IMG/VR virus record: IMGVR_UViG_3300029564_000003 | Location: 69,289 to 133,288 of that record | Strand: one strand, 5' to 3' | Origin: a virus | DNA: 64,000 bases | Shown: one piece after another, positions 1-64,000 of the stretch | How positions within the stretch are numbered: the first letter of the stretch is position 1 | Layout: every line of letters begins with the position of its first letter | Notes under the pieces: model-generated | The model's input: only the letters and a program-made list of their open reading frames with translations | What the model was told of the DNA's origin: nothing | Database searches by the model: none | Program-made: the position numbers and the translations under genes

Positions 1-128
1 ATCTTATAATGCTCAGGGGTGTCGCAATGAATCTTCCAATGCTTCGACACATCACCCTTGTCACACGAAAGGCACATCTTGTAACCCTTACCGCAGATAG
101 CGCAAGTGGCGTTATTCTTATTAGCCAT
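1..128 (-). CDS. small Cys-rich (zinc-ribbon-like) protein; 3' end lies outside window
   Basis: rc ATG at 126-128 preceded by GGAGGTG RBS; reads MANKNNATCAICGKGYKMCLSCDKGDVSKHWKIHCDTPEHYK... and runs off the window start. Confidence 0.4.
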   Translation of the reverse strand, partial: MANKNNATCAICGKGYKMCLSCDKGDVSKHWKIHCDTPEHYK

Positions 129-340
129 ATTTACACCTCCATGAAGGGATACAGGATATCCCCGTTGATAACAGTGTTGCATTATTAAAATATATATATT
201 GTGCTATTTTAAATAGCACGGTATTTCTTTGCTACGCAAAGCCATGTATTTACCACACAGTCATGTTGCAGCAAATGAGCGACATACGTTGAAAGGAATA
301 AAAGACATATGCCGCTCATTTGACACAACATGAACAACGA

Positions 341-392
341 TTGAAAAAAGAGGAGTGGAATCGTATAAAACAATCCCACTCCTCCAAAGAAG
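341..392 (-). terminator. rho-independent terminator after tail gene
   Basis: 9-bp stem GAGGAGTGG/CCACTCCTC with T-run on minus strand immediately 3' of the 426..1217 gene. Confidence 0.45.
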
Positions 393-425
393 CTAAAACA
401 ATAAGCAAACAACCTATCGTCTATA

Positions 426-1217
426 CTACGCGGCGTCACCAGCGACAACGATGGAGAACAGCTCAGCGCCCTCATCGCAGTAGTCCTTGTTAAGCTTCAT
501 CTCGAAAGGATGCTTGCCAGTAGAGGTGAGGGCAAGCTCGATGGACTCGGGGTTAATCTTCGCCTTGGGAATGATAACCTGACCAGAGATGAGCTTGTCG
601 GTGCAAACATCGCGGAAGTACACATAGAGAACGGCAGAGAAAGCCTCGGGGAAGTCCTCAGACATGTTGGCAACACGGACAGCCTCAGAAGACTCATAGG
701 TGTACTCGATTAGCAGCTGACCCTTGAAACCAGTCGGAGGAACAAGCTTGTTCTCGTTAATCTGGAACTCGGTGCCAGAAGGAGCAGAACCAGCCGTGAA
801 GCTACGACCGACATCCTTCTTCACAATCTCGTACACATACTTAATTGCCTCGGCATCTGCGGGCTTATGAGCAAGCGCAATGCCAGCGGCATCGTTATCG
901 CCAAAGGTAAGAACCTCATAGGTATAAGTTAGAATCTTATGGCTCTCATCGGCGACCTTCTTCTTGGAACCGAACTGCGTGGCAGCAAGGTCAAGAGAGA
1001 AGAGGGAGTTGGTCGCGGAGAAGGTGCCAGTCTTGGCACGGTAAATAGTAGTAATGACGGAACCGAGCGCGTCGGTAACGTCCTCGCCCTCAGAAGCGGT
1101 GTTGAGGGAAGGCTCCTCAAGCTGGGTAAGCTGGAACAGCATCTCGCCAGTCTCAAGGTCATGCGCAGTCATGCGACGGACACGGTCGATGACAAGCTCG
1201 TTAGCATTAAAAGCCAT
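426..1217 (-). CDS. putative major tail (tube) protein
   Basis: 263-aa ORF at the distal end of the head-to-tail gene order; compositionally typical of siphovirus tail tube proteins; no diagnostic motif. Confidence 0.35.
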   Translation of the reverse strand: MAFNANELVIDRVRRMTAHDLETGEMLFQLTQLEEPSLNTASEGEDVTDALGSVITTIYRAKTGTFSATNSLFSLDLAATQFGSKKKVADESHKILTYTYEVLTFGDNDAAGIALAHKPADAEAIKYVYEIVKKDVGRSFTAGSAPSGTEFQINENKLVPPTGFKGQLLIEYTYESSEAVRVANMSEDFPEAFSAVLYVYFRDVCTDKLISGQVIIPKAKINPESIELALTSTGKHPFEMKLNKDYCDEGAELFSIVVAGDAA

Positions 1218-1285
1218 AATAATGACCTCCTTGTATAATAAACGTCTATTATATTAATCATATCGAGCCACAAGCAAGACAATCA

Positions 1286-2113
1286 TCAGATATCGCCAGT
1301 CCAGTTTAAGCGGTCGGAATCGACCCCCTTAAGACTTGCGAATCCAGAATAGGCACCTTGCAAAAGCAACTGCGAATCTTGAATCTTGTTCGCTCGTTTG
1401 ATACTATCAAAGAACATACCAACGGGCATGTCCCATATACGCCTATCTCCGCACATACCCGTTTTGACGGAAAGTGCGGAAATCAGCGGTTTGAGGATGC
1501 TCTTATATGGCTTATTGGCGTTCCTCATAGCCTCTTCTCTAGCGTCGTCAATCAAATCCATCTTCGTGATTTCATTGGCTGGCATCTCGTTGTTGCGCTT
1601 GAACCCGTGAATTTGACGCACGGCACCAACCATCCTGATATAGGTTGGCCTATCGATTGTAATATCGTGTTCGACATCATACAGCACAACCTGCTCGGCA
1701 TCATTGTTCATGCACGGTATAAAATCAGCCAAATCGACATTCAGCGTCAACTCCAAAGGATTGACCAGCATAGCATCAAGTTCGTCCTCAGACAATCCAT
1801 CGAGCTGCTCTGCATATTCAGGATTGTCAACAAGCTCCTTATGAATCCTTTTCCTGCTAGAGACGAGCTGGGATATAAATTTCACGAATAGCTCATAATC
1901 GTCTATCTCCGTATAATCTATCCCAGCGTAATCGCAAAGCTGCCACTTTAAATCAGCTCCAACCGCCGTAAGGGTATGTACGGCGCTGAAATATTTGCGC
2001 TCACCGAAATCGGCAATCTGAGCTATCGTAGGCTGCTTCACAACTATATCATCGGTAATAACCATGTCATCACCGCGATACACTTTTAATTCATCAAATT
2101 CACACTCTGACAT
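1286..2113 (-). CDS. hypothetical structural/assembly protein
   Basis: 275-aa acidic ORF in the late operon between connector-region genes and the putative tail tube. Confidence 0.4.
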   Translation of the reverse strand: MSECEFDELKVYRGDDMVITDDIVVKQPTIAQIADFGERKYFSAVHTLTAVGADLKWQLCDYAGIDYTEIDDYELFVKFISQLVSSRKRIHKELVDNPEYAEQLDGLSEDELDAMLVNPLELTLNVDLADFIPCMNNDAEQVVLYDVEHDITIDRPTYIRMVGAVRQIHGFKRNNEMPANEITKMDLIDDAREEAMRNANKPYKSILKPLISALSVKTGMCGDRRIWDMPVGMFFDSIKRANKIQDSQLLLQGAYSGFASLKGVDSDRLNWTGDI

Positions 2114-2138
2114 ACTTCACACCCACCGTATGTTTTTA

Positions 2139-2630
2139 TCACTCAAACTCGCACAGCGAATCGTTCAAGTCGAGACCTTGGAATACGAGCGCCCTGTAAA
2201 GATAATCCTTTTGCGACGAACCCTCGATATTGCTGATTAACTTGAGCTTACCGATTCCGAAATCATCTCGACCGTTAAGCCTTTCGTCTATCAGCCTAGA
2301 CAAATAATCATTCCTGTTCTCAGTGACCTTCGGCACGTTGTCGACATTCATATGTTGCTCATGTGAGCAAATCCATATCTCTATGGTTGGCTGAACGTGA
2401 ATCTTACTGTCGAAGCGGTAGGGTTGAGGTATGTTGACCTGAACCGTGATGAATGTTTTGACATCGTTTATTGTGTTTGGATTCTGATGATAGTTGAAGA
2501 TATGAGTGTTGACGAGCTTCTCGCCCGTCTCGCCAGTAGAACATCCAAGCGCCGCGACAATCTCGGGGTCTTTGATAAACTCCTTGATTATCTTGTTTTT
2601 GGCTTTTCCTATTATAGAACTGTTAGCCAT
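2139..2630 (-). CDS. hypothetical head-tail protein
   Basis: ORF 2139..2672 trimmed to internal Met (MANSSIIGK) so that the start abuts the stop of the upstream gene. Confidence 0.35.
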   Translation of the reverse strand: MANSSIIGKAKNKIIKEFIKDPEIVAALGCSTGETGEKLVNTHIFNYHQNPNTINDVKTFITVQVNIPQPYRFDSKIHVQPTIEIWICSHEQHMNVDNVPKVTENRNDYLSRLIDERLNGRDDFGIGKLKLISNIEGSSQKDYLYRALVFQGLDLNDSLCEFE

Positions 2631-3685
2631 TATAACAACGACTCCACAGATATCACAATAGACGACACACACTGGCTGCGGTCGTCGGAAAGCACGAGCT
2701 TGAAGTCCTCGTCGATATATGCGTCGTCATCAATGCCAATGAGTATGTCGTTATCGACAATCTCGACATCAAGTGCATCCCTGAAGGAAGATATGATATT
2801 CCATCTTGGTACGATATGCGGCAACACGGTGCCGTTCTCATCATAGAACACCGCCGTAAATCGCTTAGCATCTCCACCAGATTTTATCACATCTGAATCG
2901 TGCTCGATTACAGAACGCATCACATCTGATTCAACGATATCATCCTGTTCGCCCAAAGGCTCGAAGTAATCGCAAATACCCAAATCTATACGGTCTGTAT
3001 AATGATTGAACACATTCTCAGTAACCGTTACGCGAACGATTCCTTTTTTTCCGTAGCCATAGCTCGTCGTATCGTTCTGCGTTACGATGAACACGCTCGG
3101 ACTTTCCATATTTTTATCCAAGAATATACGCTTGGGCGTCTTCAACTTTACCGTGTTTTCATCACACGGCAATGTCAACATGTGCTGCGAAGAGCCGATT
3201 GTGAACTGCCTATTCGACTGCTCACCAGAGTTATACTGTGTTGTGTTGATGTCGTAACACGGATACTCCCAAATAACCCCATCGGCATCCTGCCATTTCA
3301 GAATCCAATTGCACATAGTTAACTTTCCCTGCCAATGCACGCCATCAATATCGAACGACTCGGTGCATATATAATGCTCATCGGCATTGGAGTCATATAA
3401 TAGGTCGCCCACCATAACCTGCGTATCATACAGGGTTTGAAATTTCATGGTGACGCCTTGCGCTGCTGAGAAGCTGCGCTTGAAGATTCGTATGGCGATA
3501 CCATCATCGCCGACATAGTCTTCAGCACATCTCTTCCCGTGCCGCCAGAAATAAACACCGGGCGTGAGAGATGCGTCATCGAAGAACGTATCGCCCATGA
3601 GCATCCTACTGTTGTAAATATGCTCTTCTCTGAGTGAGTTTCCGCCCATACGCATCTTTGCGTTGAACTTATCAAGTCCTCTCAC
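2630..3685 (-). CDS. hypothetical virion structural protein
   Basis: 351-aa ORF, co-oriented and tightly packed in the late module. Confidence 0.4.
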   Translation of the reverse strand: MRGLDKFNAKMRMGGNSLREEHIYNSRMLMGDTFFDDASLTPGVYFWRHGKRCAEDYVGDDGIAIRIFKRSFSAAQGVTMKFQTLYDTQVMVGDLLYDSNADEHYICTESFDIDGVHWQGKLTMCNWILKWQDADGVIWEYPCYDINTTQYNSGEQSNRQFTIGSSQHMLTLPCDENTVKLKTPKRIFLDKNMESPSVFIVTQNDTTSYGYGKKGIVRVTVTENVFNHYTDRIDLGICDYFEPLGEQDDIVESDVMRSVIEHDSDVIKSGGDAKRFTAVFYDENGTVLPHIVPRWNIISSFRDALDVEIVDNDILIGIDDDAYIDEDFKLVLSDDRSQCVSSIVISVESLL

Positions 3686-3720
3686 AAACGCACCCCCAAT
3701 CCAATATCATTTCCAAAAAA

Positions 3721-4173
3721 TTATTTCTCGTAACCCGCATCCAAGGTAATGCCAGCCTCATCGACACCAAGCCACGCATATCTCATGACAAGTGACTCAT
3801 TCTCAGCGACATACGCCTTTCGCATAGCCATGAGCTTGTCGAGCATGTTCGCAGATGAATACGCCTTGAAATCAGTCGAACCCATCGACGCTTTAAGCAA
3901 CGATGGCGTCCTAATGTATGTTGAATCGACGTATTCTACAAGCATATAATTGGCGATGATATCCATCTCGATTTCGGACAGCTCGCAATTAAAGCGCTGG
4001 ATGATATCATCCCTGTTGTTCAGGTCTTTTCTGCAAACATGAAACTTCGCTAGGGCTGGAACCAAGTAGTCATGCAGCATATCCTTGACATCCTCTTCGG
4101 ACATCCTCGGGATATCCCAGTCACGAAATTTAGTAAGCACCCTGTCATACAGGTTTTCGTATGTAGTGTACAT
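3721..4173 (-). CDS. hypothetical head-tail connector/adaptor-like protein
   Basis: 150-aa ORF downstream of the capsid gene, position typical of head completion proteins. Confidence 0.35.
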   Translation of the reverse strand: MYTTYENLYDRVLTKFRDWDIPRMSEEDVKDMLHDYLVPALAKFHVCRKDLNNRDDIIQRFNCELSEIEMDIIANYMLVEYVDSTYIRTPSLLKASMGSTDFKAYSSANMLDKLMAMRKAYVAENESLVMRYAWLGVDEAGITLDAGYEK

Positions 4174-4201
4174 GTATACTCACCAACCCTACGATAAAGT
4201 A

Positions 4202-4762
4202 TTAGAGCACAGACACCAAATCGACACCGAGGCGCTTCTCAATGGTACGAATAACAGCGATATCAATAATATCGCCAGACTCAATCATACCCTTAATCTT
4301 CTGAAGCACAGTAAGCTTAGCGCCAGAACCGAGAGCTTTAATCTTCTCACAAGTTGCGCCGACACACTCACGGGTATATGCATCGACAGACATGAACTCT
4401 TCGGTCTTATCGCATAGCTTGGAGAGATTCAGTTTATTGATAACGCGCTCGTCAGTTGGCATGACCTCCATCTTCTCGAAATAGCTCGGGAAGTTGCGGC
4501 GCATACGAGTAAGAGTCTCAAGGGTCATATACTGAACCTCGCCGACGCTTTCCCATACGTACTTATCGGCTGTTGCTTTATCCTCATAACTCACACGATA
4601 GGGTACATTGGATGCAACCTCGACCTCATCTGACGGAGAAAGCTCCTTTTGCTTCGGAGCAGACTTGACAGGGGGCGCAGTCTTCTCTACAACCACAGCC
4701 TCATCAACGATGGGGGTCTCATCTGCCTTTTTGGTAGTGGTACTCTTCTTTGCAGCAGGCAT
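4202..4762 (-). CDS. hypothetical structural protein (Lys/Pro/Ala-rich N-terminus)
   Basis: 186-aa ORF immediately downstream of the capsid gene; low-complexity N-terminus PAAKKSTTTKKADETP. Confidence 0.4.
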   Translation of the reverse strand: MPAAKKSTTTKKADETPIVDEAVVVEKTAPPVKSAPKQKELSPSDEVEVASNVPYRVSYEDKATADKYVWESVGEVQYMTLETLTRMRRNFPSYFEKMEVMPTDERVINKLNLSKLCDKTEEFMSVDAYTRECVGATCEKIKALGSGAKLTVLQKIKGMIESGDIIDIAVIRTIEKRLGVDLVSVL

Positions 4763-4841
4763 ATTCCTACCACCTTTCTTAGACTAAATTCAAAACAGAG
4801 CGGGCGTGTTATGCAACACACCCGCGAAATCAATCAAAAGA

Positions 4842-5870
4842 TTAACCGTTGAAGGTAAACTTGCCGAAGCCGCGCTCAGGAAGCAGAAGACCGAGACCGA
4901 ACTTGGTCTGAACCTGAAGGTCGACAGAGCCATCGTTGCGCTTGCCAGACATATCCTCGGTAGTGCGGGTGTCACCGATAATCTCAAGCTTGATGGGCTT
5001 GGAATCACCAGCGATGATAAACACATCCTTGTCGTTCAGGGCGAACTCCATGGTGCCAGACTTGAAGGTCTGAGGAATCACCATAAGGTCGATGCCCTCC
5101 CAAGAGCCGATGGTGCCAGTGTTTGCACGCGCCTCCTTCTGAGAATCGGCGAACAGCTTGTCGGGAACAAGGTTGGCAACCTTGCGAAGAGCGGGCTTGG
5201 TGCCAGCGATGGTGACATCGGAACCGTTGGCGGTGGCGACGAAATCGCAAAGGCGGGCAAGCTCGTCAAGGCTGTTGCCAGAAGCGGTGAACTCATTCGC
5301 CACAGCATCGGAGACAGACTGGAACTGGGTGTAAATGCGGTCAGTCATATACTTGTTCATTGACTTGTAGACCTTGTCAATCACCTTCTCGAAGGGGATG
5401 ACACCGAGCAGCCAGCGCTCAAAGTCCTCGTAAACATGAATGAACATCCACTCAGAGGGTAGCTTGAAGGACGAACCGAGGTCGACCATCTGACGGTTGG
5501 TATCCCAGTGGTTGCCAGCAAACGTGGCGACGGTCAGGAAGCTAGAACCCTCAGAGTAGAACTCGGTATCATCACCGAGAGCACGGTTCTTGACCTCGAC
5601 GAAACGCTCGATGAACGGAGAGTTCATGATGTTCTCGCCGATAGAGGTGGTGACGACATCCTCGACAATCTCGAAGATGGCATCCTTGTTGCGACGCCAA
5701 GCCTGATACATGGTCATACCATGGGTAATCTCATCGTTAATCTTGTCGCGCAGGGCGTTCTGAAGCTCGAAAGTGCTCAGGCCGTCGGAGCCGGAGAAGT
5801 TGACGAGCGAAAGGTCGTGAGCCATATCAAAGGCCATGGACTCAGCGGCGCTAAAGTTAGTCTTAGGCAT
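4842..5870 (-). CDS. putative major capsid protein (HK97-fold-like)
   Basis: 342-aa ORF placed after the protease/scaffold and decoration genes in the canonical portal-protease-scaffold-MCP order; Gly-rich C-terminal half. Confidence 0.45.
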   Translation of the reverse strand: MPKTNFSAAESMAFDMAHDLSLVNFSGSDGLSTFELQNALRDKINDEITHGMTMYQAWRRNKDAIFEIVEDVVTTSIGENIMNSPFIERFVEVKNRALGDDTEFYSEGSSFLTVATFAGNHWDTNRQMVDLGSSFKLPSEWMFIHVYEDFERWLLGVIPFEKVIDKVYKSMNKYMTDRIYTQFQSVSDAVANEFTASGNSLDELARLCDFVATANGSDVTIAGTKPALRKVANLVPDKLFADSQKEARANTGTIGSWEGIDLMVIPQTFKSGTMEFALNDKDVFIIAGDSKPIKLEIIGDTRTTEDMSGKRNDGSVDLQVQTKFGLGLLLPERGFGKFTFNG

Positions 5871-5891
5871 AAATAATCTCCTCCTTTTCCA

Positions 5892-6425
5892 TTAAGCTAC
5901 GACACGAAGCTCGAACAGCTCGTAAGTGTCGCCGTAGGTGTGAGCGGTAGTGACAAGCGTGGCACCAAGGGTGCGCTTGCGCATAATCTTGCAATAAGAA
6001 CCAGACTCGGGCTGCTCGGCCTGAGCCTTGAAGCGACCAGAAGCGTCGGCAACGGCATAAGCGCCAACCTTTACCTGCTCGGCAGAATCAGAGGTGAAGC
6101 CAGCCTTGGAGATGCCAAACTCGTCGTTGCGAGCGAGCACGCGGACGCGGAAAACGGTACCAGCGGGAATGACGAAAGCGTCGCGGCGCTGGTTCACGGA
6201 GCGGGAAGTATCGGCGTCCCAGACGGGCTGGTCGACGATAACATAGGTGTGGTCTGCGGGAACACCCTGCTTAAACTTATAAACATGTGACATGCCCTCG
6301 GCAAGCTCGCCAAGGCCGCCAATCATGCCATTCTCAATATCCTCGGTAGCAACGCAGTCAAAGATGCGCTCGGCACCGATGGTGGACTGCATGTTCGTGG
6401 ACTCGAACACAGTACGAATAGCCAT
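5892..6425 (-). CDS. putative head decoration / auxiliary capsid protein
   Basis: 177-aa ORF between the scaffold and capsid genes. Confidence 0.3.
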   Translation of the reverse strand: MAIRTVFESTNMQSTIGAERIFDCVATEDIENGMIGGLGELAEGMSHVYKFKQGVPADHTYVIVDQPVWDADTSRSVNQRRDAFVIPAGTVFRVRVLARNDEFGISKAGFTSDSAEQVKVGAYAVADASGRFKAQAEQPESGSYCKIMRKRTLGATLVTTAHTYGDTYELFELRVVA

Positions 6426-6484
6426 ATCTATTCCTCCTTAAATAAGGTAAAATCAAATTAAAATATATAGATAAACATAAAAGC

Positions 6485-7966
6485 TTATCGGTTGACCTTG
6501 ATATAGCCGTACTTCGTGTTCACGTAGCCGTCCATATCCTCGTGGTCGTCAATCACGCCGACAGTGGTATCACCATCATCGACCTTGCTGAACTGCGCCT
6601 TCGCGCGATTCTGCTTAACATAGAGGACTGCGCACTCCTTCTCGATTTCATCGACGGAAAGCTCGTCCTTCTTATCCTTGATTGCGGCAAAAGCCTCGTT
6701 CTCGCCAAGGGAATCCTCGTACTCACCGAGCTTAGCGTCCTTCTCGGCGTTCAGCTCATCAGCCTTGCGCTGCTCATCTGCGGCGAAAAGCTCCTCGTAC
6801 TTGGGCTTCATCTCGTCAAACTCGGCCTTCACAGCCTCAAACTCGGCCTCGACCTGCTCCTTGGCAGACTCGGCCTCAGCAATCTTCTCGACAGACTCGT
6901 TCACCTTCTCAGTGAACTTGTCCTCAATCTCAGAAATATGCTGACCGAAATCAAATGCACCCTCGGGCGCTGCGGTGCCATCCTCGTAATCAGAGTAAGT
7001 AACCTTCTTGCGCTTAGCGCACGCAAAGTCCAGCACTGGCTTGTCGCCCTCCATCGTAAACGGCACGCCGTAATAATGGTAGTTGTCTTTCGTGTCGACG
7101 ACAATCACCTCGTCGTCCTGCACGTCGGTAGCGTAGAAACGCGAAACCTCCATGCCCCAGAACTCATCGGTATACGTCTCATGCTCACGAACAATCAGAG
7201 CGATATCCTCGAACTGCTGCATGATGGTCTGTGAAAAATCATGGTTTGGCATATTCCCAACACCTCCTTGCACATCTTCTTCGTCTAACAGCTTTGTAAA
7301 AGCCGCAAACTTATCATTCAAATCACTACGGACGCTCTGTGCGAACTCATCCATAGAAAAATTAACCTCTTTAATTGCGACACCTGCATCAACCATGGCT
7401 GGTGTAACATCAGAACCGAGCAAACAAGCACCATCGAAAGAAAACGAGGTGAAGTGGAAGAGACCATCCGTCTCATCCTCGTATCCGTCAATCGAATCTG
7501 GATAAAGTTCCATCGACTCATGTTTCTCAGTGTCACGCTTCATGATTCCAGTTGCGTCAGAAAACTTTTCCCACATGAGGCCATCGACCTGAAGGAACTC
7601 GCGAACCTCGCCGTCCTCGCACTCACTTGACACCCATCTGGGGTTGCAACTCTCAGGGATTACCCCGAAACATTGCCCTTTATAATATCTCTCGTAACCG
7701 TTATCGGTCTTCTTGATATCGTACTCATGACCCTTGAAATCATCTTCGCCAGTATACTTGTCATGCTCGATGAACCCGAGTATCGGCGTATTGTAAATCG
7801 TATCGATGTACTTATCGACAACCTGCTTTGAGAAGTAGCTTCCATTGCGGTTGGCCCCCGTATGCATCAGATTGATTGTCACACGCAAGAATCGAGTGTC
7901 GTTATCGGACACCTCGCCATCGATTGAGTACGTCGCATGTAGAGGCTTGTTCTTATCGTAGGGCAT
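6485..7966 (-). CDS. putative prohead protease-scaffold fusion protein
   Basis: Strong GGAGGAG RBS before internal Met (MPYDKNKPLH); C-terminal ~150 aa is highly charged coiled-coil (KAEFDEMKPKYEELFAADEQRKADELNAEKDAK) typical of scaffolds; N-terminal globular domain; sits between portal and capsid. Confidence 0.4.
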   Translation of the reverse strand: MPYDKNKPLHATYSIDGEVSDNDTRFLRVTINLMHTGANRNGSYFSKQVVDKYIDTIYNTPILGFIEHDKYTGEDDFKGHEYDIKKTDNGYERYYKGQCFGVIPESCNPRWVSSECEDGEVREFLQVDGLMWEKFSDATGIMKRDTEKHESMELYPDSIDGYEDETDGLFHFTSFSFDGACLLGSDVTPAMVDAGVAIKEVNFSMDEFAQSVRSDLNDKFAAFTKLLDEEDVQGGVGNMPNHDFSQTIMQQFEDIALIVREHETYTDEFWGMEVSRFYATDVQDDEVIVVDTKDNYHYYGVPFTMEGDKPVLDFACAKRKKVTYSDYEDGTAAPEGAFDFGQHISEIEDKFTEKVNESVEKIAEAESAKEQVEAEFEAVKAEFDEMKPKYEELFAADEQRKADELNAEKDAKLGEYEDSLGENEAFAAIKDKKDELSVDEIEKECAVLYVKQNRAKAQFSKVDDGDTTVGVIDDHEDMDGYVNTKYGYIKVNR

Positions 7967-8167
7967 ATATCTCCTCCAAATATCAGAACAGGCACTTCTT
8001 GAGCGTTTCCTCATAAAGTTTTATATTCGCGTCAATCGTATCGTCATACTCGAACACATACTTGCCATTATGCATGGCAATCATCTTCGAACCGTTGTTC
8101 TTTAGAAACGAAGCAACCGATAAATCATTGACGATAAATTCTTTATTTTTCATATCAAACACCTCGG

Positions 8168-9703
8168 TTACATGTCGTTCTTACCAAGGTCTTTTGTTTC
8201 CTCACCTTCATCGGAAAGGGACTCGCCCTTGTCCTCTGCTGTAGGACGACCACCCTCAGACTCCTGAACTGCGGCTGATGCGTTATATGCCGATGTAAGA
8301 GGAACGAGCGTATTCACATAATCGAACACATTCTCGCTCAAGATGTTGTAACCGAACATCTCGGCGGGGGTGACGCCAGAAGCGGCAATCCACTTATCTT
8401 TAGCCAGACCCAATGCGGCATTTTCCTTAAGCTCTTTCATGACAGCAGTCTTGTTGAACACGGTCATGTCGTTGATGTAAAATTTAAATGTCGCCTTCGG
8501 CATATTGAGCTTGCGAAGCTTTATGAATCGATTGACCCATCGCTCGAACTGACGGTATACGCCATACACGATACCAGCGTCATTCTCGACTGAAAGTGTC
8601 ATAGAAGTGGCGGTTCCACCGCTGTTGAACAGCTCCTTGCTTGTTCCGCTCGCATTGTAAATCTCATCGACGGCATCGCCGACGTTATTGCGGGTGTTCG
8701 CAGAATCTTTGAAGCTAATCGCCTCACCCTTTGAGCCGAGGGTATGAATCATACCAATATCCTTCGACATGCTCTCTCTATTGAGGTTTGCAAATACGCT
8801 CAATACGTTAGGGGAGAGAAGAGGGGTGTCGACTTTACTCTCATCAATGGGAACCTCTACCAATATCGCCTTGTAATTGTCGGTTCGAGCAGATTGAAGC
8901 TTAAGTTTCTTATAGACATCCAAATCCAAAATATCGCGCACCAAACTTATGAGGATTGGGAACGGATACGTCCATTGGCTGTTCATCTTGATGCAAATCT
9001 GCTTATCGGCAGGTGGCAGATACCAGTTGGTCTGCGATTTGCCTTCTATGTAATCAACATAAGCATCTTGAATATATGATGGATACGCCTTAATCTCAGT
9101 AGCCTTGATGCTACCTAGGTTGATTCTAAAGTTATAGAGACCGTCTTGAATCTGATACAATTTGCATATATTGTAATCAATCTTCTGGAAGAAGAAATCC
9201 CCCAAATCATTCTCGACTACAAGGCCGCAATACACATCTTGATAGGGGAGGGTGCGCATGATTTTAGAAAACTCATGCTTGATATTCATCGCATCGAGCT
9301 TCATCGCAACCTTGCCATATCGTTCAGCAATCTTGTTGACATTCGGTTTGGCGAATGGGTTAGTTGAAATGCTGATTCCCCAATTAAACAACGCCATATT
9401 TGCATATAACGTATTAAGCCTATTGTAATGCGGGCTGATATGCATTAATATATTCGACGCTTGAACAAGTACGCGCCACATCGCGCTTGGATGCTCTAAC
9501 GCCTTCTCAACATCCTCAAGGCGAATATGTCCTATACAATGCGTCTCGATGATTTGGGAATTCGTTATTACATCTTTAAGCATCTGACGCTTAAATTCCG
9601 AGAAGTCTATCTTGCCTTCTTTAAAATCGTTTTCGAGCTTCTGCTCTGATTGGAGAACCGATACCATATCGGCGTCGTTCCCGAATTCTATGTTATCGGG
9701 CAT
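8168..9703 (-). CDS. putative portal protein
   Basis: ~511 aa, immediately downstream of the terminase large subunit; GGGAGGTG RBS before MPDNIEF start. Confidence 0.45.
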   Translation of the reverse strand: MPDNIEFGNDADMVSVLQSEQKLENDFKEGKIDFSEFKRQMLKDVITNSQIIETHCIGHIRLEDVEKALEHPSAMWRVLVQASNILMHISPHYNRLNTLYANMALFNWGISISTNPFAKPNVNKIAERYGKVAMKLDAMNIKHEFSKIMRTLPYQDVYCGLVVENDLGDFFFQKIDYNICKLYQIQDGLYNFRINLGSIKATEIKAYPSYIQDAYVDYIEGKSQTNWYLPPADKQICIKMNSQWTYPFPILISLVRDILDLDVYKKLKLQSARTDNYKAILVEVPIDESKVDTPLLSPNVLSVFANLNRESMSKDIGMIHTLGSKGEAISFKDSANTRNNVGDAVDEIYNASGTSKELFNSGGTATSMTLSVENDAGIVYGVYRQFERWVNRFIKLRKLNMPKATFKFYINDMTVFNKTAVMKELKENAALGLAKDKWIAASGVTPAEMFGYNILSENVFDYVNTLVPLTSAYNASAAVQESEGGRPTAEDKGESLSDEGEETKDLGKNDM

Positions 9704-9717
9704 AGATTCACCTCCCG

Positions 9718-11292
9718 TCAATACATGGTCGGAGCCTGATTGAGTTGCTTCATCTGCCTTGCATAATCTTCGATGTTGAACTCGTATTTCGGTTTACGTA
9801 GATACTCACGCTCAAGCTGACACTGAACCCAGTAATTGTACGCCAGCGAGCTGTATCGGTCTTTTCGCATACCTGTGCGCTCCTTGATTTTTACATTTGT
9901 ACCCTTGACCTCATATTCAAGTTTTGTCAACTCTGTTCGAAGTAGGGTGGTTTGGATGTATGGCATCCTATATCTAAGTTGCTCTGGTGCTTGCATCTTG
10001 GCAAAGCCCTTGAAGTTCTTGGCCAACACGTCTTCGGCTGCGACCTCATCGATGAGCAGGTTTATCTTGCCAGTCTTGAAGCCGCTGCGTAGCAGGATGC
10101 AGATATCATTGTTGAACGACGCGCTGCCCTTGATAGACCATATGACCTTCGGGGCATCTGAAACCTTGCAACGTGCAGCCATGTCCTTGTCATTGCAACA
10201 CGACAATGCCGAGTAAAGTTCTCCCGTCTCTGGGTCTACAATGTCTTGAACCAGCTTGTCAAAGACTGATAAACCGACGCCAGTACAATCGACGACCAAG
10301 TCGGTACATTTGTATACGTCGAACAACCTTCTGACTATGAGCGCTAAATCATCGGCGTTCAACCCCTCATGGTTTTCCATCCATACGATATTGGCGACAT
10401 AATTACCGCTTCTTGTGGGAGTTGCGCTGTTAATGATAATCGCGCTCGCGTCGTTGTTGTGTTTGCTAGACGCCATAAGAGCAACGTCGACAGACAAAAT
10501 CCTTCGCTCATTTTCTTTAAGCTCTGGAATGGCATATGTCTTGTTCTTCATGACATATGGAGGATACATAGGATTCTTCAATCGTCTCCTGTCAGTGATG
10601 TCATCGAACGAAAAGAACGTGCCATCTTCATCCCCGTAGAACAGCGAATCCATTTCCATATACCACTTGACCTCGTCAAACGTCGTTTCCGATATTTCGT
10701 CTTCAACGGCGTGTATATCAAGCAAGTTCTCCAATATCGAAATCTGATAGGGGAGACTGCATATGAAATATTTCTTTTTATCATCAAGCATCTTGACGGT
10801 GTAGTCCTTGACCTTATCGAAAAGCCAGTGGTCTTTGTAAAACGCAGAACTCATATAGATTTCCTTGTTACGCTCCGTCAAATGCTTGTATTTAGGATTA
10901 TTGAGATACCTTGGCTGGCGCGGAGCGGTCAGGAATTTCTTAAGAACCGTGTTAATCACGTCGAGCTTTACCAGACGACACTCATCGACGATAAGTATGT
11001 TGGCTCTCTTACCTCGCGCGAAATCCGAAGCGGTCGCAGTCTTGATATACGAACCGTTCCTAAACACAATCCTACTGTCATTCTGACCAATCTTGCATTC
11101 AGATATCTCGGCCTTGAGATTCTCAGAACCCCAGCCGTATGATTTCATGAAGATATTTTCTATTTTCTCAAGCACCTCGTTCGCCTGTTTCAGCGTACCA
11201 GATACTACCACGATTTGAGTGTGTGGGTAGAGGATGCACCTGATTGTGGCGAAGAGGGCGGTGAGAAAGGTTTTCAGTATGTTATTACCCAT
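9718..11292 (-). CDS. terL: terminase large subunit, exon 2 (ATPase C-terminal part + nuclease domain)
   Basis: Contains Walker B-like ILIVDECRL and the overall TerL layout; the in-frame stretch opens only ~4 codons upstream of MGNNIL; the N-terminal P-loop part is encoded separately at 12291..12527. Confidence 0.65.
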   Translation of the reverse strand: MGNNILKTFLTALFATIRCILYPHTQIVVVSGTLKQANEVLEKIENIFMKSYGWGSENLKAEISECKIGQNDSRIVFRNGSYIKTATASDFARGKRANILIVDECRLVKLDVINTVLKKFLTAPRQPRYLNNPKYKHLTERNKEIYMSSAFYKDHWLFDKVKDYTVKMLDDKKKYFICSLPYQISILENLLDIHAVEDEISETTFDEVKWYMEMDSLFYGDEDGTFFSFDDITDRRRLKNPMYPPYVMKNKTYAIPELKENERRILSVDVALMASSKHNNDASAIIINSATPTRSGNYVANIVWMENHEGLNADDLALIVRRLFDVYKCTDLVVDCTGVGLSVFDKLVQDIVDPETGELYSALSCCNDKDMAARCKVSDAPKVIWSIKGSASFNNDICILLRSGFKTGKINLLIDEVAAEDVLAKNFKGFAKMQAPEQLRYRMPYIQTTLLRTELTKLEYEVKGTNVKIKERTGMRKDRYSSLAYNYWVQCQLEREYLRKPKYEFNIEDYARQMKQLNQAPTMY

Positions 11293-12290
11293 GAGCTTTT
11301 TATCTCATGCTCTGGGGCTTTCGCCCATTTTCATCGACTTGTCATTTCAAGCCCAGCTTGGCGTACATTTTCGTTCGTTATTGAACGTCGGACACTCTTG
11401 CCAAGATTATATTTATTCACTTGGTACGCTCTACGGTGTCAACCAGCCTTTCGCAATCTGGTTGATTACCTCGGTATTGACATATAATTTTATTACTTAG
11501 CTTTTACCGATTTTATCCGATTTTATCAGGGCAATTTTATTTTATAAATTTCTATTTATATGCAAATCTTTATTGTTATCAACATAATCGAACTTTTCTT
11601 TTTTACGAGACAAACATATACAGTCGTCTGTGTAGATATATTTCTTAAATTTTTCTATATTATCTACACCATAAATATATATGCTACAAGCATTGCTTCT
11701 TTTATCCTTTCTTGGTTCGCCCACTTTAATTCCGTTATTTATCAATATGTCTCTAACAGAAATCAAAAAGTTTTCGTTGCCACAAAAAGAACAAGAATAA
11801 CTGTGCATTCTATATTTTTTGCCTCGTTCACTATGATAATAGTCGCCTTCTGTGTATGAAACGCATCCATCACCATCAAAATATCCACGTATAAAATCTC
11901 TGATATATTGTTCTGGAACAATATCATACGTTGGGAACTCCAATGTTAAACTTTTGCATGGCGTGCATCCGAGATTAATTAAATCTCTACACATCTTCGT
12001 GTAATTAATAACAATTCGATTTGCATTGTATTTACCTGCAATTTTCCTATCCTGTATAGGAACATTGCTTTCAAGCGAGTCTCTGAACTTGATTAGGTGG
12101 TCTATATCTTGACTTTGAAGCGTTATCTCTAACGACATAGACCTCAGTTCTTCGCCTTTATAGTATCTGGTAATACATCCATCTGCATATAAAAACCCAA
12201 GCCAATATGCTTTATCAGATGAATCAATTTTCTTGAAATAATCCTTATTGTAAGTATACTTACTCATTTGTTATTCCAATCGTTCGCGGC
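11293..12290 (-). mobile_element. intron (probably group I) interrupting terL, carrying a LAGLIDADG homing endonuclease gene
   Basis: ~1 kb AT-rich insertion between the two terL coding segments; exon 1 ends ...AARGQGKL then stop, and exon 2 resumes at about 11292; contains a free-standing HEG with its own start codon. Confidence 0.6.
11542..12267 (-). CDS. LAGLIDADG homing endonuclease (double-motif)
   Basis: Two LAGLIDADG motifs: LGFLYADGC and IRGYFDGDGCV; AT-rich codon usage unlike the flanking genes. Confidence 0.8.
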   Translation of the reverse strand: MSKYTYNKDYFKKIDSSDKAYWLGFLYADGCITRYYKGEELRSMSLEITLQSQDIDHLIKFRDSLESNVPIQDRKIAGKYNANRIVINYTKMCRDLINLGCTPCKSLTLEFPTYDIVPEQYIRDFIRGYFDGDGCVSYTEGDYYHSERGKKYRMHSYSCSFCGNENFLISVRDILINNGIKVGEPRKDKRSNACSIYIYGVDNIEKFKKYIYTDDCICLSRKKEKFDYVDNNKDLHINRNL

Positions 12291-12527
12291 TTATAATTTA
12301 CCCTGTCCGCGCGCAGCGATGTAAGTCACATAATAATTGTGCATCATCGCGTACAATAATATCTTCTGAAATAACTTCAATTCGACGTTCAGATAATCCT
12401 TTGCGAACCTGTGCGGATTGCACCTGTAAAAACCAGCCCATGCCGCAATACCGTCCATAATCCGTTTCGACTTTTCGTTTGCGACTTCCTTATCTGACAA
12501 CTTATGCGTGGAATTCATAGACATCAT
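12291..12527 (-). CDS. terL: terminase large subunit, exon 1 (N-terminal P-loop segment)
   Basis: [37 protein letters not shown] = TerL N-terminus ending in the Walker A motif; a stop follows directly. Confidence 0.6.
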
Positions 12528-13588
12528 TCCATCCCGTCGTCTTCAAAGTGGTATTCTGGTATATCTTCTTCAAGATTGGTCTTGCCGAACACCGCCTCAA
12601 ACATAGATTCATCATCATCATCTTCAACGTATTCTGGTTTAGACGCGGTATATTTAGACATGAACTTATCATACAGGTTTGAGAATGCGTTCTTGATATT
12701 TACCATCTTCGCAAGATGTCCTCTAAAGAACACATCTATGTAAAGTCCGATTTTATCGACATCTCTTAAATCTTCCTCTGGCTCTGGGATTGGTCGTGTT
12801 CGCTCCCACTTATCTATAAGCGTACCCATTGTCTGATTTTCCGCCGTAGTGTCGCCGACATTCTGCTTAGGCTGCAATTTTGCAGCATCCATGAGTTTTA
12901 GATATTGCTCATTCAATTGCTTGATGTCGCCGATGTTGCCAGATGTCTCGGCCTTCAACTGCTGCAATTGAATCTTGCACAGCTGCTTGAACGTCTCCTC
13001 TTGCGCCATGGTGTTGCACTCATGACGGGCAGTCCATTCCATATATTTATCATATAAAAACACATAATCGTCTCGCGCAAAACCATTGCCGAACATCTTA
13101 ACACCCTCGCGAATGCGCACATCTTTCTCGACATCATCGTCATCATATATAGACATTGTCTTGCCAGCATCGACAGATTCCTTGAACTTATCTTTCAATG
13201 TATCGTCATATGAGCGCTGTATATATGTCTTAAGTCTAGTGCGTTGCATATAATACGACATAACCGAATGGCTACCATCGTTCTCCCAGCTCTTTATTGC
13301 TGATTGAACAAGCTTGTCACTATAATACACATCGAACATCATGCACATTCTCTCAATTGCCTTATGCTCTGGATTCGTCTTGTCTTCACTGACATACTTG
13401 TCATAATAATAATCATACATGTCATCTAGGCAATCTTGACATATTGGCAGTCTTGCATGGTTCTTGAAGAACTCGCTTCTCGTACTGTAATATTTCTTCG
13501 AATCTATCTTCTCACCGCATCGTATGCAGGTTAGTTTTGCGGGGGAGTCAAGGGTTTTGCTGCGGCTCGCATTATTAGCTATAGCCAT
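12524..13588 (-). CDS. hypothetical protein with N-terminal zinc ribbon; possible terminase small subunit
   Basis: 354-aa ORF immediately upstream of terL; CIRCGEKI...CQDC zinc-ribbon; acidic C-terminus; the call is positional only. Confidence 0.3.
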
Positions 13589-13615
13589 TCACATTCCCCA
13601 TTTCCTTCTTAGCGT

Positions 13616-13654
13616 ATATAAAAAAGGGGAGAGTCTACTGGTAGACCCTCCCCA
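13616..13654 (-). terminator. rho-independent terminator (minus strand)
   Basis: Stem GGGGAG(A)GTCTAC/GTAGAC(C)CTCCCC followed by T-run on minus strand (A-run on plus). Confidence 0.5.
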
Positions 13655-13697
13655 GTCCTGTGCGGACTTTATTATATTAATTCAATTATTAATTCAA

Positions 13698-14930
13698 TTA
13701 GAACTTGACATCATAAACGCAGTCAAGCCCGTCATTCCCGAACACGGCGATTACCTGCTCGGGCCGATTGCGCAGTCGCTTGTCCATGCAGAAGTTATCA
13801 GACCCCGAGAGACATCCGCTGGTAATCACCTTGGTATCGTACTCGGTGTGCATGGCATTGGTGTGGCGATGCGCCATAAAGATTGTTGAAGGGCGATAGT
13901 CGAGCATCATGGTAATCTTCGACACCACGCTCTTCGGGTCGTCCTTATCGCCATGTACGGCGACGACATTCGACCCACGAACGCTGAACACAGCCATCGA
14001 CTCCTCGATGTCGTTCACATGGAACACGATGTCGTTCTCGTTCTGAAGCTTCGCGCCAATATAAGGAATAATAAGATGGTCAAAGTTCTCCGCCTTCGCA
14101 AGTTCATTCTTGTTAGCGACAACGCGGGAGTGGTTGCCCGGAGTCACATATACATGCACCGTATCGACCATATCGCAAAGCTCGTAGAGGAAATCTGCGA
14201 TTAGGTCTGCCGCAGTGAGAAACTGCTCGATTACGTTCTGGTTGGACTCGATACGCAGTGGCGTATGAATGAGTCCGCTGATAATCTCAGAAATTATCAC
14301 ATGGGCGTTCTCAACGTTATGGCGCTCGGACACCTCGCAAATCTTGTCAAGGTACTTCCCAAGCCTATCCTTTAGAACATCTTCATCGAACTTATTCCAA
14401 GAGTTATCGATGACAATACCAGTATGCAGGTCGGTCAGAGTGACTACGATATCGGTATCCCCATGAAGATAGACCTTGTCCTTGTGTCCGATTCTGCGCT
14501 CGACATTATCGACAACGGCTCGCTTGACCTGCTCTACGAAACTTTCCTTGCGGGCTTGCTCGCGGAGCAGTCGCTTAAGCTCGTTGCGCTCATCACGCAA
14601 CTTGACCTTTTCCTTCTCAAGCTCGTGGCGTTGTGCCACAATCTCGGAGGACTCGTCGATTTCTCCAAATACACCAGCGTCGTGAAAACGCTTTGCCTGT
14701 TGATACGGTTTGCGGTAGGCACTTGCCGTAAATGGCATATCGCCCATATCCAACTCCTTGTTAAGGATGTCGGCGACCTCATTCCAGCTCATGTCGAGAA
14801 GACCAGAATCCTTTGCCTGACACAAACGCCAGATGAATTGCTCGTCATTCTCAAACTCTTCCTTTTTCAAATTCATAACTTCACACACCCGTCTTAGCTT
14901 GAAACGGCTCAATGGGTCAGATGCCCGCAC
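13698..14930 (-). CDS. calcineurin-like metallophosphoesterase with N-terminal coiled-coil
   Basis: Ordered motifs DxH (TDLHTG), GD, GNHS, and GHxH-like (AHRHTNAMH) of the metallophosphatase fold. Confidence 0.55.
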   Translation of the reverse strand: MRASDPLSRFKLRRVCEVMNLKKEEFENDEQFIWRLCQAKDSGLLDMSWNEVADILNKELDMGDMPFTASAYRKPYQQAKRFHDAGVFGEIDESSEIVAQRHELEKEKVKLRDERNELKRLLREQARKESFVEQVKRAVVDNVERRIGHKDKVYLHGDTDIVVTLTDLHTGIVIDNSWNKFDEDVLKDRLGKYLDKICEVSERHNVENAHVIISEIISGLIHTPLRIESNQNVIEQFLTAADLIADFLYELCDMVDTVHVYVTPGNHSRVVANKNELAKAENFDHLIIPYIGAKLQNENDIVFHVNDIEESMAVFSVRGSNVVAVHGDKDDPKSVVSKITMMLDYRPSTIFMAHRHTNAMHTEYDTKVITSGCLSGSDNFCMDKRLRNRPEQVIAVFGNDGLDCVYDVKF

Positions 14931-15300
14931 AAAGCGAGCCTCTTTCGAGTCTTTTGTTTGTATAGCACCGAATGTTTTGGACTAAACTAACCCGACCCAT
15001 CGACTTACTAACCACCACAATGGATGGCAAAACAACCCTGATGGGTTGACATATGCGGATATTGCCCCATCCGCGAATATGCTGTAACATTCATCTATCC
15101 ATACACGGGGTGGTGCCGCAACAGTTCCAAGATATAGAACAATCGCGGCACCTAGCTAAGAAAGGTGTAGGAATATGAATGATTCCCGACGGGATAAGAC
15201 ACCCGTCTATGACGCGAAATGAATCGCGCCTGTAAATGCCGCAACCCGCTTACGCGGGTCACGAAAGTATCATAATCCGCAAATGCGGGTTACTTCATGT

Positions 15301-15642
15301 TTACTCATCGCCATCTGCGCCAGCCTTGAACAATTTCCCGCAATAATGTCGGGTGATGTTCGCCTTGGCTTTAATCTTGGCGATAGTTGTAATTGTCTTG
15401 CCAGTCAAGTTGTTGACCTGCGTCTGCTCTGGGATATACTGCGAGTCAATAGTGATTCCCTCGAACAAACGAATCGATATATCAGACTTCTCATCAGCGC
15501 TAGACAGAGCCTTGAAAATCTCTTCCTCGATTGCGTTGTATACATCCTCGACAACAGACTTCCTGATTCTGGCAGACCGAGCCGCCATCTTTATGATTTG
15601 AGCCTTGGTATAGACGGTCTTCGGCTTATCATTGTTTTCCAT
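15301..15642 (-). CDS. HU/IHF-like histone-like DNA-binding protein
   Basis: 113 aa; N-terminal KAQIIKMAARSARI...VEDVYNAIEEEIFKAL and the beta-arm region match the HU/IHF family pattern. Confidence 0.7.
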   Translation of the reverse strand: MENNDKPKTVYTKAQIIKMAARSARIRKSVVEDVYNAIEEEIFKALSSADEKSDISIRLFEGITIDSQYIPEQTQVNNLTGKTITTIAKIKAKANITRHYCGKLFKAGADGDE

Positions 15643-15827
15643 TCAATCATCCTTTCCGTAAAGACCGACATGAAATCTCGGTTCAAACCTTTATTTCAAT
15701 AGAGGCTTCCATATATTGAGATTTCAAAAATCAACATATGACCTAGATTTCATGTTGTTTGTTCATTTTGGCAAAAGTTGCATATAACCTTAATTATATG
15801 CTGTTTATGTATTTTAGAGGGTAGGGT

Positions 15828-18788
15828 CTACACAGCGTTTTCCTCTCGTTTACGCTGTCGATATCTCTGCATCTTCAAACGCTTTAACTCTCTCTTATGT
15901 TCCTTCTGACACTCCTCGCAACGCTCGGTTGCAGAGTCGTACACGCTAACCTCGAACCACTCACCGCAATCAACGCACTGAACAGCCTTGGTTTGCGGAT
16001 TGAGCTTGTCAGACAGATTCTCGTAGATTACATCACCGTAGCACAACCACAGGGCTGTTTTGTTAGCAGACTTCTTGATTCCGTATAAGAACTTCACCAA
16101 GATGTCGACGACCTCTTGCTCGGTATATCCGAACTTAGACAATGCATCTCGAATCTTATCGGCGATGCGCTGATTCTTCATCTGGGTGCGCATATAACGC
16201 TCGCTCTTATCGGCCTTGCTAGATGACATCGCAGCATCGACGTTGAGATAATAAGCCTTATCGAACTTGCAATACTCGACGATGAGCGGGTCGGTTTCCT
16301 CCTCGATGATTCTTCCGTTGGATGTGAACGCGACATCGAACTCGATATTGGGGTCGTGCATCAACATCGCACAGTCTATTTTGCCGATTCCGAGTTTCCG
16401 CGTGTTGATTCTCGGATTCGGGATGACGGCCTCAAGCTTGTTGACGAAGCTGAGATTCGCATCTACGATTTGAGAATCTGTCTTGTCCTTCGCGTACTTG
16501 AAGAAGTGGGGGAGTGGTTGCCCTGTGAAGGCCGTCAGCTTCTTGTTCATATCCTTCGGACGCTCTGGTTTATAGAGGGTTTTTGCGTAATCGATAACGT
16601 AGTTGTTTTCCATACAAAGAATCTTGATTAGCTCGACAGCCTCCTTTTGCTCCTCAAGTGTTCCGTCGACAAACACGTCGCTGTTCCAAATCTTAGAGAT
16701 GTTGTTGCTGTAGATGCCGATGTTGCCACCGACGAACGCCGCATTCAATCCAGCGTATATCGCCTTGTTGTCGAGATGAACAGGGGATGCCTTCTTCATA
16801 TCGTAGTAAAGCGGGACGATATCGAACTTCTCGATGTTGCGCTTTGCCACGTCGATGATGGTCTTATCGGCCACCATGAGCAATTTGTCACCGTCGCAGT
16901 CAAATTGAAGCACCCTAGAAATAAGGTCTTTGCAGCTCGTATAAACAGCATCGGTACAATACCAGTTCCTCAGCTTATCACGACGCTCTTCATCGACACC
17001 GCGAGCGGCGACGTTCTTCCTTATCGCATGTTCCAAAAATAAGTGAGGAGACCTCAGACAATCAAGCTCATCGTTCTTCCTGAACAGCCAACAGAACACC
17101 TCGCCGTCATCGAGCAGCCCATTTGGATTGTCTGTACCCATGAACCAGTGTTCGCAAGCGGCATAGAAATCTGGGACTACGAATGTATACTTACCATGGA
17201 TATCGAGCTTTCCAGCCTTGCACCGCTTGATGATACTGTCCTTGATTCTCCTGATATGAGACTTCGTGTACTCGTCATTGATAAGCTCGGGGTATAACTC
17301 GATGCACTTCTGAAATGACGTCTTGCTCTTATTGTATGGCGTGATATCGAACATCGACTTCACGTTTCGAATAGATGAGCACATGTTCTCAAGCTTGTAC
17401 ACGGACTGTCGTGCTATCGAGGCAATCTCATCATCGGCGATATCGGTGAGCGACTGCAACATCTGGTAGTTGATGGTCGCGTCCTTTATCCGCTCTTCCT
17501 CCTCGTTTGTGAATCCTGCGGTGCATCCGTTGTCGTGGTACTTCTCCTTGTAATCATCCCAAGAGTCATAGAAACCCGAGAGCTTGAACTGACTCTTCGT
17601 GAATATCACCTGAATATCCTCATCGATTACGTCATGTTCCTCGCCGTAGATGTCCTTGATGATTGGCGAGCACCCATTTTCACGTATGAACTCGTCGAAA
17701 GGGAACGCGCACAGCAATCCCTTAATCCAAGGTATGCGCACCATCTTGTTGTTCTGCAAGATGCCGAACGCATTTGGCAGCATCATACCAGCTCCATCGG
17801 TATGCTCAATCTCACGATGGCCGCACTCTCGCGTCACGCTGTAATCGACATCGCTGACGAAGTCATAAGTTCCATATACCTCGGTCGCGAAGTCATCGAT
17901 GACGATGCACTTGTCGATATCAAACTCTTCCCACACATCGGTGGCAGAATTCGATAAGGCGTTGTAGGCGAGATACTTGTTCGGATTTATTCCACCCTTT
18001 GCATTGATATCATCGAGTGTCAAACCGCACATGATTGACTTCTCGCATCTGCGCCACACGGACTCCTTGACGAACACGCACTTCTTCGTTCGAATCTGAC
18101 CAGCGGAAGAGGTGAAGTAGATATACCTCTCACCCTTGTAGGTGAATCCGTTGAAAATCAAATCCTTGAGGACGTCGAAGTAGAACACCCGCACAATCAT
18201 GAAGTCATCGGTGAATTCGTCAATCTCCGCACCGATAGTCCTCGTGAAATACGAATCGAACACGGCGATTACGTCATCCTCGGACACAGTCGACTCGTCA
18301 AGCTTCCTGATGTGATGATGCCGGTTCGATGAATCGTTCGCCTCGACCTTGTTCGACAGGAGGGATAATAGCTTCTGCTTGACCTCGTTCGCCTTCTTAG
18401 TCTTCATATCCGCCAAGCTCTTGTAGTATGCGTAATCCACGGCGATGTCATTTACCGTGTCTGCATCGTCCCCGTGTATCGAGAAATCATACTCACCAGA
18501 CATCATGAGCTTGATATCCGACACGTCCACTCCGAACTCCGCCAGCTGAGACTCAAGCTGTCTGGTGCCAGTTATCGTTCTCTTGACACCGTTGGCGTTC
18601 ACTATGAACCCGCCGTTGACCAGCCTGTTGCGCTCAGCCCTCAGCTTGTGGTTGAGCATGTGGAGTCGGCGCTCGCGCTTGCTGTAGAAATTCGAGGTAT
18701 CTACATTGAGTATCTTCACCTGCTTATCTAGCGCCAATAAGAACACATCCTTCCATTTCCGAAACCTTTCTTTCCCCGTTTGAAACAA
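15828..18788 (-). CDS. large protein with DxDGD metal-binding motif and C-terminal zinc ribbon; candidate non-canonical single-subunit (two-barrel/YonO-like) RNA polymerase
   Basis: 986 aa; motif QFDCDGDKLLMV resembles the universal DxDGD catalytic loop of multisubunit-type RNAPs; C-terminal CVDCGEW...CEECQ zinc ribbon; first gene of the late-strand unit next to the divergent control region; the family assignment is inference. Confidence 0.35.
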   Translation of the reverse strand: MFQTGKERFRKWKDVFLLALDKQVKILNVDTSNFYSKRERRLHMLNHKLRAERNRLVNGGFIVNANGVKRTITGTRQLESQLAEFGVDVSDIKLMMSGEYDFSIHGDDADTVNDIAVDYAYYKSLADMKTKKANEVKQKLLSLLSNKVEANDSSNRHHHIRKLDESTVSEDDVIAVFDSYFTRTIGAEIDEFTDDFMIVRVFYFDVLKDLIFNGFTYKGERYIYFTSSAGQIRTKKCVFVKESVWRRCEKSIMCGLTLDDINAKGGINPNKYLAYNALSNSATDVWEEFDIDKCIVIDDFATEVYGTYDFVSDVDYSVTRECGHREIEHTDGAGMMLPNAFGILQNNKMVRIPWIKGLLCAFPFDEFIRENGCSPIIKDIYGEEHDVIDEDIQVIFTKSQFKLSGFYDSWDDYKEKYHDNGCTAGFTNEEEERIKDATINYQMLQSLTDIADDEIASIARQSVYKLENMCSSIRNVKSMFDITPYNKSKTSFQKCIELYPELINDEYTKSHIRRIKDSIIKRCKAGKLDIHGKYTFVVPDFYAACEHWFMGTDNPNGLLDDGEVFCWLFRKNDELDCLRSPHLFLEHAIRKNVAARGVDEERRDKLRNWYCTDAVYTSCKDLISRVLQFDCDGDKLLMVADKTIIDVAKRNIEKFDIVPLYYDMKKASPVHLDNKAIYAGLNAAFVGGNIGIYSNNISKIWNSDVFVDGTLEEQKEAVELIKILCMENNYVIDYAKTLYKPERPKDMNKKLTAFTGQPLPHFFKYAKDKTDSQIVDANLSFVNKLEAVIPNPRINTRKLGIGKIDCAMLMHDPNIEFDVAFTSNGRIIEEETDPLIVEYCKFDKAYYLNVDAAMSSSKADKSERYMRTQMKNQRIADKIRDALSKFGYTEQEVVDILVKFLYGIKKSANKTALWLCYGDVIYENLSDKLNPQTKAVQCVDCGEWFEVSVYDSATERCEECQKEHKRELKRLKMQRYRQRKREENAV

Positions 18789-19202
18789 TATTTGTTTTTA
18801 TATGTTTTCACTTTGTTTATCAACAAAAAACATTGTTTATAAACAAAAGCATCATAAAAACAAATACATTTTACAATTATAGCATATATATTCGCCAGTT
18901 AAAACCATCATCTATCACATCCATGGAAATAACATCGACATTCAACATGGCTAATAATACACATGCTTAATCGCGCACGTTGATATCCGTATACCCAGTT
19001 ATCAAAGTTTTATACGGTCGTATCTCTTCTTCACGAAATCTACATATAGCAACAACTAAAAGCAGTCACTTTGAAACTCGCGCCAAACTGATGGCGTAGT
19101 CTCGCCTTCGGCTCGCTACGCAGATGGGAGATAATCATACGGCCATTGGTTATAGCATACATCTATTGATTATACGATTGCAACCGTGATATCATCTTCG
19201 TC

Positions 19203-19270
19203 AAAACTTGTCACTTTGATTTCCTCGTTATAATATATATATAACGGTTTTTTCAAAGTGACAAGTTTTG
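19203..19270. repeat. 68-bp perfect palindrome, copy 1 (18-bp arms CAAAACTTGTCACTTTGA, centre CGTTATAATATATATATAACGG)
   Basis: Read directly from the sequence; identical second copy 191 bp downstream. Confidence 0.9.
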
Positions 19271-19393
19271 GAGTTGTATAATTTTGTGTTCATTCCATGA
19301 AGATGTTATATGAGTGTATAAAGTTTTAAGTTGTGGGTATAGAACCAACGACGACCAGAGATGTTTCATCGACGGTCGTTTTTAAGGAAATTT

Positions 19394-19461
19394 AAAACTT
19401 GTCACTTTGATTTCCTCGTTATAATATATATATAACGGTTTTTTCAAAGTGACAAGTTTTG
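19394..19461. repeat. 68-bp perfect palindrome, copy 2
   Basis: Identical to 19203..19270. Confidence 0.9.
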
Positions 19462-19490
19462 CTTGTATAACGATAAGGAGCCTTTGTCTT

Positions 19491-19646
19491 ATGCTGAATA
19501 ACATAAAGAATTATATGCGTTACGCCCTAAGAGATGAAATATCTCATTTTTACAGAGAATCAGTTCCTTACGTAGAATCATCTCTCATCCCCGAGGCGGA
19601 GCGCAGCGGAGACCTCGGCATCAGTTTAGCGCTAATTTCAAAGTGA
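19491..19646 (+). CDS. hypothetical small protein (51 aa)
   Basis: AAGGAG RBS 10 nt upstream of the ATG; lies between the palindromes and the iterons. Confidence 0.25.
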   Translation: MLNNIKNYMRYALRDEISHFYRESVPYVESSLIPEAERSGDLGISLALISK

Positions 19647-19770
19647 CAAGTTTGGCAACTTGAAGTGACAAATTCTTATGAATTTGAAGTGACAAACTTT
19701 TACAAGTTTGAAGTGACAAGTTTAACAACTTAAACAATAAGTTTGGCAACTTAAACAACCAAACACGTAA
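19636..19770. repeat. iteron array: 4-5 direct repeats of GAAGTGACAA(G/A)TT at ~24-bp spacing, plus GTTTGGCAACTT x2
   Basis: Seen in sequence; shares the GTGACAA core with the palindrome arms and with a single site at ~19063. Confidence 0.85.
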
Positions 19771-19788
19771 CGGCTAAGGAATGGTGGT

Positions 19789-20736
19789 ATGGCGAACGAT
19801 ATAGATGTTAGCGGGGTGATTGTGGGAGTCACCTATAAGTACAGAGAACTGTGCAATATCCTTATGGACGAGCCTTGTACTGGTAAACAGAAGATATTAC
19901 AACTAAAGCGTTGGTCTGGCTACATGAGTTGGGAGAACCCGACTACACAGAAGTACAAGATAACAGAAGTGTACGATGAGCCTACGGTTTCATCTAGGGG
20001 TGGTAAGAGGAGAAACAGCGGAAGGAAGAAGAAATTATACGATGAGTTCCTTTGGTTGTTGAACGCATTCATGCACAGGGAGTTCAACAGAAACACCTCT
20101 GGTGGACACGATGGCAAATTGTGTTCTTGCAGATTCACCGGAAACGAGATATCGAAATACTTCGGTCTGTACAACGACAACTTCCATAACGCGGTATCAG
20201 AATACTCGAAGAATCACGATGATGGGGTAGATGAGTTCTCGAAGGCGTGGTATGAGGTGTCGAAGTTGATAGCGGACATGCGCAGGAGATGGATATACAA
20301 CAGGATTGAGGACATCGACGGAGTCAAGTTCGGTTACGGAGTGATAGCGTATAAGGACAAGGATAGGTCTGAATTCGATTATCTTGACGATAAACTCGGC
20401 GATTGGAACTCGTACATGGCGAGATACATGGAGAGGCACAAGTTGAAGAACGAGGGAATGGTCGCAGATAGGGGAATGTATCTGGACATGATTAAGAACA
20501 TATCCCTCAACTTCGATGATTACGTCAGCGTCGAGAGAGTCAGGAGATTCGATTACGACATCGACATCTTGAAGGAGTATGAATTCGATGAGTATGAGGA
20601 TTACAAGAGGAAGTTCAACGATGCCGTGGTTGATGGCTTGAAGAGACACTTCGACAAGAAGGTGAGTTTAGGTGGATATGAGAATGCATACGATGGCTTC
20701 GTCAAAGTCGTCGTCGATGAATACGTGATGTTGTAA
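19789..20736 (+). CDS. hypothetical early protein (first gene of the plus-strand arm)
   Basis: 315 aa; AAGGAATGGTGG RBS; positioned immediately after the iteron array, consistent with a regulator or initiator; no recognisable motif. Confidence 0.5.
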   Translation: MANDIDVSGVIVGVTYKYRELCNILMDEPCTGKQKILQLKRWSGYMSWENPTTQKYKITEVYDEPTVSSRGGKRRNSGRKKKLYDEFLWLLNAFMHREFNRNTSGGHDGKLCSCRFTGNEISKYFGLYNDNFHNAVSEYSKNHDDGVDEFSKAWYEVSKLIADMRRRWIYNRIEDIDGVKFGYGVIAYKDKDRSEFDYLDDKLGDWNSYMARYMERHKLKNEGMVADRGMYLDMIKNISLNFDDYVSVERVRRFDYDIDILKEYEFDEYEDYKRKFNDAVVDGLKRHFDKKVSLGGYENAYDGFVKVVVDEYVML

Positions 20737-20805
20737 ATGATGTTATAAAACGACTATGGTCGTAAGACAGCTATGACAATCAGATAATACAATTGGATAT
20801 TTTTT

Positions 20806-20837
20806 GAGGGCGTCTCTTCGGAGGCGTCCTTTTTTTC
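20806..20837 (+). terminator. rho-independent terminator
   Basis: GGGCGTCTC-UUCG-GAGGCGTCC hairpin (two G-U pairs) followed by TTTTTTT. Confidence 0.6.
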
Positions 20838-21462
20838 GACGTTTTTATAAGCGCCTTTTTTTATTTGCATCTTTAAAAGACAAACAAACTTAAATACAGG
20901 GTTTATAAGCACGTCGTCTATGAAACACCCCTATGGAACGTCGATTTCAGACGGTGTGATTGTGTGACAAAACCGCTGGTAGATAGGCGTTTTTATTACT
21001 TGGTATGGGTGCGGTAATTCGTGTTTCAAGTATGAAGTTTTTATGCAGGGTATGTGTAGGAGTCTTGTTTCCGCTGGTAGACGGCTGATTACAGGGGTAG
21101 GCGAAGGTCTATTTTTGGCTGATTTTCAGTCGATTTTCAAGGCTGTTTTTGAGGTTCTCTCTAGGGCGTTTAGAGGTTCGCAAACGACAAGGGTGTTTTG
21201 GGTTCGGGTGTGATTTTGGGTTGCTGTTTGATGTGTTGCAAACGACAGGGGTGAGGGTGTGGATTTGGTGTTTTGGGTTCGGGATTTTGTGGCGTGTGTG
21301 TGGGGTGTATACGGGTTTGGTTTCAGGTTGTTTTTTGGGTCGGGGTGTGTGGGTGAAGCCCGTGGGGGGGCTGGGGCGATTCCCTAGTCGTTTACTAGGT
21401 TTAAACATGCCCCGTCCGGCACTTCGCGCCGTGCTTGTTCAAAAGTCACCGTGAGCTTTTGG

Positions 21463-21502
21463 GGATGAAAAAACGTGAGGTACCGAACATGTTTTTTCCT
21501 AC
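21463..21502. terminator. bidirectional-looking hairpin AAAAAACGTG...CATGTTTTTT
   Basis: 10-bp stem with A-run 5' and T-run 3'. Confidence 0.35.
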
Positions 21503-22495
21503 TACTTGCATAATAAAACAACCCCCTCTGTATAGTAACGCGCCGCGTTATTATATGAAACCGATTGTTAGTATATATAGTTAGAAGTTTGTCTAACAAT
21601 AGTAACGCAACGCGATACTATGCAACCCAAACCCAAACCCAAACCTTAAACCTATACTTGAACGTTAAACATAACGCCCCAAACACAACGCCTACAATCT
21701 GCCAAACCCAACTAACATATACCCCTCTGAGGGCCTCAGATGCCCCAAAAACGCCCGTTCAGTTTTCCACCTACACTTACCCCCGCCAACTGGTTATCGC
21801 CCCGTATACACGTTTCCGCAGGTAGAACCCTATATTTAGGTACCCGAACTATCGTCACTGGTATGCTGGTACGTACCAGTTGCAACACGATAGCGTACAC
21901 GTGTACGTTAAACGACACTTCGACCCGTTCTGTCGTCGATCTTATCGTGTGCTTATTTTATGTTTTCAACGTTCGACCCCTTGCATATACCTACGCTATC
22001 CGCTATATACGCGTCGCGTATGCAATATGCACGTCTAACGCGTATCCTATGCAGTCGATCGACCGCGTTTACCTGCTATTATACCGTTTACGCGCTATAT
22101 CGCCCTATTCTATGCATATCAACGCGTATACGACACCATTCTATGCAAGTACCTAAACTATGCCGTTTACCTGCGGTTTCACTAAACCATCATATATAGC
22201 ACCACTGTTTACCTGCTGTTTTGTTCAATTAAAATAGTTATTGCAATACATACCGCACCATGCGATATTGGTTTTGCCGCAAGGGGGCACGCCCCGAACG
22301 GCCGCCCGCTACGGGATGCGACCCGCGTAGCGCGTACTTTGAGAACCGAATATCGAGTTTATGAAGACTTTATGAAGACGCTAAAACGGTGCTAACATAG
22401 GGCTTGCCCCACGGGGCGGGAACCTTGATAAGAGCATACGTGGTAGGGCGCGGGGACGGGGACTGAACTGCGCCGCTACCGTGAGCGGCACTTAT

Positions 22496-22522
22496 GTTTC
22501 ACGTGAAACAGTTCACAAACAG
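22496..22522 (+). promoter_or_regulatory. operator-like element: perfect 14-bp palindrome GTTTCACGTGAAAC + AGTTCACAAACAG
   Basis: Seen in sequence; near-identical copy at 22927..22953. Confidence 0.6.
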
Positions 22523-22603
22523 GCGTGAGTACCGTTCACGGTGGGAAGACCGCCATATTCATAGGCCGTAGGGGTGAACCCTACACACACGAAAGGGGTT
22601 ATT

Positions 22604-22873
22604 ATGCCTACCATCAAGTACCACGACGCGTTCGAGCTCACGTCTCACGTGAACGACCTATGCGTGGCGCACGACGTTGCGAGTATGCATAGCGCTATGT
22701 TGTTCGGCGTGAGACTGGGCGGCATGAAAGCGGGAGACGTGTTGAACGTCTACGGTGGTTCTACGCTCACGTCCACGTTCTGTGAGTGCCCTATATTGGG
22801 CGCTGTTAAGTTCCAACTGCGAGTTATCAAGCTGTCAAACGGCAAGGGCTACGCTGTCGAGCGCGTGGCATAG
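22604..22873 (+). CDS. hypothetical protein
   Basis: AAAGGGG RBS then ATG (MPTIKYHDAFEL...). Confidence 0.5.
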   Translation: MPTIKYHDAFELTSHVNDLCVAHDVASMHSAMLFGVRLGGMKAGDVLNVYGGSTLTSTFCECPILGAVKFQLRVIKLSNGKGYAVERVA

Positions 22874-22926
22874 CACAGACCCTGGTAGCCCGTCAAACGG
22901 GCGGGCTACACCTACAATTCGCCAAC

Positions 22927-22953
22927 GTTTCACGTGAAACCATTCACAAACAG
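22927..22953 (+). promoter_or_regulatory. operator-like element GTTTCACGTGAAAC + CATTCACAAACAG (copy 2)
   Basis: Directly upstream of the RBS of the 22966 gene. Confidence 0.6.
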
Positions 22954-22965
22954 AAAGGTATCATT

Positions 22966-23181
22966 ATGTACGTTCCGTATTCTGAGCCGTTCCCCTACGT
23001 CAAGGGTATGCCTACCGTTATCCGCGTGACCGTTCACGAGCTTGACGCGCAAGACCGCCCGAATCGTTCCAAGCAGGTGCGTTATTGGGCGTGCTCTGAC
23101 GGGTTCTACCGCCCTGACGATGATGATATGCGCATCACGGGACTGTCTGTTGATAACGCATACTATTGCGCCAATTGCTAG
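22966..23181 (+). CDS. hypothetical protein (71 aa)
   Basis: GAAAGG RBS; complete ORF. Confidence 0.5.
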   Translation: MYVPYSEPFPYVKGMPTVIRVTVHELDAQDRPNRSKQVRYWACSDGFYRPDDDDMRITGLSVDNAYYCANC

Positions 23182-23282
23182 GCTGTTAATCCAATCCGCC
23201 CACTTGAAAAACAGTGGGCGGGCATGGGCGAACAGTCCAACATACCAACATGGGCAACATGCCCCGACCGAAAGGAACCATC

Positions 23283-23603
23283 ATGCACGTTACCAACATG
23301 AACAGCCCGCGCACGGGTAAGCCCGTGGCCAATCAGTTCATCATCACGGACGGCGGTATTACCGTGTTTCAGTCCTACAATTCTACCATCGCAACCATCG
23401 ACCGAAAGGAACATACTATCACGCTTGGCAAGAATTGGGACTATTCCGTTACAACTGCGAAATACCGCAACTTGTTTTTCGAGGGCGAGGGCTTTAGCCA
23501 CTTGCGGACGACGCAGAAAATCGAATCATATTTGAATTTGGTTGACCGTGGCGGGTACGTCTATGACGATTGGGGCGTTGAGTACTATATCGAGCTTGCA
23601 TAA
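23283..23603 (+). CDS. hypothetical protein (107 aa)
   Basis: GAAAGGAACC RBS before internal ATG of ORF 23214..23603. Confidence 0.5.
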   Translation: MHVTNMNSPRTGKPVANQFIITDGGITVFQSYNSTIATIDRKEHTITLGKNWDYSVTTAKYRNLFFEGEGFSHLRTTQKIESYLNLVDRGGYVYDDWGVEYYIELA

Positions 23604-23647
23604 TTTTTTCAAGCTAACAACGCGCAAAATAATTTTGCGCTAACCAC

Positions 23648-23677
23648 TTGACAACAACATAGACATGGGTTTACAAT
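23648..23677 (+). promoter_or_regulatory. sigma70-like promoter TTGACA-N18-TACAAT preceded by the palindrome GCGCAAAATAATTTTGCGC
   Basis: Hexamers and spacing read from the sequence; about 30 nt upstream of the 23708 gene. Confidence 0.4.
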
Positions 23678-23707
23678 GAACCTGTAAGAAAAACCATGAG
23701 GAAAACC

Positions 23708-24061
23708 ATGCAAACCCCTGATAGTTTCACGATGAATGGCCGCGACGCTCTGCGGAAAGTTCTGCGGAAGTTTACCGTCACGGACGAGGGCGCGGACGGC
23801 ATGGGTACGCTGTCAAATCTTTCCACGGAATTTTCATACAATGACAACCCGTGGTATAGCGTTGTCGTGGATGAAACGCGAGACGAGGAAAATTGCTACG
23901 GAATTTTGTACGTCACCCTGTATTACACAAACCCCGAGTGGGGCGTGTGTATCGCGGCGGAAAATGAATGCCGCTATGACGGTATGCACGAGCGCACGGA
24001 GATTTTGGCGCGTGAGCTTGTTGAGTGCGTCGGAATTATCGAAACTCAACTTATGGAATAA
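23708..24061 (+). CDS. hypothetical protein
   Basis: GAGGA RBS; 118 aa. Confidence 0.5.
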   Translation: MQTPDSFTMNGRDALRKVLRKFTVTDEGADGMGTLSNLSTEFSYNDNPWYSVVVDETRDEENCYGILYVTLYYTNPEWGVCIAAENECRYDGMHERTEILARELVECVGIIETQLME

Positions 24062-24167
24062 ACGGTTGTGCGGAAAATGTGGGGGTGGAAAAACCAAACC
24101 ATCCCCAACCCGCGCGGCATGATACAATAGACCCGACGGAAAAACAATCAGTAGGAAGGCTGGAAAA

Positions 24168-24416
24168 ATGACGCTGAAAGCGTTCACGGAAAAATGGATG
24201 GGACACGCTGATAACGGCTATACCGTCAATCGGTGCTTCTCATTCAAGCCTTGGTTCGGAGAATTTGAGGGGCAGACCGTGTACGTGGCTGCGGAATATT
24301 CCCGTGGCTGGTGGGAGGCGGTTCATGCCGAGACGAAAGACGGAAAATCTTTCGAGATGACGTGTACGAACGGAGAATCTAAATCAGACCTAATCAATAT
24401 GATTATGGGTTGCTAG
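24168..24416 (+). CDS. hypothetical protein (82 aa)
   Basis: Preceded by the conserved leader ACGGAAAAACAATCAGTAGGAAGGCTGGAAAAATG. Confidence 0.5.
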   Translation: MTLKAFTEKWMGHADNGYTVNRCFSFKPWFGEFEGQTVYVAAEYSRGWWEAVHAETKDGKSFEMTCTNGESKSDLINMIMGC

Positions 24417-24452
24417 ATTGCACGGAAAAACAACAGTAGGGAGAACGGAAAA

Positions 24453-24677
24453 ATGTATACTGGTTATCTTATGCCCATCGAGCAGGACATTGTCAACTGG
24501 CGCATGGAAAATCCCATGCTTGACACCATCATCACCATCATCATGTTGCTGCTCACCATCGCCGCAATCGTCTACATGCTGTCGCTCATGCGGAAAAATC
24601 AGCTCATTGAGGAGGAGCGTAGGCGCGAAGAGCGTAGGCGTAAGCGCGCGTGGATTCGCGCCAACGGCGGGCTGTAA
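24453..24677 (+). CDS. small membrane protein (one TM helix, basic C-terminus)
   Basis: Hydrophobic stretch LDTIITIIMLLLTIAAIVYMLSL; the same conserved leader as the 24168 gene. Confidence 0.5.
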   Translation: MYTGYLMPIEQDIVNWRMENPMLDTIITIIMLLLTIAAIVYMLSLMRKNQLIEEERRREERRRKRAWIRANGGL

Positions 24678-24750
24678 TAAAGCCAACGGCGGACTTTAGG
24701 CACGGCGGAAAAACACACACACAAACACACACGAGAGAGGACACGGAAAA

Positions 24751-24942
24751 ATGACTGTTAAAGAGTTCGTGGGCGCTCAGTCCACTCTGGAAAACCCCAT
24801 GAAGTTCAAAATCATCGCGCCCAATGTCAACGGCACTGGGGAAAAACTGACGGTGGAGAACTACGCAACGTTCGCGCCCATGGAAATTTTGATGTGGACT
24901 GCAACACCTGGTGGTAGTTATATCAACCTGTTCGTGGGTTAG
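24751..24942 (+). CDS. hypothetical protein (63 aa)
   Basis: ACGGAAAAATG start context. Confidence 0.45.
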   Translation: MTVKEFVGAQSTLENPMKFKIIAPNVNGTGEKLTVENYATFAPMEILMWTATPGGSYINLFVG

Positions 24943-24951
24943 GCGGAAGAT

Positions 24952-25245
24952 ATGAACAACAAGAAAAAGACTTGGCTTGCAATGATTATCATCGGATATA
25001 TCGTTGTCCTCATGGCGTATGTTATCAATGTTGTCGCGGAAAATCAGTACGCTAGTACTGCGGAAAATAAACCTACCGCCGCTGCGGAAAATACATCCGC
25101 TGTCGCGGAAGATTTGCCTACCGCTATCGAGTGCGGTTCGTGCGGTGCGCATGTGTACGAATACTGGTACTGGGAAAATATCAATGACGGTACGCCTGTA
25201 AAGATATGCCGTTACTGCTATGAGAACTGTATAGAGAATCAGTAG
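24952..25245 (+). CDS. membrane-anchored small protein with AEN repeats and C-terminal Cys cluster
   Basis: N-terminal TM helix; repeated AENxx peptides are encoded by repeated GCGGAAAAT DNA motifs. Confidence 0.45.
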   Translation: MNNKKKTWLAMIIIGYIVVLMAYVINVVAENQYASTAENKPTAAAENTSAVAEDLPTAIECGSCGAHVYEYWYWENINDGTPVKICRYCYENCIENQ

Positions 25246-26040
25246 CGGAGAACACCGCCACGGAGAATTAGTTGCCGATACGCTACCGCTTGCCGCTACG
25301 GAAAATCTCTAGCCCTACGCTGTCGCGTGGGGCTTCTGTGCTGTCGCGTTGGCGCGTGGAACTTTTCGCCATCGCGGAAAAATCGGTATGTTAGTACCAT
25401 CAATTTATAAAGTTAACCAACGGTAACAATGTAGTAGTATCAATATGTTAACCAACTATAACTATTAAGTTAACCATAGTTAACAAATGCACCATGCACC
25501 ACGCGACCCATCGTGCCACGTATCCACGCGCCACACGGAAAATCGGCCCAACGGAAAATTAGACGCGCTACAATCGCGCATCAGACGAGCAACACCACGC
25601 GCCACACAACGCCCTGGAACGCCACGGAATAACGCAAGCCTACCCACACACCCGAGACGCACGCAACGGCGGAAATATAGGCATCACAAGCCGTCACGGA
25701 AGATTGTACGTGCTGGCTCTAGCCGCTCACAGTCCATCGGCCACACGGAAAATCATACTGTGATTCAATTGTGTGGAATGTGTGAACCTATTGCAACCAC
25801 AAGGACAATCATATATATTGTAATCAATCGGTAGTCGAGCCGCTGGAAAATCAGAACATATCCAACGGAGGGGCATGGAAGAACCGTTACACTTTCTCTA
25901 CAGTTGTGCCAATATCTGCGGGTATCTCTACGCTTGTGTACCTACCAACGCTCACACGGAAAATATGTAGACCATGTGAATCTCTATATATATCTTGCGC
26001 CGCCACGGAAAATCAGATAGAGTATAACCACTAGATACAA
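25240..26040 (+). repeat. non-coding array dense in ACGGAAAAT(C)-type motifs (~14 copies / 800 bp)
   Basis: No convincing ORF; motif copies at ~25299, 25375, 25537, 25554, 25669, 25697, 25747, 25844, 25957, 26007 plus variants. Confidence 0.7.
25412..25484. repeat. four GTTAAC(C) palindromic repeats within ~75 bp
   Basis: AGTTAACCAACGGTAACAATG ... TGTTAACCAAC ... AGTTAACCATAGTTAACAAATG. Confidence 0.8.
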
Positions 26041-26062
26041 TCATCAACGGATAGGGTGAGCA

Positions 26063-26329
26063 ATGTATAATCCACTGCACAACGCGCACAACCAATACCA
26101 TCCCGCCATCGACCGCGCGGATAAAATCATGTGCCACTATCGCCGCGTTGGCGGAACTGTTGCAAGGCTTGTCGGAAAATATATCTGCACAGGATACAAC
26201 ATGCCCTGTATCGTCATATACAAGCGCGCTGACGGAAAATGTACCATCAAGAAATATGCCAAGGTACCTAAGTGTTATGCCCAAGCAGTAGCCCAAGCGG
26301 AAAATGATACCTACGAGCCATACTATTAG
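26063..26329 (+). CDS. hypothetical Cys-containing protein (88 aa)
   Basis: AGGGTGAG RBS; three ACGGAAAAT motifs lie inside it in different reading frames. Confidence 0.4.
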   Translation: MYNPLHNAHNQYHPAIDRADKIMCHYRRVGGTVARLVGKYICTGYNMPCIVIYKRADGKCTIKKYAKVPKCYAQAVAQAENDTYEPYY

Positions 26330-26452
26330 GTGGTGGCTTGAGTTGTGTGCATATATGTAGGCTTTGTGAATCTGCAAACAACAGTTGCACGGAAAATCAT
26401 TTGGTGTAATATATAAGTCGTAAGCAAGAGTGCAACCACGAGAGGAAACACC

Positions 26453-26662
26453 ATGCGTGAAATCTGGGTCAACCCCAAGAATCTCCCCAGGTTCATCAAT
26501 CTCAATGACATGATTACTGTGTATGACAACGATGATGATGTGTACGCCACCCTCAAGGTGCATTACAGCGGAATCTTTGAGAGCGGCGGGCTAGAGGGGG
26601 CTGAGTGGTTCATTGCCACGAACATTGATACGGGTGAAATCGTGCGTATCGTGATTGAGTAG
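26453..26662 (+). CDS. hypothetical protein (69 aa)
   Basis: GAGAGGAAACACC RBS. Confidence 0.5.
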   Translation: MREIWVNPKNLPRFINLNDMITVYDNDDDVYATLKVHYSGIFESGGLEGAEWFIATNIDTGEIVRIVIE

Positions 26663-26670
26663 AGGGCGCG

Positions 26671-26699
26671 GGTAGGTGAGAGCCTACCCTCTTTTTTTA
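26671..26699 (+). terminator. rho-independent terminator
   Basis: GGGTAGG-TGAGAG-CCTACCC + TCTTTTTTT. Confidence 0.65.
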
Positions 26700-26712
26700 T
26701 AGACGGAATAAA

Positions 26713-26773
26713 GTTAGCTTACGCTAACAATATAAGTTAGCTTTAGCTAACAATAAGTTAGTTAAAGCTAACA
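26713..26773. promoter_or_regulatory. three tandem 16-bp palindromic operator-like sites: GTTAGCTTACGCTAAC / GTTAGCTTTAGCTAAC / GTTAGTTAAAGCTAAC
   Basis: Seen in sequence at 26713-28, 26736-51, 26758-73; each is followed by AATA. Confidence 0.7.
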
Positions 26774-27257
26774 ATAAAATGCTACCAACGAATAACCAAT
26801 TTAATGAACACATTATGAAGATTCAATGAATACACAGGCAACACTTGACAACCACAACGCAATCAGGTTGTCAAGCAATCCGACACGGAAAAATCTAATT
26901 ATGTATTTATGCACAGTTCTCTACACAACTCAACCCAAACAACAAAACCGCAGGTAAACATAGCCGTTAGAATCGCGTGTATGGGAATATACATAACATA
27001 TGCCTATACTGTCTAGGATATGCAAACATCGCCCCAAATAGGCACATCACAGAGACGTACAAGACCATGCGATTGCGGAAGATTCGGACGATATGCACAG
27101 ACAACGAGCCAAACAACAACCATATGTGTAGCAATTGTGATGAAAAACATATACATAGTTTTCATCTTGACACACAGCGACAAAACCACATACAATATAG
27201 CCAACGCAACCAACAAAGGTTGCTAACGCAACCAACCGATAAGAGAGGACATACACC

Positions 27258-27572
27258 ATGCGTGAGTACACCGTAAGCGTTTACGCCATGAAGCACGATG
27301 ATTTGTTCGGCGGGTTTGAGACCGACTACATGAGCAGCCCAATCATTGAGCATAGGTACCCCGACAAGCAGCAAGCCGCCTATGATTTCGCCTTGCTCAA
27401 GGAGTTCCCGCGTGAGTTGTACCACACTGCCAAGGCGTGCGGAGGTAAGCCCGTGGGGTACGTTGCATTTCTTGAGTGTGTGCAAGACGAAGATATCTGC
27501 GGGTATCTTGACGTTGAGACTATCGATAGCACATCGTACACCACGGATGATTACATGCTTGAGCATAACTAG
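27258..27572 (+). CDS. hypothetical protein (104 aa)
   Basis: GAGAGGACATACACC RBS. Confidence 0.5.
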   Translation: MREYTVSVYAMKHDDLFGGFETDYMSSPIIEHRYPDKQQAAYDFALLKEFPRELYHTAKACGGKPVGYVAFLECVQDEDICGYLDVETIDSTSYTTDDYMLEHN

Positions 27573-27581
27573 CAGCAATCA

Positions 27582-27610
27582 GCCTGCCTATATGGTGGGC
27601 TTTTTCTTGC
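27582..27610 (+). terminator. probable rho-independent terminator
   Basis: GCCTGCC/GGTGGGC stem (with G-U pairs) + TTTTTC. Confidence 0.35.
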
Positions 27611-27715
27611 AGCTATAGTTATGAAGATTATATGAATATACAAACCACACTAGACACAAGCGTTATCAGTGTTAATATATAGACACGTTAAGCCACGACC
27701 GAAAGGACGCACACC

Positions 27716-27946
27716 ATGGACAACGTTACCACGCTTTATGTTTCAGAGGAAAATGAGTACGGCGAGATTCAAGACTATGAGATTGCAGTCGATACCGATT
27801 GGCTCAAAAATGAAATCATCGAGGATTTCGGTTTCAGCACTATCGAGGAGTTTATGGACGAGTACACCAGTGATGAATCATCGGAGGTTTATTGTATTGC
27901 TTCTATCACTGGACACCTTGCGAAGATTTTGCCCCCGTTGATTTAA
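27716..27946 (+). CDS. hypothetical acidic protein (76 aa)
   Basis: GAAAGGACGCACACC RBS. Confidence 0.5.
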   Translation: MDNVTTLYVSEENEYGEIQDYEIAVDTDWLKNEIIEDFGFSTIEEFMDEYTSDESSEVYCIASITGHLAKILPPLI

Positions 27947-27990
27947 GATGCATAACGGATTAAGAGTTTATCTCACAGAGAGGAATAATA

Positions 27991-28251
27991 ATGCAGTATT
28001 ACGCCATTGAGTACACCGAGACGCGCACGGCAACCTTCAATGTTCAGGCTGATAGTTATGAGGACGCTTGCGAGCGTTTCGCTAACATGCTTAACAACGA
28101 TGATATCATTTACAATGTACTTGACAATACGGACTTTGTGAACACGGATACTAATTGTCTTGGAAGCATTGGCGACGAGCCAGATGATTGTTGCGATGAC
28201 ACGATTACCGATGATGATTACAAGATGGCTATTGGTATCAAGGAGGATTAA
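27991..28251 (+). CDS. hypothetical acidic protein, paralog A1 (TNCxGxIGD family)
   Basis: Paralogous to 31418..31669 (shared ADSxEEAxER...NTDTNC.G.IGD...DYK.IG pattern). Confidence 0.55.
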   Translation: MQYYAIEYTETRTATFNVQADSYEDACERFANMLNNDDIIYNVLDNTDFVNTDTNCLGSIGDEPDDCCDDTITDDDYKMAIGIKED

Positions 28252-28253
28252 CC

Positions 28254-28493
28254 GTGTGCAAGTGGGCCGTGGTTTGCGTTTGCGCCTACGATAATCAGGT
28301 TTCGAGTGTTGACTTGTTCGATAGTTATGAGGACGCTTCTAAGTTCATGGAAAGCGACGCGGCGGAATCATACGAGGAAATGAAGGAGCACAACGCTAAT
28401 ATTTATATGGAGAATTGCGGGCAATGCGCTGAAATTGTTATCAATGGAAGTACCGATTATTTCTGGAGTATCGAGCCTACTAATATCCATTAA
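28254..28493 (+). CDS. hypothetical protein, paralog B1 (WAVVC...AEIVING family)
   Basis: Paralogous to 31996..32253. Confidence 0.55.
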   Translation: MCKWAVVCVCAYDNQVSSVDLFDSYEDASKFMESDAAESYEEMKEHNANIYMENCGQCAEIVINGSTDYFWSIEPTNIH

Positions 28494-28500
28494 AAGTAAT

Positions 28501-28533
28501 GAGAATGGGCGCGTATAACACGCGCCCTATTTT
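28501..28533 (+). terminator. rho-independent terminator
   Basis: GGGCGCGT-ATAAC-ACGCGCCC + TATTTTT. Confidence 0.7.
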
Positions 28534-28602
28534 TCTTGTCTCATAAAGTTATGAAGAAGTTATGAACTTAACAATCACACTAGACACAACACGGCACAGT
28601 GC

Positions 28603-28690
28603 TATTATATAGTTAATCGGTAGTCGCAGGTTGGCAATACCAACCCAAGGGGCAGATAAGAGCCGTGATTTATTGAGCTACAGTTGTGCG
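28603..28690 (+). repeat. ~90-bp conserved intergenic element, copy 1 (TATTATATAGTTAATCGGTAG...GAGCCGTGATTTAT..AGCTACAGTT)
   Basis: Near-identical copy at 35102..35180; partial copy ~25826..25900. Confidence 0.75.
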
Positions 28691-29038
28691 TATTTGTAAA
28701 ACACATGCACAACATCGAACTAGTGTTCTATCTGACTACATAAGCATAAGCCAATGAGAGCCGATTTAAGGCGTTGTATTTCCGATACTGGACACTTACA
28801 CCACACACGCCACGAACGCCCGAAATATCGCAACGTAAAGCGTTTTAGTACGTTAATCCTGGTATCAGTACGGCATTGATAGAGCGCATATATACGCGAT
28901 TGGCGCAATGGTTCTAAAGATTGGGATATGTGTTGAAGTTGTGAAGATGAAATATCCCGATGAGCAACGCCAAGACATGCGATATAGTGTAGTCACGCCG
29001 AGCGGATAGGGCGCGGCACGATTGAAAAGAGGATATTA

Positions 29039-29206
29039 TGTGGAGCAACTTCGATGACGATGATTTCATCATCATTTTCAGCAACGGCGAGTATCTTTAC
29101 GAGGGTCTTGTAAAGGACATGCCCGAGAATTTCAAGCATGATTCATACGATTGGTACGCGCTTGGAAGGACGGAGCGTGCCGATTACCTGTTGATTGAGT
29201 TCTAAC
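29039..29206 (+). CDS. hypothetical protein (55 aa)
   Basis: AAGAGGA RBS; followed by a terminator. Confidence 0.4.
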
Positions 29207-29250
29207 CACGAGAGGGCGCGGGATACTTAGGTACCCGCGCTTTTCTTTTG
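29207..29250 (+). terminator. rho-independent terminator
   Basis: GCGCGGG(A)TAC...GTACCCGCGC + TTTTCTTTT. Confidence 0.6.
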
Positions 29251-29325
29251 TGTATTATTATGTAGATTATATGAATGATAATGATGTGTGGTATAGTGTA
29301 TTCAACGTTATTAGAAAGGATTGAC

Positions 29326-29592
29326 ATGCACGATACGAAGCTCACCTTTGATAACTGCACGTTGTTCGATTGCTGGAACCAGCCGCATATGCTCATTCCC
29401 ATTGACATGTTCGGAATCCCAATCTACCCAGATGATGTGGTGTATGACGAGTGCGACCGCGATAAGACCAAGCCTATTAAGGTCATGGCAATTCGCACAT
29501 ATGATGACGAGGATGATACGCAGCAACATATCATCGACTATGAGGGCAATTGGCATTATGGAGACGAGTGTTTTCATGAATGGTATTGCTAA
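29326..29592 (+). CDS. hypothetical protein (88 aa)
   Basis: GAAAGGATTGAC RBS before internal ATG. Confidence 0.45.
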   Translation: MHDTKLTFDNCTLFDCWNQPHMLIPIDMFGIPIYPDDVVYDECDRDKTKPIKVMAIRTYDDEDDTQQHIIDYEGNWHYGDECFHEWYC

Positions 29593-29594
29593 AT

Positions 29595-29630
29595 ATGGCG
29601 CGGGTGCAAAGGCATCCGCGCTTTTCTTTA
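29595..29630 (+). terminator. rho-independent terminator
   Basis: GCGCGGGTGC...GCATCCGCGC + TTTTCTTT. Confidence 0.6.
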
Positions 29631-29712
29631 CAAAAACAATTGTGAAGAAAACATGAATACGCTTGATGTGTGATATAGTATAGACGTGTTGAGCCAAGAG
29701 AAAGGAAGCGAC

Positions 29713-30177
29713 ATGCTTTACGAGTTCAGCGGTAACATCCCCCAAGAAATGCGCTATTGGTCTAACGGGTGTGCCGATTTGTCGGGCGATATTTGCGAGT
29801 ACGATTTGCCAATGGAGCTTAGGCGCGTACTTGATGACCTGTGGACTGACGCATATGTTACGCGCTGCTACCTATTCGAGTTCAAAGGTCGATACGGCGT
29901 TGCGATTGAAGCCGAATACGAAGCGGATTATGCGCGTGATTTGGGAATCTCACCCGACACGCTGGAAGATTACGCGCATAGCATCGCAAGAGCAACAGCC
30001 GATAGGTACGGCAAGTACGATGTTATGTTCTGTAATCAATTAAACATATGGGGCGGTAATGCAAACTATAACGACAGTCTTGTGACCGTGTTCATGCCAT
30101 GGAATATCGACAAGAATGAATTTACGGCGGTTGCAAGGTGGTTCGATGATAATTGTTACCTGAGCATCGACATATAA
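29713..30177 (+). CDS. hypothetical protein (154 aa)
   Basis: GAGAAAGGAAGCGAC RBS. Confidence 0.5.
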   Translation: MLYEFSGNIPQEMRYWSNGCADLSGDICEYDLPMELRRVLDDLWTDAYVTRCYLFEFKGRYGVAIEAEYEADYARDLGISPDTLEDYAHSIARATADRYGKYDVMFCNQLNIWGGNANYNDSLVTVFMPWNIDKNEFTAVARWFDDNCYLSIDI

Positions 30178-30292
30178 ATATGTAGAGATTGTGAAGCCAT
30201 ATATTCTCAATGACACGATGGTTGTTTTGCTGTATATTATAGACAACGAAAAGGCGCGTATGACACGCGAGAACCGACCGAGAGGAATCGAC

Positions 30293-30856
30293 ATGTTCAC
30301 CAAGAAGCAGCTCACGGCAATCAAGCGCATTGCAGCCAAGGGCACCAAGGCGGAGAGCCGTACCACGCATTGCACCACGCTTGCCTGTGGCGGCGATAAG
30401 CTGGCAGCTGTCAACAATTACGCTGTGGTGCTGTTCGGCTATGACGCTTTTGACGATGGCGATATGGACGCGATTAAGGCAGACCCCGCCTATTTCTACA
30501 ATGAGAAGATAGGCGAAACCATGAGGGTCGAACGCCTGTTCGCAAACTTTGACGATTACATGGCGAATGGCGATAACGAATGGTATTGCGACACACTATG
30601 TGAATTTCTTACACCTGGTGATGTTGACAGGCTGTGCAATGATGCTACGAGTGTATTCGGTTGCGCAAAGCCCTGTATCGTTCGTGAGTTCGGAAACGAG
30701 CCGCGCAACAACGTTACGAGGTTTGCTGTCAACGCCAAGTATTTCAGGGACGCTTGCCATGCTGTTGGCGGCAACGTGTTCGTGAACTGGTCTATGAACG
30801 GCATTGTTGTTGATGGTTATCAAAGCAAGGCAATCGTCATGCCTGTTCGCCTGTAA
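30293..30856 (+). CDS. hypothetical protein (187 aa)
   Basis: GAGAGGAATCGAC RBS before internal ATG of ORF 30191..30856. Confidence 0.5.
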   Translation: MFTKKQLTAIKRIAAKGTKAESRTTHCTTLACGGDKLAAVNNYAVVLFGYDAFDDGDMDAIKADPAYFYNEKIGETMRVERLFANFDDYMANGDNEWYCDTLCEFLTPGDVDRLCNDATSVFGCAKPCIVREFGNEPRNNVTRFAVNAKYFRDACHAVGGNVFVNWSMNGIVVDGYQSKAIVMPVRL

Positions 30857-30959
30857 GGCAATTATGTAGACGGTGTGGAGACGTAGAATCCCAAACACCA
30901 CACCGTCTCACCGTGGTATAGTGTAACCACAGAGAGACAAACCAACCCGAAAGGAATCA

Positions 30960-31154
30960 ATGATGGATACCAAGGCCGCAGCAACCAAGGCTCATAGGCT
31001 CATTGCAGACATTACCGCAGCGCTTGACATGGCATATGAAGCGCAGTATGACGTGATGGACGAGGAATCTATCGAGATTTTCGAGCGCATCGAGCGCAAG
31101 CTGAACGGCGCGCACGACAACGCGCATGAGCTGTTCGATATGCTTAGTGAGTAG
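30960..31154 (+). CDS. hypothetical helical protein (64 aa)
   Basis: GAAAGGAATCA RBS. Confidence 0.45.
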   Translation: MMDTKAAATKAHRLIADITAALDMAYEAQYDVMDEESIEIFERIERKLNGAHDNAHELFDMLSE

Positions 31155-31164
31155 GAGGTTTGAC

Positions 31165-31371
31165 ATGGAGTGCGTCATTATCGAAGCCGAGCGCACGGGA
31201 TACGCGCCCGAGCAGTGCGGTGAGACGATGACCGTTGGCGAGCTGGTCGAGCTGGTCGAGTCGCTGTCTGGTTATGACGATGACGTTCCCGTGTACCTGT
31301 CACACGACAACGGATACACATACGGCAGCATCAATGAGTGCAACATCAGCCGTATGACCGTCGCTGTTTAA
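31165..31371 (+). CDS. hypothetical protein (68 aa)
   Basis: GTAGGAGGTTTGAC RBS. Confidence 0.5.
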   Translation: MECVIIEAERTGYAPEQCGETMTVGELVELVESLSGYDDDVPVYLSHDNGYTYGSINECNISRMTVAV

Positions 31372-31417
31372 GATTAAACCAAGCATCCACACAACGAGGT
31401 TTCTTAAGGAGTTTACC

Positions 31418-31669
31418 ATGGCTTACTTTGCTTTTGAGATTACAGAGCTTAAAGTGGTGACACTGGCAATCGAAGCAGACAGTGACGAAGAAGCATATGA
31501 GAGACTGTTGGATATTGATAGCTCGAGTGATGTTCTAGTTGACGCAATCGCCGCCGCGCATCCGTTCGATAACAACACCAATTGCTTTGGAGAGATATTA
31601 GGAGACGTGATTGGAAATGTGATAATTTCAGACGGCGATTATAAGCGCATCATAGGCGAGTATTATTAG
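31418..31669 (+). CDS. hypothetical acidic protein, paralog A2
   Basis: Paralog of 27991..28251. Confidence 0.55.
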   Translation: MAYFAFEITELKVVTLAIEADSDEEAYERLLDIDSSSDVLVDAIAAAHPFDNNTNCFGEILGDVIGNVIISDGDYKRIIGEYY

Positions 31670-31690
31670 GTAATCAGGTAGGTAACGGAT

Positions 31691-31948
31691 ATGGACACTG
31701 GAAACGAGCATACGCACCATGCGGAGCATGAGTACCCGCAACTCACAGGGCACACCGATGATACCACTCTTGCTTTCATCGACACATCCGACACCTACGG
31801 GTTGCCGATGGGCATGGTTCTCAAGCTGTGGACGTGTATGGGCAGACCGCGCAACATCGACACGGTAAGGCAAGAGGTCGAACGTCTGTTCGATGAGTTC
31901 GGGACGGAAGAATTGCTGTACGGCCTTGCTTTGTCATGGCTGGACTGA
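31691..31948 (+). CDS. hypothetical His-rich protein (85 aa)
   Basis: GGTAGGTAACGGAT RBS-like; N-terminal HTHHAEHE. Confidence 0.45.
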   Translation: MDTGNEHTHHAEHEYPQLTGHTDDTTLAFIDTSDTYGLPMGMVLKLWTCMGRPRNIDTVRQEVERLFDEFGTEELLYGLALSWLD

Positions 31949-31995
31949 CGGAAAAATAATCGACAATCTTGTGGAAAATCTGTGGAGGTATTGAC

Positions 31996-32253
31996 ATGTG
32001 GGCTGTTGTGTGTATGGGCATTTACGATTACACGATTTTAAGCGTCAACCTATTTGACGATTTCGACAAGGCAACGCGGTTCGTTCGCAACGATGTGGAA
32101 GAAAGCTACCGTGAAATGAGTGAATGTAACGACAATATCAGTATTGAAGCAGATTATTCGGCTGGGTATGCGGAAATCGTTATCAACGGAGAGGTTAAAT
32201 ATATTTGGGGTACCGACTTTGTTGGTGATGTGTGTGTGGATTGTGAAGATTAG
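31996..32253 (+). CDS. hypothetical protein, paralog B2
   Basis: TGGAGGTATTGAC RBS; paralog of 28254..28493. Confidence 0.55.
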   Translation: MWAVVCMGIYDYTILSVNLFDDFDKATRFVRNDVEESYREMSECNDNISIEADYSAGYAEIVINGEVKYIWGTDFVGDVCVDCED

Positions 32254-32348
32254 CAAGGTCGGAAAATCTCACGCTCCATGGTCGGAAAATCTGATATAGT
32301 ATAACCAACGAGAAGCAACAGGACGCCGAGCGGAAGTAGGTTGTTACC

Positions 32349-32642
32349 ATGCGATACTACGCTTTTCACCACACTTACGGAATCAACACCGCCGACACGC
32401 GCGGAAATATCATCGGTAGGCTGTATGTTTTCGACACAAGGCAGGATGCCGCACGTTGGGTTTCCGAAGATGTGTGGGACGGAAATTATCACCGCTCGAC
32501 TATCAGCTCAAAAGACGCGCGTAAGTACCTGGAAGATATGTGGTTTGATTTCGGATTGCGCAATAAAGCGGACGCAAGGTATATGAGCATGGGCAGTCTT
32601 GTGGATAGATACACGGATTGGGCGCGTGAGGAATATATGTAG
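32349..32642 (+). CDS. hypothetical protein (97 aa)
   Basis: Complete ORF with ATG start; Trp/Tyr-rich. Confidence 0.45.
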   Translation: MRYYAFHHTYGINTADTRGNIIGRLYVFDTRQDAARWVSEDVWDGNYHRSTISSKDARKYLEDMWFDFGLRNKADARYMSMGSLVDRYTDWAREEYM

Positions 32643-32733
32643 GAACTGTGAATCGGAATATTCCCGATACAAACACAGTCTAGTTTTGATATAGTATAAC
32701 CAAGGTAAAGGAGCCGAGAGGAAGGCGCTGACA

Positions 32734-32949
32734 ATGACGTGGCAAGAGCTGGCAGACTTCATCAACAACGAGATGCCCGAGTGCAACAGGAACCAAACTG
32801 CGAATGTCTGGGATGCGAGTTGTGACGAACCCACTGGCGGCAACTGGTATGAGGTTAAGGACATTAGTCCTTATGACGCTGACGAGCGGCCTAACGAGCA
32901 CAACTTCTATTCCATCGACATTAACACCGAGCTTGGAGCGTACAATTAG
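32734..32949 (+). CDS. hypothetical protein (71 aa)
   Basis: AAAGGAGCCGAGAGGAAGG RBS. Confidence 0.5.
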   Translation: MTWQELADFINNEMPECNRNQTANVWDASCDEPTGGNWYEVKDISPYDADERPNEHNFYSIDINTELGAYN

Positions 32950-33063
32950 AAACAAACTTTCAACGGAAGGAACAACTATGAAGAACGTTGTTGTTAATAG
33001 CGAGGACATTATTAACGCCCTGGTGTCTATCGGAGATTGTTTTGATAAGTAGGAAGGCTTACA

Positions 33064-33654
33064 ATGGGCTACATAATCGCTACCGAAAATAATCAGTATT
33101 TGCAGTTGCTCGATGTTAATTTCGGAAAGTATGGTCTTACGGATGATGTATGCAAGGCGAAAAGATGGGGCACCAGCAAGCAAGCCCACAGGTCGCTAAA
33201 GACAATCAAGAATCAGTTTAAGGGCATGTGCATATCGTTCTGTGTCAAGAACGAGGATGCCATGCACGTCACGCGAGAGCCTATTGATAACATAGAGCCG
33301 CTGTCTTTTGATATTTCCGATACAGCGGATAACCTACTTGCCATATCGAGACAGGCGGAAAATTACAAGCGGTATCTTGATGAATGTTTGAGTACCATAG
33401 ACATGGAGATTGTAGACATTGAACATGCGGCAGAGTTCTACGAGCTTAATGCTTCACAAGGTTACAAGATATACAAGATGTTGCACGATGCCAGAGTTAA
33501 GCGGCGTATCATCAAAAACAACATGGAGATTGTCAAGAAGTTTTTAGGTACAACGTTGCAGAGCGGGAGCATCGAGAGCTTGAAAGATTGCATCGACGGC
33601 ATTGATAGCAAGACTTATAATCCGCGCGTAAACAAAGAACTGTTCGGTGTGTAG
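33064..33654 (+). CDS. hypothetical protein (196 aa)
   Basis: GTAGGAAGGCTTACA RBS. Confidence 0.5.
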   Translation: MGYIIATENNQYLQLLDVNFGKYGLTDDVCKAKRWGTSKQAHRSLKTIKNQFKGMCISFCVKNEDAMHVTREPIDNIEPLSFDISDTADNLLAISRQAENYKRYLDECLSTIDMEIVDIEHAAEFYELNASQGYKIYKMLHDARVKRRIIKNNMEIVKKFLGTTLQSGSIESLKDCIDGIDSKTYNPRVNKELFGV

Positions 33655-33737
33655 TAAACGAGCGTTCCGTATGTTGTTTATCAACACACCGATAATTAAG
33701 CCCGTATTTGATAAAGAGGATAACGAGAGGAACGACT

Positions 33738-34316
33738 ATGGACACCACGTATCTGGACGAGCTTGTTAAGCTGAGCGACAGCGCGGATAAAATTGTAGCC
33801 GAGGTGCATAAGGTGAACAAGCATTTGCGTGACGAGTACGAGGACATGGAGGTTGCCGCGCTGGAAAAATTCATCGATGACATGCGCGGGCTTGGTGAGT
33901 ATGCGAAGAAATTTGAGCATTGGGCGTTTTATACTGGTATCACGCTTGATTATCATCGCAATAGCTTTGATTCATATGCAGAACTCATAGTGAGATTCTA
34001 TAAAGACGGAACTTTTGCGTTGAAATCAAACGCATACAGAACTTATCCATATATCTACAACGATAGGTATTCCAATTGCGGAAAAATAATGACAAACTTT
34101 GGAGATACTTATCGCGGAGCGACTAAATGTGTCGATGGGTGGTCTTGGGAAATCAATGAGAGCAAGCGCTTTATCGCGCTCAACGCGGACAAGATTTACA
34201 ATCGCGTGTATGATATGATTTGCGAGCGTCTCGCAGAAGACACCAAGCGGAAGATTGAAGCTGTACGCAAGCAGAACGAGCAGCTTATTAAGGACATTGA
34301 GCGACTGGAAGCCTAA
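33738..34316 (+). CDS. hypothetical protein (192 aa)
   Basis: GAGAGGAACGAC RBS before internal ATG. Confidence 0.5.
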   Translation: MDTTYLDELVKLSDSADKIVAEVHKVNKHLRDEYEDMEVAALEKFIDDMRGLGEYAKKFEHWAFYTGITLDYHRNSFDSYAELIVRFYKDGTFALKSNAYRTYPYIYNDRYSNCGKIMTNFGDTYRGATKCVDGWSWEINESKRFIALNADKIYNRVYDMICERLAEDTKRKIEAVRKQNEQLIKDIERLEA

Positions 34317-34469
34317 AAGCGTAAGGGCGCGATACACAAGGGCATATGATTGTCCTGTACCTAACTATCTTGTGTTGATATTGTGAACGCGAAGATTCAC
34401 GATGCACCGACACCGTAAGTCTGATATATTCAAGTTGTCAAAGCCAAGGACAAAGAGAAGGGAACCATA

Positions 34470-34925
34470 ATGGCTGACACGAACGATATTCCCAATTGTG
34501 ATATTTGCCCGATTGGTAAGAGGTACAATTATCGCCGTTGCCCATATAGCCATCATAAGTTCCGAAATGGGAAGCGGGGTAAGCTACAATGCGACTATAA
34601 GGGCGAGATTAAGGACGAGCCTAGATGCGGTGACTGTGCTCATTGGCAGGGACATTTGTGCCACCCAAATAATAATAACGGGAGACATGATTTCTTTGGA
34701 AATTGCTATTACAAGATAGGAAATTGGAATGCTTGTAAGCCCGTAGGTGACTGTCCTCATTACATCGAGCGCAAAGATGGTGAACTTGCTCACACTGATT
34801 GGATTGAGCAGCGTGTAGGCGAGCTTGGCGGAACACATGATTCTTCGCCTAAGTCGCGTGAGTTGAGGATGCAAGTTCGTAAAGAGTGGGAAGATAACCA
34901 TATTCATCGACAAGGCGGCGTGTGA
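34470..34925 (+). CDS. Cys/His-rich putative zinc-binding protein (151 aa)
   Basis: Multiple CxxC/HxxC clusters (CDICPIG, CPYSHH, CGDCAHWQGHLCHP, CPHY). Confidence 0.5.
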   Translation: MADTNDIPNCDICPIGKRYNYRRCPYSHHKFRNGKRGKLQCDYKGEIKDEPRCGDCAHWQGHLCHPNNNNGRHDFFGNCYYKIGNWNACKPVGDCPHYIERKDGELAHTDWIEQRVGELGGTHDSSPKSRELRMQVRKEWEDNHIHRQGGV

Positions 34926-35101
34926 CGAGTTCGATACGCCCGCTTGTTAATCGTTTCGCCTGTATCTTTTCAGATTTCTGGTGTGCTGTTGCGACTTGCA
35001 GCACACCAGATTTTGCGTTACGCGCAATTGTGTGTGAAATATGGATGCTGAATTATTTCCAATTCTCAGTATGAATGTACGCCGAGTCTGGTATTATATA
35101 G

Positions 35102-35180
35102 TTAATCGGTAGCCGAGACGAACCCAAATAGGGGAAGCAGGGGCAAGAAGGAGCCGTGATTTATCTAGCTACAGTTCTAT
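35102..35180 (+). repeat. ~90-bp conserved intergenic element, copy 2
   Basis: See 28603..28690. Confidence 0.75.
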
Positions 35181-35299
35181 AGAAACTACAAATCATGGCT
35201 AAATGTGTTGGGTTTATGAATTGGAAATCGTCACCGAAACACAGCGCGAGGCAGGGTAATATATCCATGTGGTCAAAACAGCAAGAGAAAGGAACCACA

Positions 35300-35836
35300 A
35301 TGGCGTACAACGAGAACAACAGCGAGTACAAAGAGCTGGTAGACGAGGAGCGCGAGCTTCTGGACTTGGAGGAGAGCGAGCGGTCGGGCAAGATTCTCGA
35401 TGTGCTGGCCGAGCTGGATGACAAAGACGTGTATGACATCATGCGCGATTTCATGGCGTGGGATGGTTCGTTCGATAATTTTGTTGACTACTCTGATTTC
35501 AGCGAGTACGTTAGCACGATGACGGACGGTAAGAGCGGCAATGAGCTTGTTCGTTTCATCATGGACGTTGCAAAAGCCGTCAATGAGTATGACGGCTCCG
35601 ATGTTGAGTACGCCGCCATCGGCTATGAGCGTGGTCTTTACCTTGTGATTAAGGACTGGGAGGACGTGTACAGCGATTGCGCCGAGTACGCCGACGAACT
35701 TGCAGACCATATCATCGACGACCCTTGTGCGCAGTCTCACGTCGATTTACCGTCTGAAATCACCGACATGCTTGACCTGTGGGTGCGCGAGGATGATGGT
35801 GAGTTCGAGTATGAGGATGAGGACGAGGACGAGTAA
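35300..35836 (+). CDS. highly acidic protein with poly-Glu/Asp C-terminus (possible DNA mimic)
   Basis: GAGAAAGGAACC RBS; C-terminus EDDGEFEYEDEDEDE; overall strongly acidic. Confidence 0.45.
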   Translation: MAYNENNSEYKELVDEERELLDLEESERSGKILDVLAELDDKDVYDIMRDFMAWDGSFDNFVDYSDFSEYVSTMTDGKSGNELVRFIMDVAKAVNEYDGSDVEYAAIGYERGLYLVIKDWEDVYSDCAEYADELADHIIDDPCAQSHVDLPSEITDMLDLWVREDDGEFEYEDEDEDE

Positions 35837-35941
35837 CCCAATTGTGTGGGTTATATGAATCGCCTATTGTCGGTTAGTTTGTTCGCTTGCTCTGGTAATA
35901 TAAGTGTTGTCAGGGCAAGCGACTAGTGAAAGGTTCAAATC

Positions 35942-36118
35942 ATGTCGCGTGTTTACATCGTAATGTCCGAGCTGAACGGGTACAAGAGGGTCGAGTCCGT
36001 GTACGCGAACGAGGACAATGCTTGGGCGTACCGCAACGAGCTTGCGAACGATTGGCATTACGACCGTCACGACCTGTACGTTGTCGAGTATCACGTAATG
36101 GACATGCCCGTTGGATAG
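35942..36118 (+). CDS. hypothetical protein (58 aa)
   Basis: GAAAGGTTCAAATC RBS; not in the ORF track because it is under 60 aa. Confidence 0.4.
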   Translation: MSRVYIVMSELNGYKRVESVYANEDNAWAYRNELANDWHYDRHDLYVVEYHVMDMPVG

Positions 36119-36194
36119 ACCGAGTTGAAGGCGTGGGGCGGCGATTAACCTGCCCCACATGATAGAACCGTCACGATAAACAAGGAGAATAACA

Positions 36195-36827
36195 ATGCGT
36201 ACCATCGCCATCACCGCGAACGTATACAAGTATAACGAACTGAATACCAAAGCGCAGGAGCGCGTAATGGAGTGGTATGTTGCAAACTACCGCACGCCCG
36301 AGCTGTTCAGCGAGATGCTTGCCGATGATTTGGAAATAGTGTTCGGCGAGAACGATTTGGACGTAGAGTATTCGCTCAGCAATTCCCAGGGCGATGGTCT
36401 GAATGTCTACGGCTCTATCTCGTTGACGCAGATTCTCGATGAAGCAGAGCGGTGCAGTTGGATTACGTACTTCGATGCTTTCCGCAACTGTTTTACAGCA
36501 GACGAGAAGGCGCTTATCAGGAGATACGCTGAGGATTACGACACTGTGAACATCCCGCGTAACACAAGCAATATGTATCATTATTGCCATGCAGACCACA
36601 TCGACTATGTATATGATTACATGACCATGACGAACGCTGGTGAGGACGACGATACTGATTTGCTGAATCGAGTCAATGCCGCATTGATTTCCTTGTTTTC
36701 GGAGCTATGTGCATCTTATAAGGAGTGGGGATATGAATTCCTCTATGATGTTGACGATGATACACTATCAGAGGTGTGCGAGGCGAACGGCTGGGAGTTC
36801 ACCGAGGATGGTGAGTTGTACGTGTGA
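36195..36827 (+). CDS. acidic protein, possible ArdA-like antirestriction protein
   Basis: N-terminal ITANVYKYNELNTKAQERVMEWY resembles the ArdA N-terminal YIANLGKYNEGEL pattern; strongly acidic composition; weak. Confidence 0.3.
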   Translation: MRTIAITANVYKYNELNTKAQERVMEWYVANYRTPELFSEMLADDLEIVFGENDLDVEYSLSNSQGDGLNVYGSISLTQILDEAERCSWITYFDAFRNCFTADEKALIRRYAEDYDTVNIPRNTSNMYHYCHADHIDYVYDYMTMTNAGEDDDTDLLNRVNAALISLFSELCASYKEWGYEFLYDVDDDTLSEVCEANGWEFTEDGELYV

Positions 36828-36938
36828 TTGAGTTGCGCCGTATGGCATAATTTCTTACCGAGCGGTAAGTTTTGTATCATACGGTGCATTTCTTCCCGAA
36901 CGGTAATAAATCTTAGACGATAACAGAAAGGCGAAACA

Positions 36939-37241
36939 ATGTCTCACGAGCTGTACATTTCCGACTGGTGCTGCAAGGCTGGTTACACCCCCGAGAACGA
37001 TTACGACCCGCGCTATTACGATGCTGGCGGTAGCCTGTCGGTGGATGACTTGTGTTACATCGGCGAGGAATTCGGCTATGATTCGTTCTCTATTCCGATT
37101 GACACCGTGCTGTACACCGAGAATATCAACGTCATGCGCTACATGCAGGACGATGCGCTAATCGCGCCAATGTGGTTCGATGTGTGCGGCGATGATGTCA
37201 ACACCGTTGACGAACTGCATAAATCTGGCTGGACGTGGTAG
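36939..37241 (+). CDS. hypothetical protein (100 aa)
   Basis: AGAAAGGCGAAACA RBS. Confidence 0.5.
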   Translation: MSHELYISDWCCKAGYTPENDYDPRYYDAGGSLSVDDLCYIGEEFGYDSFSIPIDTVLYTENINVMRYMQDDALIAPMWFDVCGDDVNTVDELHKSGWTW

Positions 37242-37317
37242 CCGTTGACGCTTGACATATTCCGCACATGCGCTTAACATGGAGGTATGAATAATAACAT
37301 GGGGGAGCTGTGCGGAT

Positions 37318-37533
37318 ATGTCGAGCATCAAAAGCGAGATTGGAAAGGTCGATAGAACACCGTTCAACACGACGATAAGAACCGACCTATTGAATGACTT
37401 CAAACGATACTCAAAGGACACTGGCGTTCCTATGAACGTGCTTGTAGAGCTATTCATGGCTGGTGTCGTAGACGGAAAATTCGATATCGCCATAGTCAAA
37501 GGCGGGGTTCATCTGGATTTTCAGGAAGAATGA
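37318..37533 (+). CDS. putative ribbon-helix-helix (CopG/Arc-like) regulator
   Basis: N-terminal beta-strand segment RTPFNTTIRTDLL followed by two predicted helices; 71 aa. Confidence 0.4.
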   Translation: MSSIKSEIGKVDRTPFNTTIRTDLLNDFKRYSKDTGVPMNVLVELFMAGVVDGKFDIAIVKGGVHLDFQEE

Positions 37534-37596
37534 CAACTGTGTTGATTTCGTGTAGCCCAAAATGACTGTATAAAACATGTGATATATGGGTATGAG

Positions 37597-37788
37597 ATGC
37601 ACGTTGCGGAAAATCTGAACGAAGGGATTACCATGTACGAGGACGATGTTAAGGACGAGTTGCGGAAAATCGCGGAAAGCATGGTCGATGCGTCCGATGG
37701 CCTGACGGTTGCCGATGCGATGGATGCGATTCGTTATTATCTCGATGTGATTCTCAATGACATTCAGCGAGAGTTGGAGGACAAGTAA
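37597..37788 (+). CDS. hypothetical acidic protein
   Basis: Internal start of ORF 37579..37788; an alternative ATG at 37633 has a better RBS. Confidence 0.4.
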   Translation: MHVAENLNEGITMYEDDVKDELRKIAESMVDASDGLTVADAMDAIRYYLDVILNDIQRELEDK

Positions 37789-38039
37789 TGCCAAGGTGCG
37801 CACATGAGCGCGTGTGTACCGAGTACATGCGCCGCTACGGAAAAATCCTATCGAAGCATTGCCCGAATCCGAGTCGATGCCCGTTCTATCAGAAGGAGAA
37901 CACCGTGACAATCAAGGAGTTCATGGATGATTTCATGGACGGCATGGCGGATGCGTTCTGTGTCAATGACAACGGCGTTACCAAGGTGAAGCGCAAGACC
38001 GTTCCCAGGGACATGGTCGATGATTGCTACGGTGTGTGA
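37788..38039 (+). CDS. hypothetical Cys-rich protein (83 aa)
   Basis: CxxxC...CPxxxRC pattern. Confidence 0.45.
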   Translation: MPRCAHERVCTEYMRRYGKILSKHCPNPSRCPFYQKENTVTIKEFMDDFMDGMADAFCVNDNGVTKVKRKTVPRDMVDDCYGV

Positions 38040-38434
38040 TTGATGTGGAGACATTTGACTGGGACGATGGATTCTATTGTGAATACGATGTAAACCAAGA
38101 GGGGCGATTTGAATCTTCGTTCAATGATAAGCTCTTCGCGACGCTGTTCACGACACTGGTCGTAGCTACATTGCTGTTCGTTATCGTCAGTCTTGGACTG
38201 TCTAGCTGTGCGGACAAACATGAAGCGCAGGAAGCGACAAATGATACGGAACTTGCAACCATTTATGATACGGCAAAAGAAGATGATGGTTTCTTGTATG
38301 AAGGTCGCGGACTGTGTTCTGAGTGCGGCAGGGAGGGCTACACGATTGACGATAACATCGTGTGCCGTAACGAGGATTGCCCTAATTACGGCCTTGCAGC
38401 ACCAGCAATCATGACGGGGACGGAAAATCAATAG
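38024..38434 (+). CDS. membrane/lipoprotein-like protein with C-terminal zinc ribbon
   Basis: TM segment FATLFTTLVVATLLFVIVSLGLSSC (lipobox-like LSSC); CSECG...CRNEDC; start codon uncertain (TTG/GTG). Confidence 0.35.
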   Translation: MLRCVIDVETFDWDDGFYCEYDVNQEGRFESSFNDKLFATLFTTLVVATLLFVIVSLGLSSCADKHEAQEATNDTELATIYDTAKEDDGFLYEGRGLCSECGREGYTIDDNIVCRNEDCPNYGLAAPAIMTGTENQ

Positions 38435-38457
38435 ACGATTCTGATTGAGAGGTTCAC

Positions 38458-38952
38458 ATGCTTACCGAAGACGAGGTTGTGCAGAGCGTGCGCAATGATA
38501 TCATAAGGGCTAGCATCCTGCTTGGCAAGGCTCTTGAATCCATGAGCAAGCCGAATAAGGATTATAAGAAGTGCTGGGGTTATCTCAATACAGCGAACCA
38601 TCATTCGCGCAACGCGGAAAATATGTGCTTCGATAGAGCGAATTGGGTGAGAGGTGAAATAGTGGTTGACATCTATAAAGTGGTAGACGATAACATTGCC
38701 GACAAGTGGTTCAAGGCTACGTTTGTCGGAGAGAAAACATATCTCAAAGGACTTACAGTTGTGAACGGTCGAGAGTACCATATCAAATTCATGGGTAAGT
38801 TCGGTGATAAGGGATGGCTTTGGTTTGTGATTCGTGACCCGAACACCAACGCTGTATATAAGCTGATGCTCGGATACAAGGAGGCCCAATGCCCGTATAG
38901 CAGCATCGGTACATTCCTGTCGAACTGGAAGATTGCCGATTGGGTTGATTGA
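38458..38952 (+). CDS. hypothetical protein (164 aa)
   Basis: GAGAGGTTCAC RBS. Confidence 0.5.
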   Translation: MLTEDEVVQSVRNDIIRASILLGKALESMSKPNKDYKKCWGYLNTANHHSRNAENMCFDRANWVRGEIVVDIYKVVDDNIADKWFKATFVGEKTYLKGLTVVNGREYHIKFMGKFGDKGWLWFVIRDPNTNAVYKLMLGYKEAQCPYSSIGTFLSNWKIADWVD

Positions 38953-39009
38953 TATTTAGCAACATACATATAGTTACGATAACTAGACGGAAAATCTAAG
39001 GAGTTACAA

Positions 39010-39183
39010 TGGGTGCAATCAAGAAGCTGTTCGGGCGCAAGAGCAAGACGTGTCACAACATCTCGCTTGAGGACGGAAAATTTACCTGCTCGCGCTGCAA
39101 TGGCAGTGTCGAGTTCAAGGGTCGGGATGATTTGGCAATCGCCTACTGCCCGATGTGCGGCAAGCCCGTGGTGAAGGGGTAGA
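39010..39183 (+). CDS. small zinc-ribbon protein (57 aa)
   Basis: AAGGAG RBS; CSRCNG...CPMCG. Confidence 0.45.
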
Positions 39184-39186
39184 GGT

Positions 39187-39375
39187 ATGGAAATTAATAT
39201 CGGTGCGCCTGAAGCGATATACTTATCCATACTCATTATAGATGCTATTTTTAGAGTTTACCGAGATGCTGTAGAATCAACCAATAGAATCGACCTGGCG
39301 GCGAGCATCGTAGCTACCGTCCTGTCTGTTTGTATCGATACTGCTATTCTTATCTGGGGCGGATTCTTCTCGTAG
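39187..39375 (+). CDS. small hydrophobic membrane protein (62 aa)
   Basis: Two hydrophobic segments; GGTAGAGGT RBS. Confidence 0.4.
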   Translation: MEINIGAPEAIYLSILIIDAIFRVYRDAVESTNRIDLAASIVATVLSVCIDTAILIWGGFFS

Positions 39376-39466
39376 AAATATTGTTATTTTATGTATAATA
39401 TATGTTGTTTTATACAAGTACAGTCTGACGGAAAATCTGTGGTAAGATGACGCATGTATTCTGTCT

Positions 39467-40186
39467 GTGCCTATGAGAACGGATGTTGAGATGGGTGTTA
39501 AATCTGCGAATTTCAGCTATGGCGCTATGAGCCTTGTTGGCCTGTATCATACGGGCAATGTGTCCATCAAGATGACGACATACGTCGAGGGTGAATCGAC
39601 AAGGGGCTTGCCAATCACAATCTATATGGCGAAGGCAGCGGACATGGAAAATATGTATAACAATTCCGATGTATGGGTCAACCTGACAAATGGAATAGAA
39701 GCTGTCAGAGACCTTGACAGCTATGATTGTACTTATAATTTCTGTCGCTTTCAATCAACCAGCTTCGAGCAGCGCGACTGGGGAGCGGCAATTGACTCAA
39801 TGCCCGATGACATGCTTGTGAATCTGGCTGTCGGAAAACCTCAGACGATTATCGACTTCGGTGCCAACAAGAACTGTCCTCGTGCGATGCGTCAAGGCAT
39901 CCCGATTGCAGCTGATATTCTAGCACGTGCTTGGGATATCGAGACAGATGATAAGCTGCGTATCTTCAGCCGAGACGGAAAAAATATCATCACGGTAGAC
40001 GATGATACGCGAATGGATATACTGCGCAGCATGACCAAGCGTCAGCGCAGTAGGCTGAATTATTTCAAGAAGTATGTTTGCACCGACAAGATTGAGTTCA
40101 ATTTGTTGTGCGGAAAAACCACGCACGATAACGACTACGATTTCCATGTCGATATGCTGCATAACTGTTCCAAGTGTATCGAGTAG
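39467..40186 (+). CDS. hypothetical protein (239 aa)
   Basis: GTG start in the track; alternative ATGs at 39473 and 39491. Confidence 0.4.
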   Translation: MPMRTDVEMGVKSANFSYGAMSLVGLYHTGNVSIKMTTYVEGESTRGLPITIYMAKAADMENMYNNSDVWVNLTNGIEAVRDLDSYDCTYNFCRFQSTSFEQRDWGAAIDSMPDDMLVNLAVGKPQTIIDFGANKNCPRAMRQGIPIAADILARAWDIETDDKLRIFSRDGKNIITVDDDTRMDILRSMTKRQRSRLNYFKKYVCTDKIEFNLLCGKTTHDNDYDFHVDMLHNCSKCIE

Positions 40187-40227
40187 ACATATCATAGGTC
40201 AGACGGAGAATTTATCAATCGTGGAGG

Positions 40228-40262
40228 ATTCGTGTATACGGGTTCTCCACGATTTATTTTGA
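40228..40262 (+). terminator. rho-independent terminator
   Basis: ATCGTGGAG...CTCCACGAT stem + TTTATTTT. Confidence 0.55.
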
Positions 40263-40337
40263 GCAAACTACTTGCCAACCATGTGCTAACCATGTTACTA
40301 TCTACTTGTAAGGAGAGAACGATAGGAGGTTTTCGAT

Positions 40338-41132
40338 ATGGGAAATGCGGCATACGATTTCAATCGGAATAACTATTACAAGAAGAACAACATCATCGAC
40401 TTCGACTTTCGAGCGAAGCAGGTCGTGGCACCGAAGGCGGAAGCGCCGACTGGCGAGTACGACAATCGAGCGGGAAAGAAGACCGAGGTTTACGCAATCC
40501 GCACGGATGAAGAGGTCAAGGCTATGATTGACGTGCTGGACAAGCATATCGAGGAGGCCAACACGCCTACGCTCAAGCGTGTTGCGGCCAGGAATAAGAT
40601 GCTGTTCATCGTGGGAATCAACGTTGGTCTGCGCGCCAGCGACTTGCGCCTGTTGACTTGGGATTTCTTTTTTAAACAGATGCCAGATGGAAAATTTGAG
40701 TTCCGCGATGGATATAGTTTGCGACCCAAGAAGACGGCGCGATATCAGAAGCATGTCAATCTCCATTTCAATTCCGCCGTTAAGAAGGTTATCAGCTGGT
40801 ATGTTGAGCAGTATCCTATTGACGATATCAAGGGTTATGTTTTCCGTTCACGTCAGCTTGATAAGCCAATCACTGTAAATGCCATGTGCCGAGTTGTGAA
40901 AGAAACGGGTGAAGAAGCTGGAATCAAACAGCCGCTTGGCAGTCATTCGATGCGCAAGACTCTTGGATATAGGATGTATCATGACGCAGATAACAAGACG
41001 GAAGCCCTTATTATTCTTCAGTCAATCTATGGGCATAGCGCACCAAGTACAACGCTCAAGTACATTGGCATATCAAATGATGAAATCGAGAGTGCGTTCG
41101 GTGATTTGAACATCGGTATTGATTATATTTAG
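40338..41132 (+). CDS. int: tyrosine recombinase / phage integrase (XerC/D-like, 264 aa)
   Basis: R-box GLRASDL, HxxR (HSMRKT) and catalytic Tyr context LKYIG; TAGGAGGTT RBS. Confidence 0.75.
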   Translation: MGNAAYDFNRNNYYKKNNIIDFDFRAKQVVAPKAEAPTGEYDNRAGKKTEVYAIRTDEEVKAMIDVLDKHIEEANTPTLKRVAARNKMLFIVGINVGLRASDLRLLTWDFFFKQMPDGKFEFRDGYSLRPKKTARYQKHVNLHFNSAVKKVISWYVEQYPIDDIKGYVFRSRQLDKPITVNAMCRVVKETGEEAGIKQPLGSHSMRKTLGYRMYHDADNKTEALIILQSIYGHSAPSTTLKYIGISNDEIESAFGDLNIGIDYI

Positions 41133-41234
41133 GGCGGAAATTTATGAATACACGGGGTTGATATATTCTACTCCGTGTATTATCATAAATATATATGCAA
41201 TACACAATAATCAGAATGGAAAGGTCGAGATTAT

Positions 41235-42152
41235 GTGGCGAGAGAGTATGATGCATTTGTTGATTCGATAGAATCTGAGAACACGGCGAAGATAGCGCGG
41301 TCTATGTCGTACATAGGGGAACACGATTACGATTGCGTGACACCTCCGATGATTGACGCTGTCGTGTTGGATATGAAACCAAAGAGCATGAAAGATATCA
41401 CAACGACTTTGTATATCATGTCATTATATGCCGTGTATCTCGGTAATAGAGATATGGAATACATGATAAGAGGTGTCGATAGGAAACTGTTGTGGAGAAT
41501 GGCCAAGCCACATGCGCCAAAGAAGTTCATATCGTCAGCTGAGTTCGAAGATATATACGACAGTATCTTAAGACACGAGGAACATAACGCATTGTATTAT
41601 GCATCTTTATTTGCAAGCATATACTATGGCATATACTCAGACGATTTGAGTGCGCTCAAGAATCTGCGTGCGTCCGATATAGACGGAACATCGGTACGTG
41701 TCGGCGATATCGTCATCGATGTGCCAATCGAGTTGTCAAGAAATCTTTTATCTCTGGCTGACAGCAATGCATGGTGGCGCAATAATAGATACGGCGCGTA
41801 CAAGGTTGTCACCAAAGGTTTGCATGATGATTCGTGCTTCAAGGTTGAGAGCAGGAACGGAACGACAGAATACACGTACAGATACAGTTATTATAGGATG
41901 CTGAGGAAGATAGCCAAGGAATATATCGGCAGGGGATTGACGCCATTGCAGTTATATGTGAGCGGCATAATGTACAGGCTGTCGAAAAGACTTGATGATA
42001 TCGGTGTCACATTGGAAGATGCGTTCGGTGACAACAATAAGAACAGGTCTGTGAGCAGAATCATACGTGATGAATTGGATTATTCTGGATATGATATAGA
42101 GGTTCGCAACTTTCGTGAGATTGTCAAAGGCCATATAGATACATTTACATGA
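41235..42152 (+). CDS. divergent tyrosine-recombinase-like protein
   Basis: GTG start; LRASDIDGT echoes the integrase R-box; Tyr-rich C-terminus; weaker match than the int gene. Confidence 0.35.
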   Translation: MAREYDAFVDSIESENTAKIARSMSYIGEHDYDCVTPPMIDAVVLDMKPKSMKDITTTLYIMSLYAVYLGNRDMEYMIRGVDRKLLWRMAKPHAPKKFISSAEFEDIYDSILRHEEHNALYYASLFASIYYGIYSDDLSALKNLRASDIDGTSVRVGDIVIDVPIELSRNLLSLADSNAWWRNNRYGAYKVVTKGLHDDSCFKVESRNGTTEYTYRYSYYRMLRKIAKEYIGRGLTPLQLYVSGIMYRLSKRLDDIGVTLEDAFGDNNKNRSVSRIIRDELDYSGYDIEVRNFREIVKGHIDTFT

Positions 42153-42182
42153 GAGATTGTGAAGATGTTATTAAGAACACTT

Positions 42183-42220
42183 GATAGCACATCGACAGTG
42201 TGCTATCATTTTTTTCGATA
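42183..42220 (+). terminator. rho-independent terminator
   Basis: GATAGCACA...TGTGCTATC 9-bp stem + ATTTTTTT. Confidence 0.65.
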
Positions 42221-42236
42221 AAAATTCTACGGAGGA

Positions 42237-42584
42237 ATGTTCGTTATGGATTTGAATTTAGAAAAATATGGTTACGAAAAACATTACATAGACCACACCA
42301 AGCGCAGTGGTAAAATTGCACATGTATCTGGTAGCGTGTTCACAATCAACGGTTATAATCTGATAACAAAGGTGGACATGCGTGATTTGAAATTTATTCA
42401 AGATGACGAACGTGTTATAGTGCATGATTGTCAAAACGATATCGTCATGGATGTCAAGCTGGATGACATCGTCGATTGGCAAATCAAAAATTGGGGAGAA
42501 AATATGGAGGAGCACGTATTTACGTTGGTTGACAGGGATTTTTATTGTAAGATGTTGGTAAGCGGATACGAGGAGACGTACTGA
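42237..42584 (+). CDS. hypothetical protein (115 aa)
   Basis: GGAGGAATGTTCGTT RBS. Confidence 0.5.
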   Translation: MFVMDLNLEKYGYEKHYIDHTKRSGKIAHVSGSVFTINGYNLITKVDMRDLKFIQDDERVIVHDCQNDIVMDVKLDDIVDWQIKNWGENMEEHVFTLVDRDFYCKMLVSGYEETY

Positions 42585-42694
42585 TATCTGATTCGATTAA
42601 TTGTGTTCAGATTGTGAATCTCCGAACTATCTGAATGGAACGATGGTCATTGGGTATAAGATATAAGACAGTGAACGAGAGAACAGGGGACGAA

Positions 42695-43240
42695 ATGGAA
42701 GTCGAAATCAACGTGTTTATCGAGAAGCGCGATAAGGACACTGGCAAATGGCACGCACTTTCCACCTATTACGATGCGGTATACGAAGGTCGAGACTACG
42801 GCTTGTTCGGGTTGTTAGCTGGCGTCCGCAGTACCAGCGGTATGCTTCAGCCTGTAAGGGGCTTGCCAGAGGACGTTTCAGATGAGCTGCGTAAGTTGTA
42901 TGATGAATATGATTACTTCCCCTACGAATCCCGTAATGAATATGGTTACTTCTCTGCTACTTACTATGACTTCTGTGAGCTTGAGCTTGCATCGTATATC
43001 ATGTCTCAGTGGGCTGAATTTCTTGTGGAGAATGGCTTGGCATTACGAGATTATGATTATTGTCTGGTGAGTATGTCTGGTGTTGAAATCGCAAACTCAA
43101 TCGGGTATAATCTTAACCAGTTTGATTCTCTTGCATCGTTTATCGATGATGTTAAGAAATTCATTCGCTCACATGACGAATGTGATGTTGACAAAATCGT
43201 GCCGAACGATTATCGTATCGTCATATGGTTCAACTGTTAA
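42695..43240 (+). CDS. hypothetical protein
   Basis: AGGGGACGAA RBS before internal ATG of ORF 42635..43240. Confidence 0.45.
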   Translation: MEVEINVFIEKRDKDTGKWHALSTYYDAVYEGRDYGLFGLLAGVRSTSGMLQPVRGLPEDVSDELRKLYDEYDYFPYESRNEYGYFSATYYDFCELELASYIMSQWAEFLVENGLALRDYDYCLVSMSGVEIANSIGYNLNQFDSLASFIDDVKKFIRSHDECDVDKIVPNDYRIVIWFNC

Positions 43241-43413
43241 GTCGTATCTTCGACTGCTAAGGTATGATTGTTGGATTATGGAGGAAATATGGAGACGTAA
43301 ATTCTCGGTTGACCTCTTAGTCCGAATATGGTATAATACCATCAACAAACGGCGCGCATACTAGTAAATATATATGCGTACATACGTTAAAGTTCAAAGA
43401 AAGGAAGAACATT

Positions 43414-44064
43414 ATGACTACCGAGACTATGAATATGCACAAGGCTCTTGTCGAGCGCAAGATTCTGCCTGACCGCATTTACAAGTTGCAGCGTGAGTGC
43501 GAGTTCATCAAGGCAGTTAAGAATAACTCCAAGAAGATTGGAGGCAAGACGGTTCGCGAGCTTGAGGAGGCTATGAAGGCCAACGACCAGAAGCTCAGTG
43601 ACCTTGAGAATCGACTTAACGCTCTTGACGATGCCATTACGATGTCTAATGGCGAGACCACGGTTACAATCAATGGCGAGACCATTACCGTTTCCGTGGC
43701 AATTGAGCGAAAGAAGAAGCGCGTTGCTCGTCTTCAGGCTCGTCGCGACTCACTTATTATGCAGTATCGTGATGCCATGAGTACCTACGATATGAATAGC
43801 GGGGATGTTCTTGAGGATGAGGCCAACGAGTATGTTCAGCGCATCCTTCGCTCTCAGGGTGGCACCGCAGAGAAGTCTGATGATAAGTTCATCAAGGCTC
43901 TTCATGATTCTTACATCGAGAATAACGAGTTCAAGCTTATCGACCCGCTTGGCGTCAAGGATAGAATCGCATCTCTTGATGATGAGATTGCCGAGCTTGA
44001 GTCTGAGTACGATGCTGCGCTCAGCGTGAGCAATGCGATTACCGTGATTGAGTTCTCCTACTAG
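43414..44064 (+). CDS. coiled-coil protein (216 aa)
   Basis: GAAAGGAAGAAC RBS; heptad-rich central region. Confidence 0.5.
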   Translation: MTTETMNMHKALVERKILPDRIYKLQRECEFIKAVKNNSKKIGGKTVRELEEAMKANDQKLSDLENRLNALDDAITMSNGETTVTINGETITVSVAIERKKKRVARLQARRDSLIMQYRDAMSTYDMNSGDVLEDEANEYVQRILRSQGGTAEKSDDKFIKALHDSYIENNEFKLIDPLGVKDRIASLDDEIAELESEYDAALSVSNAITVIEFSY

Positions 44065-44220
44065 CCATCAACGATGAACTTGTTGCAAGCCGAAAACCTA
44101 GAACGGCTGTTCATCTTATGCTTGCCGTTGAGAGATGTAAAATATTATAACGTGCTCCATTTATCTTATATATAAGTGCCATTGATAAAGGCGCTCTTCA
44201 AGGGGAAGAGAATTTTCCGC

Positions 44221-44365
44221 AAAGTTCAAACCTCAAAGATTAAGGTTCATGGTTCAACGCTTAAAGTTCTACATCTCATTTGCATGATTGGTGTTTACGG
44301 ATTTTTATATCGTGCAAATGAACGCAAAGTTCAATCTTCAAGCACAAACGTTCAAGTCTATATCA
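44221..44365. repeat. iteron cluster AAAGTTCAA(A/T)C / CGTTCAAG (5-6 copies)
   Basis: Seen in sequence; non-coding. Confidence 0.7.
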
Positions 44366-44650
44366 AATCCTTGGGTTTCGGTTATTCGTTTAACAGCCAA
44401 CGACGATAGGTTATCCACAAGGCTGGCTTGTAACAAGTTCTTTCTTGACGATATGCGCCAAGACGCATCGACTGATACCGACAGTCGGAAAATAAACGGT
44501 ATGCTGAGCGGTCTTGGAAACGCTCAGGTTTAGATATTGTCTGTGTAGACTTTGCGCATGTTCTACTAAGTGTCCAGTAAGCGGCGAACCTCAGTGTACA
44601 ATAAGGGGAGCAAAGAGGAAACAGCAGACATTATTTTGATTGTGACACGT

Positions 44651-44734
44651 CCGAGGCTGGCGAAATTGGCAGACGCATCGGACTTAAAATCCGACGGTAG
44701 CAATACCATACGAGTTCGACTCTCGTGCTTCGGA
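44651..44734 (+). tRNA. tRNA-Leu (anticodon TAA), class II with long variable arm; no encoded CCA
   Basis: Manual fold: 7-bp acceptor CCGAGGC/GCTTCGG, U8, 3-bp D-stem with 11-nt D-loop, anticodon stem TCGGA/TCCGA, loop CTTAAAA (U33, A37), 15-nt variable arm, T-arm ACGAG-TTCGACT-CTCGT. Confidence 0.6.
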
Positions 44735-44897
44735 CGTGTCACAATTGACACTGTTGTTGGAGTGCGCGAGGTGGGCGCATCGTATAAGTTGACAAGACAG
44801 GCGACTTATAATCGCCAGATGCAGGAGCGTGGCCTGCTGCGCCTACCTCCCGTACTCCAACAATTCGGAAATTTTATTGGCTAAGAAAGGAAACACA

Positions 44898-45827
44898 ATG
44901 CTCTTTTTCATCGCAGGTTGCCTCTTGGCAATCATTGGAATCGTGCTTACCATCGCTCTTGTTCGAGCAAACAAGAAGAACGACAACGATTCTACGACCC
45001 CTATCGGCGGACTTGTTGTTCTTGCCATCGGTCTCGTTCTTATCCTGCTGTCTAGCATTTATACTCAGGATGTTGGTGAGACTGTTGTTCTTCGCAACCT
45101 TGGCGGTTCCGTTGCTGGCCATTCCGAGGATGCTGGTTTCCACTTCAAGGCGCCTTGGCAGGACACTATCAAGTATGATACCCGTAACAACCTTATCAAT
45201 ATGTACGGTGACACGGAATATTCTTACGATGGTGGTTCGGCTCAGGGTTCTAAGGTCACTATCAACGATGCGTCTGGTGCCAAGGCGAACATTGATATTC
45301 AGGTGAATTATTCGCTTGACCCGTCCACTGCGGAATATCTTTACAGTGAGTATGGCACTCAGACCGTGTTCACTCAGAACTACGTGTCGCAGGATGTTCG
45401 CTCTGTCGCTCGTGAGCAAGCTGGCAAGTTCGACACCATCACGCTTCTCACCGACCGCGCTCAGTACACCAAGGCAATCACCGATGCGCTGACCGCAAAG
45501 TGGGATAAGATTGGACTGACCGTTGAGCAGGTCACTGTTCAGGATATCTCTTATCCTCAGTCCATCACCGATGCATATGCTCGCTCTCAGGAGGCCGAGG
45601 TTGAGAAGCAGACCGCCCTCAACGAGCAGGAGACCGCTAAGGTTAAGGCTGAGACAAAGGTCGTTGAGGCTGAGAAGGAGGCGGAGGCCAACCGCAAACT
45701 TGCCGAGTCTCTTACTCCCGAGGTTTTGACGAAGCAGTACTATGATACTCTTTCTGAGCTTGGCAAGAATGGCAATGTTGTCGTGACCGATGGTCGTAGC
45801 ACTCCCATTGTTAACGTCGGTAAGTAA
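44898..45827 (+). CDS. SPFH/band-7 (prohibitin/HflK-C-like) domain membrane protein
   Basis: N-terminal TM helix, then an SPFH-like core and an Ala/Glu/Lys-rich coiled-coil (QEAEVEKQTALNEQETAKVKAETKVVEAEKEAEANRKLAE) typical of band-7 proteins. Confidence 0.6.
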   Translation: MLFFIAGCLLAIIGIVLTIALVRANKKNDNDSTTPIGGLVVLAIGLVLILLSSIYTQDVGETVVLRNLGGSVAGHSEDAGFHFKAPWQDTIKYDTRNNLINMYGDTEYSYDGGSAQGSKVTINDASGAKANIDIQVNYSLDPSTAEYLYSEYGTQTVFTQNYVSQDVRSVAREQAGKFDTITLLTDRAQYTKAITDALTAKWDKIGLTVEQVTVQDISYPQSITDAYARSQEAEVEKQTALNEQETAKVKAETKVVEAEKEAEANRKLAESLTPEVLTKQYYDTLSELGKNGNVVVTDGRSTPIVNVGK

Positions 45828-46414
45828 TATGTTATTCATCGCCTCGGTATCCTTCGGGTAGTCCGTGAAAGATGATATGGCTTTGGCTATATCACGAAAG
45901 CGAAACTGTCAGAGCTAAAACCTTTGCTGGTGGTATAGGCTAAACCAGCACCTTCTGTGGAATATATTGAGCCACTCCGCCGCATTTGCAGTCAGTTCAA
46001 GCAAACGAAGAATATTAGAGAATTCCTTCATAGCTCTTGTTGGCAACGGTTAAATATATTCCACAGAGGGTTTCATCTGCAAGGCGCACATGTACGCGGC
46101 ACTATAACCACTTGTCCATATGGCTTTCTCCTTACTACTATTTGCTGTTACTTATTATTGTGGTTTTCCTCTCTTTGTGACGTGTATGTTTTTCCTTTCT
46201 CTCGCGTAATTAACTCTCTTTGGCCCGTGCGTGTGCGTCTTGCAGATGAAATCTCTCTGATATGCATCTCTACCGTGTGTAGATGATGCCCTCTGGAAGC
46301 GTCTAATCGGCGCTTCCTGTTTGGAGTGGATAACCAGTGGGGAACTGGGCTGGACTGCTAATCCAAGCGTGCCATTTGTGGCATTGGTGTCGGATACCAA
46401 TCGCTCCGCCAAAT

Positions 46415-46494
46415 GCGCCTATAGGGTAATGGAGAACCCACCTGTCTTCTAAACAGGAATTTTAATCTCAGTTCGACTCTGAGTAGGCGTACCA
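46415..46494 (+). tRNA. tRNA-Arg (anticodon TCT), CCA encoded, unusually long 9-nt variable loop
   Basis: Manual fold: acceptor GCGCCTA/TAGGCGT (G1-U72), U8, D-arm GGGT-AATGGAGA-ACCC, anticodon arm CCTGT-CTTCTAA-ACAGG, T-arm CTCAG-TTCGACT-CTGAG, discriminator A + CCA. Confidence 0.55.
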
Positions 46495-46535
46495 GCTGTA
46501 ATTGCAGAGCGACTAGTCAGAAAGTAGCTAGTCTG

Positions 46536-47138
46536 ATGAAAGGTGAAACTCGCACACCCGTCGCTCTGCTTACAAATATTGCGAGAGATTGCGAGATTTA
46601 TATGGATGAATCCAATTCATATGAACTATGGAAAGAGTTGGTGTATCAATCAGAAAACTATCCTAAATTTGAAGTATCTAATACTGGTCAATTAAGAAAC
46701 TCAAAAACAAAACACATATACAAACAACATCTAAATCATCAAGGATATTATCAGGTATGTGTTTCACTTGGCAGTAGAAGTAGCAAAAAGGTTTTCAAGA
46801 TACACAGAGCTGTTGCGGAAACATTTGTAGAAAATCCATATAACAAGCAAATTATAAATCATATAGATGGCATAAAAACAAACAATAATGCAGCTAATCT
46901 TGAATTTGTAACGCATCAAGAAAATACAATTCATGCAGTTAAAAATGGATTGACACATTATCATTATGGGGAAGATATACATAATGCAAAGTTTACAAAT
47001 GATGAAGTAAGACATATAAGAGAAATATATATTGAAAACGATAAGGAATTTGGATGTTGTGCCTTGGCAAAGAAGTACAACGTTAATCATTCTGTTATAT
47101 CAAGAATAATTCATAATAAGCATTATGCCCATGTCTAA
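46536..47138 (+). CDS. HNH homing endonuclease (phage HNH_3 type)
   Basis: GYYQVCV...KIHRAVAETFVENPYNKQIINHIDGIKTNNNAANLEFVTHQEN = HNH_3 signature; AT-rich relative to neighbours; adjacent to a tRNA. Confidence 0.7.
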   Translation: MKGETRTPVALLTNIARDCEIYMDESNSYELWKELVYQSENYPKFEVSNTGQLRNSKTKHIYKQHLNHQGYYQVCVSLGSRSSKKVFKIHRAVAETFVENPYNKQIINHIDGIKTNNNAANLEFVTHQENTIHAVKNGLTHYHYGEDIHNAKFTNDEVRHIREIYIENDKEFGCCALAKKYNVNHSVISRIIHNKHYAHV

Positions 47139-47147
47139 GGAGCAACC

Positions 47148-47534
47148 ATGAGTGACCTCAAGCAAGAATACCTCGATGCAAAGTATGCGGATTATGACGA
47201 TGAATCTGATGCTCCATATCATCGAAAGCGCAAGCACAGCAAGCCAAAGAAATCAAGTCATAAACACGAGTATGTAAATATGGTAGTCGTGAACCCAGAA
47301 AAGGAGGATGACTTTCACCTTGTTGGTGCGTGTAAGCAGTGTGGTAAGATAGGCAATGTTCAAACAGATAAAAGAATTGAACGGAAATTTCCCAATATCA
47401 AATATAAATCATACATGATTTGCCATTCTGTTGGACACGAAAGTGAATATGATGAGTTTGTGAAGTGGTGCAAAGACAACTATGAGGTTGTTGAAATCGA
47501 TTATGATGATATGTGGGATTTGAAATACATCTGA
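47148..47534 (+). CDS. hypothetical protein with basic N-terminal patch and CxxC...H.H cluster
   Basis: 128 aa; GGAGCAACC RBS. Confidence 0.45.
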   Translation: MSDLKQEYLDAKYADYDDESDAPYHRKRKHSKPKKSSHKHEYVNMVVVNPEKEDDFHLVGACKQCGKIGNVQTDKRIERKFPNIKYKSYMICHSVGHESEYDEFVKWCKDNYEVVEIDYDDMWDLKYI

Positions 47535-47551
47535 TGTAGAAAGGTTTTTAT

Positions 47552-48004
47552 ATGTTTAACAGCTTCGATATGAGGATGTTTAACGAAGCTAAGAAAGAAG
47601 CCGAGAAGAGCGATTTCGATAAGTTTCATTTCGGAGCAGTGATAACATATAAAAACCGTATTATCGGCAGGGGGCATAATAGCGACAAGACGGACACAAT
47701 GCAATGTAGATATAATATCTATCGTCATTTCAACAACTTCGATGGAATAAATTATGTAAAGCACAGTATCCACGCTGAAATCAGCGCTATCAAAAGCATA
47801 CCATATGTTACTGGCAAAGAGGTTGATTTCTCTAAGTGCAGTATATATATTTACAGGATATGCGATGGCAACGAAAACGGATTCGGCAACAGTATGCCAT
47901 GTCCAGCGTGTCGTCATGCGCTTATTGATATGGGTATTACAAATATATATTACACATCTCAATATGGGTATTCATATACGAAGCTGTCGGAAGGAAAGTT
48001 ATGA
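47552..48004 (+). CDS. dCMP/cytidine deaminase-like zinc enzyme
   Basis: HAEISAI ... PCPACRHALIDMGI = the H(A/C)E and PCxxC zinc-binding motifs of the CDA fold. Confidence 0.55.
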   Translation: MFNSFDMRMFNEAKKEAEKSDFDKFHFGAVITYKNRIIGRGHNSDKTDTMQCRYNIYRHFNNFDGINYVKHSIHAEISAIKSIPYVTGKEVDFSKCSIYIYRICDGNENGFGNSMPCPACRHALIDMGITNIYYTSQYGYSYTKLSEGKL

Positions 48005-48504
48005 GAACCGTTCTTGTATCGTCTGCCAATACGATTAACGAAGACCTTGATGGACTGTGTAAATATATCGGTAAAGAACCCAAAGGTGCGTATGTGATAT
48101 CAATTACATCATCCATTCATCCTTACATAGACGCATATTATGTACGTGGTCTTTTGAAGTTGACGTTTGACGATGTTGAGTATGGTGATGAGTTCGATGG
48201 TTGTCGTGGCATCACGAAGGAAGACGCTGATGCAATCGTTGATTTCTTTGTAAACACGCCAGATGATGCTATTATAATCGTGCAATGCGACGGAGGCATC
48301 TCGCGTTCTGCTGGTGTTGCTGCGGCACTACTTCATATCGACCATGGTGGGGAAGATTTTGTCTTCATGAATCCGCTGATGTGTCCGAACAAGCTGTGTT
48401 TCACCACAGTATTGCAAAGTTATCACGACCACGAGGTGTCATGTCTTATGGATAAGTTCAAGCTTAACGAGCGTTTGAATAAGACATACAGAAAATATTA
48501 TTAA
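48001..48504 (+). CDS. CX5R protein-tyrosine/dual-specificity phosphatase-like enzyme
   Basis: P-loop VQCDGGISRSAG matches the C-x5-R(S/T) signature. Confidence 0.5.
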   Translation: MRTVLVSSANTINEDLDGLCKYIGKEPKGAYVISITSSIHPYIDAYYVRGLLKLTFDDVEYGDEFDGCRGITKEDADAIVDFFVNTPDDAIIIVQCDGGISRSAGVAAALLHIDHGGEDFVFMNPLMCPNKLCFTTVLQSYHDHEVSCLMDKFKLNERLNKTYRKYY

Positions 48505-48519
48505 CAATAAAGGAGGTGA

Positions 48520-48768
48520 GTGCATGTGCAAGATTTCGTAATGAATGATGAGCAACGAGAGCTGGCAGAGAAACACCACGACCTTATCTATAAGGTTGCA
48601 AATGAATGGGGTTTTGATGTAGATGAGTATTACGGAGATATGGCAATCGGTTTATGCTATGCTGTAGGAGCTATCGGTAAGTGCTGTAAGAGCGCCGATT
48701 TCGACAAGATAGCCACGGCATTCATGGTGGCAGAATGTTATAGGCCAACTTCTAAATATTACTATTAA
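48520..48768 (+). CDS. hypothetical protein (82 aa)
   Basis: AAAGGAGGTGAG RBS. Confidence 0.5.
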   Translation: MHVQDFVMNDEQRELAEKHHDLIYKVANEWGFDVDEYYGDMAIGLCYAVGAIGKCCKSADFDKIATAFMVAECYRPTSKYYY

Positions 48769-48813
48769 GGTTATATGCTAGTATGTATATTAGCCATGAG
48801 AAAGGTGAAGGAA

Positions 48814-49422
48814 ATGAGCAAGTATAAAATCAGCGATGTCATCAAGGATATCGATGAGCAGCTTGACGCGTGTGTTTTGTGCGAAGGCTCTTTCGTTGGT
48901 TGTAGCGAGTACGACCAGCTTTGGAAGCGACGTGACATGCTGCAAAAGTTTGACGAGTGGGGCTATGAGTTTGTCGATGAAAACGACAACCGAATCCTGG
49001 ATAACGGCATAATCGTTCCGATTCCAGACAGGTATCGTAGCATTGGTGATGACAACGACGATGTTTCCGATTCCATCAACGATGATGGCGATGACGTGGA
49101 TGAAGAGGATGTAGACCTTGCCGTTGCCGCTCTTGAGGATGTTCTCGATATCATGGATGTGTCTGACAAGGTTCTCGATATCCTTGGCGATGCTGAGTTC
49201 GAGACCCATGTCATTACCGCAGATACCTATGATTCTGTGAACGTCTCCGTCACAACAGACTTCGGCTACAGCACCGCTGTCGGGAAGACGTATCCGTACA
49301 ACATTTGCGACAACAACGAACTTCTTTCGTCTGTTGTGTTCGACCTTGTTCGTGATATCGTTATCGAGCTTGAGGGCAACTATACATATATGCGTCTCAT
49401 GTTCGAGAACTGTGTCGACTAA
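48814..49422 (+). CDS. hypothetical highly acidic protein
   Basis: GAAAGGTGAAGGAA RBS before MSKYKISD; Asp-rich central region. Confidence 0.45.
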   Translation: MSKYKISDVIKDIDEQLDACVLCEGSFVGCSEYDQLWKRRDMLQKFDEWGYEFVDENDNRILDNGIIVPIPDRYRSIGDDNDDVSDSINDDGDDVDEEDVDLAVAALEDVLDIMDVSDKVLDILGDAEFETHVITADTYDSVNVSVTTDFGYSTAVGKTYPYNICDNNELLSSVVFDLVRDIVIELEGNYTYMRLMFENCVD

Positions 49423-49434
49423 GGAGTATGAAAA

Positions 49435-50619
49435 GTGTATCTTGATAACGCGGCCACGACTAAAATCAAAGACGAAGTCCTTGATGCCATGATGCCGTAT
49501 CTTACAGAGCAATTCTACAATCCATCCTCTCTGTACTCAGAGTCGGTAAAGGTTAAAGAGGCAGTTGACAATGCTCGCTCAATGGTCGGAGAATTCATCG
49601 GTTCAAAGCCGAATGAGATTTACTTCACGAGTGGTGGCAGCGAAGCTAACAGCTGGGCTATTCAAGGCTTCGTCAATAGCCGACTGAATAAGAAGCGGTT
49701 GCCGTATATCATCACCACTGATATCGAGCACAAGTCAATTCTTGATTGTGTGAAGAATCAGACCTTGGCAACCAAGTATCATCTTGGCGTTGATTATGAG
49801 GGTTACGTCTCCAAGGACGAACTCAATGATGCAATTGCGCTCATGATTAACAGCGGTGCAAATCCCGCCGATATTCTCGTGTCTATTCAGTTCGCCAACA
49901 ACGAGGTTGGAAGCATCCAGAATATCGAGGAGCTGTCAGAGGTCGCGCATATGTACGGCTGCGTGTTCCACACCGATGCCGTTCAGGCTTTTGGACAGCT
50001 GAAGATTGATGTGAATGACATGGGTATCGATATGCTCACGGCATCTGCTCACAAGATTGGTGGAGCCAAGGGCACTGGATTCCTGTATATCAAGAACAAG
50101 ATTCGCAGCAAGTACAAGTTCGCACCTCTTGTCTATGGCAGTCAGATGGGCAATCTTCGAGGCGGTACCGAGAACGTGGCTGGCATTGTGGGTATGGCTA
50201 AGGCCGTCGAGCTTATCAAGGATAAGTGGAAGGATGGTGCCGCACTTGCCATGACACGAGATTATTTCATCAATAAGCTCATCGTCATGGGTTGCGATGT
50301 GAATGGCGCTGTTCCAACTGGTGATGATGGTATCAACGACCGTCTTCCGAACAACGTGAACGTCATTCTTCCCGATGGTGTAGCGGCGGAGAATCTGCTG
50401 TATGCGCTTGATTCTGATGGGGTTAAAATCGGAACTGGTTCCGCTTGCAACTCGAAGTCTGTCAAGCCGTCATATGTTTTGAAGGCTATGCACAAGACTG
50501 ATGATGAGTGTTCGCGTAGCATCCGCATCACCATTCCAGATGATATGACTATGAGTGATGTCGATGAGGTTGTCGAGGTAATCGACAAGAATATCGCCGT
50601 GCTTAAGAACATTGGTTAA
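49435..50619 (+). CDS. iscS: cysteine desulfurase (IscS/NifS-like, class V aminotransferase fold)
   Basis: PLP-lysine motif SAHKIGGAKGTGFLYI and catalytic-Cys loop GSACNSKSVKPSYVLKAM closely match IscS motifs; GTG start with AAGGAG RBS. Confidence 0.75.
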   Translation: MYLDNAATTKIKDEVLDAMMPYLTEQFYNPSSLYSESVKVKEAVDNARSMVGEFIGSKPNEIYFTSGGSEANSWAIQGFVNSRLNKKRLPYIITTDIEHKSILDCVKNQTLATKYHLGVDYEGYVSKDELNDAIALMINSGANPADILVSIQFANNEVGSIQNIEELSEVAHMYGCVFHTDAVQAFGQLKIDVNDMGIDMLTASAHKIGGAKGTGFLYIKNKIRSKYKFAPLVYGSQMGNLRGGTENVAGIVGMAKAVELIKDKWKDGAALAMTRDYFINKLIVMGCDVNGAVPTGDDGINDRLPNNVNVILPDGVAAENLLYALDSDGVKIGTGSACNSKSVKPSYVLKAMHKTDDECSRSIRITIPDDMTMSDVDEVVEVIDKNIAVLKNIG

Positions 50620-50635
50620 AATATTGTGTATGTTT

Positions 50636-50690
50636 TATGGTCGTCAATTGTATATGCTGTGATATCGTTGACGACCATATTATTTTATAG
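50636..50690 (+). terminator. possible terminator hairpin
   Basis: ATGGTCGTCAA...TTGACGACCAT 11-bp stem, long loop, ATTATTTTA. Confidence 0.3.
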
Positions 50691-50710
50691 ATTTGAAGTG
50701 AGGTGTGTAT

Positions 50711-51889
50711 ATGATTGTAAATGGCGAACGCGCACTAGCCTATATCGTTAATGTCGATAGCATCACGCCTATCGACGGCGCAGACAACATCGAGCTTGCG
50801 CATGTCGGCGGATGGAGTCTGATTACCAACATAGGACAGTTCAAGGCTGGTGATGAAGCGGTCTTCTTCGAAATCGATTCGCTGCTTCCAGAGGCGGAGT
50901 GGTCTGAGTTCCTGCGTCCTAAGAAGTTCCGAATTAAGACCCTTCGTCTTAATAAGTTCGGTGTGTGGTCTCAGGGCTTGCTCATGCCGATGGATATCCT
51001 GCCGAAGGGTAAGTCGTTCAAAGTCGGCGATGATGTAACCAAGGTTCTCGGCGTGAAGTATTACGTCGCAGAGGACAATGAGCGCAAGGCGAAGAACCCA
51101 AATCCAAATCAGAAGTACAACCGCATGTGCGCACGCAATCCCAAGCTTGCTCAGAAACCTTGGTTCAAGTGGCTCATGAAGCGCCTGTGGGGTCGCAAGC
51201 TGCTGTTCGTCTTCTTCGGACATAAGAGCGATAATCCAAAGAAGTTCCCGCAGTGGATTAAACGGACTGATGAAGATAGGGTGGAGAATGTCATGTGGCT
51301 ACTCGATGACAAATCACCATATGTAGTAACCGAGAAAATCGATGGAACTTCGCTGACGGTATTCCTAGATTTGACTGGTCGTAAACCAGACTTCGGGGTG
51401 TGTTCTCGTAACGTACGTCAGATTGATATGTATAAAGAGAACTTCCATACTGAATCAGCTGGCACCAACGTATACTGGGAGGCAGCGCTTCGGTATGACC
51501 TCAAGACCGTGTGCGAGAAGATTGCAAAGGAGACTGGCAGCAAGCGCGTTGTGATTCAGGGCGAGGTGTACGGTGAGGGCATTCAGGGCAATCCATTACA
51601 TATCGACCACCGCGACCTAGCCGTGTTTAATCTTGTGCTTGACGGCGTGCGTCTTGGCTCCATTGAGGCCGATAATATCTTATGGAAGTACGGTGTCCCG
51701 TTCGTTCCGATTCTCGATGAATCCTTTATTCTCCCCGACAAGGAGGACTTCGAGGACTTCAAGTTGTACGCGGACGGTAAAAGCGTAATTAATAAGAAGT
51801 GTCTGCGTGAAGGTGTCGTATGCCGTAGTCAAGATGGTCAGAAGTCGTTTAAGAACGTCAGTCGCAAATGGCTGATGCAGCATGAGTAG
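50711..51889 (+). CDS. ATP-dependent polynucleotide ligase; RNA ligase-like with N-terminal OB-like domain (Rnl5/DraRnl-like architecture)
   Basis: Nucleotidyltransferase motif I KIDGT (EKIDGTSLTV) ~200 aa from the N-terminus, motif III-like VIQGEVYGEG, motif V-like REGVVCR...K. Confidence 0.5.
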   Translation: MIVNGERALAYIVNVDSITPIDGADNIELAHVGGWSLITNIGQFKAGDEAVFFEIDSLLPEAEWSEFLRPKKFRIKTLRLNKFGVWSQGLLMPMDILPKGKSFKVGDDVTKVLGVKYYVAEDNERKAKNPNPNQKYNRMCARNPKLAQKPWFKWLMKRLWGRKLLFVFFGHKSDNPKKFPQWIKRTDEDRVENVMWLLDDKSPYVVTEKIDGTSLTVFLDLTGRKPDFGVCSRNVRQIDMYKENFHTESAGTNVYWEAALRYDLKTVCEKIAKETGSKRVVIQGEVYGEGIQGNPLHIDHRDLAVFNLVLDGVRLGSIEADNILWKYGVPFVPILDESFILPDKEDFEDFKLYADGKSVINKKCLREGVVCRSQDGQKSFKNVSRKWLMQHE

Positions 51890-51897
51890 GTGAAGAT

Positions 51898-52344
51898 ATG
51901 ATTGGCATGTATCGCGTATTTGATAAGAATAAGCAAGAATATGTCGATGGTTTCTATACGGCTAACGATGGCGCTTTGTGCCATATGAAGAAGCGTAAAC
52001 TTCTTCCCGACAAGCTCGTATATGTTCATGGGATTGATGAGAATGCAGACCGATTCGCACTGCAATATGCGACAGGAATCCGTGATAAGAACGACCGACT
52101 GATTTATGAGGGTGATATCTGCAAGTTGTATAATTTGCCAGATGGAACTGCTCGCGCGGTCATTTCTTGGAGCGATGAGATTGGGTTGTTCTGCGCATTC
52201 GACTTCGATAATGAGAAGTATTACAGCATTTATGGTAATGCATCATCCGATAATATCGAGGTCGTAGGCGATATCTGTACGGGTAACTATCAGGATGTTG
52301 CCATCGAAGACGATAATGACGAGGAGGTTGATAGCGATGGCTAA
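51898..52344 (+). CDS. hypothetical protein (possibly YopX-like)
   Basis: 148 aa; acidic C-terminus; weak. Confidence 0.4.
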   Translation: MIGMYRVFDKNKQEYVDGFYTANDGALCHMKKRKLLPDKLVYVHGIDENADRFALQYATGIRDKNDRLIYEGDICKLYNLPDGTARAVISWSDEIGLFCAFDFDNEKYYSIYGNASSDNIEVVGDICTGNYQDVAIEDDNDEEVDSDG

Positions 52345-53212
52345 GCTTCTAAAGGGCGCTGATATTCGTGCTATTGTAGAAGAGTATGTAAGCAAGAACA
52401 CGAGTATGCTGAAGAAGTTTAACAAGCCTCCCGTGCGTCTAGCTGTCGTTCTCGTTGGCAATGATATGGCATCGAGCGTGTACGTCAGGAATAAGACGAG
52501 GGCTTGCGAGCGATGTGGTATCGAGTGCAAGAACTATGTCCTCGATGAGTTTTCAAGCGCAGATGATATCATCATGCTTATCAAGAAGCTGAACCACGAT
52601 GACAATGTGAATGGAATCTTGTTGCAACTTCCGCTGCCAGAACACCTCAAGGAGGACGAAGAGCGAATCTTGCAGTCAATCAACCCGAATAAGGATGTTG
52701 ATGGATTCTGCTACAACAATGTCGGTAAACTTCATCGTGGCCGACTGAAAGATGCACTCATTCCATGTACAGCAGCTGGTATCATGTACATGTTGAAGTA
52801 TAATCAAATCGATATCGCAGGTAAGCATTGCGTTATCGTGGGCAGGAGCAACATCGTCGGCAAGCCCCTTGCTGGGCTGATGCTTGATAATGATGCTACT
52901 GTTACAGTATGTCATTCTAAGACGGAGAACCTGAAGGATATCTGCAAGCAAGCGGATATCTTGGTGTGCGCAATTGGCAAGCCAAAGTTTTTCGATGAAT
53001 CTTATGTGAAGGATGGTGCCACAGTTATCGATGTGGGCATAAACAGGGATGAGAACGGCGAGCTGTGCGGCGATGTTGATTTTAACTCGGTGTTTGACAA
53101 GGCATCGGCAATCACGCCTGTTCCTGGCGGTGTCGGTGTTCTTACTGTGACAGAGCTTATGCGTAATTGTCTGAGGGCCTGGGAAATCCAGCATAAGAGA
53201 GGATGGTTTTGA
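52337..53212 (+). CDS. folD: bifunctional 5,10-methylene-tetrahydrofolate dehydrogenase/cyclohydrolase
   Basis: Near-diagnostic FolD blocks: VLVGNDMASSVYVRNKTRACE, GILLQLPLP, DKDVDGF, GRSNIVGKP, VGKP, VIDVGINR. Confidence 0.88.
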   Translation: MAKLLKGADIRAIVEEYVSKNTSMLKKFNKPPVRLAVVLVGNDMASSVYVRNKTRACERCGIECKNYVLDEFSSADDIIMLIKKLNHDDNVNGILLQLPLPEHLKEDEERILQSINPNKDVDGFCYNNVGKLHRGRLKDALIPCTAAGIMYMLKYNQIDIAGKHCVIVGRSNIVGKPLAGLMLDNDATVTVCHSKTENLKDICKQADILVCAIGKPKFFDESYVKDGATVIDVGINRDENGELCGDVDFNSVFDKASAITPVPGGVGVLTVTELMRNCLRAWEIQHKRGWF

Positions 53213-53676
53213 TGGGAAAAGGAGCATCATTGAAGGTGTACCTTGCTGGGAAGATGAGCGGGTTGTCATGGGATGAGATGCAGCAGTGGCGTAGGGAGTT
53301 CTCACAGCATGTAAATGAGCATACGCACAATTGCAACATGCAAAACAAAGTCCGTATCTTCAATCCGTGTGATTATTATAACCCGCTATTGTCAGAGGAT
53401 GATGTTGATGGATTCATCGACCGAGAGGCAATGCAGTTCGATATCTACCATCTGAAGGATTCCGATATCGTAGTGGCAAATCTCGATGGCGATAGCATCG
53501 GAACGGCAATGGAGGTCGCGATTGCCAAAGACAACGGCATTCCTGTAATAGGCATATGCCACGATAAGTCAGCGCTGCATCCATGGCTCAAAGAAAGCTG
53601 TATGGCTTTGTGCAATTCGCTGTATGATGCAGAGGCATATGTGTGCGACTATCTCATCCTTCCGATGATGGCATAG
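53212..53676 (+). CDS. nucleoside 2-deoxyribosyltransferase-like / DNPH1-like (NDT-fold) protein
   Basis: VYLAGKMSG ... GTAMEVAIAKDNGIPVIG fits the NDT-family YLAG...G(T/S)xxExGxA pattern; ATG overlaps the folD stop. Confidence 0.45.
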   Translation: MGKGASLKVYLAGKMSGLSWDEMQQWRREFSQHVNEHTHNCNMQNKVRIFNPCDYYNPLLSEDDVDGFIDREAMQFDIYHLKDSDIVVANLDGDSIGTAMEVAIAKDNGIPVIGICHDKSALHPWLKESCMALCNSLYDAEAYVCDYLILPMMA

Positions 53677-53679
53677 CAA

Positions 53680-53925
53680 TGTGTCTTTTATGTGTTGTAA
53701 TTGTTTTGGTATAGACCGATATTGACTTTTTGTATAATATGTTGTATAATACCGCTTGTAAATAGATAAGGTTATATGCAATTGAGTCATGTGCGATATA
53801 ATGCAAATGGCAATATTTTGCGAAACCGAACGGTCGCAATATTATGCGACAATCAACGTGTGTAAAGTTTTGCATATTGTGCGAAATGCAAAAGTATGCA
53901 AGCTAAGAAAGAAATAGGAGGATAT
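53680..53925 (+). promoter_or_regulatory. regulatory intergenic region with repeated TTGCGAAA/TCGCAATATT/TTGCATATTGTGCGAAATGCAAA palindromic motifs
   Basis: Near-palindrome AATATTTTGCGA-N11-TCGCAATATT at ~53806-53840; precedes the replication module. Confidence 0.45.
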
Positions 53926-53927
53926 GT

Positions 53928-55073
53928 ATGGCAAAGCAAGGTGAGAAGCTGGGTAAGAAGAACTGGGTTTCCAAGTTCAAGCTGGTTGGCAAGGCGAAGG
54001 TGAATGATTATACCTTCAAGCTCGATGAGCAGTCCAAGAGTTCTTCGTGGGTTTACAATTCCATGAACCTCGGTATCGACTGTGGTGACAAGTACGGCAT
54101 GTGCTACTGCTCAATGATGGGTGGCTACTCTCCCGACCGAGAGACCACTATTTACGCGAACATGAAGGATGACTTTACCAAGACCGCTAAGATTGCATGG
54201 GAAGACCGCAACGACCCCGATATTCTCGATGAGCTGCACTTCTCGAACTTCATCAGCGTCGCTCTTGAGGTCGATAGCAACGGCAAGAACTACAAGCGAG
54301 AGTTCCTCAGCCCCTATGATGCAATCAAGGCAATTCACAAGCTGCTCAAGGACGGTATGACCGTGTGCGTGGTTGGCAACCTTCAGTATCGCGAGTACAA
54401 CGGCACCGTTCAGATGGACAAGGTCGCGACTGGTATCTTCCTTTCCACCAAGGAGCCAGAGGAGTTCGAGGCAACGTTCACTCAGAGCGTCCTGCTTGGC
54501 AAGGATTCCGTGTCTCCCGCAGATTTCGATAAGATGACTGGCATCCTTCCTGTTGACGGCATCGTTCTCGATTACGTCAAGGAGGTCAACGGCCACGAGG
54601 TCAAGACCAACTATCCGATGCACTTCAATTTCGAGTGCCAGTTCGATAAGCCCGATGTGCTCAAGGCGTTCTATAAGAACATCCTGAAGGTTAAGAAGGA
54701 CTACACTCAAATCAACTTCGTCGGCGAGTTCGTGTCTAGCGGCAGCACCGTCGCGCCAACTCTCGATGACGTTGACGATGACATTCGAAGCCTTATCGGC
54801 GTGTGCTACACCGAGGAGGAGGTGCTTCGTATGTGCGCTGGTAGCGGTTCTCGTGAGCATCACGTTTTCCTGCGCCGACCCAACATTGAGAACATCACCA
54901 CCGATGACGGAATCGTTCATCACAACATGCAGCGTTACGAGGAGCGCTACACCGAGGATGAGATTGATTTCTCTTGGACTATGGTCAACGACGATGAGCC
55001 TCCGTTCGATGAGACCGTCGAGGTTCACTCTGGTGACGACGATGATTTCGATTCTTTCCTGAACGACCTGTAA
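53928..55073 (+). CDS. putative ssDNA-binding/annealing protein with acidic C-terminal tail
   Basis: 381 aa; C-terminus SGDDDDFDSFLNDL resembles SSB-type acidic tails; first gene of the replication module. Confidence 0.3.
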   Translation: MAKQGEKLGKKNWVSKFKLVGKAKVNDYTFKLDEQSKSSSWVYNSMNLGIDCGDKYGMCYCSMMGGYSPDRETTIYANMKDDFTKTAKIAWEDRNDPDILDELHFSNFISVALEVDSNGKNYKREFLSPYDAIKAIHKLLKDGMTVCVVGNLQYREYNGTVQMDKVATGIFLSTKEPEEFEATFTQSVLLGKDSVSPADFDKMTGILPVDGIVLDYVKEVNGHEVKTNYPMHFNFECQFDKPDVLKAFYKNILKVKKDYTQINFVGEFVSSGSTVAPTLDDVDDDIRSLIGVCYTEEEVLRMCAGSGSREHHVFLRRPNIENITTDDGIVHHNMQRYEERYTEDEIDFSWTMVNDDEPPFDETVEVHSGDDDDFDSFLNDL

Positions 55074-55103
55074 TCAGCAGGTTTCAGATAGTTTTGGATT
55101 GCA

Positions 55104-55134
55104 TGGAGGGCGGTTTGATTCGCCCTCCTTCTTT
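55104..55134 (+). terminator. rho-independent terminator
   Basis: GGAGGGCG-GTTTGATT-CGCCCTCC + TTCTTTTG. Confidence 0.55.
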
Positions 55135-55165
55135 TGACAGTTGAATATAAGAAAGGTGAATGAAT

Positions 55166-56251
55166 ATGGGTAAATTTGGCAAGAAGAACCACGTATCTCT
55201 TAACCCGCTCGATGCGAATATCTGCCTTCTCGGTACTCCAAAGGTTGGTAAGACAACTCTTATGAAGGAGGTGGCAGAGGAGCTTGTCGGCGAGGATGGA
55301 TATATGTTCTTGGAGATGTACCGCGAGAATGGTCACAAGTACATCGAAGACCTTATGTACGAAGAGGTCCCAGATTGGACTACGTTCGTTGAGATTATCG
55401 ACGATATCGTTGACAACAAGACCGAAGACTATCCTGACCTGAAGGTTGTCTTTATCGACACCATCGATAACGCTATTTTGCTTGCCGAGCAGGAATCGAT
55501 TCGACTTTGGAATAAGGAGAATCCGACCAAGAAGACCAGTGCAATCAATGCTGCTTGGGGTGGATATATGAAGGGCCAAGACAAGGCAATGGAGCTGTTT
55601 CAGGAACAGATTTTCCGCCTTCGCACAGTAGGTGTTGCATTTCAGCTAATCGGACACGTCCGTGTGGCTACCGTAACAGACCCTGTTACTGGTGATACCT
55701 ATCAGCAGCTCAGTTCCGATGTGTCTCAGCGCTACTTCAATCAGCTCAAAAAGAATATCGACCTTGTCGGTATCGCATACATCGACCGTGAGATTGTAAA
55801 GGACAATAAGAAGAATAGCGTTGTCAAGTCTGAGACCCGCAAGATTAAGTTCCGCGATTCCAGTTATTGCGTCGATAGCGGTGGTCGTATGGCTCACATC
55901 GTTGACGAGATTGAGTTCGGCGCGAAACAATTTATCAAGGCTATGCGAGATGCTCTTGAGGCCGCTGTTCGCGATGGTGGAAAGTCAATCAAAGACCGCT
56001 ATCAGGAGAACAAGGAGCAGGAGGAGGACTTCGAGAAGGAAGTTGCCCAGAAGGAGTCGGCTGCAAAGAAGCGGAAGGAGCTTGATGACACCATCAACAA
56101 TATCGTCATGTTCTTCACCGACAATCGAGATAATCGAGATATTCTGAAGCCTATTATGAAGGCAATCAAGGATATGGGCTACACCAGCCCCAAGGAGATT
56201 GACAATATCGACGATGCTGATAAGATTATGAAGCTCATCGACGAGGCTTAA
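55166..56251 (+). CDS. RecA-like/AAA ATPase (Sak4-type recombination/replication ATPase)
   Basis: Walker A LLGTPKVGKTT, Walker B KVVFIDTID. Confidence 0.45.
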   Translation: MGKFGKKNHVSLNPLDANICLLGTPKVGKTTLMKEVAEELVGEDGYMFLEMYRENGHKYIEDLMYEEVPDWTTFVEIIDDIVDNKTEDYPDLKVVFIDTIDNAILLAEQESIRLWNKENPTKKTSAINAAWGGYMKGQDKAMELFQEQIFRLRTVGVAFQLIGHVRVATVTDPVTGDTYQQLSSDVSQRYFNQLKKNIDLVGIAYIDREIVKDNKKNSVVKSETRKIKFRDSSYCVDSGGRMAHIVDEIEFGAKQFIKAMRDALEAAVRDGGKSIKDRYQENKEQEEDFEKEVAQKESAAKKRKELDDTINNIVMFFTDNRDNRDILKPIMKAIKDMGYTSPKEIDNIDDADKIMKLIDEA

Positions 56252-56260
56252 GGAGATTTT

Positions 56261-56418
56261 ATGAACGATTCCGATATTTTTATCGACGGTCGCATCAAGG
56301 TTCTTGAAGAGCGTTACAATCGACTGGTGCGCAACGGCAAGAACACCGATGGCGAGGGTGTGCTTCGACGTATTCGACGCACCATCAACAAGGCCAAGCG
56401 TGGCGTCGTCCTAGCGTA
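56261..56418 (+). CDS. small basic protein (52 aa)
   Basis: AAGGAG RBS; followed by a GGAGGTGGGG...CCCACCTCC hairpin. Confidence 0.35.
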
Positions 56419-56480
56419 AGGCAGGGACATAACGGAGGTGGGGCTGAACTCCCACCTCCTATATTCGAAGGAGGTGTAAC

Positions 56481-57029
56481 ATGATGGAGGACGAGCTTCC
56501 AACTGTTGAGCAGAAGCCAAAGCGAAAACGAAGGCGCAAGACGTATCCTCAAATGCCGATTAAGGAAAGAGATGCGTGGAATGAGCTTGATATGTTCATT
56601 CGCAAAAACGTCATGGGATATGATGATGTCAAAGGATTGACTACCAACATGGTGCTGCGTCTCAAAGGACTGCGCTGGGGTCAATCAACTGCAAACCTAG
56701 ATGTTTATAAGCGCTCTGATTACACCTTCGAGACGATATTAACGGCATATAAGGCATACATATACGAGATACGTCGAGCCATGTCGAACAAGACATTTGA
56801 GAACGATGAGCAGAAGTTCGCATATGCGCTCAAGATAGTAGAGAATCATGTGCCAGAGATATATCAGCGCATGAAGAATATGCGGGAAGCTAAGAAGAAT
56901 GCGGAACAACACGTAAAAGAAACAGTCGAAGATAATTCATCTAAGCGCAATAACCAGAATGGTCTTGACTGTTTCAGGCAAGTCAAGGACAATGTTCGAC
57001 GCCAGCAGATGTTTGAAGAATTTTGGTAA
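56481..57029 (+). CDS. hypothetical protein with basic N-terminus (KPKRKRRRK)
   Basis: GAAGGAGGTG RBS; 182 aa. Confidence 0.5.
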   Translation: MMEDELPTVEQKPKRKRRRKTYPQMPIKERDAWNELDMFIRKNVMGYDDVKGLTTNMVLRLKGLRWGQSTANLDVYKRSDYTFETILTAYKAYIYEIRRAMSNKTFENDEQKFAYALKIVENHVPEIYQRMKNMREAKKNAEQHVKETVEDNSSKRNNQNGLDCFRQVKDNVRRQQMFEEFW

Positions 57030-57032
57030 GGG

Positions 57033-58535
57033 GTGACGTTCAGACATATGGCCGAGAAGAATAAGGCAAATCCCGTAGATGAATACAGGGTGCAGATTGC
57101 CAAGGAGATTATCTCTCAGACAGCCAATATCGAAGGTCAGATTGTATGTTGTATCTACAATGAGCCGAGTTTGCTCTATGAGTTGAACCTCACGCTCAAT
57201 GACTTCCATACGAACACTTGGCGCGTTTATTTCGAGATAGCCCGTGCGCTTGTCGTCGATGAGCGCAAAGAGGTAATCAATGATATCGAGGTCGGACTGT
57301 ATCTTAATCGACACGATAAGCTCAAGAAGGAATATACCGAGAGCGGTGGCTACGATGTAATTGATGAGCTTAAGAACTACACTGAGCGTGACAACCTAGA
57401 TTCATATATCTCCACGCTCAACAAGTGGAATGCCGTATTGCAACTTATCAAGAATGGATTCGTCGTAACAGAAGCCGATAAGAAGAAATTCGAGGATATG
57501 TCGCTTGACGATATCCACGACTGGTATATGCTCAAGTTCGGCAAGGTTTTCATTGATACGGATGAGAATATCCATAAGTACAATGGATATGAAGGAATGA
57601 AGGAGCTTGTCGATAAGCTTGACGAGGGCGAGGGTGGAGGCATACCGTTTCACAACTGCCCATTGCTCAACGATGAGACTGGCGGACTGATGCCAGGAAG
57701 TATCACTGGCATCGGTGGTAGTTCTGGCGCAGGTAAGTCAACCTTGGCTGTCAACTATATCTTCCCAACCGTGACGCAAGAGAACCTTAAAGCTTTGTTC
57801 ATCATCAATGAGGAAGATGAGACGAAATTCAAGAAAGAAGCCCTCATTTGGTATTGTAACAATGATGACGGTATGCAATCTAAGCTTAAAGGTAAGCGGA
57901 TTACAAAGAAGATGCTGCGCAAAGGCAACTTCGATGACGATGTGAAACAGGCTTTATATGACGCTTCAGCATGGTACGACAGTATCAAAGAGAAACAGAA
58001 CATCACCATCATTCCTCTTGAACAGTACAAGGCTTGCACTGTAATCAAGCTTCTCAAGCAGTACACCAAGATGGGGTGGGATATCATCGTGCTCGATACG
58101 CTCAAGGAGAGCGCTGATTCTCGCGATAAGGAAGCGTGGAAATCGATGATGAATGATTGCGTCGGATTCTATGATGTAATCAAGCACAGCAATACCGCCA
58201 TGGTAATCACGTACCAGCTTGTGAAGAACCGCAGCCGCTATCTGAGCAGTGCAGACATCGGTGTGTCCAAGGGAATCTTGGATGTGTTTTCACTCAACTT
58301 GTTTTTCCGCAGACCGTTTCAAGACGAACTTGAGGGTAAAAACGTGTACTTGTGGCAGGTTGGCAATAATGGCAGCACGCTCCCAAAGAGCTTTGAGGAG
58401 AATGTTGATTATATGATTTGCTTCATTAGCAAGAACCGATTCGGCAGGTCTAATATCCAGATAGCAAGTGAAGCCGATTTCTCAGTCAACCGTTATCAAG
58501 ACTATGCTTATTGTACTATCCCACAGGACTTCTAA
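57033..58535 (+). CDS. dnaB: DnaB-family replicative helicase
   Basis: Walker A GIGGSSGAGKSTLAV, Walker B IIVLDTL, plus a DnaB-like N-terminal helical domain; start may be the ATG at 57048. Confidence 0.6.
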   Translation: MTFRHMAEKNKANPVDEYRVQIAKEIISQTANIEGQIVCCIYNEPSLLYELNLTLNDFHTNTWRVYFEIARALVVDERKEVINDIEVGLYLNRHDKLKKEYTESGGYDVIDELKNYTERDNLDSYISTLNKWNAVLQLIKNGFVVTEADKKKFEDMSLDDIHDWYMLKFGKVFIDTDENIHKYNGYEGMKELVDKLDEGEGGGIPFHNCPLLNDETGGLMPGSITGIGGSSGAGKSTLAVNYIFPTVTQENLKALFIINEEDETKFKKEALIWYCNNDDGMQSKLKGKRITKKMLRKGNFDDDVKQALYDASAWYDSIKEKQNITIIPLEQYKACTVIKLLKQYTKMGWDIIVLDTLKESADSRDKEAWKSMMNDCVGFYDVIKHSNTAMVITYQLVKNRSRYLSSADIGVSKGILDVFSLNLFFRRPFQDELEGKNVYLWQVGNNGSTLPKSFEENVDYMICFISKNRFGRSNIQIASEADFSVNRYQDYAYCTIPQDF

Positions 58536-58592
58536 CATTTCTGTGTTATGATATAAGGCACCATATATTCGCTTTAAAGGAGGGCGCGTTCA

Positions 58593-59675
58593 ATGGATGT
58601 CCAATCTCTAAAATCATACATATATGAGAACGGCAAGATTGAACGTGTCCTCGATGAGCTTGGGTGCCACAACATACGGCACAATGAAGGGCGCGGTTAT
58701 TATGCCGCGACCATGCCAGACGGCGACAATCCAAGTGGAGTTGTCGTATCAGATAATAAATGGCTCGACTTCAGAAGCTATTCACGAGGCATCGGACTCG
58801 ATGACCAACAGGATATAATCAACCTGATTCAAATCGTGTTGGATATTGGTTTCGTAGATGCAATCAAGTGGTTGCATTCGCTATTTGATTTGGAATTCAT
58901 TCCATATGTCAAAGAAGTGAGACCGCCAAAGGAACATTGTCTGCAAACATTCAGAGATATCAAGGATGCTCGCGGTGCCGTAATTGATGCGTCTGAAATC
59001 AGGGAGATATCCGAAGAGGCTTTTGATGATTACACGCCGATACTTCATATCGACTGGTTCAGAGAAGGAATCATGCCTTGGGCTGCTGACAAGTTCGAGC
59101 TGTGCTATTCGTATAAACATAAGAGAATGGTGATACCTCTAAGATATTGGGCTGATGGTAGGCTGCTCGGATTTAACCAGCGTACTATGATTGACAACTA
59201 CAAAGAGCTTGGAGTCTCGAAATACTTCATCACTCCATCTTACAGGAAAGGTGTGAACCTGTATGGATTGTGGGAGAACAAGGATGAAATCGAGAAGGCC
59301 AAGCGTGTAGTCGTGGTAGAATCTGAGAAGTCCGTGCTCAAACGGTTCTCACACGGAGACCCGACATGCGTCGCACTGCAAGGTAAGACCATGACATATG
59401 AACAGATGAGAATCATACGCGGACTTAACGTCAACGAGGTAATCATCGCTCTCGACAAAGATGTTGATATCAATGATGTCAGATGTATGTGCGATAAGTT
59501 TTATAAGGCAGTCAAAGTGTCTTATGTAAGGGATGACTTCGATTACATGGGCGATAAAGATAGTCCGTGCGATTGTCATAACTGGCAATACGAAGAGCTT
59601 ATAGATAATAGAGTTGAGTACGGTAAGCGTGAGCATGAGGCGTATCAGCGCTTCATCGGGAAAGGTATGGTATAA
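58593..59675 (+). CDS. dnaG: DnaG-type DNA primase (zinc-binding + Toprim)
   Basis: Toprim motifs VVVVESEKSVL (E) and IIALDKDVD (DxD); N-terminal Cys/His cluster. Confidence 0.55.
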   Translation: MDVQSLKSYIYENGKIERVLDELGCHNIRHNEGRGYYAATMPDGDNPSGVVVSDNKWLDFRSYSRGIGLDDQQDIINLIQIVLDIGFVDAIKWLHSLFDLEFIPYVKEVRPPKEHCLQTFRDIKDARGAVIDASEIREISEEAFDDYTPILHIDWFREGIMPWAADKFELCYSYKHKRMVIPLRYWADGRLLGFNQRTMIDNYKELGVSKYFITPSYRKGVNLYGLWENKDEIEKAKRVVVVESEKSVLKRFSHGDPTCVALQGKTMTYEQMRIIRGLNVNEVIIALDKDVDINDVRCMCDKFYKAVKVSYVRDDFDYMGDKDSPCDCHNWQYEELIDNRVEYGKREHEAYQRFIGKGMV

Positions 59676-59677
59676 AC

Positions 59678-59890
59678 ATGAAGGTGTATTTCCAGAACAG
59701 CAAGGGGAAAGAGCTGCTTTTGGCAGAGGTTGAAAACAGCGATGATGCCGAATCCGTAATCAAGCATTTCTTGAATGAGCGGGATTATGTCGCTCCTTAT
59801 ATGCGTCGTTGGATGCAGGATAAGGACGGCAAGACGCGCGTCTACACCGATTTCGGTAGCCATACCGAGTTCATTATCGTCGAATATTAG
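59678..59890 (+). CDS. hypothetical protein (70 aa)
   Basis: Start overlaps the primase stop. Confidence 0.45.
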   Translation: MKVYFQNSKGKELLLAEVENSDDAESVIKHFLNERDYVAPYMRRWMQDKDGKTRVYTDFGSHTEFIIVEY

Positions 59891-59904
59891 AGGAGAAGAT
59901 AGAT

Positions 59905-60351
59905 ATGTTTATGTGCAAGGCTTGTGGTGAGCTGTTTGATGGCGCGTACAGTCGATGCCCGAAGGCTTCGTGTAACGGAGGTTACGAGGAGGCGGAGGGC
60001 GCGGGTAATGACATCATTTATGTTGACGATGCTTTCGCGCCTGTAATTCAGATGTTGCATAAGAAGGGTTATGAGATTGCGTCTTCTGAGTTTGGCAACT
60101 CAGTCAACTGTCTGCGCGGATGTCCCGAGATTCGTTTCGATGACATCTTGCTGGATATCTTGGGAGAGAACGTACTTGAGTGTGCATTTGCCGACGTTCC
60201 TTCTCCTTGGACTTACGGTGTTTACAATGGTCATCCTATGCTAACCGCATTTATCTTCGAAACAGACCCAGTTGAGCGTTATCATATGTTCCTTATGGCA
60301 CATGCCGCACTTGCAGATTGGGCGAATGAGGTAAATGAGCTTGAATATTAG
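59905..60351 (+). CDS. zinc-ribbon protein (148 aa)
   Basis: CKACG...CPKASC. Confidence 0.45.
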   Translation: MFMCKACGELFDGAYSRCPKASCNGGYEEAEGAGNDIIYVDDAFAPVIQMLHKKGYEIASSEFGNSVNCLRGCPEIRFDDILLDILGENVLECAFADVPSPWTYGVYNGHPMLTAFIFETDPVERYHMFLMAHAALADWANEVNELEY

Positions 60352-60361
60352 GAGGGGTTAG

Positions 60362-61540
60362 ATGGCTCGGCTTTCTTTTGAGCAGCTGAATGAGATTAAA
60401 GAGATGTATGACGTTGACAGACTATGGTCTTACAGTCGCGTATCAACGTATATGACCAGTCAATATGAGTATTATTTGAAGTACGTCAAGCGTGAGAAGG
60501 AAGACCGTACAGATTGCGCATATGCCAGTCTTGGTACGATTTGCCACGACACCCTCGATGATTATTATGAGGGAAAGATTGAGTATGATGATATGCTCGG
60601 TCAGTTCGAAGACGGTTGGATGGTTGCGGTCGATGTATCTGGTCTCAAACTAGACCGAAACGATGCGGAACACGATAAGCAGTTGAAGGCAAAATATAAG
60701 GAATGTATCGAACACTTCTTCAAGAACCACGTCAGATACAAGCACAAGCTTCTTATTGAGAAGCCTATTACGGCTAAACTTGGCAAGAACGCATTTATCG
60801 GATATATCGATGCCATGTTCAAAGATGATGACGATGTGTGGAACATCGTAGATTTCAAGACCAGCTCAAAGTATTCTGGTAAATCACTTGAGGAGCATTC
60901 TGGACAGTTGATTACATATGCTGTTGGTATGAATCAAAAGGGTGTTCCATTCGACAAAATCAAGTGTTGCTTCAACTTCCTCAAGTACTGCGATATTCAG
61001 TATACTCAGGCAAATGGCAAGACGAAGACCCGCCAGGTTGAGCGTTGCAAGATTGGCGAATCACTTCAGACGAATGCGCGTATGTGGCTCAAGAAGCTCG
61101 GTTACGAGGATGAGACAGACAATTATCTGATGGAGCTTGCAAGCTCAAATAGCATCGATGTGCTGCCATATGATGTTCGCGAGAAGTATGTAATCTCTGA
61201 CTGCTTTGTGTATGTTCCTTTAACAGAAGAGCTTATCAACCGTTGGATTGATGATATCATCAACACCATTGATGAGATTGAATCCAAGGAGTATGAGTAC
61301 AAGCAGACGCATGACGAGATGCTGTTCTGGGATAGTGATGAAAACCTCAAGTCTCAGAGCTATTATTTCGCCACGCTTATGGGATATTCGCCTAAGAAGC
61401 ATAAGCCTTATGGCAAGTATCTCGACGAGCTTGACAAGAAGAACAATTGTGATTTCCTATTCATGCCGAAGAATAATGTCAATGTAGAGACAAGCAACGA
61501 CGATGACGATGATTTGTCCTGGTTGGATTCACTTGTATAA
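60362..61540 (+). CDS. PD-(D/E)xK nuclease (RecB/Cas4-like exonuclease)
   Basis: GYIDAMF...WNIVDFKTS (D...D/E-x-K) and QLITYAV (QxxxY) motifs. Confidence 0.5.
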   Translation: MARLSFEQLNEIKEMYDVDRLWSYSRVSTYMTSQYEYYLKYVKREKEDRTDCAYASLGTICHDTLDDYYEGKIEYDDMLGQFEDGWMVAVDVSGLKLDRNDAEHDKQLKAKYKECIEHFFKNHVRYKHKLLIEKPITAKLGKNAFIGYIDAMFKDDDDVWNIVDFKTSSKYSGKSLEEHSGQLITYAVGMNQKGVPFDKIKCCFNFLKYCDIQYTQANGKTKTRQVERCKIGESLQTNARMWLKKLGYEDETDNYLMELASSNSIDVLPYDVREKYVISDCFVYVPLTEELINRWIDDIINTIDEIESKEYEYKQTHDEMLFWDSDENLKSQSYYFATLMGYSPKKHKPYGKYLDELDKKNNCDFLFMPKNNVNVETSNDDDDDLSWLDSLV

Positions 61541-61543
61541 GGA

Positions 61544-61801
61544 GTGCGTATGAACGTTGAAGAGATTCCGCAGAATCAGGCGGATAACTTGGTTGAGATT
61601 ATCGACGGGTATATGGTCAAAGGCGGACATCACATCAATGTGAATGTATTTGACCGTGAGACGCTTATTGATGCTCAGAAGCATCCTGAGAAGTATCCTC
61701 AACTCACTATACGTGTATCGGGATATTGCGTGGCGTTCAATAACCTCACCAAGGAACAGCAAGACGAGGTTATCGCTCGCACGTTCCATGAAAATATGTA
61801 A
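61544..61801 (+). CDS. grcA: autonomous glycyl-radical cofactor (GrcA/YfiD-like; PFL C-terminal domain mimic)
   Basis: [59 protein letters not shown] aligns nearly residue-for-residue with the GrcA/PFL glycine-radical motif RVSGY. Confidence 0.85.
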
Positions 61802-61904
61802 AATATGAATAATGTATGTAGGCTTGTTTACTTAGTAAGCGAGTCTACATACTGCTAACTATATATGCTATAAATATATGACATGACGAAAAGGAGATTG
61901 CCTT

Positions 61905-62198
61905 ATGTTTGGATTTACAGTAGAGGACATTCTCACTGGGCAATTCGAGATATTCGAATGCACGATTGAGATTGATGTTGCGGGTAACATTCATCGCAAC
62001 ACGGTACAGGCACCTCGTATTTTAATACAACAAGACTTCTTGCGGCTTGTACAACAGGCTGTTAATGATAATAAGCCTGTAAAGGTAAAATTGAGCAGGA
62101 TGGTTGAGTGTGAAAACGATTGGACTGGCGAAGTTAAATTGAGGGAGGCCAGTGTTGCGTTTATGAACAGGTCATATGTTGATAATGTGGGAGTGTAG
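61905..62198 (+). CDS. hypothetical protein (97 aa)
   Basis: AAAAGGAGATTGCC RBS. Confidence 0.5.
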   Translation: MFGFTVEDILTGQFEIFECTIEIDVAGNIHRNTVQAPRILIQQDFLRLVQQAVNDNKPVKVKLSRMVECENDWTGEVKLREASVAFMNRSYVDNVGV

Positions 62199-62990
62199 AT
62201 GTTTCAGATTTACAATGACGACTGTCTAAATGTGTTGAAAGACATGGACGATAATTGTATTGATTTGACGGTTACATCACCACCATATGACAAGCTTAGG
62301 AAATACAACGGCAGTATCGAACAGTGGAGCTTTGATAAGTTCATGGATATCGCGCATGAGCTTTACAGGGTGACTAAAGACGGCGGTGTCGTTGTATGGA
62401 TTGTCAATGATTCTACTGTCAACGGAAGTGAGACTGGCACGTCGTTTAAACAGGCATTGTATTTCATCGAGTGTGGGTTTAGGTTATATGACACTATGAT
62501 TTGGGAGAAGCCGAGTCCAGCTGCGCCAACGCAAGATAGATATTACGACGTGTTCGAGTATATGTTCGTGTTCTCAAAGGGCAAACCAAAGTCGATACAT
62601 CTGCTTGAAGACAGAAAGAACAAGTCTGCTGGTACAAAGTCGCATAGGGAGACGAGGTCGTGCAGGGAAGACAGAAAGATTAAAGAAGAGATGCGTACTG
62701 TGAAGGAATACGGCAGAAGGTTCAATGTGTGGCATGTGTCCAGAGGTTTGAACAAGACGAAGCACCCAGCTGTATTCCCAGAGCAACTTGCGCAAGACCA
62801 CATTCTGTCTTGGAGCAACGAGGGCGACGTTGTCCTAGACCCGTTCATGGGGAGCGGCACCACTGGCAAGATGGCATTGTTGAATAATAGAGATTTTGTA
62901 GGCTGCGAGATAGATTCGGATTATTACGATATTGCGTATGATAGAATCTTAGATTGTCAATTGGAAAAGTGCGTAGATAGGTTGGTGTAG
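62199..62990 (+). CDS. DNA methyltransferase, beta-class (N4-cytosine or N6-adenine), SPPY motif
   Basis: Motif IV TSPPY near the N-terminus and motif I VLDPFMGSGTTG near the C-terminus. Confidence 0.7.
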   Translation: MFQIYNDDCLNVLKDMDDNCIDLTVTSPPYDKLRKYNGSIEQWSFDKFMDIAHELYRVTKDGGVVVWIVNDSTVNGSETGTSFKQALYFIECGFRLYDTMIWEKPSPAAPTQDRYYDVFEYMFVFSKGKPKSIHLLEDRKNKSAGTKSHRETRSCREDRKIKEEMRTVKEYGRRFNVWHVSRGLNKTKHPAVFPEQLAQDHILSWSNEGDVVLDPFMGSGTTGKMALLNNRDFVGCEIDSDYYDIAYDRILDCQLEKCVDRLV

Positions 62991-63114
62991 TTAAATGGAG
63001 ATGGTAAAAGCAACGGGACAAGGCACATGATTAACATTGCAAAAAACCATAATATAAATACACATGTCATTAAATACAATACAAACGAGTACGGTGATAT
63101 TACAGAGGTTGAAC

Positions 63115-63558
63115 ATGTTTAACGACGAGTCTGATGATATTAAAAATAAATTCGATACAACTGGCAAGGTGTTTGTTGTGTGGTACGACAACGGAGAAGA
63201 GTATGAAGACCATGATGAATGGGTAGATACAGTCTTCTCAACTTATCAAGCTGCTGAGAAGTATCTTGATGGTATCTATGGATACGAACGCAAAACTGTC
63301 GAATATCTAAATGATAAGCATATCGAGTGGCACGTTAAATCGCCATCGTGTCCTATGGATGATAGCGGTGGTAAGATTATATATCGCAACGGCCATCCAA
63401 AATGTTTTAATGGCTGTATTGATTGCCCTAGCCTTAAGTTCAATTCCGATGGAGTAAACACATGTGATAATTTTGAGGATGTTTACAGTGATGTAATTTG
63501 GAATGATGACAACTATTACTATATCGTTGAGTATGATGTATTGGCCGATAAGGAGTAG
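63115..63558 (+). CDS. hypothetical Cys-containing protein
   Basis: GAGGTTGAAC RBS before internal ATG of ORF 63064..63558. Confidence 0.45.
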   Translation: MFNDESDDIKNKFDTTGKVFVVWYDNGEEYEDHDEWVDTVFSTYQAAEKYLDGIYGYERKTVEYLNDKHIEWHVKSPSCPMDDSGGKIIYRNGHPKCFNGCIDCPSLKFNSDGVNTCDNFEDVYSDVIWNDDNYYYIVEYDVLADKE

Positions 63559-63560
63559 AT

Positions 63561-64000
63561 ATGGATAAAGAAACAATCGAAGCTCGTCTTCAAGAGCATC
63601 TTAGCGAGGCTATGGTCAATGAGAATATCTCAGACTGGTTCGTCATCGCATCGAATGGCAGTGTGAACTACGGACTTGACAATGAGGATTCCGATATCGA
63701 CTCCAAGTTGCTCACAGTGCCGAGCCTCAAGAAGCTCATTGAGAACAAGCGCGACAACACCACTTATTTTATGAAAGATAACTGGGAGCACGTCGAGGTA
63801 AAGGATGTTGCGCTCTATATGAACACTATCTTGAAGCAGAACATCAACTTCGTAGAGACGCTGTTCGCAAAGGCAGTTATCGTAAACCCGCGTTACAAGA
63901 ACGACTGGGAGATGCTGTATGAGAATCGCGAGCTTATCGCGCGATACGATACCAAGCGGGCTGTCAAGTGCATGTACGGCATGATGGTTCAGAAGCGCAA
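63561..64000 (+). CDS. Pol-beta-superfamily nucleotidyltransferase, 5' part (truncated by window end)
   Basis: GS...DxD signature: IASNGSVNYGLDNEDSDIDSKLL. Confidence 0.45.
   Translation, partial: MDKETIEARLQEHLSEAMVNENISDWFVIASNGSVNYGLDNEDSDIDSKLLTVPSLKKLIENKRDNTTYFMKDNWEHVEVKDVALYMNTILKQNINFVETLFAKAVIVNPRYKNDWEMLYENRELIARYDTKRAVKCMYGMMVQKR

Follow-up and report, generated by a model that had tools for sequence, protein, structure and literature searches.

Tandem dyad-symmetric sites in the early region of an SPbeta-like gut phage, predicted operators for a host metal-responsive repressor

The window, that is, the whole 64-kb stretch of phage DNA that was analysed, begins with a block of minus-strand genes (1-18788), which include those for a portal protein, a large terminase and a protein of 986 amino acids. 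The latter matches PHROG 8308 (E=6e-231) and the Pfam RdRP family, and shows 40-44% identity to the YonO region of SPbeta-like and Clostridium phages. In SPbeta, the late genes are transcribed by YonO, an RNA polymerase made of a single peptide (PMC5467207). From 19789 onward, small plus-strand genes with strong Shine-Dalgarno sequences follow. Farther along lie genes for a tyrosine-recombinase-family protein, a YopX-domain protein, nucleotide metabolism and replication, the replication genes being 28-33 kb from the arrays described below. A class-V aminotransferase (NifS-like cysteine desulfurase) and a glycyl-radical protein are also encoded. Nucleotide searches of INPHARED found no close relative among annotated phages. 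Relatives were found among IMG/VR contigs of 115-150 kb and among contigs from MAGs of gut and rumen Clostridia, one of which sits within a 482-kb Faecalicatena contig. Given this gene content and the relatives in gut and rumen Clostridia, we assign the element to the uncultured SPbeta-like phages of gut Firmicutes (Clostridia); the array of interest lies in its early region.

This array, referred to as array C, occupies 26711-26776 and, as read from the sequence, consists of three units AAGTTAG-N6-CTAACAAT (site by site: AAGTTAGCTTACGCTAACAATAT / AAGTTAGCTTTAGCTAACAAT / AAGTTAGTTAAAGCTAACAATAA). Site 1 (AAGTTAGCTTACGCTAACAATA) lies at 26711-26732 with its core palindrome at 26713-26728. Site 2 (AAGTTAGCTTTAGCTAACAATA) lies at 26734-26755 (core 26736-26751), 23 bp past site 1, and site 3 (AAGTTAGTTAAAGCTAACAATA) at 26755-26776 (core 26757-26772), 21 bp past site 2; no strand is assigned to any of them. 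The 16-bp cores read GTTAGC-N4-GCTAAC, with a single arm mismatch, GTTAGT, in the third site. When up to two mismatches are allowed, the 64-kb window contains seven matches to this core, where 1.64 are expected, and a count of seven was reached in 0 of 100 shuffles. Array C is the sole triple of same-arm palindromes in the 64 kb, and no such triple appeared in 20 block shuffles. The three tandem palindromic sites of the initial annotation are thus confirmed by the reading of the sequence and by the shuffle statistics: array C is real and far above chance.

Three of the seven core matches make up a second array, array B, which extends over 25410-25488 (no strand assigned). Its three related sites, AAGTTAACCAACGGTAACAATG (25410), ATGTTAACCAACTATAACTATT (25445) and AAGTTAACCATAGTTAACAAAT (25467), are spaced by 35 and 22 bp. 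The sequence runs AAGTTAACC...TAACAA and is of the TTAA-N6-TTAA type, a GTTAAC kin of array C. The GTTAAC(C) repeats that had been noticed at 25412-25484 are therefore these three sites, and they form one motif family with array C. The pattern GTTA-N8-TAACAA is matched six times in the window against 0.13 expected, and five of the six matches fall within array C and the array at 25412-25486; a window-wide scan restricts the motif to these two loci. It had further been proposed that the half-site GCTAACAA recurs near 23600-23680. The sequence is indeed present, as AGCTAACAA at 23612-23620 and GCTAAC at 23639-23644, in direct orientation around a hairpin. However, these are isolated half-sites rather than full sites, because there is no partner arm at N6. 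With up to one mismatch, AGCTAACAA is weakly enriched in the window (22 matches against 13 expected).

Upstream of array C, the gene at 26453-26662 ends in an intrinsic terminator on the plus strand (26670-26698), composed of an 8-bp stem at 26670-26689 and a T run, and the array starts 12 nt past the end of this T run. By consensus this terminator is real, and it is kept in nine lineages of relatives (see below); the sites do come right after a terminator, as stated earlier. Early units in the window consist of a terminator, the element RTGWAGA-N4-RTGAAT (two 7-bp direct repeats), about 12 nt, a -35 hexamer, 16-17 nt and a -10 hexamer. The repeat pair is matched 12 times in the window against 0.56 expected, with every match oriented along local transcription. 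Array C is inserted between the terminator and an early-promoter upstream element of this kind, which comprises three ATGAA(C/G/T)A repeats phased at 11 bp (26804-26832, plus strand) and begins 27 nt past the array. It is followed by an inverted repeat with 10-bp arms, CTTGACAACC-N12-GGTTGTCAAG (26844-26875, no strand assigned), which is nearly invariant in relatives. One of its arms contains the -35-like hexamer TTGACA (26845-26850), whose distance from the ATGAA repeats is the usual one and which lies 68 nt from the end of array C; no -10 accompanies it.

A promoter scan found no sigma-70-type promoter overlapping array C on either strand, and none overlapping array B on the plus strand. On the minus strand, sites 2 and 3 of array B overlap a moderate promoter-like sequence, TTAACT-17-TATAGT (25483-25455, 9/12 match). 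After array C, the next gene preceded by a ribosome-binding site begins at 27258, with a promoter of its own at 27167-27196; overall, about 480-580 nt separate the phage arrays from the credible start codon that comes next. The suggestion that one regulator family acts through these motifs at several early promoters is not supported, since no plus-strand sigma-70-type promoter is overlapped and the real early promoters carry a different upstream element.

The DNA that adjoins array C is non-coding and conserved. In an alignment of four lineages, 70-95% of the columns in each 40-bp bin of 26800-27160 (no strand assigned) are invariant, mostly 85-95%, and in most bins the conservation exceeds that of the flanking genes. 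Coding potential was rejected, as substitutions are spread evenly across the three codon phases. No ORF with a ribosome-binding site is conserved in this stretch, and it has no Rfam family match. As for RNA folding, a few more wobble-compatible changes were seen on the minus strand, with very little variation to go on. A minus-strand ORF that crosses array C (26724-26813, encoding a hydrophobic peptide of 29 amino acids) was also rejected, since it has no ribosome-binding site and acquires stops in relatives with two array copies. Apart from the arrays themselves, no homology was found between the regions past arrays B and C. The flanking ORFs are small acidic ORFans without family matches, and those at 26453-26662, 27258-27572, 25487-25834 and 26063-26329 gave no match to a DNA-binding family.

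In the 49 IMG/VR relatives collected via the YonO-like polymerase, almost all of the tested early genes of the window are lacking, including every one that flanks the arrays, which made these relatives unsuitable for footprinting. Short phage-specific tandem arrays are common among these relatives. Closer relatives were reached through homologues of the gene at 27258-27572 (61-93% identity), which led to 15 Logan contigs, and nine distinct lineages were compared. All nine contain an intergenic region of about 590 bp that is 87-98% identical to that of the window, with array C in the same place, flanked by the same terminator on one side and the same downstream sequence on the other. A motif search in relatives had been set as a check on the sites, with a lack of conservation to count against them; the motif is conserved in all nine lineages. 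The copy number of array C is three in the window, L070-73 and L079/80, and two in L066-69 and L074-78, where site 1 is the one that is missing. Site 3 in most relatives reads GTTAAC-TAAC-GTTAAC, a symmetric double change. Array B is present in two to four copies, with none in the L066 group, and the two arrays are 1.24-1.64 kb apart in the relatives.

Sixteen distinct sites were obtained in this way. Positions A1 A2 (G3) T4 T5 A6 and T15 A16 A17 C18 A19 A20 are invariant or nearly so, and T4 T5 A6 / T15 A16 A17, which set the half-sites TTA(G/A)...(C/T)TAA 6 nt apart, are kept in 16/16. The central 4 nt are free to vary, and the inner arm pairs are complementary in 10 of the 16; site 2 of array B retains a 4-bp stem only. 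The motif can be summarized as (A/T)(A/T)GTTA-N8-TAAC(A/T)(A/T), mostly in the form GTTAG-N6-CTAAC or GTTAA-N6-TTAAC. Because the outer contacts are conserved at a fixed distance, while the centre is free and some stems are reduced to 4 bp of A/T, the pattern fits a dimeric protein on DNA, not a hairpin or a terminator. The initial view of the locus as a phased set of dyad-symmetric sites at which a dimeric protein binds DNA is supported by both the spacing and the variation among the 16 sites.

An IMG/VR search with GTTAGC-N4-GCTAACAA plus the next half-site, which was the first pattern used, returned single chance palindromes only. A tandem pattern, AAGTTA-N8-TAACAAT-N0-2-AAGTTA-N8-TAAC, in which 23 bases are fixed, was built from the phage sites, and agreement at its fixed positions is therefore circular. 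In IMG/VR it matched one other phage lineage (L081-84), which has no detectable protein in common with the window and in which the site pair follows a terminator, between convergent genes of the replication module. In metagenomes it matched 15 contigs that represent seven contexts. In three of these (L087/93, L090/95 and L091), the pair is located 48-59 nt upstream of feoA, with no phage nearby. In L099 it lies inside a feoB-FeoB-associated-HMA gene cluster, and in L085/86/88/94/97 it lies 19 nt upstream of a gene for a Trep_Strep ECF S-component, followed by ECF transporter genes. The remaining two contexts are the L081-84-type phage lineage and L092. In L087/93, the spacer and the -10 of TTGACA-17-TATACT lie under the first unit and the start region under the second, a layout that is a textbook repressor arrangement; unlike such bacterial sites, the phage arrays overlap no promoter (on the plus strand in the case of array B).

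At the positions that the pattern leaves free, G7 and C14 are G and C in 9/12 sites from the six non-phage contexts, and the non-phage tandem sites are also spaced 21-23 bp. The inner 8 nt are non-palindromic in the L081-84 phage and in several bacterial sites. Two distant relatives with a YonO polymerase (L039 and L047) carry TAGTTAACCAT(A/G)G(C/T)TAACTT in their early region. The shorter arms are far more widespread: tandem GTTAG-N6-CTAAC pairs occur in 82 IMG/VR stretches, against two for the composition-matched control GATTG-N6-CAATC, on viral contigs that span many GC contents. Many of the 82 belong to a family with a GC content of about 0.55, in which the repeat GTTAGTGGTCACTAAC adjoins a terminase-small-subunit-like gene, and one low-GC case lies directly upstream of terS. 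Judging from these contexts, proteins besides metalloregulators clearly also use GTTAG-armed arrays, and the link to metal regulation rests on the extended motif and the feo contexts. No description of the motif AAGTTAG-N6-CTAAC(A/T)(A/T) in tandem was found in the searchable literature.

Arrays C and B are predicted, with moderate confidence, to be operators for a host metal-responsive repressor, which would probably belong to the DtxR/IdeR/MntR family. Each 20-bp unit, (A/T)(A/T)GTTA(G/A)-N6-(C/T)TAAC(A/T)(A/T), would accommodate a single dimer of a regulator with a helix-turn-helix. The repeat of 21-23 bp corresponds to about two helical turns, which would place neighbouring dimers on the same face of the DNA and might allow cooperative binding. 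The binder would be a host repressor that also controls ferrous-iron uptake (feo) genes and is active with Fe2+ or Mn2+ bound. A host regulator, rather than a phage-specific one, is suggested because the exact tandem motif is found upstream of bacterial feoA genes that are free of phage. Compared with published operators, both arrays have DtxR/MntR-type geometry, TTAG-N6-CTAA in array C and TTAA-N6-TTAA in array B. In bacteria, the motif accompanies metal-uptake promoters, with feoA in three contexts, a feoB locus in one and an ECF transporter operon in one. What the sequences show directly are the sites, their phasing, the way they are conserved, and that their motif is identical to the feo-linked tandem sites of bacteria. 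The match to DtxR-type regulators is one of geometry and gene context, from which we infer the binder, its metal dependence and the consequence for the phage. No DtxR/MntR homologue was detected in the window or in the fetched loci by Pfam scans or by tblastn.

The published operators of this family allow the comparison to be made at the level of the half-site. The DtxR consensus is TTAGGTTAGCCTAACCTAA (PMC7762939). It can be read as two TTAG-N6-CTAA units offset, or overlapping, by 5 bp, an arrangement that fits the two dimers seen bound to opposite DNA faces. An 8-nt inverted repeat with a 6-nt spacer, AAAATTAA-CTTGAC-TTAATTTT, makes up the operators of PsaR and SloR, and the ScaR operator contains a second inverted repeat in tandem (PMC3688865).

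The main rival to a host metal-responsive repressor is a regulator encoded by the phage itself, either a repressor or a temporal regulator, whose cooperative binding to arrays B and C would silence early transcription or set its timing. This is possible, but we consider it doubtful. The three dyad sites at 21-23 bp do resemble OR and OL of phage lambda, and relatives at 44-69% YonO identity carry early-region arrays of their own that differ from those of the window (e.g., three- and fourfold palindromes in L010). SPbeta provides a precedent in MrpR (PMC10516654), and the window encodes a Phage_integrase-family protein. The candidates would be a ribbon-helix-helix (RHH) protein at 37318-37533, a tyrosine-recombinase-like protein of 264 amino acids at 40338-41132 in an MrpR-like role, or the product of a gene outside the window, which covers 64 kb of a genome of about 130 kb. 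Nevertheless, no regulator gene adjoins either array, the arrays overlap no promoter (plus strand for array B), and the exact motif with its phasing recurs at bacterial feoA, feoB and ECF loci as well as in a phage unrelated in its proteins.

The individual candidates fare no better. The initial annotation linked the sites to the RHH candidate, whose product is RHH-like by eye. It matches Pfam RHH_3 with E=0.003 and 17.8 bits, which is below the 21.6-bit cutoff, and its gene is 10.5 kb away from the array. No GTTA-N8-TAAC site is present in its promoter region (read from 36800), nor do the window-wide scans place one there, so that the operator at its own promoter that would mark an autoregulated RHH protein is missing. 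The link is therefore not supported. The same applies to the product of the gene at 19789, the other protein put forward, which has no Pfam, PHROG or PDB match. The 19789 gene is itself preceded by a different set of repeats. The recombinase-like protein at 40338-41132 has no sequence match in the PDB, MrpR included. A DUF8033 protein (23283-23603) was also considered as the binder and rejected, as it has no DNA-binding signature and the arrays of the window do not adjoin its gene. What had suggested it were repeats of the GTTAACAA type upstream of DUF8033 homologues in L009 and L031. On balance, the binder is more probably a host repressor than either of the phage proteins that had been proposed.

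Two further explanations, origin iterons and RNA hairpins, are unlikely. Iterons of a lambda-type origin, in which the repeats would bind a phage initiator next to the AT-rich stretch 26777-26840 and the inverted repeat 26844-26875, are to be regarded as very improbable. The copy number of two to four among relatives is iteron-like, an AT-rich stretch and a 10-bp inverted repeat do lie past array C, and the entire region is conserved and non-coding. However, the AT-rich stretch is made up of the ATGAA repeats that mark ordinary early promoters, and the identical motif is located ahead of bacterial feoA genes. Furthermore, 1.2-1.6 kb separate the two arrays, neither the DNA between them nor their flanks contain an initiator-like gene, the replication genes lie at a distance of 28-33 kb, no DnaA-box cluster was found, and the repeat region at 18789-19788 is more origin-like. 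Still more improbable are elements that act in RNA, either three transcript hairpins or tandem terminators, of low strength, that would end a leftward transcript started at the promoter-like sequence 27015-26986 (minus strand): the palindromes fold, trivially, two of them were picked up on the minus strand by a terminator scan (6 pairs, including 3 GC) and site 3 shows one symmetric double change (GTTAGT/GCTAAC to GTTAAC/GTTAAC), but consistent complementary changes are absent, the two loop-closing pairs are complementary in just 10 of 16 sites, some stems are 4 bp and A/U-rich, the inner 8 nt are non-palindromic in the unrelated phage and several bacterial sites, the unpaired flanks (AA ... 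AAT) are more conserved than the stem, and on the plus strand the array stands directly past an efficient-looking terminator.

If the arrays are bound by a host metal-responsive repressor, this may serve the phage in more than one way. Acting from upstream, the arrays may place the neighbouring conserved non-coding unit under metal-dependent control, possibly through a loop that joins B and C. Alternatively, the repressor may simply be titrated as the phage DNA replicates. Both readings fit the position of the arrays past terminators and away from promoters in two unrelated phages. A stronger form of titration, in which the arrays act as decoys that switch on ferrous-iron uptake by the host for the benefit of iron-dependent functions of the phage, seems rather unlikely to us. 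In this scenario, the five to six high-affinity sites on each copy of the phage genome would soak up the repressor during replication. Speculatively, iron supply could matter to the phage through its NifS-like cysteine desulfurase and glycyl-radical protein. If true, the decoy could be a widespread strategy among phages, as tandem GTTAG-N6-CTAAC arrays are about 40 times commoner in viral contigs than the control.

Binding by a host metal repressor would mean that a large family of uncultured phages of gut Clostridia senses or alters the iron status of the host cell. As classic precedents, we know only of the toxin genes on corynephage beta and on Shiga-toxin phages. Here, no cargo gene is controlled and no promoter is overlapped, which raises the testable idea of repressor titration. 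A further outcome is the motif AAGTTAG-N6-CTAAC(A/T)(A/T), repeated in tandem at 21-23 bp, as a candidate operator through which feoA/feoB would be regulated in uncultured Firmicutes. If a phage protein binds instead, the locus would be an ordinary operator array.

The arrays can be compared with several known systems. Like OR1-3 and OL1-3 of phage lambda, array C comprises three phased dyad sites at about 23 bp, and the presence of a second array 1.2-1.6 kb away would permit looping. It differs in that there are no overlapping divergent promoters, none at all at array C, and no repressor or cro genes adjacent to the arrays; the motif is also common to bacterial chromosomal loci instead of being immunity-specific. 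With SPbeta, the window shares a YonO-type RNA polymerase, a YopX-domain protein and a recombinase-family protein, and SPbeta likewise uses a repeated repressor target. Its master repressor MrpR (YopR), which has a recombinase fold, binds the repeated 15-bp element SPBRE at about 10 promoters (PMC10516654). As compared by description, SPBRE is a single 15-bp motif in about 10 promoter regions, whereas the present sites are tandem 20-bp dyads at two promoter-free loci.

The half-site of the arrays, GTTAA / TTAACAA, is nearly identical to that of the clostridial Rex box, TTGTTAA-N4-TTAACAA (PMC9600882). However, the N4 spacing of the Rex box is 2 bp shorter than the N6 of the arrays, and the bacterial contexts found here concern iron uptake, not redox metabolism. 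The Rex box was rejected as an explanation, since it is matched five times in the window against 3.9 expected, with no match in the arrays, and its spacing does not agree. A resemblance in spacing is seen with PsaR, SloR and ScaR, the streptococcal Mn/Fe regulators of the DtxR family, whose operators are A/T-flanked inverted repeats with 6-nt spacing, to be compared with AAGTTAA-N6-TTAACAA in array B. They differ in that position 3 of the arm is G here and A there, in that the flanks here are asymmetric (AA ... AA), and in that the array is carried by a phage genome.

The likeness to DtxR and IdeR lies in the core geometry of array C, TTAG-N6-CTAA, and in the linkage of the bacterial copies to iron-uptake genes. 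In the DtxR box, the units overlap by 5 bp with the dimers on opposite faces, whereas the present units are separate, 21-23 bp apart, and form arrays of two to four. The tox operator of corynephage beta overlaps the tox promoter, whereas the phage arrays described here overlap no promoter and precede no cargo gene. What the two would have in common is a metal-dependent helix-turn-helix repressor of the host, predicted in the present case, acting at a dyad site on phage DNA.

Tandem pairs of the GTTAG-N6-CTAAC palindrome, with 5-7 bp between the two units, were found in 82 viral stretches of IMG/VR (loci L100-L179), versus two stretches for the composition-matched control GATTG-N6-CAATC. In one of these viruses (L108), terS lies directly downstream of the array. 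A large viral family with a GC content of about 0.55 carries GTTAGTGGTCACTAAC in two to four copies with a period of 23 bp, and these arrays adjoin a gene resembling that of the terminase small subunit (L119, L147). The early regions of relatives hold dense short tandem arrays of their own, each specific to its phage, at 3850-7360 in L010, 4516-4815 in L003, 5863-6132 in L031 and 7261-7370 in L032. L010 has threefold and fourfold palindromes of the CAACACGCAAGTGTTG type, one set of which stands immediately before a ribosome-binding site; L031 repeats AATCGTTAACAAC in more than nine copies with a period of 30 bp, and L032 has 5.2 copies of a 21-bp unit.

Other short motifs recur in the window. 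ACGGAAAA occurs 25 times against an expected 2.25, with 23 of the occurrences on the plus strand; they cluster between early genes and in 5' leaders, at 24136-26892 and 37472-39982. L010 is likewise rich in this motif. TTTACCTGCGGTTTTGT(T/C)GTTT is present in three copies on the plus strand at 22067-22225 and also on the minus strand at 26941-26960, as well as in the early regions of the relatives L004 and L007.

The minus strand at 15828-18788 codes for a 986-aa homologue of SPbeta YonO, which matches PHROG 8308 (E = 6e-231) and also the Pfam RdRP. YonO is a single-peptide RNA polymerase related to the multisubunit polymerases. Phage contigs of 115-150 kb from the gut, the rumen and Clostridia form a large family that is defined by the YonO-like gene, with 49 loci in IMG/VR and 13 in MAGs or genomes. 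Between this gene and gene 19789 lies a repeat-rich region of 1 kb (18789-19788). It contains a direct repeat of 191 bp whose copies share 68 identical nt (19203-19270 and 19394-19461); each copy is a long palindrome whose centre consists of A and T only. Also present are four repeats of GAAGTGACAAGTTT and three palindromes of the form AAGTT-N4-AACTT, of which two lie 21 bp apart. The region resembles either an origin or a master control region. In L046, a tandem array (24 bp, 2.7 copies) precedes the homologue of gene 19789.

Downstream of array C, a tandem operator-type array of the window, about 360 bp of non-coding DNA (26800-27160) are conserved among four lineages, with 70-95% invariant columns per 40-bp bin and 85-95% in most bins. 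No codon-phase bias of substitutions was seen in this stretch, and an Rfam search with it gave no match. It includes a convergent promoter-like site on the minus strand (27015..26986) as well as a 10-bp inverted repeat with a -35-like TTGACA inside it, and may be the source of one or two small RNAs.

Elsewhere, the window encodes a NifS/IscS-like class-V aminotransferase (49435-50619), a small protein with a glycyl-radical domain (61550-61801), a LAGLIDADG endonuclease within the packaging region (11542-12267) and, close to the tRNA genes, an HNH/NUMOD4 endonuclease (46602-47138).

A separate element, RTGWAGA-N4-RTGAAT, consists of two 7-bp direct repeats with a period of 11 bp and has 12 sites across 19030-32652, compared with 0.56 matches expected in the window. 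Examples are those at 22361, 25965, 26355, 27621, 28551, 29260, 29642, 30180 and 32637, and a minus-strand site (19045-19030) lies upstream of the YonO-like gene. The element usually precedes the -35 of an early promoter by about 12 nt, and in two cases it takes the place of the -35; it also occurs in the relatives L008, L009, L010, L039 and L040. It may be a binding site for a conserved activator, or a UP-like element; its 11-bp period resembles that of the PhoB box.

Follow-up and report, generated by a model that had tools for sequence, protein, structure and literature searches.

Gene content of the tRNA island

The window is a 64,000-nt stretch of a viral genome (IMG/VR record IMGVR_UViG_3300029564_000003, positions 69,289 to 133,288). 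The region described here carries four tRNA genes, Leu-UAA, Ile-UAU, a non-canonical Ser-GCU, and Arg-UCU, which lie on either side of a gene for an SPFH/Band-7 membrane protein (Table 1). An initial annotation had proposed two tRNAs, Leu and Arg; both are real by ARAGORN and Rfam, and the set was incomplete, tRNA-Ile and tRNA-Ser having been overlooked. Leu, Ile, and Arg all score above the RF00005 gathering threshold of 29 bits. tRNA-Ser was called by ARAGORN only at the relaxed setting -ps80 and has no Rfam match at E < 1; its homolog in a related phage (L001, 3348 to 3436) differs compensatorily at 7 of 27 pairs, with none broken. For annotation, this means that two of the four tRNAs here were overlooked by eye or by default tools.

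Each of the four tRNAs has a 7-nt anticodon loop in which position 33 is U and position 37 a purine (Leu CUUAAAA, Ile CUUAUAA, Ser CUGCUAA, Arg CUUCUAA). The T loop is canonical (U54-U55-C56-R57-A58) in Leu and Arg, both GUUCGAC, and non-canonical in Ile (AGCGUGG) and Ser (GUCGGAU); the A54...U58 variant of Ile is kept in the homologous Ile genes of two relatives, L017 and L125. The 9-nt variable loop of tRNA-Arg, remarked on earlier as atypical, reads AAUUUUAAU. Neither tRNA-Leu nor tRNA-Ile encodes a CCA, the discriminator being followed by CGT and CCT, respectively. tRNA-Arg starts 3 nt downstream of tRNA-Ser and has no flanking helix of the kind described below. No sigma-70 promoter was found directly upstream of tRNA-Leu, and the best promoter-like sites lie upstream of ORF 43414; the tRNAs are therefore probably cotranscribed with flanking genes.

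The SPFH gene, also proposed initially, is genuine: its product scores 99.1 bits against a Pfam Band_7 cut-off of 23.6, matches PDB prohibitin-2 (6e-11), and falls in PHROG 200 (E = 6e-53), one of the large families of phage proteins. The accompanying remark that such proteins are rarely annotated in phages does not hold, given that PHROG family and the band-7-like membrane protein labels in many Arthrobacter and Microbacterium phages. The protein is 58 to 63% identical to the products of Collinsella chromosomal genes, and because of this similarity we take Collinsella to be the presumed host. Codon usage of the SPFH gene is host-like, with no TTA, ATA, or AGA codons. The earlier suggestion that the Leu and Arg tRNAs read codons favored by AT-rich homing-endonuclease genes and presumably rare in a GC-richer host is supported: the phage uses the codons of the Leu, Ile, and Arg tRNAs three to four times as often as Collinsella loci (TTA 4.0 vs. 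1.2, ATA 12.6 vs. 4.5, and AGA 9.0 vs. 2.3 per 1000 codons), a comparison that is biased by the filter on host ORFs (GC3 > 0.7) and made against an inferred host. The HNH gene next to tRNA-Arg is extreme for ATA and AGA. These figures bear on how low-GC phages re-tool translation in a probably high-GC host.

Two recombinase genes had been placed upstream of the island. One has a detectable recombinase domain, of the Xer-like type; for the other, a 305-aa ORF, searches of Pfam, NCBIfam, PHROGs, and PDB sequences and comparison with the neighboring recombinase gave no support for a second recombinase. The two genes are syntenic with a tRNA island in a distant relative (L138; 48% and 51% identity), whose SPFH protein is 55% identical to that in the window. 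A 216-aa upstream ORF has no relatives in IMG/VR. Megablast of positions 43400 to 47200 against cultured and deposited phages returned no match, and nothing was found to connect the virus with the similarly sized gut phages known as "Phassvirus", which recode TAG.

Table 1. Positions of the genes and RNA features discussed in the text, numbered along the window
Feature	Position	Strand	Evidence or remarks
Xer-like tyrosine recombinase, 264 aa	40338..41132	+	Pfam PF00589; NCBIfam Xer-like; PHROG 216 integrase
305-aa ORF of unknown function	41235-42152		Beside Xer-like recombinase
tRNA-Leu stalk, 5' arm TTGATTGTGACACGT	44636..44650	+	Inner 12 nt (44639-44650) perfectly paired
tRNA-Leu(UAA)	44651..44734	+	Class II; discriminator A44734; ARAGORN; Rfam RF00005 50.9 bits
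tRNA-Leu stalk, 3' arm ACGTGTCACAATTGA	44734..44748	+	Begins at discriminator
tRNA-Ile stalk, 5' arm GTTGTTGGAGTGCGCGAGGT	44753..44772	+	Covaries with L017, L125
tRNA-Ile(UAU)	44773..44845	+	ARAGORN; Rfam 36.9 bits; discriminator A44845
tRNA-Ile stalk, 3' arm ACCTCCCGTACTCCAACAAT	44845..44864	+	C·C mismatch at position 6; G·U at positions 9, 20
SPFH/Band-7 (prohibitin/HflK-like) membrane protein	44898..45827	+	Pfam PF01145 Band_7, E = 4e-28
Structured plus-strand RNA domain	45871..46317	+	Folding, helix list, strain substitutions, partial homology
RNA domain hairpin	45871-45881/45886-45895	+	
RNA domain outer helix	45907-45914/46255-46262	+	
RNA domain hairpin	45925-45931/45944-45950	+	
RNA domain 22-bp helix	45951-45973/46048-46070	+	Encloses 74 nt
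RNA domain 29-bp helix	46071-46100/46223-46251	+	Encloses ~120 nt
RNA domain hairpin	46264-46273/46279-46289	+	
RNA domain hairpin	46295-46303/46309-46317	+	
tRNA-Ser(GCU), non-canonical	46323..46411	+	Long variable arm; encoded CCA
tRNA-Arg(UCU)	46415..46494	+	Encoded CCA; ARAGORN; Rfam 59.5 bits
HNH/NUMOD4 homing endonuclease, free-standing	46536..47138	+	Pfam; ATA/AGA-rich; absent from sister strain L263

Long helices enclose the two CCA-less tRNAs

tRNA-Leu had been described as lying within a perfect 12-bp inverted repeat that prolongs the acceptor stem into a 19-bp helix and takes in the discriminator. We find exactly this arrangement: ATTGTGACACGT (44639 to 44650) is repeated in inverted form as ACGTGTCACAAT (44734 to 44745), discriminator A44734 pairs with T44650, and repeat and acceptor stem add up to 19 bp, or to 22 bp if the count takes in one further Watson-Crick pair plus two of the G·U type. 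The 3' arm could alternatively form a local hairpin (44736 to 44751). A flanking helix of the same kind, overlooked initially, encloses tRNA-Ile and comprises 19 to 20 bp. Together with the acceptor stem, these stalks amount to 19 to 22 bp for Leu and 26 to 27 bp for Ile, compared with 18 to 31 bp across the phage family; stalk and 7-bp acceptor stem, stacked on the 5-bp T stem, make a duplex of at least two helical turns. Both tRNAs in the window that lack a CCA thus sit on long closing helices (fold z = -6.7), and none of 100 shuffled sequences folds as well.

Stalks are tied to the absence of CCA and to one phage lineage

The relatives of this virus are gut phages of ~100 to 140 kb. Counting unique tRNAs and contiguous stalks of at least 10 bp, a continuous leader-trailer stalk of 11 to 24 bp, starting from the -1:73 pair, is present in 17 of the 39 CCA-less tRNAs of the family and in none of the 83 that encode CCA (Fisher p = 2e-10); unique sequences are not independent, and there are about 11 to 13 independent stalk families. 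With junction loops of at most 5 nt admitted, the counts become 27 of 40 and 1 of 84. In our reading, the family tRNAs that are embedded in long transcripts take two forms, CCA-encoding ones placed 1 to 6 nt from the next tRNA and CCA-less ones enclosed in a stalk. The architecture surrounds Leu, Ile, Arg, Met, and Ser tRNAs in the relatives and in a sister strain (L263), each with an arm sequence of its own; a genome has two or three such tRNAs, with unrelated arms. Among 582 tRNAs from 120 unrelated viral contigs, none continues its acceptor stem, from -1:73 onward, by an uninterrupted run of eight pairs or more, and a leader-trailer stalk is likewise absent from all 264 CCA-less phage tRNAs of that sample. 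A literature search for inverted-repeat-flanked tRNA genes or stalk-type precursors of phage tRNAs found nothing on point.

The enclosed tRNAs score well (Arg, for example, 70 to 73 bits), which argues that they are not decaying pseudogenes. C74 is invariant in them (11 of 11 independent cases) and is kept at the cost of one base pair in L001 Ser and L263 Met. We considered C74 as a specific mark of the 2-nt overhang left by RNase III; this idea is weakened, since 71% of the CCA-less tRNAs of unrelated phages share C74, which makes the nucleotide only weakly special here. The junction between stalk and tRNA is irregular in some cases (a 2 × 2 loop in L263 Met, an A·C at position 2 in L001 Ser, and loops of 3 to 5 nt in the tRNAs labeled "???"); junction loops of 2 × 2 to ~5 nt would suit RNase P equally.

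Covariation and strand bias of the stalks

Judged by the sequence comparison, the stalks covary as tRNA stems do. The Arg-UCU stalk of the family (14 pairs) is 99% paired, with four pairs changed on both sides and none on one side only; in the Ile-UAU stalk (12 pairs), both partners have been replaced in six pairs, and all three sequences share a C·C mismatch at position 6. Non-Watson-Crick pairs in the helices, read on the plus strand, comprise 11 G·U and 2 A·C (symmetric helix definition, p = 0.011). Part of this excess could stem from a C-to-T mutation bias on the plus strand, because the differences between strains are mostly C/T.

In the sister strain, the arms of the Leu stalk are conserved, and all three transitions within them give G·U on the plus strand. 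The arms are ~95% identical to those in the window and the enclosed tRNA ~65%; a different Leu gene lies inside the same arms, and tRNA bodies have been swapped with the stalks retained. A role at the DNA level also fits the conservation of the Leu arms around a replaced body. Strains with an identical SPFH protein have different tRNA sets on either side of its gene.

A structured RNA domain precedes tRNA-Ser and tRNA-Arg

The 575 bp ahead of tRNA-Arg (45840 to 46414) had been taken for a pyrimidine-rich non-coding stretch. It is mildly pyrimidine-rich overall (55%), reaching 72% only in 46102 to 46220, and it holds a structured RNA as well as tRNA-Ser. A 14-bp inverted repeat, placed originally near 45954 and 46055, was found as CTGTGGAATATATT (45955 to 45968) and AATATATTCCACAG (46053 to 46066) and is the core of a longer helix of 22 to 24 bp. 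A second inverted repeat, of 31 nt (46071 to 46101 and 46221 to 46251), had been overlooked. The domain folds with z = -6.6 on the plus strand vs. -4.4 on the minus strand, and over 45828 to 46330 the plus strand folds 28 kcal/mol better than the minus strand. Strain substitutions at paired sites keep pairing in eight of eight cases, as against 26 of 86 in coding controls (p = 1.6e-4); the tally is eight kept and none broken on the plus strand and three kept and six broken on the minus strand, with one compensatory pair (45910/46259).

The domain is partly homologous to the segment that lies, in relatives, between the large RNA ROOL and the first tRNA. ROOL itself (RF03087) has no match in the window at the gathering threshold and none at E up to 10 in 44040 to 44640; covariance-model searches of the two non-coding stretches led us to reject both ROOL and other Rfam families, and a MAFFT alignment of 44050 to 44470 to ROOL was not credible.

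Proposed maturation of the enclosed tRNAs

In the prevailing view, RNase P makes the 5' ends of bacterial tRNAs, RNase Z or exonucleases make the 3' ends, and leader-trailer pairing hinders the work at either end. This lineage keeps 12 to 24 bp of such pairing, compensatorily, on its CCA-less tRNAs, which points to an unusual maturation route that can be tested. Pairing of the leader with the 3' end over two or more pairs already lowers the kcat/Km of Escherichia coli RNase P (PMC9433436), and eukaryotic RNase P is impaired by a continuous extension of the acceptor stem without a bulge at -1/+1 (PMC8457004), so another activity would be needed. RNase III starts the maturation of rRNA and tRNA by cutting leader-trailer stalks (PMC3386247). 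We tentatively favor the reading that the Leu and Ile inverted repeats act at the RNA level as leader-trailer processing stalks, comparable to those of rRNA, which may be cut by a double-strand-specific nuclease before CCA is added. Among the three ideas first offered for the Leu repeat (a processing signal, an attP core, and a tRNA-like decoy), the processing signal is the one that fits the comparative data.

The sequence comparison establishes the anatomy of the stalks, their tie to a missing CCA, their restriction to this lineage, their covariation, and their strand bias; which enzyme cuts, where it cuts, and in what sequence the steps follow we infer. The stalk would be cut, and the tRNA freed from the transcript, by an endonuclease specific for double strands, for which host RNase III is the simplest candidate. 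The cut would fall at or near the tRNA ends, in one version as a staggered cut that leaves N73-C74; leftover flank nucleotides would then be trimmed, and the host CCA-adding enzyme would complete the 3' end. Likewise, the long helices of the neighboring RNA domain (22 and 29 bp) might be handled in this manner. The shortest stalk has 11 bp, which we take to be about one RNase III half-site beyond the acceptor/T-arm stack. No signature motif of a phage-encoded RNase III was found in any frame of the window or of the retrieved loci. The proposed route raises the question of whether a double-strand-specific nuclease can mature a tRNA, and whether the tRNA would then no longer require a canonical elbow or an encoded CCA.

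Alternative explanations

The stalk might instead protect or time the tRNA, either by shielding the leader and the 3' end without CCA against exonucleases and quality control or by keeping the tRNA inactive, a reading that we hold to be conceivable though unlikely. Breathing, a helicase, or unwinding induced by RNase P would open the helix, and RNase P, RNase Z or exonucleases, and the CCA-adding enzyme would finish the ends. The anatomy, covariation, and strand bias serve this equally well, and C74 is retained as in ordinary CCA-less tRNAs. Cryo-EM indicates that bacterial RNase P is able to unwind extended acceptor pairing (PMC9433436), and junction loops or mismatches near the tRNA, such as those in L263 Met, L001 Ser, and the "???" tRNAs, let eukaryotic RNase P handle extended stems (PMC8457004). 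Most stalks, however, including both in the window, are bulge-free from -1:73 and, at 12 to 24 bp, run far beyond the two pairs that slow RNase P, and protection leaves unexplained the similar long helices around inserts that are not tRNAs.

An elaborated form of the processing reading is that a single staggered cut through both strands, made where acceptor stem and stalk meet, does the work of RNase P as well as that of RNase Z, and that the arms double as boundaries at which tRNA bodies are swapped between co-circulating strains, in a modular system of "stalk cassettes"; we regard this combination as rather improbable.

There is only a small chance, in our estimation, that the inverted repeats act primarily in the DNA, delimiting tRNA cassettes that can be exchanged and serving as hot spots of recombination or homing, with any RNA helix secondary. 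The conserved Xer-like recombinase pair might act on them, or homing endonucleases might promote the exchange; HNH and GIY-YIG genes are contained in the islands. The swapping of tRNA sets around an identical SPFH protein, the far stronger conservation of the Leu arms than of the tRNA within them, the synteny of the tyrosine recombinase and its partner ORF with an island in a relative, and the recurrence of ATTG/CAAT motifs in the arms of unrelated tRNAs all speak for such boundaries. A duplex DNA signal would not be expected, however, to show a strand-specific G·U excess or pairing kept on the plus strand only, and orthologous stalks change compensatorily, with no fixed site kept. The specific case of integron cassettes with attC sites was rejected: by inspection, the arms lack RYYYAAC...GTTRRRY cores in the right orientation, and the recombinase is a short Xer-like protein of 264 aa, not of the IntI type.

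An origin by template switching would make the stalks neutral or slightly harmful by-products, inverted duplications seeded by the acceptor-stem repeat, in which the 3' trailer, including CCA, was overwritten by the complement of the leader. This would account for the exact start at -1:73 and for the missing CCA in these genes. In a weak alignment, positions 46071 to 46100, the 5' arm of the 29-bp helix, resemble the D-arm region of a tRNA-like gene that relatives carry at the corresponding site, a hint that inverted copying gave rise to the 3' arm of this helix. Yet the stalks persist compensatorily even between phages in which every stem of the tRNA body has diverged, tRNA scores stay high, C74 is held in L001 Ser and L263 Met despite a lost pair, and a C·C mismatch is conserved at a fixed position. 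Template switching can explain how stalks arise and not why they are maintained; as a full account we give it little credence.

Integration into tRNA genes is common among phages, and a tyrosine recombinase lies 3.5 kb upstream; that tRNA-Leu and its repeat form an attP core, through which the phage would integrate at a host tRNA-Leu gene, or else a tRNA-like decoy, is nevertheless very improbable, as the same architecture with unrelated arms surrounds Ile, Arg, Met, and Ser tRNAs, the sister strain has a different Leu gene within the same arms, an attP core should directly match a host tRNA gene (no such match was seen in the sequences compared) and should be a single site beside the integrase rather than two or three stalk tRNAs at least 3.5 kb from the recombinase, no integrated copy was detected among 185,579 species genomes scanned for the SPFH protein (>63% identity), the sole DNA match to the tRNA-Leu body is a viral contig of 36% GC, and tRNA-Leu is a full-length, canonical class II tRNA with A73 that scores above the Rfam threshold.

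Comparison with known systems

Phage T4 also has tRNA genes without a CCA, whose products require RNase BN/Z and the CCA-adding enzyme of the host, a dependence on host 3' processing and CCA addition that the tRNAs described here would share; we know of no leader-trailer stalk in the T4 CCA-less genes. In Firmicutes, Mini-III (23S) and RNase M5 (5S) yield mature rRNA ends from a double-stranded stalk. As in the rRNA leader-trailer stalks cut by RNase III, the flanks of the phage tRNAs pair into a long covarying helix that encloses a stable RNA (PMC3386247). Unlike those, each phage stalk, known from its sequence, holds one tRNA of ~75 to 90 nt, continues the acceptor stem, takes in the discriminator, and stands in place of an encoded CCA.

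Leader-trailer pairing also affects processing in eukaryotic pre-tRNAs with extended acceptor stems and in the MALAT1 mascRNA precursor (PMC8457004). Those extensions are shorter (>6 bp in yeast) and need a -1/+1 bulge or an internal loop for RNase P (PMC8457004), whereas most phage stalks are continuous, are bacterial or phage elements, and are tied to the loss of CCA. Similar in kind are the base pairs that N(-1) and N(-2) of E. coli pre-tRNAs make with the 3'-RCCA end (PMC9433436). These number 2 to 4, have an inhibitory effect, and are opened by RNase P; the phage stalks have up to 24 pairs, conserved by selection.

An association of phage tRNA islands with large ornate RNAs has been reported (PMC5737381, PMC12286853). 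Relatives of this phage fit that pattern, with ROOL (280 to 301 bits) just upstream of the tRNA island; the window differs in having no ROOL, and stalks around individual tRNAs are unmentioned in both papers. The stalks are thus relevant to how structured-RNA islands (ROOL, GOLLD, and their neighbors) that accompany phage tRNAs are read.

The SPFH protein resembles prohibitin and HflK-HflC in its Band_7 domain, hydrophobic N-terminal segments, and coiled-coil-like C-terminal region. It differs from them in being phage-borne, beside tRNA islands, and far below the cut-off of the HflK equivalog TIGR01933 (30.6 vs. 159.4 bits). Its homologs adjoin tRNA islands in several Collinsella-associated phage groups.

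RNA features around the SPFH gene

The initial annotation placed two tRNA genes, tRNA-Leu and tRNA-Arg, on either side of an SPFH (Band-7 membrane protein) gene. ARAGORN and Rfam bear out both folds; ARAGORN adds a tRNA-Ile, and a tRNA-Ser(GCU) brings the number to four (see table). tRNA-Arg, with the 9-nt variable loop already described, was absent from the whole-window Rfam listing at gathering threshold, an omission attributed to search filters and not counted against the tRNA. tRNA-Ser was detected neither by Rfam nor by ARAGORN at its default threshold. Because its homolog in a relative (L001, 3348-3436) keeps 27 of 27 predicted pairs, seven of them changed on both sides, the comparison indicates a genuine gene despite the silence of Rfam. 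The Ser and Arg genes, separated by 3 nt, both encode CCA; those for Leu and Ile have no encoded CCA, the next bases being CGT and CCT, respectively.

Coordinates of RNA features and the SPFH gene in the window, and of ROOL RNAs in related contigs
Feature	Location	Strand	Detail
tRNA-Leu(UAA)	44651-44735	+	ARAGORN; Rfam 50.9 bits (threshold 29)
tRNA-Leu stalk arms	44639-50 / 44734-45		perfect pairing
tRNA-Ile(UAU)	44773-44847	+	ARAGORN; Rfam 36.9 bits (threshold 29)
tRNA-Ile stalk arms	44753-72 / 44845-64		19-20 pairs, one C·C mismatch
SPFH gene	44898-45827
Long helix, "non-coding" stretch	45951-73 / 46048-70		22 bp, encloses 74 nt
Long helix, "non-coding" stretch	46071-100 / 46223-51		29 bp, encloses ~120 nt
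tRNA-Ser(GCU)	46323-46411		ARAGORN relaxed to 80% of score threshold
tRNA-Arg(UCU)	46415-46494	+	ARAGORN; Rfam 59.5 bits in 5-kb scan (threshold 29)
ROOL, L003	1603-2165		RF03087
ROOL, L010	1171-1728		RF03087
ROOL, L050	1306-1843		RF03087
ROOL, L047	1565-2127		RF03087

The RNA fold of 44600-44900 closes each of the Leu and Ile cloverleaves with a long helix (z = -6.7), in which the discriminator pairs with nucleotide -1; we call this leader-trailer helix a stalk. At tRNA-Leu it contains the 12-bp repeat first noted there and lengthens to 44636/44748 by one Watson-Crick and two G·U pairs. Helices resembling stalks also enclose two non-tRNA inserts in the stretch previously called non-coding (45840-46414), where the reported 14-bp repeat is likewise present. 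The folding energy of 45828-46330 is -171.7 kcal/mol on the plus strand versus -143.6 on the minus strand.

A noncanonical T loop, A54-N55-C56-G57-U58 (N55 = G/U), recurs in the Ile(UAU) genes of the window (44773-44845) and the related contig L017 (62-135). It is also found in a Tyr(GUA)-like tRNA of L003 (~2990-3075, ending GCGGCACCA), which neither ARAGORN nor Rfam reported.

Stalks in relatives and background

Searching with the SPFH protein retrieved viral contigs of ~100-140 kb, two at 82-83% identity (L001 and L002) and others at 50-63% (L003, L010, L047, L050, L079, and L080); all except L080 have tRNA genes directly upstream of the SPFH gene. We scored the continuation of the acceptor helix into the tRNA flanks with a script. 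Within this family, a stalk of ≥10 bp contiguous from the -1:73 pair occurs in 17 of 39 unique CCA-less tRNAs (11-24 bp) and in none of 83 CCA-encoding tRNAs, which never exceed 2 pairs (p = 2e-10; the sequences are unique but related and represent ~11-13 independent stalk families). Allowing a junction loop of ≤5 nt gives 27/40 and 1/84, respectively. Among 582 tRNAs from 120 unrelated viral contigs, retrieved with a generic D-arm 18-mer, no contiguous stalk reaches 8 bp (maximum 7), and matches under the loose criterion are mostly low-complexity. None of the 25 tRNAs on Collinsella-binned contigs has a stalk, and every one encodes CCA. The stalk is therefore lineage-specific and linked to a missing CCA. 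Spacing of 1-6 nt, seen in 42/70 CCA-encoding tRNAs, never occurs in stalk tRNAs.

On an unrelated background viral contig (L236, 31% GC), the flanks of tRNAs Val and Thr form almost perfect helices of 10 bp beyond junction loops; other lineages may also have tRNAs of the stalk type. An 88-nt class II tRNA-like gene (ARAGORN "tRNA-???"; L003 2640-2727), whose anticodon stem has 4 bp and whose 6-nt loop reads UUAAUG, is also present in L010, L047, L050, L125, L126, L129, L133, and L139. Comparison of L003 with L050 shows covariation in its anticodon stem. The gene has no CCA, and a 13-16 bp stalk encloses it beyond a junction loop.

In relatives, a ROOL RNA (RF03087, 280-301 bits) lies ~450 nt upstream of the tRNA islands, an association already known (PMC5737381, PMC12286853). 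In the four tabulated contigs, each copy has a terminal helix of 20-24 bp that closes it. Rfam search found no ROOL in the window.

Differing tRNA sets in sister strains

Sister strains (L263/L264 and L265) were found by exact SPFH protein look-up, as was the source contig (ENA ERZ27235212, 133,308 bp), which matches the window at 100% identity across the 6.9 kb of the locus that were compared. L263 retains the Leu stalk arms with three transitions, all giving G·U on the plus strand, around a tRNA-Leu(UAA) of ~65% identity to that of the window, with all stems altered. It also has a stalk-Met(CAU), a different stalk-Ile(UAU) whose stalk reaches 24 pairs, and, downstream of SPFH, Lys, Val, and Arg tRNAs with CCA; L265 carries a stalk-Arg(UCU).

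An HNH/NUMOD4 endonuclease gene (46536-47138) is missing from L263 (4600-4700) despite the identical SPFH protein; the neighboring tRNAs are Ser and Arg in the window versus Lys, Val, and Arg in L263. Upstream of tRNA-Leu, 44065-44636 is protein-free, without a match in an Rfam search, and holds a 24-nt long-range inverted repeat (44068-91/44425-48) and AAAGTTCAA repeats. Window and L263 differ there at 8/572 positions, versus 113/651 in the adjoining ORF (43414-44064).

Evidence for selection on pairing

The 14-bp Arg(UCU) stalk is 99% paired across eight sequences from two diverged groups, with four pairs changed on both sides and no single-side changes; the Arg(UCU) T stem shows the same pattern. 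A 12-bp Ile(UAU) stalk core is common to the window, L017, and L125; at six pairs both partners have changed, and all three sequences show a C·C mismatch at position 6. Internal non-Watson-Crick pairs comprise 11 G·U and 2 A·C on the plus strand (p = 0.011), under a helix definition symmetric for G·T and A·C, a signal that a C/T-rich mutation spectrum could inflate.

Within 45828-46268, eight paired sites differ between L263 and the window, and pairing is kept at all eight in the plus-strand fold, including one compensatory pair (45910 C>U/46259 G>A). The minus-strand fold keeps three and breaks six, and coding controls keep 26 and break 60 (p = 1.6e-4). Compensatory changes and coding controls argue that selection acts at the RNA level.

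Proposed maturation of stalk tRNAs

A conserved plus-strand leader-trailer helix is present on CCA-less tRNAs; the initial observation is confirmed and widened. Of the roles first proposed for the helix at tRNA-Leu, only that of a processing signal is supported, by the comparative data. With two or more leader/3'-end pairs, Escherichia coli RNase P loses efficiency and has to unwind the pairs (PMC9433436), and on extended stems the eukaryotic enzyme requires a bulge at -1/+1 (PMC8457004). RNase III cleavage of leader-trailer stalks initiates rRNA and tRNA maturation; in Gram-positives, Mini-III and RNase M5 perform the final 23S and 5S steps (PMC3386247). We infer that a double-strand-specific nuclease, in the simplest case host RNase III, uses the phage stalks as substrates; the window and the fetched loci encode no RNase III motif. 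The stacked acceptor and T stems (12 bp) and a stalk of ≥11 bp would offer approximately one enzyme half-site on either side of the junction, and after the cut a CCA-adding enzyme would complete the 3' end. C74 is invariant in stalk tRNAs (11/11), but as a mark of the 2-nt overhang of a double-strand cut it is weakened, since 71% of CCA-less tRNAs from unrelated phages share it.

Alternatively, stalks might serve protection or timing, with ordinary enzymes doing the maturation. Their arms might instead be DNA-level cassette boundaries, or the stalks a neutral by-product of template-switching. That tRNA-Leu and its repeat form an attP, or that the tRNA is a decoy, is unsupported.

Leader-trailer stalks are a known device in rRNAs, and short ones are known in eukaryotic pre-tRNAs. 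In the literature searched we found no lineage-wide phage tRNA class with continuous 12-24 bp stalks replacing encoded CCA.

Phage context and host

The structural proteins are 27-47% identical to those of SPbeta-like, phiCD211, and Sundance phages (~130 kb); portal, terminase, FolD, dCMP deaminase, DnaB-like helicase, and DNA methylase are also encoded in the window. The SPFH gene, found where first annotated, has its nearest cellular counterparts in Collinsella chromosomal genes (58-63% identity, 64% GC). It is GC-richer than the remaining phage (~45%) and contains no TTA, ATA, or AGA codons, a composition consistent with capture from a high-GC host and a need for tRNAs reading A-ending codons. 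Collinsella is the presumed host. In a second phage group (L113 and L115-L118; ~60% GC, contigs binned to Collinsella and other MAGs), a tight tRNA array lies directly upstream of SPFH; the 10 tRNAs detected all encode CCA, with spacing mostly of 1-4 nt. The pairing of tRNA island and SPFH therefore recurs across phage groups.

Of two supposed recombinase genes near the tRNAs, the Xer-like recombinase holds. The adjoining 305-aa ORF (41235-42152) has no match in Pfam, NCBIfam, PHROGs, or PDB sequences and is therefore not demonstrably a recombinase; it is conserved (51% identity in L138), and both genes are syntenic with the tRNA island there. An Rnl5-type (DRB0094-like) RNA ligase, which has an OB domain at its N terminus, is adjacent to a class-V aminotransferase (50705-51889 and 49435-50619). 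Cut RNAs might be substrates of the ligase; no link between it and the stalks was found. At 19050-19700, where the two gene blocks diverge and GC skew flips sign, inverted and direct repeats of ~30 nt (AAAACTTGTCACTTTGA...) form a cluster, a possible origin or regulatory region.

Follow-up and report, generated by a model that had tools for sequence, protein, structure and literature searches.

A nine-gene block upstream of the replication module

The 64,000-nucleotide stretch of viral DNA analysed here (the window) matches ENA ERZ27235212 k119_136267, a 133,308 bp SPbeta-like phage contig from human gut, at 100% identity. Structural and replication genes match Pfam families named after SPbeta (YonD, YonB, YomW, YomU, YorH, and YopX), and by these matches the 133-kb gut phage is related to Bacillus phage SPbeta. 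Relatives were found in Lachnospiraceae/Clostridia MAG contigs. Positions 47552–53676 hold nine closely packed genes, all on the + strand with intergenic gaps of at most 86 nt, directly upstream of a replication module of YorF-L-like genes. The block is probably transcribed as a single unit. The region's best promoter match, a sigma-70-type site by consensus only (TTGACT-17-TATAAT, 11/12; 53722–53750, +), lies within a 252-nt gap after the ninth gene, and this gap parts the block from the replication module. On the other side stands an HNH homing endonuclease (46536–47138, +; Pfam HNH_3 7e-9, NUMOD4 2.8e-7), probably a mobile insertion.

An earlier note, made from the sequence alone, had assigned six of these genes to a dCMP/cytidine deaminase-like enzyme (HAE...PCxxC), a C-x5-R phosphatase, an IscS-type cysteine desulfurase, a KIDGT motif I ligase of Rnl5-like architecture, FolD, and a protein of the nucleoside 2-deoxyribosyltransferase (NDT)/DNPH1 fold. 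All six calls were reproduced. Our analysis establishes family and fold assignments, catalytic motifs, gene order, and co-occurrence counts.

The first gene (47552–48004) encodes a CDA-fold zinc deaminase of the dCMP-deaminase/ComEB type (HAE...PCPAC). It matches Pfam dCMP_cyt_deam_1 (6.6e-16; 58.5 bits, cut-off 25) and PHROG 174, "dCMP deaminase" (1.2e-14). Its best solved relative is the Streptococcus mutans dCMP deaminase 2hvv (2.4e-4), with which it shares the long, dCMP-deaminase-type insertion before HAE; its score lies under the ComEB equivalog cut-off. FolD, the bifunctional 5,10-methylene-THF dehydrogenase/methenyl-THF cyclohydrolase (52337–53212), matches both of its Pfam domains (8.3e-65 and 6.9e-33). 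Its reading frame opens at 52295, and the gene call indicates that 52337 is probably the true start. The last gene (53230–53676, frame open from 53203) encodes the NDT/DNPH1-fold protein. Two Pfam families exceed their cut-offs (Nuc_deoxyrib_tr PF05014, 1e-7; Nuc_deoxyri_tr2 PF15891, 2.2e-7), in an alignment with PDB 7m5h GTAMEVAIA falls on the catalytic-Glu segment, and in relatives, too, the gene immediately precedes the replication module.

The phosphatase (48001–48504) carries the P-loop QCDGGISRS and a candidate acid loop, FDDVE. Searched alone it matches Pfam DSPc weakly (E 0.086), and its sequence has no detectable match among solved structures. Its homologues (E about 1e-15) carry DSPc; FDDVE and (H/Q)CxxGxSRSAG are conserved, and C96 and R102 invariant, across 25 family sequences. 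The top PDB matches of its AlphaFold model (pLDDT 87.6) in Foldseek are all dual-specificity phosphatases (DSPs), which points to a cysteine phosphatase of this fold.

The earlier note had passed over three members of the block. One is a YopX-family protein of the SPbeta type (51898–52344; Pfam YopX 7e-11), whose place between the desulfurase and the NDT-fold gene is conserved in relatives. A small protein of about 80 aa (48520–48768) has no match in Pfam, PHROG, or NCBIfam and recurs between deaminase and desulfurase in relatives (tblastn matches in L001, L101, L177, and L264–267). The third, a very acidic protein of 202–215 aa (48775–49422, computed pI 4.05), has no family match in the same databases, and tblastn of the loci anchored on IscS, Rnl, and the phosphatase found no relative. 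Just outside the block, a 128-aa protein without a Pfam match (47148–47534, +) travels with the deaminase gene, with tblastn matches immediately upstream of it in L001, L110, and L177.

Probable sulfur mobilization and RNA repair

The fifth gene (49435–50619) encodes a NifS/IscS-type (group I) cysteine desulfurase (Aminotran_5 8.5e-59; NifS model 3.9e-103) in which the catalytic residues are intact, H99, D181, Q184, K207, C338, and R364 being invariant. Of the 13 informative family loci collected around the replication gene g53928, 9 have IscS upstream of the replication module, and these nine all lack a ligase in the region. The desulfurase is a core gene and conserved block anchor of this phage family, often without the ligase. 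Its neighbours in most relatives are a phage-specific 167-aa protein (c11), an HD-motif protein, or both; neither occurs in the searched parts of this genome. We compared the acidic protein described above with the c11 family and found it unrelated.

Most plausibly, the phage desulfurase feeds the Fe-S clusters of phage radical-SAM enzymes, a reading favoured by its retention where the ligase is lacking and by its closest cellular homologues, which sit in Rrf2-IscS-IscU-MnmA operons. It would convert the sulfur of cysteine to a persulfide, from which host IscU may build [4Fe-4S] clusters for NrdG, a 275-aa radical-SAM protein, and a 299-aa radical-SAM-like protein. The last of these contains a CxxxCxxC motif, is weakly radical-SAM-like by Pfam (E 0.074 in this lineage, 6.5e-6 for the L008 orthologue), and belongs to a family that always occurs together with IscS where enough sequence is present. 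The hosts possess a desulfurase of their own, and that the phage radical-SAM enzymes need a phage copy is our assumption. In other phages, IscS adjoins HD genes in 17 of 54 groups, metallophosphoesterase genes in 7 of 54, and sometimes a PAPS-reductase-like ATPase. These neighbours hint that IscS may do something more specific, which the modular view set out below leaves unexplained.

Next to the desulfurase lies an Rnl5-family ATP-dependent RNA ligase (50705–51889), composed of an N-terminal OB domain (PHA02142, 2e-19) and a nucleotidyltransferase domain (RNA_ligase, 4.5e-19) with the motif K211-I-D-G. It aligns with NgrRnl (5cot) across both domains (3.8e-38), its KIDGT falling on the NgrRnl lysine motif. 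By raw counts, here as elsewhere uncorrected for shared ancestry, 58 of 80 phage Rnl5 genes have a kinase-HD gene no more than 10 kb away, and 37 of 80 have a metallophosphoesterase gene nearby. This genome keeps the two apart, its kinase-HD gene lying 19.7 kb downstream of the ligase. The kinase is 46.5% identical to the Rnl-adjacent kinase of L008, has the CthPnkp kinase domain as its best solved match, and contains HD motifs; its homologues carry PF01966. In relatives, a 754-aa kinase–metallophosphoesterase–Rnl1 fusion occupies the same slot as Rnl5. A reading as RNA repair is thus well supported by gene neighbourhoods. The kinase-HD protein would heal ends, after which Rnl5 would seal 3'-OH/5'-phosphate nicks with an RNA 3' strand, likely reversing RNA cleavage by a host defence nuclease or closing RNA-containing nicks. 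The DSP-fold phosphatase is a candidate additional end-processing enzyme. Ligases do adjoin DSP-like genes in L200, L222, L225, L228, L230, L231, and L239, but its link to repair is weak, because a ligase is nearby in just 16 of 80 phosphatase-family loci, with ThyA or ThyX nearby instead in 7. We know of no DSP-fold cysteine phosphatase in characterised RNA-repair systems.

Three modules or one pathway

Whether collected around IscS, Rnl, FolD, or g53928, the loci have a common backbone, IscS ... YopX-(FolD)-NDT-g53928-AAA_24-YorH-helicase-primase. Around it, the deaminase, FolD, phosphatase, and RNA-repair genes come and go independently: FolD is present in only some relatives and absent from many that keep IscS and the NDT-fold gene, and the deaminase is missing from most. 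Because relatives gain and lose these genes separately, we prefer modules over one pathway. With slightly better than even confidence, we read the block as an accessory part of the early region in an SPbeta-like phage of anaerobic Clostridia, a mosaic of helper modules for deoxynucleotide supply, break repair, and sulfur mobilization. The substrates of all enzymes in this reading are ones that we infer.

The supply module would extend beyond the window. The earlier note had found no ribonucleotide reductase and concluded that the genes are not a standard dNTP set. This turns out to be an effect of the window edge, because close relatives (about 95% identical to one another and, where the DNA is shared, 91–95% identical to this genome) encode NrdD (ATP-cone and NRDD domains), NrdG (Fer4_12 and Radical_SAM), dUTPase, and two further radical-SAM genes 20–30 kb downstream, an observation made on the relatives' DNA rather than on this contig. 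A GrcA-like glycyl-radical protein is encoded inside the window (61550–61801). The deaminase-like enzyme would supply dUMP, FolD would maintain 5,10-methylene-THF and 10-formyl-THF, and the NDT/DNPH1-fold enzyme may cleave or exchange N-glycosidic bonds of deoxynucleosides or deoxynucleotides; together they would supplement the downstream NrdD, NrdG, and dUTPase. For thymidylate synthase the phage presumably relies on its host. Neither this enzyme nor a hydroxymethylase was found within the about 105 kb examined of the 133-kb genome, whose other 30 kb or so probably hold tail and structural genes, and tblastn of the window and its extensions found no ThyA- or ThyX-like enzyme.

An integrated pathway of RNA or tRNA repair and remodification would join the ligase, kinase-HD, and DSP-like phosphatase, healing and sealing tRNAs cut by host anticodon nucleases, to the desulfurase, which would restore or add a protective sulfur modification, aided by a thiolase of host or phage origin or by a radical-SAM protein and its partners. 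Hen1 methylation in bacterial Pnkp/Hen1 offers an analogy for such protection. We consider this unlikely. An RNA ligase does stand no more than 10 kb from IscS in several divergent phage lineages (11 of 54 dereplicated IscS loci), 18 of 80 Rnl5 loci have IscS equally near, and the slot right after IscS holds two different RNA-repair cassettes in the same family. A PAPS-reductase/PP-loop ATPase stands beside IscS in L017 and L024, where ligase and kinase-HD genes also occur; here, the neighbourhood includes three tRNA genes and YqeY, a tRNA-binding-like domain, and the closest cellular IscS homologues sit in Rrf2-IscS-IscU-MnmA operons, shared with MnmA. These links are countered by the nine g53928-anchored loci that keep IscS without a regional ligase. 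RNA thiolation is beyond a desulfurase acting alone, and no PP-loop thiolase was found by tblastn of the window and first two extensions or in the extensions' Pfam lists. The phage tRNAs (Leu-UAA, Ile-UAU, Arg-UCU) belong to classes that, to our knowledge, do not carry s2U, and codon usage prefers G-ending Lys, Glu, and Gln codons. Of the repair-and-thiolation module suggested in the earlier note, the repair half is well supported, through the ligase/kinase-HD neighbourhoods and the fusion, and the thiolation half is not.

The same note had suggested DNA or nucleotide hypermodification, in which dUMP from the deaminase, one-carbon units from FolD, and the PLP and NDT-fold enzymes build or install a modified base. 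The genes are co-oriented and closely packed, the absence of a phage thymidylate synthase from the searched sequence leaves the fate of dUMP open, and a DNA N6/N4 methylase (62199–62990) indicates that the phage does modify DNA. Even so, we regard this route as very improbable; it is without support because no thymidylate synthase or hydroxymethylase was found in the sequence examined, within the window and beyond it. The PLP enzyme is a genuine desulfurase with its catalytic Cys loop, not a decarboxylase or aminotransferase of the thymidine-hypermodification kind. TGT/DpdA and other known modification families are absent from the Pfam lists (window 23–64 kb and beyond both ends), the individual searches having left aside 5-HMU DNA kinase and aminoacyl or glycosyl transferases. 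The variable presence of FolD and the deaminase among close relatives also argues against it, and outside this family phage FolD is unlinked to the deaminase, NDT, or ThyA.

Least probable of all is a DndA/SspA-type role for IscS as sulfur donor for phage DNA phosphorothioation, or in disrupting a phosphorothioate-based host defence: the DndA model matches (1.1e-78) and DndC/SspD-like PAPS-reductase-like genes adjoin IscS in L014, L017, L024, L044, L047, and L056, but at 265 bits the DndA match falls far short of the equivalog cut-off of 480 and scores lower than the NifS model, searches of the window and first two extensions gave no PAPS-reductase-like gene, and the DndD/E and SspB/C families occur in none of the Pfam lists.

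Comparison with known systems

Within the mosaic reading, each module can be set beside a characterised counterpart. Phage dNTP sets comprise the T4 Cd dCMP deaminase, NrdD/NrdG, dUTPase, and a GrcA homologue, and this lineage has the same members, the spare glycyl-radical protein included. It differs in adding FolD and the NDT/DNPH1-fold protein, and in dividing the genes over two places in the genome, and neither thymidylate synthase nor a dNMP kinase was found in it. The phage desulfurase is 42–44% identical to Firmicute minimal ISC desulfurases (IscS/YrvO type), is of similar length, and conserves all PLP and catalytic residues. It scores under every NCBIfam equivalog cut-off and, unlike the Firmicute enzymes, has no adjacent IscU, MnmA, or regulator.

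Baculovirus BVP and PIR1/DUSP11 are dual-specificity phosphatases that act on RNA 5' ends. The phosphatase, likewise encoded by a virus, would resemble them in its small DSP fold and its HCX5R(S) loop, in which Gln here replaces the His ahead of the catalytic Cys. T4 Pnkp with Rnl1 and Clostridium thermocellum Pnkp/Hen1 follow the same logic of 5'-OH kinase, 2',3'-phosphoesterase, and ATP-dependent ligase, and the likeness to CthPnkp extends to the kinase's best solved match and to the CthPnkp-like fusion of relatives. Here, nicked-duplex-preferring Rnl5 stands in place of Rnl1/Rnl4, the phosphoesterase is an HD domain fused C-terminally to the kinase, the kinase gene is distant from the ligase, a DSP-fold cysteine phosphatase is present, and no Hen1 is seen.

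Phage homologues of DraRnl have been noted previously (PMC4408790), and for the Rnl5 family as a whole the physiological substrate is not established (PMC5397189). Like DraRnl of Deinococcus radiodurans and NgrRnl of Naegleria gruberi, the phage ligase combines OB and nucleotidyltransferase domains with KxDG and lacks a C-terminal module; at 394 aa against about 340, it has an interdomain linker insertion of roughly 50 aa. In the literature searched we found no description of the pairing of Rnl5 with a kinase-HD protein that distinguishes the phage enzyme, here as in most phage loci. The newer parts of the mosaic are the phage IscS and the set formed by Rnl5, kinase-HD, and phosphatase.

Family assignment and setting of the block

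Between positions 47552 and 53676 of the window, nine co-oriented open reading frames on the + strand overlap or are separated by gaps of at most 86 nt. The earlier note had recognized six enzymes among them, namely a dCMP/cytidine deaminase-like protein (CDA), a CX5R phosphatase, an IscS-type cysteine desulfurase, an Rnl5-like ligase, FolD, and an NDT-fold protein, and profile searches confirmed all six. The block also encodes a YopX protein and two ORFs without detectable family. Since all of the assigned proteins, FolD included, score under the NCBIfam equivalog cut-offs, only family-level names are justified.

The deaminase matches Pfam dCMP_cyt_deam_1 (6.6e-16; 58.5 bits versus a cut-off of 25) and the PHROG "dCMP deaminase" (1.2e-14), and its zinc site HAE...PCxxC is present as HAEISA and PCPAC. 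The best solved relative is the dCMP deaminase from S. mutans. Both proteins contain a long insertion before HAE, which is typical of dCMP deaminases. The score against the ComEB model is 26 bits (cut-off 219). FolD, an unambiguous call whose start is probably at position 52337, comprises two THF dehydrogenase/cyclohydrolase domains (217.4 bits, cut-off 27, and 113.8 bits, cut-off 32.8) with the motifs YVRNK and PGGVG. The NDT-fold protein matches PF05014 (32.5 bits versus 28.8) and PF15891 (31.6 versus 30), and its GTAMEVAIA segment aligns with GVASEIGVA, the catalytic-Glu segment of a solved deoxyribosyltransferase (7m5h). These matches place the protein in the NDT/DNPH1 fold, as either a transferase or a hydrolase.

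The phosphatase was the weakest of the six calls. With 13.1 bits (E 0.086) it does not reach the gathering score of Pfam DSPc (33.5), and a direct sequence search against the PDB returned no match. The assignment draws support from homologues, motif conservation, and a structure model. Many homologues retrieved at E ~1e-15 carry DSPc. Among 25 sequences of the family, FDDVE and (H/Q)CxxGxSRSAG are conserved, and C96, G99, S101, R102, and S103 of the P-loop QC96DGGISR102S are invariant. The predicted structure (pLDDT 87.6) retrieves nearly exclusively DSP/PTP-superfamily phosphatases among the top 50 Foldseek matches in the PDB, with two PTEN-type proteins near the bottom. DUSP15 leads this list (7.6e-4), followed by MKP5, PRL-1, and DUSP1, with probabilities of ~1 and TM-scores of ~0.5. 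The model has a DSP fold, and the protein belongs to a phage family (PHROG 5614). Homologues also occur in other gut phage contigs of 125–206 kb (L093–L096), which in addition encode YqeY, a Thg1-like tRNA-His guanylyltransferase, ribosomal protein S21, and an ATP-grasp/radical-SAM fusion.

The human-gut contig ERZ27235212 k119_136267 (133,308 bp) matches the window with 100% identity, and the coordinates from two look-ups fit a circular assembly. Among the structural and replication proteins there are matches to Pfam families that take their names from Bacillus phage SPbeta, namely YonD, YonB, YomW, YomU, YorH, and YopX. A megablast search of the region against phage records gave no match. 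In GTDB a single-protein query was equally silent, and an alignment-based query retrieved relatives on 80–160-kb contigs binned with Lachnospiraceae and other Clostridia.

On one side the block is bordered by three + strand phage tRNA genes (Leu-UAA, Ile-UAU, and Arg-UCU; 44651–46494), with a gene for an SPFH/Band_7 membrane protein between them (44829–45827, +), and by an HNH/NUMOD4 homing endonuclease (46536–47138). The corresponding codons TTA, ATA, and AGA are rare in the early genes of the phage itself. In a 126-kb relative (L001:11208–13469), the orthologous Rnl5 ligase is split by an intein with a LAGLIDADG endonuclease (Intein_splicing 3.6e-16, LAGLIDADG_2 1.2e-31). The block region is a hotspot of selfish elements. 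On the other side lies a replication module encoding AAA_24, YorH, a DnaB-like helicase, a primase, and a PD-(D/E)XK nuclease. We found no convincing terminator inside the block, and the top promoter-like site of the region falls in the 252-nt gap 3' of the NDT gene. A strong terminator-like hairpin (55105–55128, +; nine pairs, seven of them G-C, then a T-run) directly follows g53928, the replication-module gene next to the NDT gene, and lies within what otherwise resembles a single replication operon.

Nucleotide supply beyond the window

The absence of a ribonucleotide reductase from the window had led the earlier note to set this cluster apart from a standard dNTP-synthesis set. This premise came from the window boundary. 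Exact-protein look-ups outward place DNA polymerase III alpha, a RecD2-like helicase, and a 314-aa kinase just past the window end. Two relatives, which agree at 91–95% with this genome where their DNA is shared and at ~95% with one another, continue with genes for a 299-aa radical-SAM-like protein, NrdD, NrdG, and dUTPase, followed by a 275-aa radical-SAM protein (PF04055, 4.4e-8), a large serine recombinase, and then tail genes on the opposite strand. As seen in these relatives, both an anaerobic ribonucleotide reductase and a dUTPase are encoded in the phage lineage. A fixed window can thus make an ordinary dNTP-supply set seem exotic. The 299-aa protein contains a CxxxCxxC motif and matches Pfam Radical_SAM with E 0.074 in this copy and 6.5e-6 in the orthologue from L008, another phage relative. 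The recombinase (Resolvase and Zn_ribbon_recom) closes the early region of one near-identical relative (L297:13860–15110), parallel to the serine integrase of SPbeta, an analogy which suggests that the lineage is temperate. A tyrosine-recombinase-like gene is located inside the window (40338–41132, +).

The earlier note had also proposed a search outside the window for a TS-like hydroxymethylase that could belong to a DNA-hypermodification route, and this search came back empty. tblastn with E. coli ThyA and T. maritima ThyX as queries detected neither enzyme in the window or in its extensions (L087, L089, and L294). As a positive control, these queries did retrieve genuine homologues from unrelated loci. 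No hydroxymethylase, TGT/DpdA, or comparable family occurs in the Pfam lists for 23–64 kb of the window and beyond both ends. In all, about 105 kb of the genome was covered, the other ~30 kb being probably structural genes. As for phosphorothioation-type systems, a phage PAPS-reductase-like protein (DndC/SspD) found no match in the window, L087, or L089, and DndD/E and SspB/C are absent from the Pfam lists.

Also encoded in the window (61550–61801, +) is an autonomous glycyl-radical protein (83 aa; Gly_radical 6e-23) of the GrcA/YfiD type, a possible replacement part for pyruvate formate-lyase damaged by oxygen. This protein and FolD could jointly maintain formate-derived one-carbon flow during infection.

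A conserved desulfurase in a plastic early region

IMG/VR searches anchored on four different genes, with the window proteins mapped onto each locus, revealed that the block genes turn over independently. Such behavior points to a plastic early region built as a mosaic of modules and not to a single pathway. The family backbone, recovered with IscS as the anchor and independently with g53928 in GTDB, reads IscS ... YopX-(FolD)-NDT-g53928-AAA_24-YorH-helicase-primase. IscS is present in 9 of the 13 informative g53928-anchored loci, usually preceded by a gene of phage protein cluster c11, and none of these nine contains an RNA ligase. CDA, FolD, the DSP-like phosphatase, and the ligase each occur in some family members only. 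Outside this family, phage FolD proteins found by the FolD-anchored search are unaccompanied by CDA, NDT, IscS, or ThyA.

The desulfurase itself is a PLP enzyme with matches to Aminotran_5 (8.5e-59) and to the NifS model (3.9e-103). Its PLP-binding lysine lies in the segment SAHK207IGG and its catalytic cysteine loop in GSAC338NS, and H99, D181, Q184, and R364 are also invariant in comparison with bacterial IscS. Scores of 345 bits for NifS (equivalog cut-off 531), 265 for DndA (480), and 247 for IscS (643) support membership at the family level only. The nearest cellular homologues (42–44% identity) reside in Rrf2-IscS-IscU-MnmA operons, which are the minimal ISC systems of Firmicutes. Such systems serve both Fe-S assembly and tRNA 2-thiolation. 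Four human-faecal records matching IscS and labeled "UNVERIFIED: Bacteriophage sp." (L003–L006: MT835613, MT835487, MT835701, and MT835511) look like pieces of bacterial chromosomes, with Rrf2-IscS-IscU-MnmA-PHP genes, a BglG-type antiterminator, and BREX BrxL among them, and were used solely as cellular homologues. An IscS-like gene directly follows BREX brxL in L006, and sequence clustering indicates the same arrangement for L048 and L055.

What may the phage use this enzyme for? We infer, and favor, that IscS would supply sulfur to the Fe-S clusters of phage enzymes, because NrdG, the 299-aa protein, and the 275-aa protein give the lineage three genes of radical-SAM type and because the 299-aa family and its "ETNSSSxHS" partner proteins co-occur with IscS wherever enough flanking sequence is known. 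These partners are two paralogues with an N-terminal (V/I)(F/W)ETNSSSxHS motif, followed by the ~300-aa radical-SAM-like protein with its CxxxCxxC. The trio maps to L089:20331–20741, just past the window end, and to L294:10960–13181, L008:14025–15890, and L028:13159–14942 in relatives. In the loci examined it is always accompanied by IscS and usually by genes for Rnl5 and a kinase-HD phosphohydrolase protein (kinase-HD). The partner proteins match no Pfam family, and the 299-aa family has no sequence match in the PDB.

Other associations of IscS are unexplained by a role in Fe-S supply and point elsewhere. An HD or HD-motif protein adjoins IscS in 17 of 54 dereplicated loci and a metallophosphoesterase in seven of the 54; in some phages (L014, L017, and L024) the neighbor is a PAPS-reductase-like PP-loop ATPase. 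Within the ligase-anchored set, all 16 CDA-bearing loci also contain IscS, across two lineages that are only ~35% identical. A PP-loop thiolase was found neither in the window nor in the extensions or the gene lists of the relatives. The idea that IscS boosts s2U34 for decoding A-ending codons is unsupported, as the phage genes prefer G-ending codons.

In most relatives the gene upstream of IscS codes for c11, a 167-aa phage-specific protein with the motif C..D.FNL..G..LA..R (L002:997–1500, L011:9490–9993, and 11 other loci). Downstream of IscS, L011:12210–12908 and other loci encode c17, a ~220-aa HD-motif protein (SSSGKYHP...LHDC.KPDD). Neither c11 nor c17 was found in the window or in the two flanks searched. 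The upstream position is occupied instead by the DSP-fold phosphatase and the two ORFs without family. The very acidic product of the ORF directly upstream of IscS (48775–49422, +) has 52 Asp+Glu among its 215 aa and a pI of 4.05, matches no family, and has no relative among the loci screened for it. A diverged c11 is ruled out by hhalign (probability 0.2%), and a gp49_66-like protein in L008 is likewise unrelated. Similarity between c11 and a further protein, c31, is confined to the motif level (E 0.02). One may speculate that the composition of the acidic protein resembles that of DNA-mimic anti-defence proteins.

Putative RNA repair genes and comparison with known systems

The N-terminal OB domain of the ligase matches PF21189 (PHA02142, 2e-19, residues 11–96) and aligns with residues 3–121 of Naegleria NgrRnl, and the nucleotidyltransferase domain matches PF09414 (RNA_ligase, 4.5e-19), with TEKIDGTS aligned to TVKLDGSS. 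Across both domains the similarity to NgrRnl reaches 3.8e-38. The KIDGT motif aligns with the adenylylation lysine, and six phage homologues all keep K211, D213, and G214. The protein has no C-terminal domain, as the alignment extends to residue 393 of 394 in the ligase and 337 of 340 in NgrRnl. An OB domain joined to a nucleotidyltransferase domain is the architecture that defines Rnl5 (PMC4408790), and by sequence the phage ligase is assigned to this family. Rnl5 enzymes are widespread (PMC5397189) and join, within duplexes, the 3'-OH of an RNA strand to a 5'-phosphate; what they act on in nature has yet to be identified (PMC4408790, PMC5397189). Structured RNA that has been cleaved and nicks in DNA that contain RNA are both conceivable targets.

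In the ligase-anchored set, an AAA_33 kinase is encoded within 10 kb in 58 of 80 phage loci, usually by the next gene, and a metallophosphoesterase in 37 of 80, typically right after the kinase. Among solved structures, the kinase best matches Clostridium thermocellum Pnkp in its polynucleotide-kinase domain. The C-terminal half of the phage protein is probably an HD phosphohydrolase, with the motifs HH..LGHH, LHDVGK, HYYNHE, and LHEAD. Many homologues carry PF01966; the copy in this genome gave no direct Pfam HD match. This copy, a candidate for the 5'-OH polynucleotide kinase and 2',3'-phosphoesterase that heal-and-seal systems encode with the ligase, lies 19.7 kb downstream of the ligase (L089:19368–20312) and is 46.5% identical to the Rnl-adjacent copy in L008. 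In other family members the slot after IscS holds a 754-aa kinase-metallophosphoesterase-Rnl1 fusion and YqeY. The presence of two non-orthologous heal-and-seal cassettes in one slot provides good evidence that RNA or nick repair is the function selected there. That the DSP-like phosphatase participates in end processing is possible but weakly supported, because an RNA ligase is found within 10 kb in 16 of 80 loci of its family, adjacent or nearly so in seven (L200, L222, L225, L228, L230, L231, and L239), and in seven other loci the enzyme encoded nearby is ThyA or ThyX instead.

The co-occurrences could also be read as one undescribed system of large phages of gut and rumen anaerobes, in which IscS, Rnl5, kinase-HD, a phosphoesterase (HD, metallophosphoesterase, or DSP fold), and the 299-aa radical-SAM-like protein with its "ETNSSSxHS" partners would repair cleaved RNA and add to it, at the mended position or close by, a modification that depends on sulfur or on a radical-SAM enzyme. 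The window would then contain a dispersed version of this system, and the repaired RNA would be resistant to host defence nucleases. We consider this reading improbable and retain that of a mosaic. The Rnl5 and kinase-HD pair, often with a third phosphoesterase, offers a concrete system for asking what Rnl5 repairs during infection, for example damage by host RNA-cleaving defences. The desulfurase is a conserved core gene of a family of ~130-kb gut phages, which suggests that phages replicating in anaerobes are limited by the supply of sulfur or of Fe-S clusters.

Our incomplete coverage of the literature returned no paper on IscS as a conserved phage-family gene or on an Rnl5/kinase-HD pairing in phages, no description of this cluster in work on phage cysteine desulfurase, phage FolD, or SPbeta-like gut phages, and no characterized phage desulfurase. 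The assigned proteins are all new representatives of known families. We regard the finding as real and of moderate interest, a variant on known kinds and no new pathway. Its nearest counterparts are the heal-and-seal systems T4 Pnkp/Rnl1 and bacterial Pnkp/Hen1, together with the Rnl5 locus of D. radiodurans, where a 5'-OH kinase is encoded in a neighboring operon (PMC5397189). In contrast to these three examples, the phage combines an Rnl5 ligase with a kinase-HD fusion and an added DSP-fold phosphatase, all encoded by dispersed genes.
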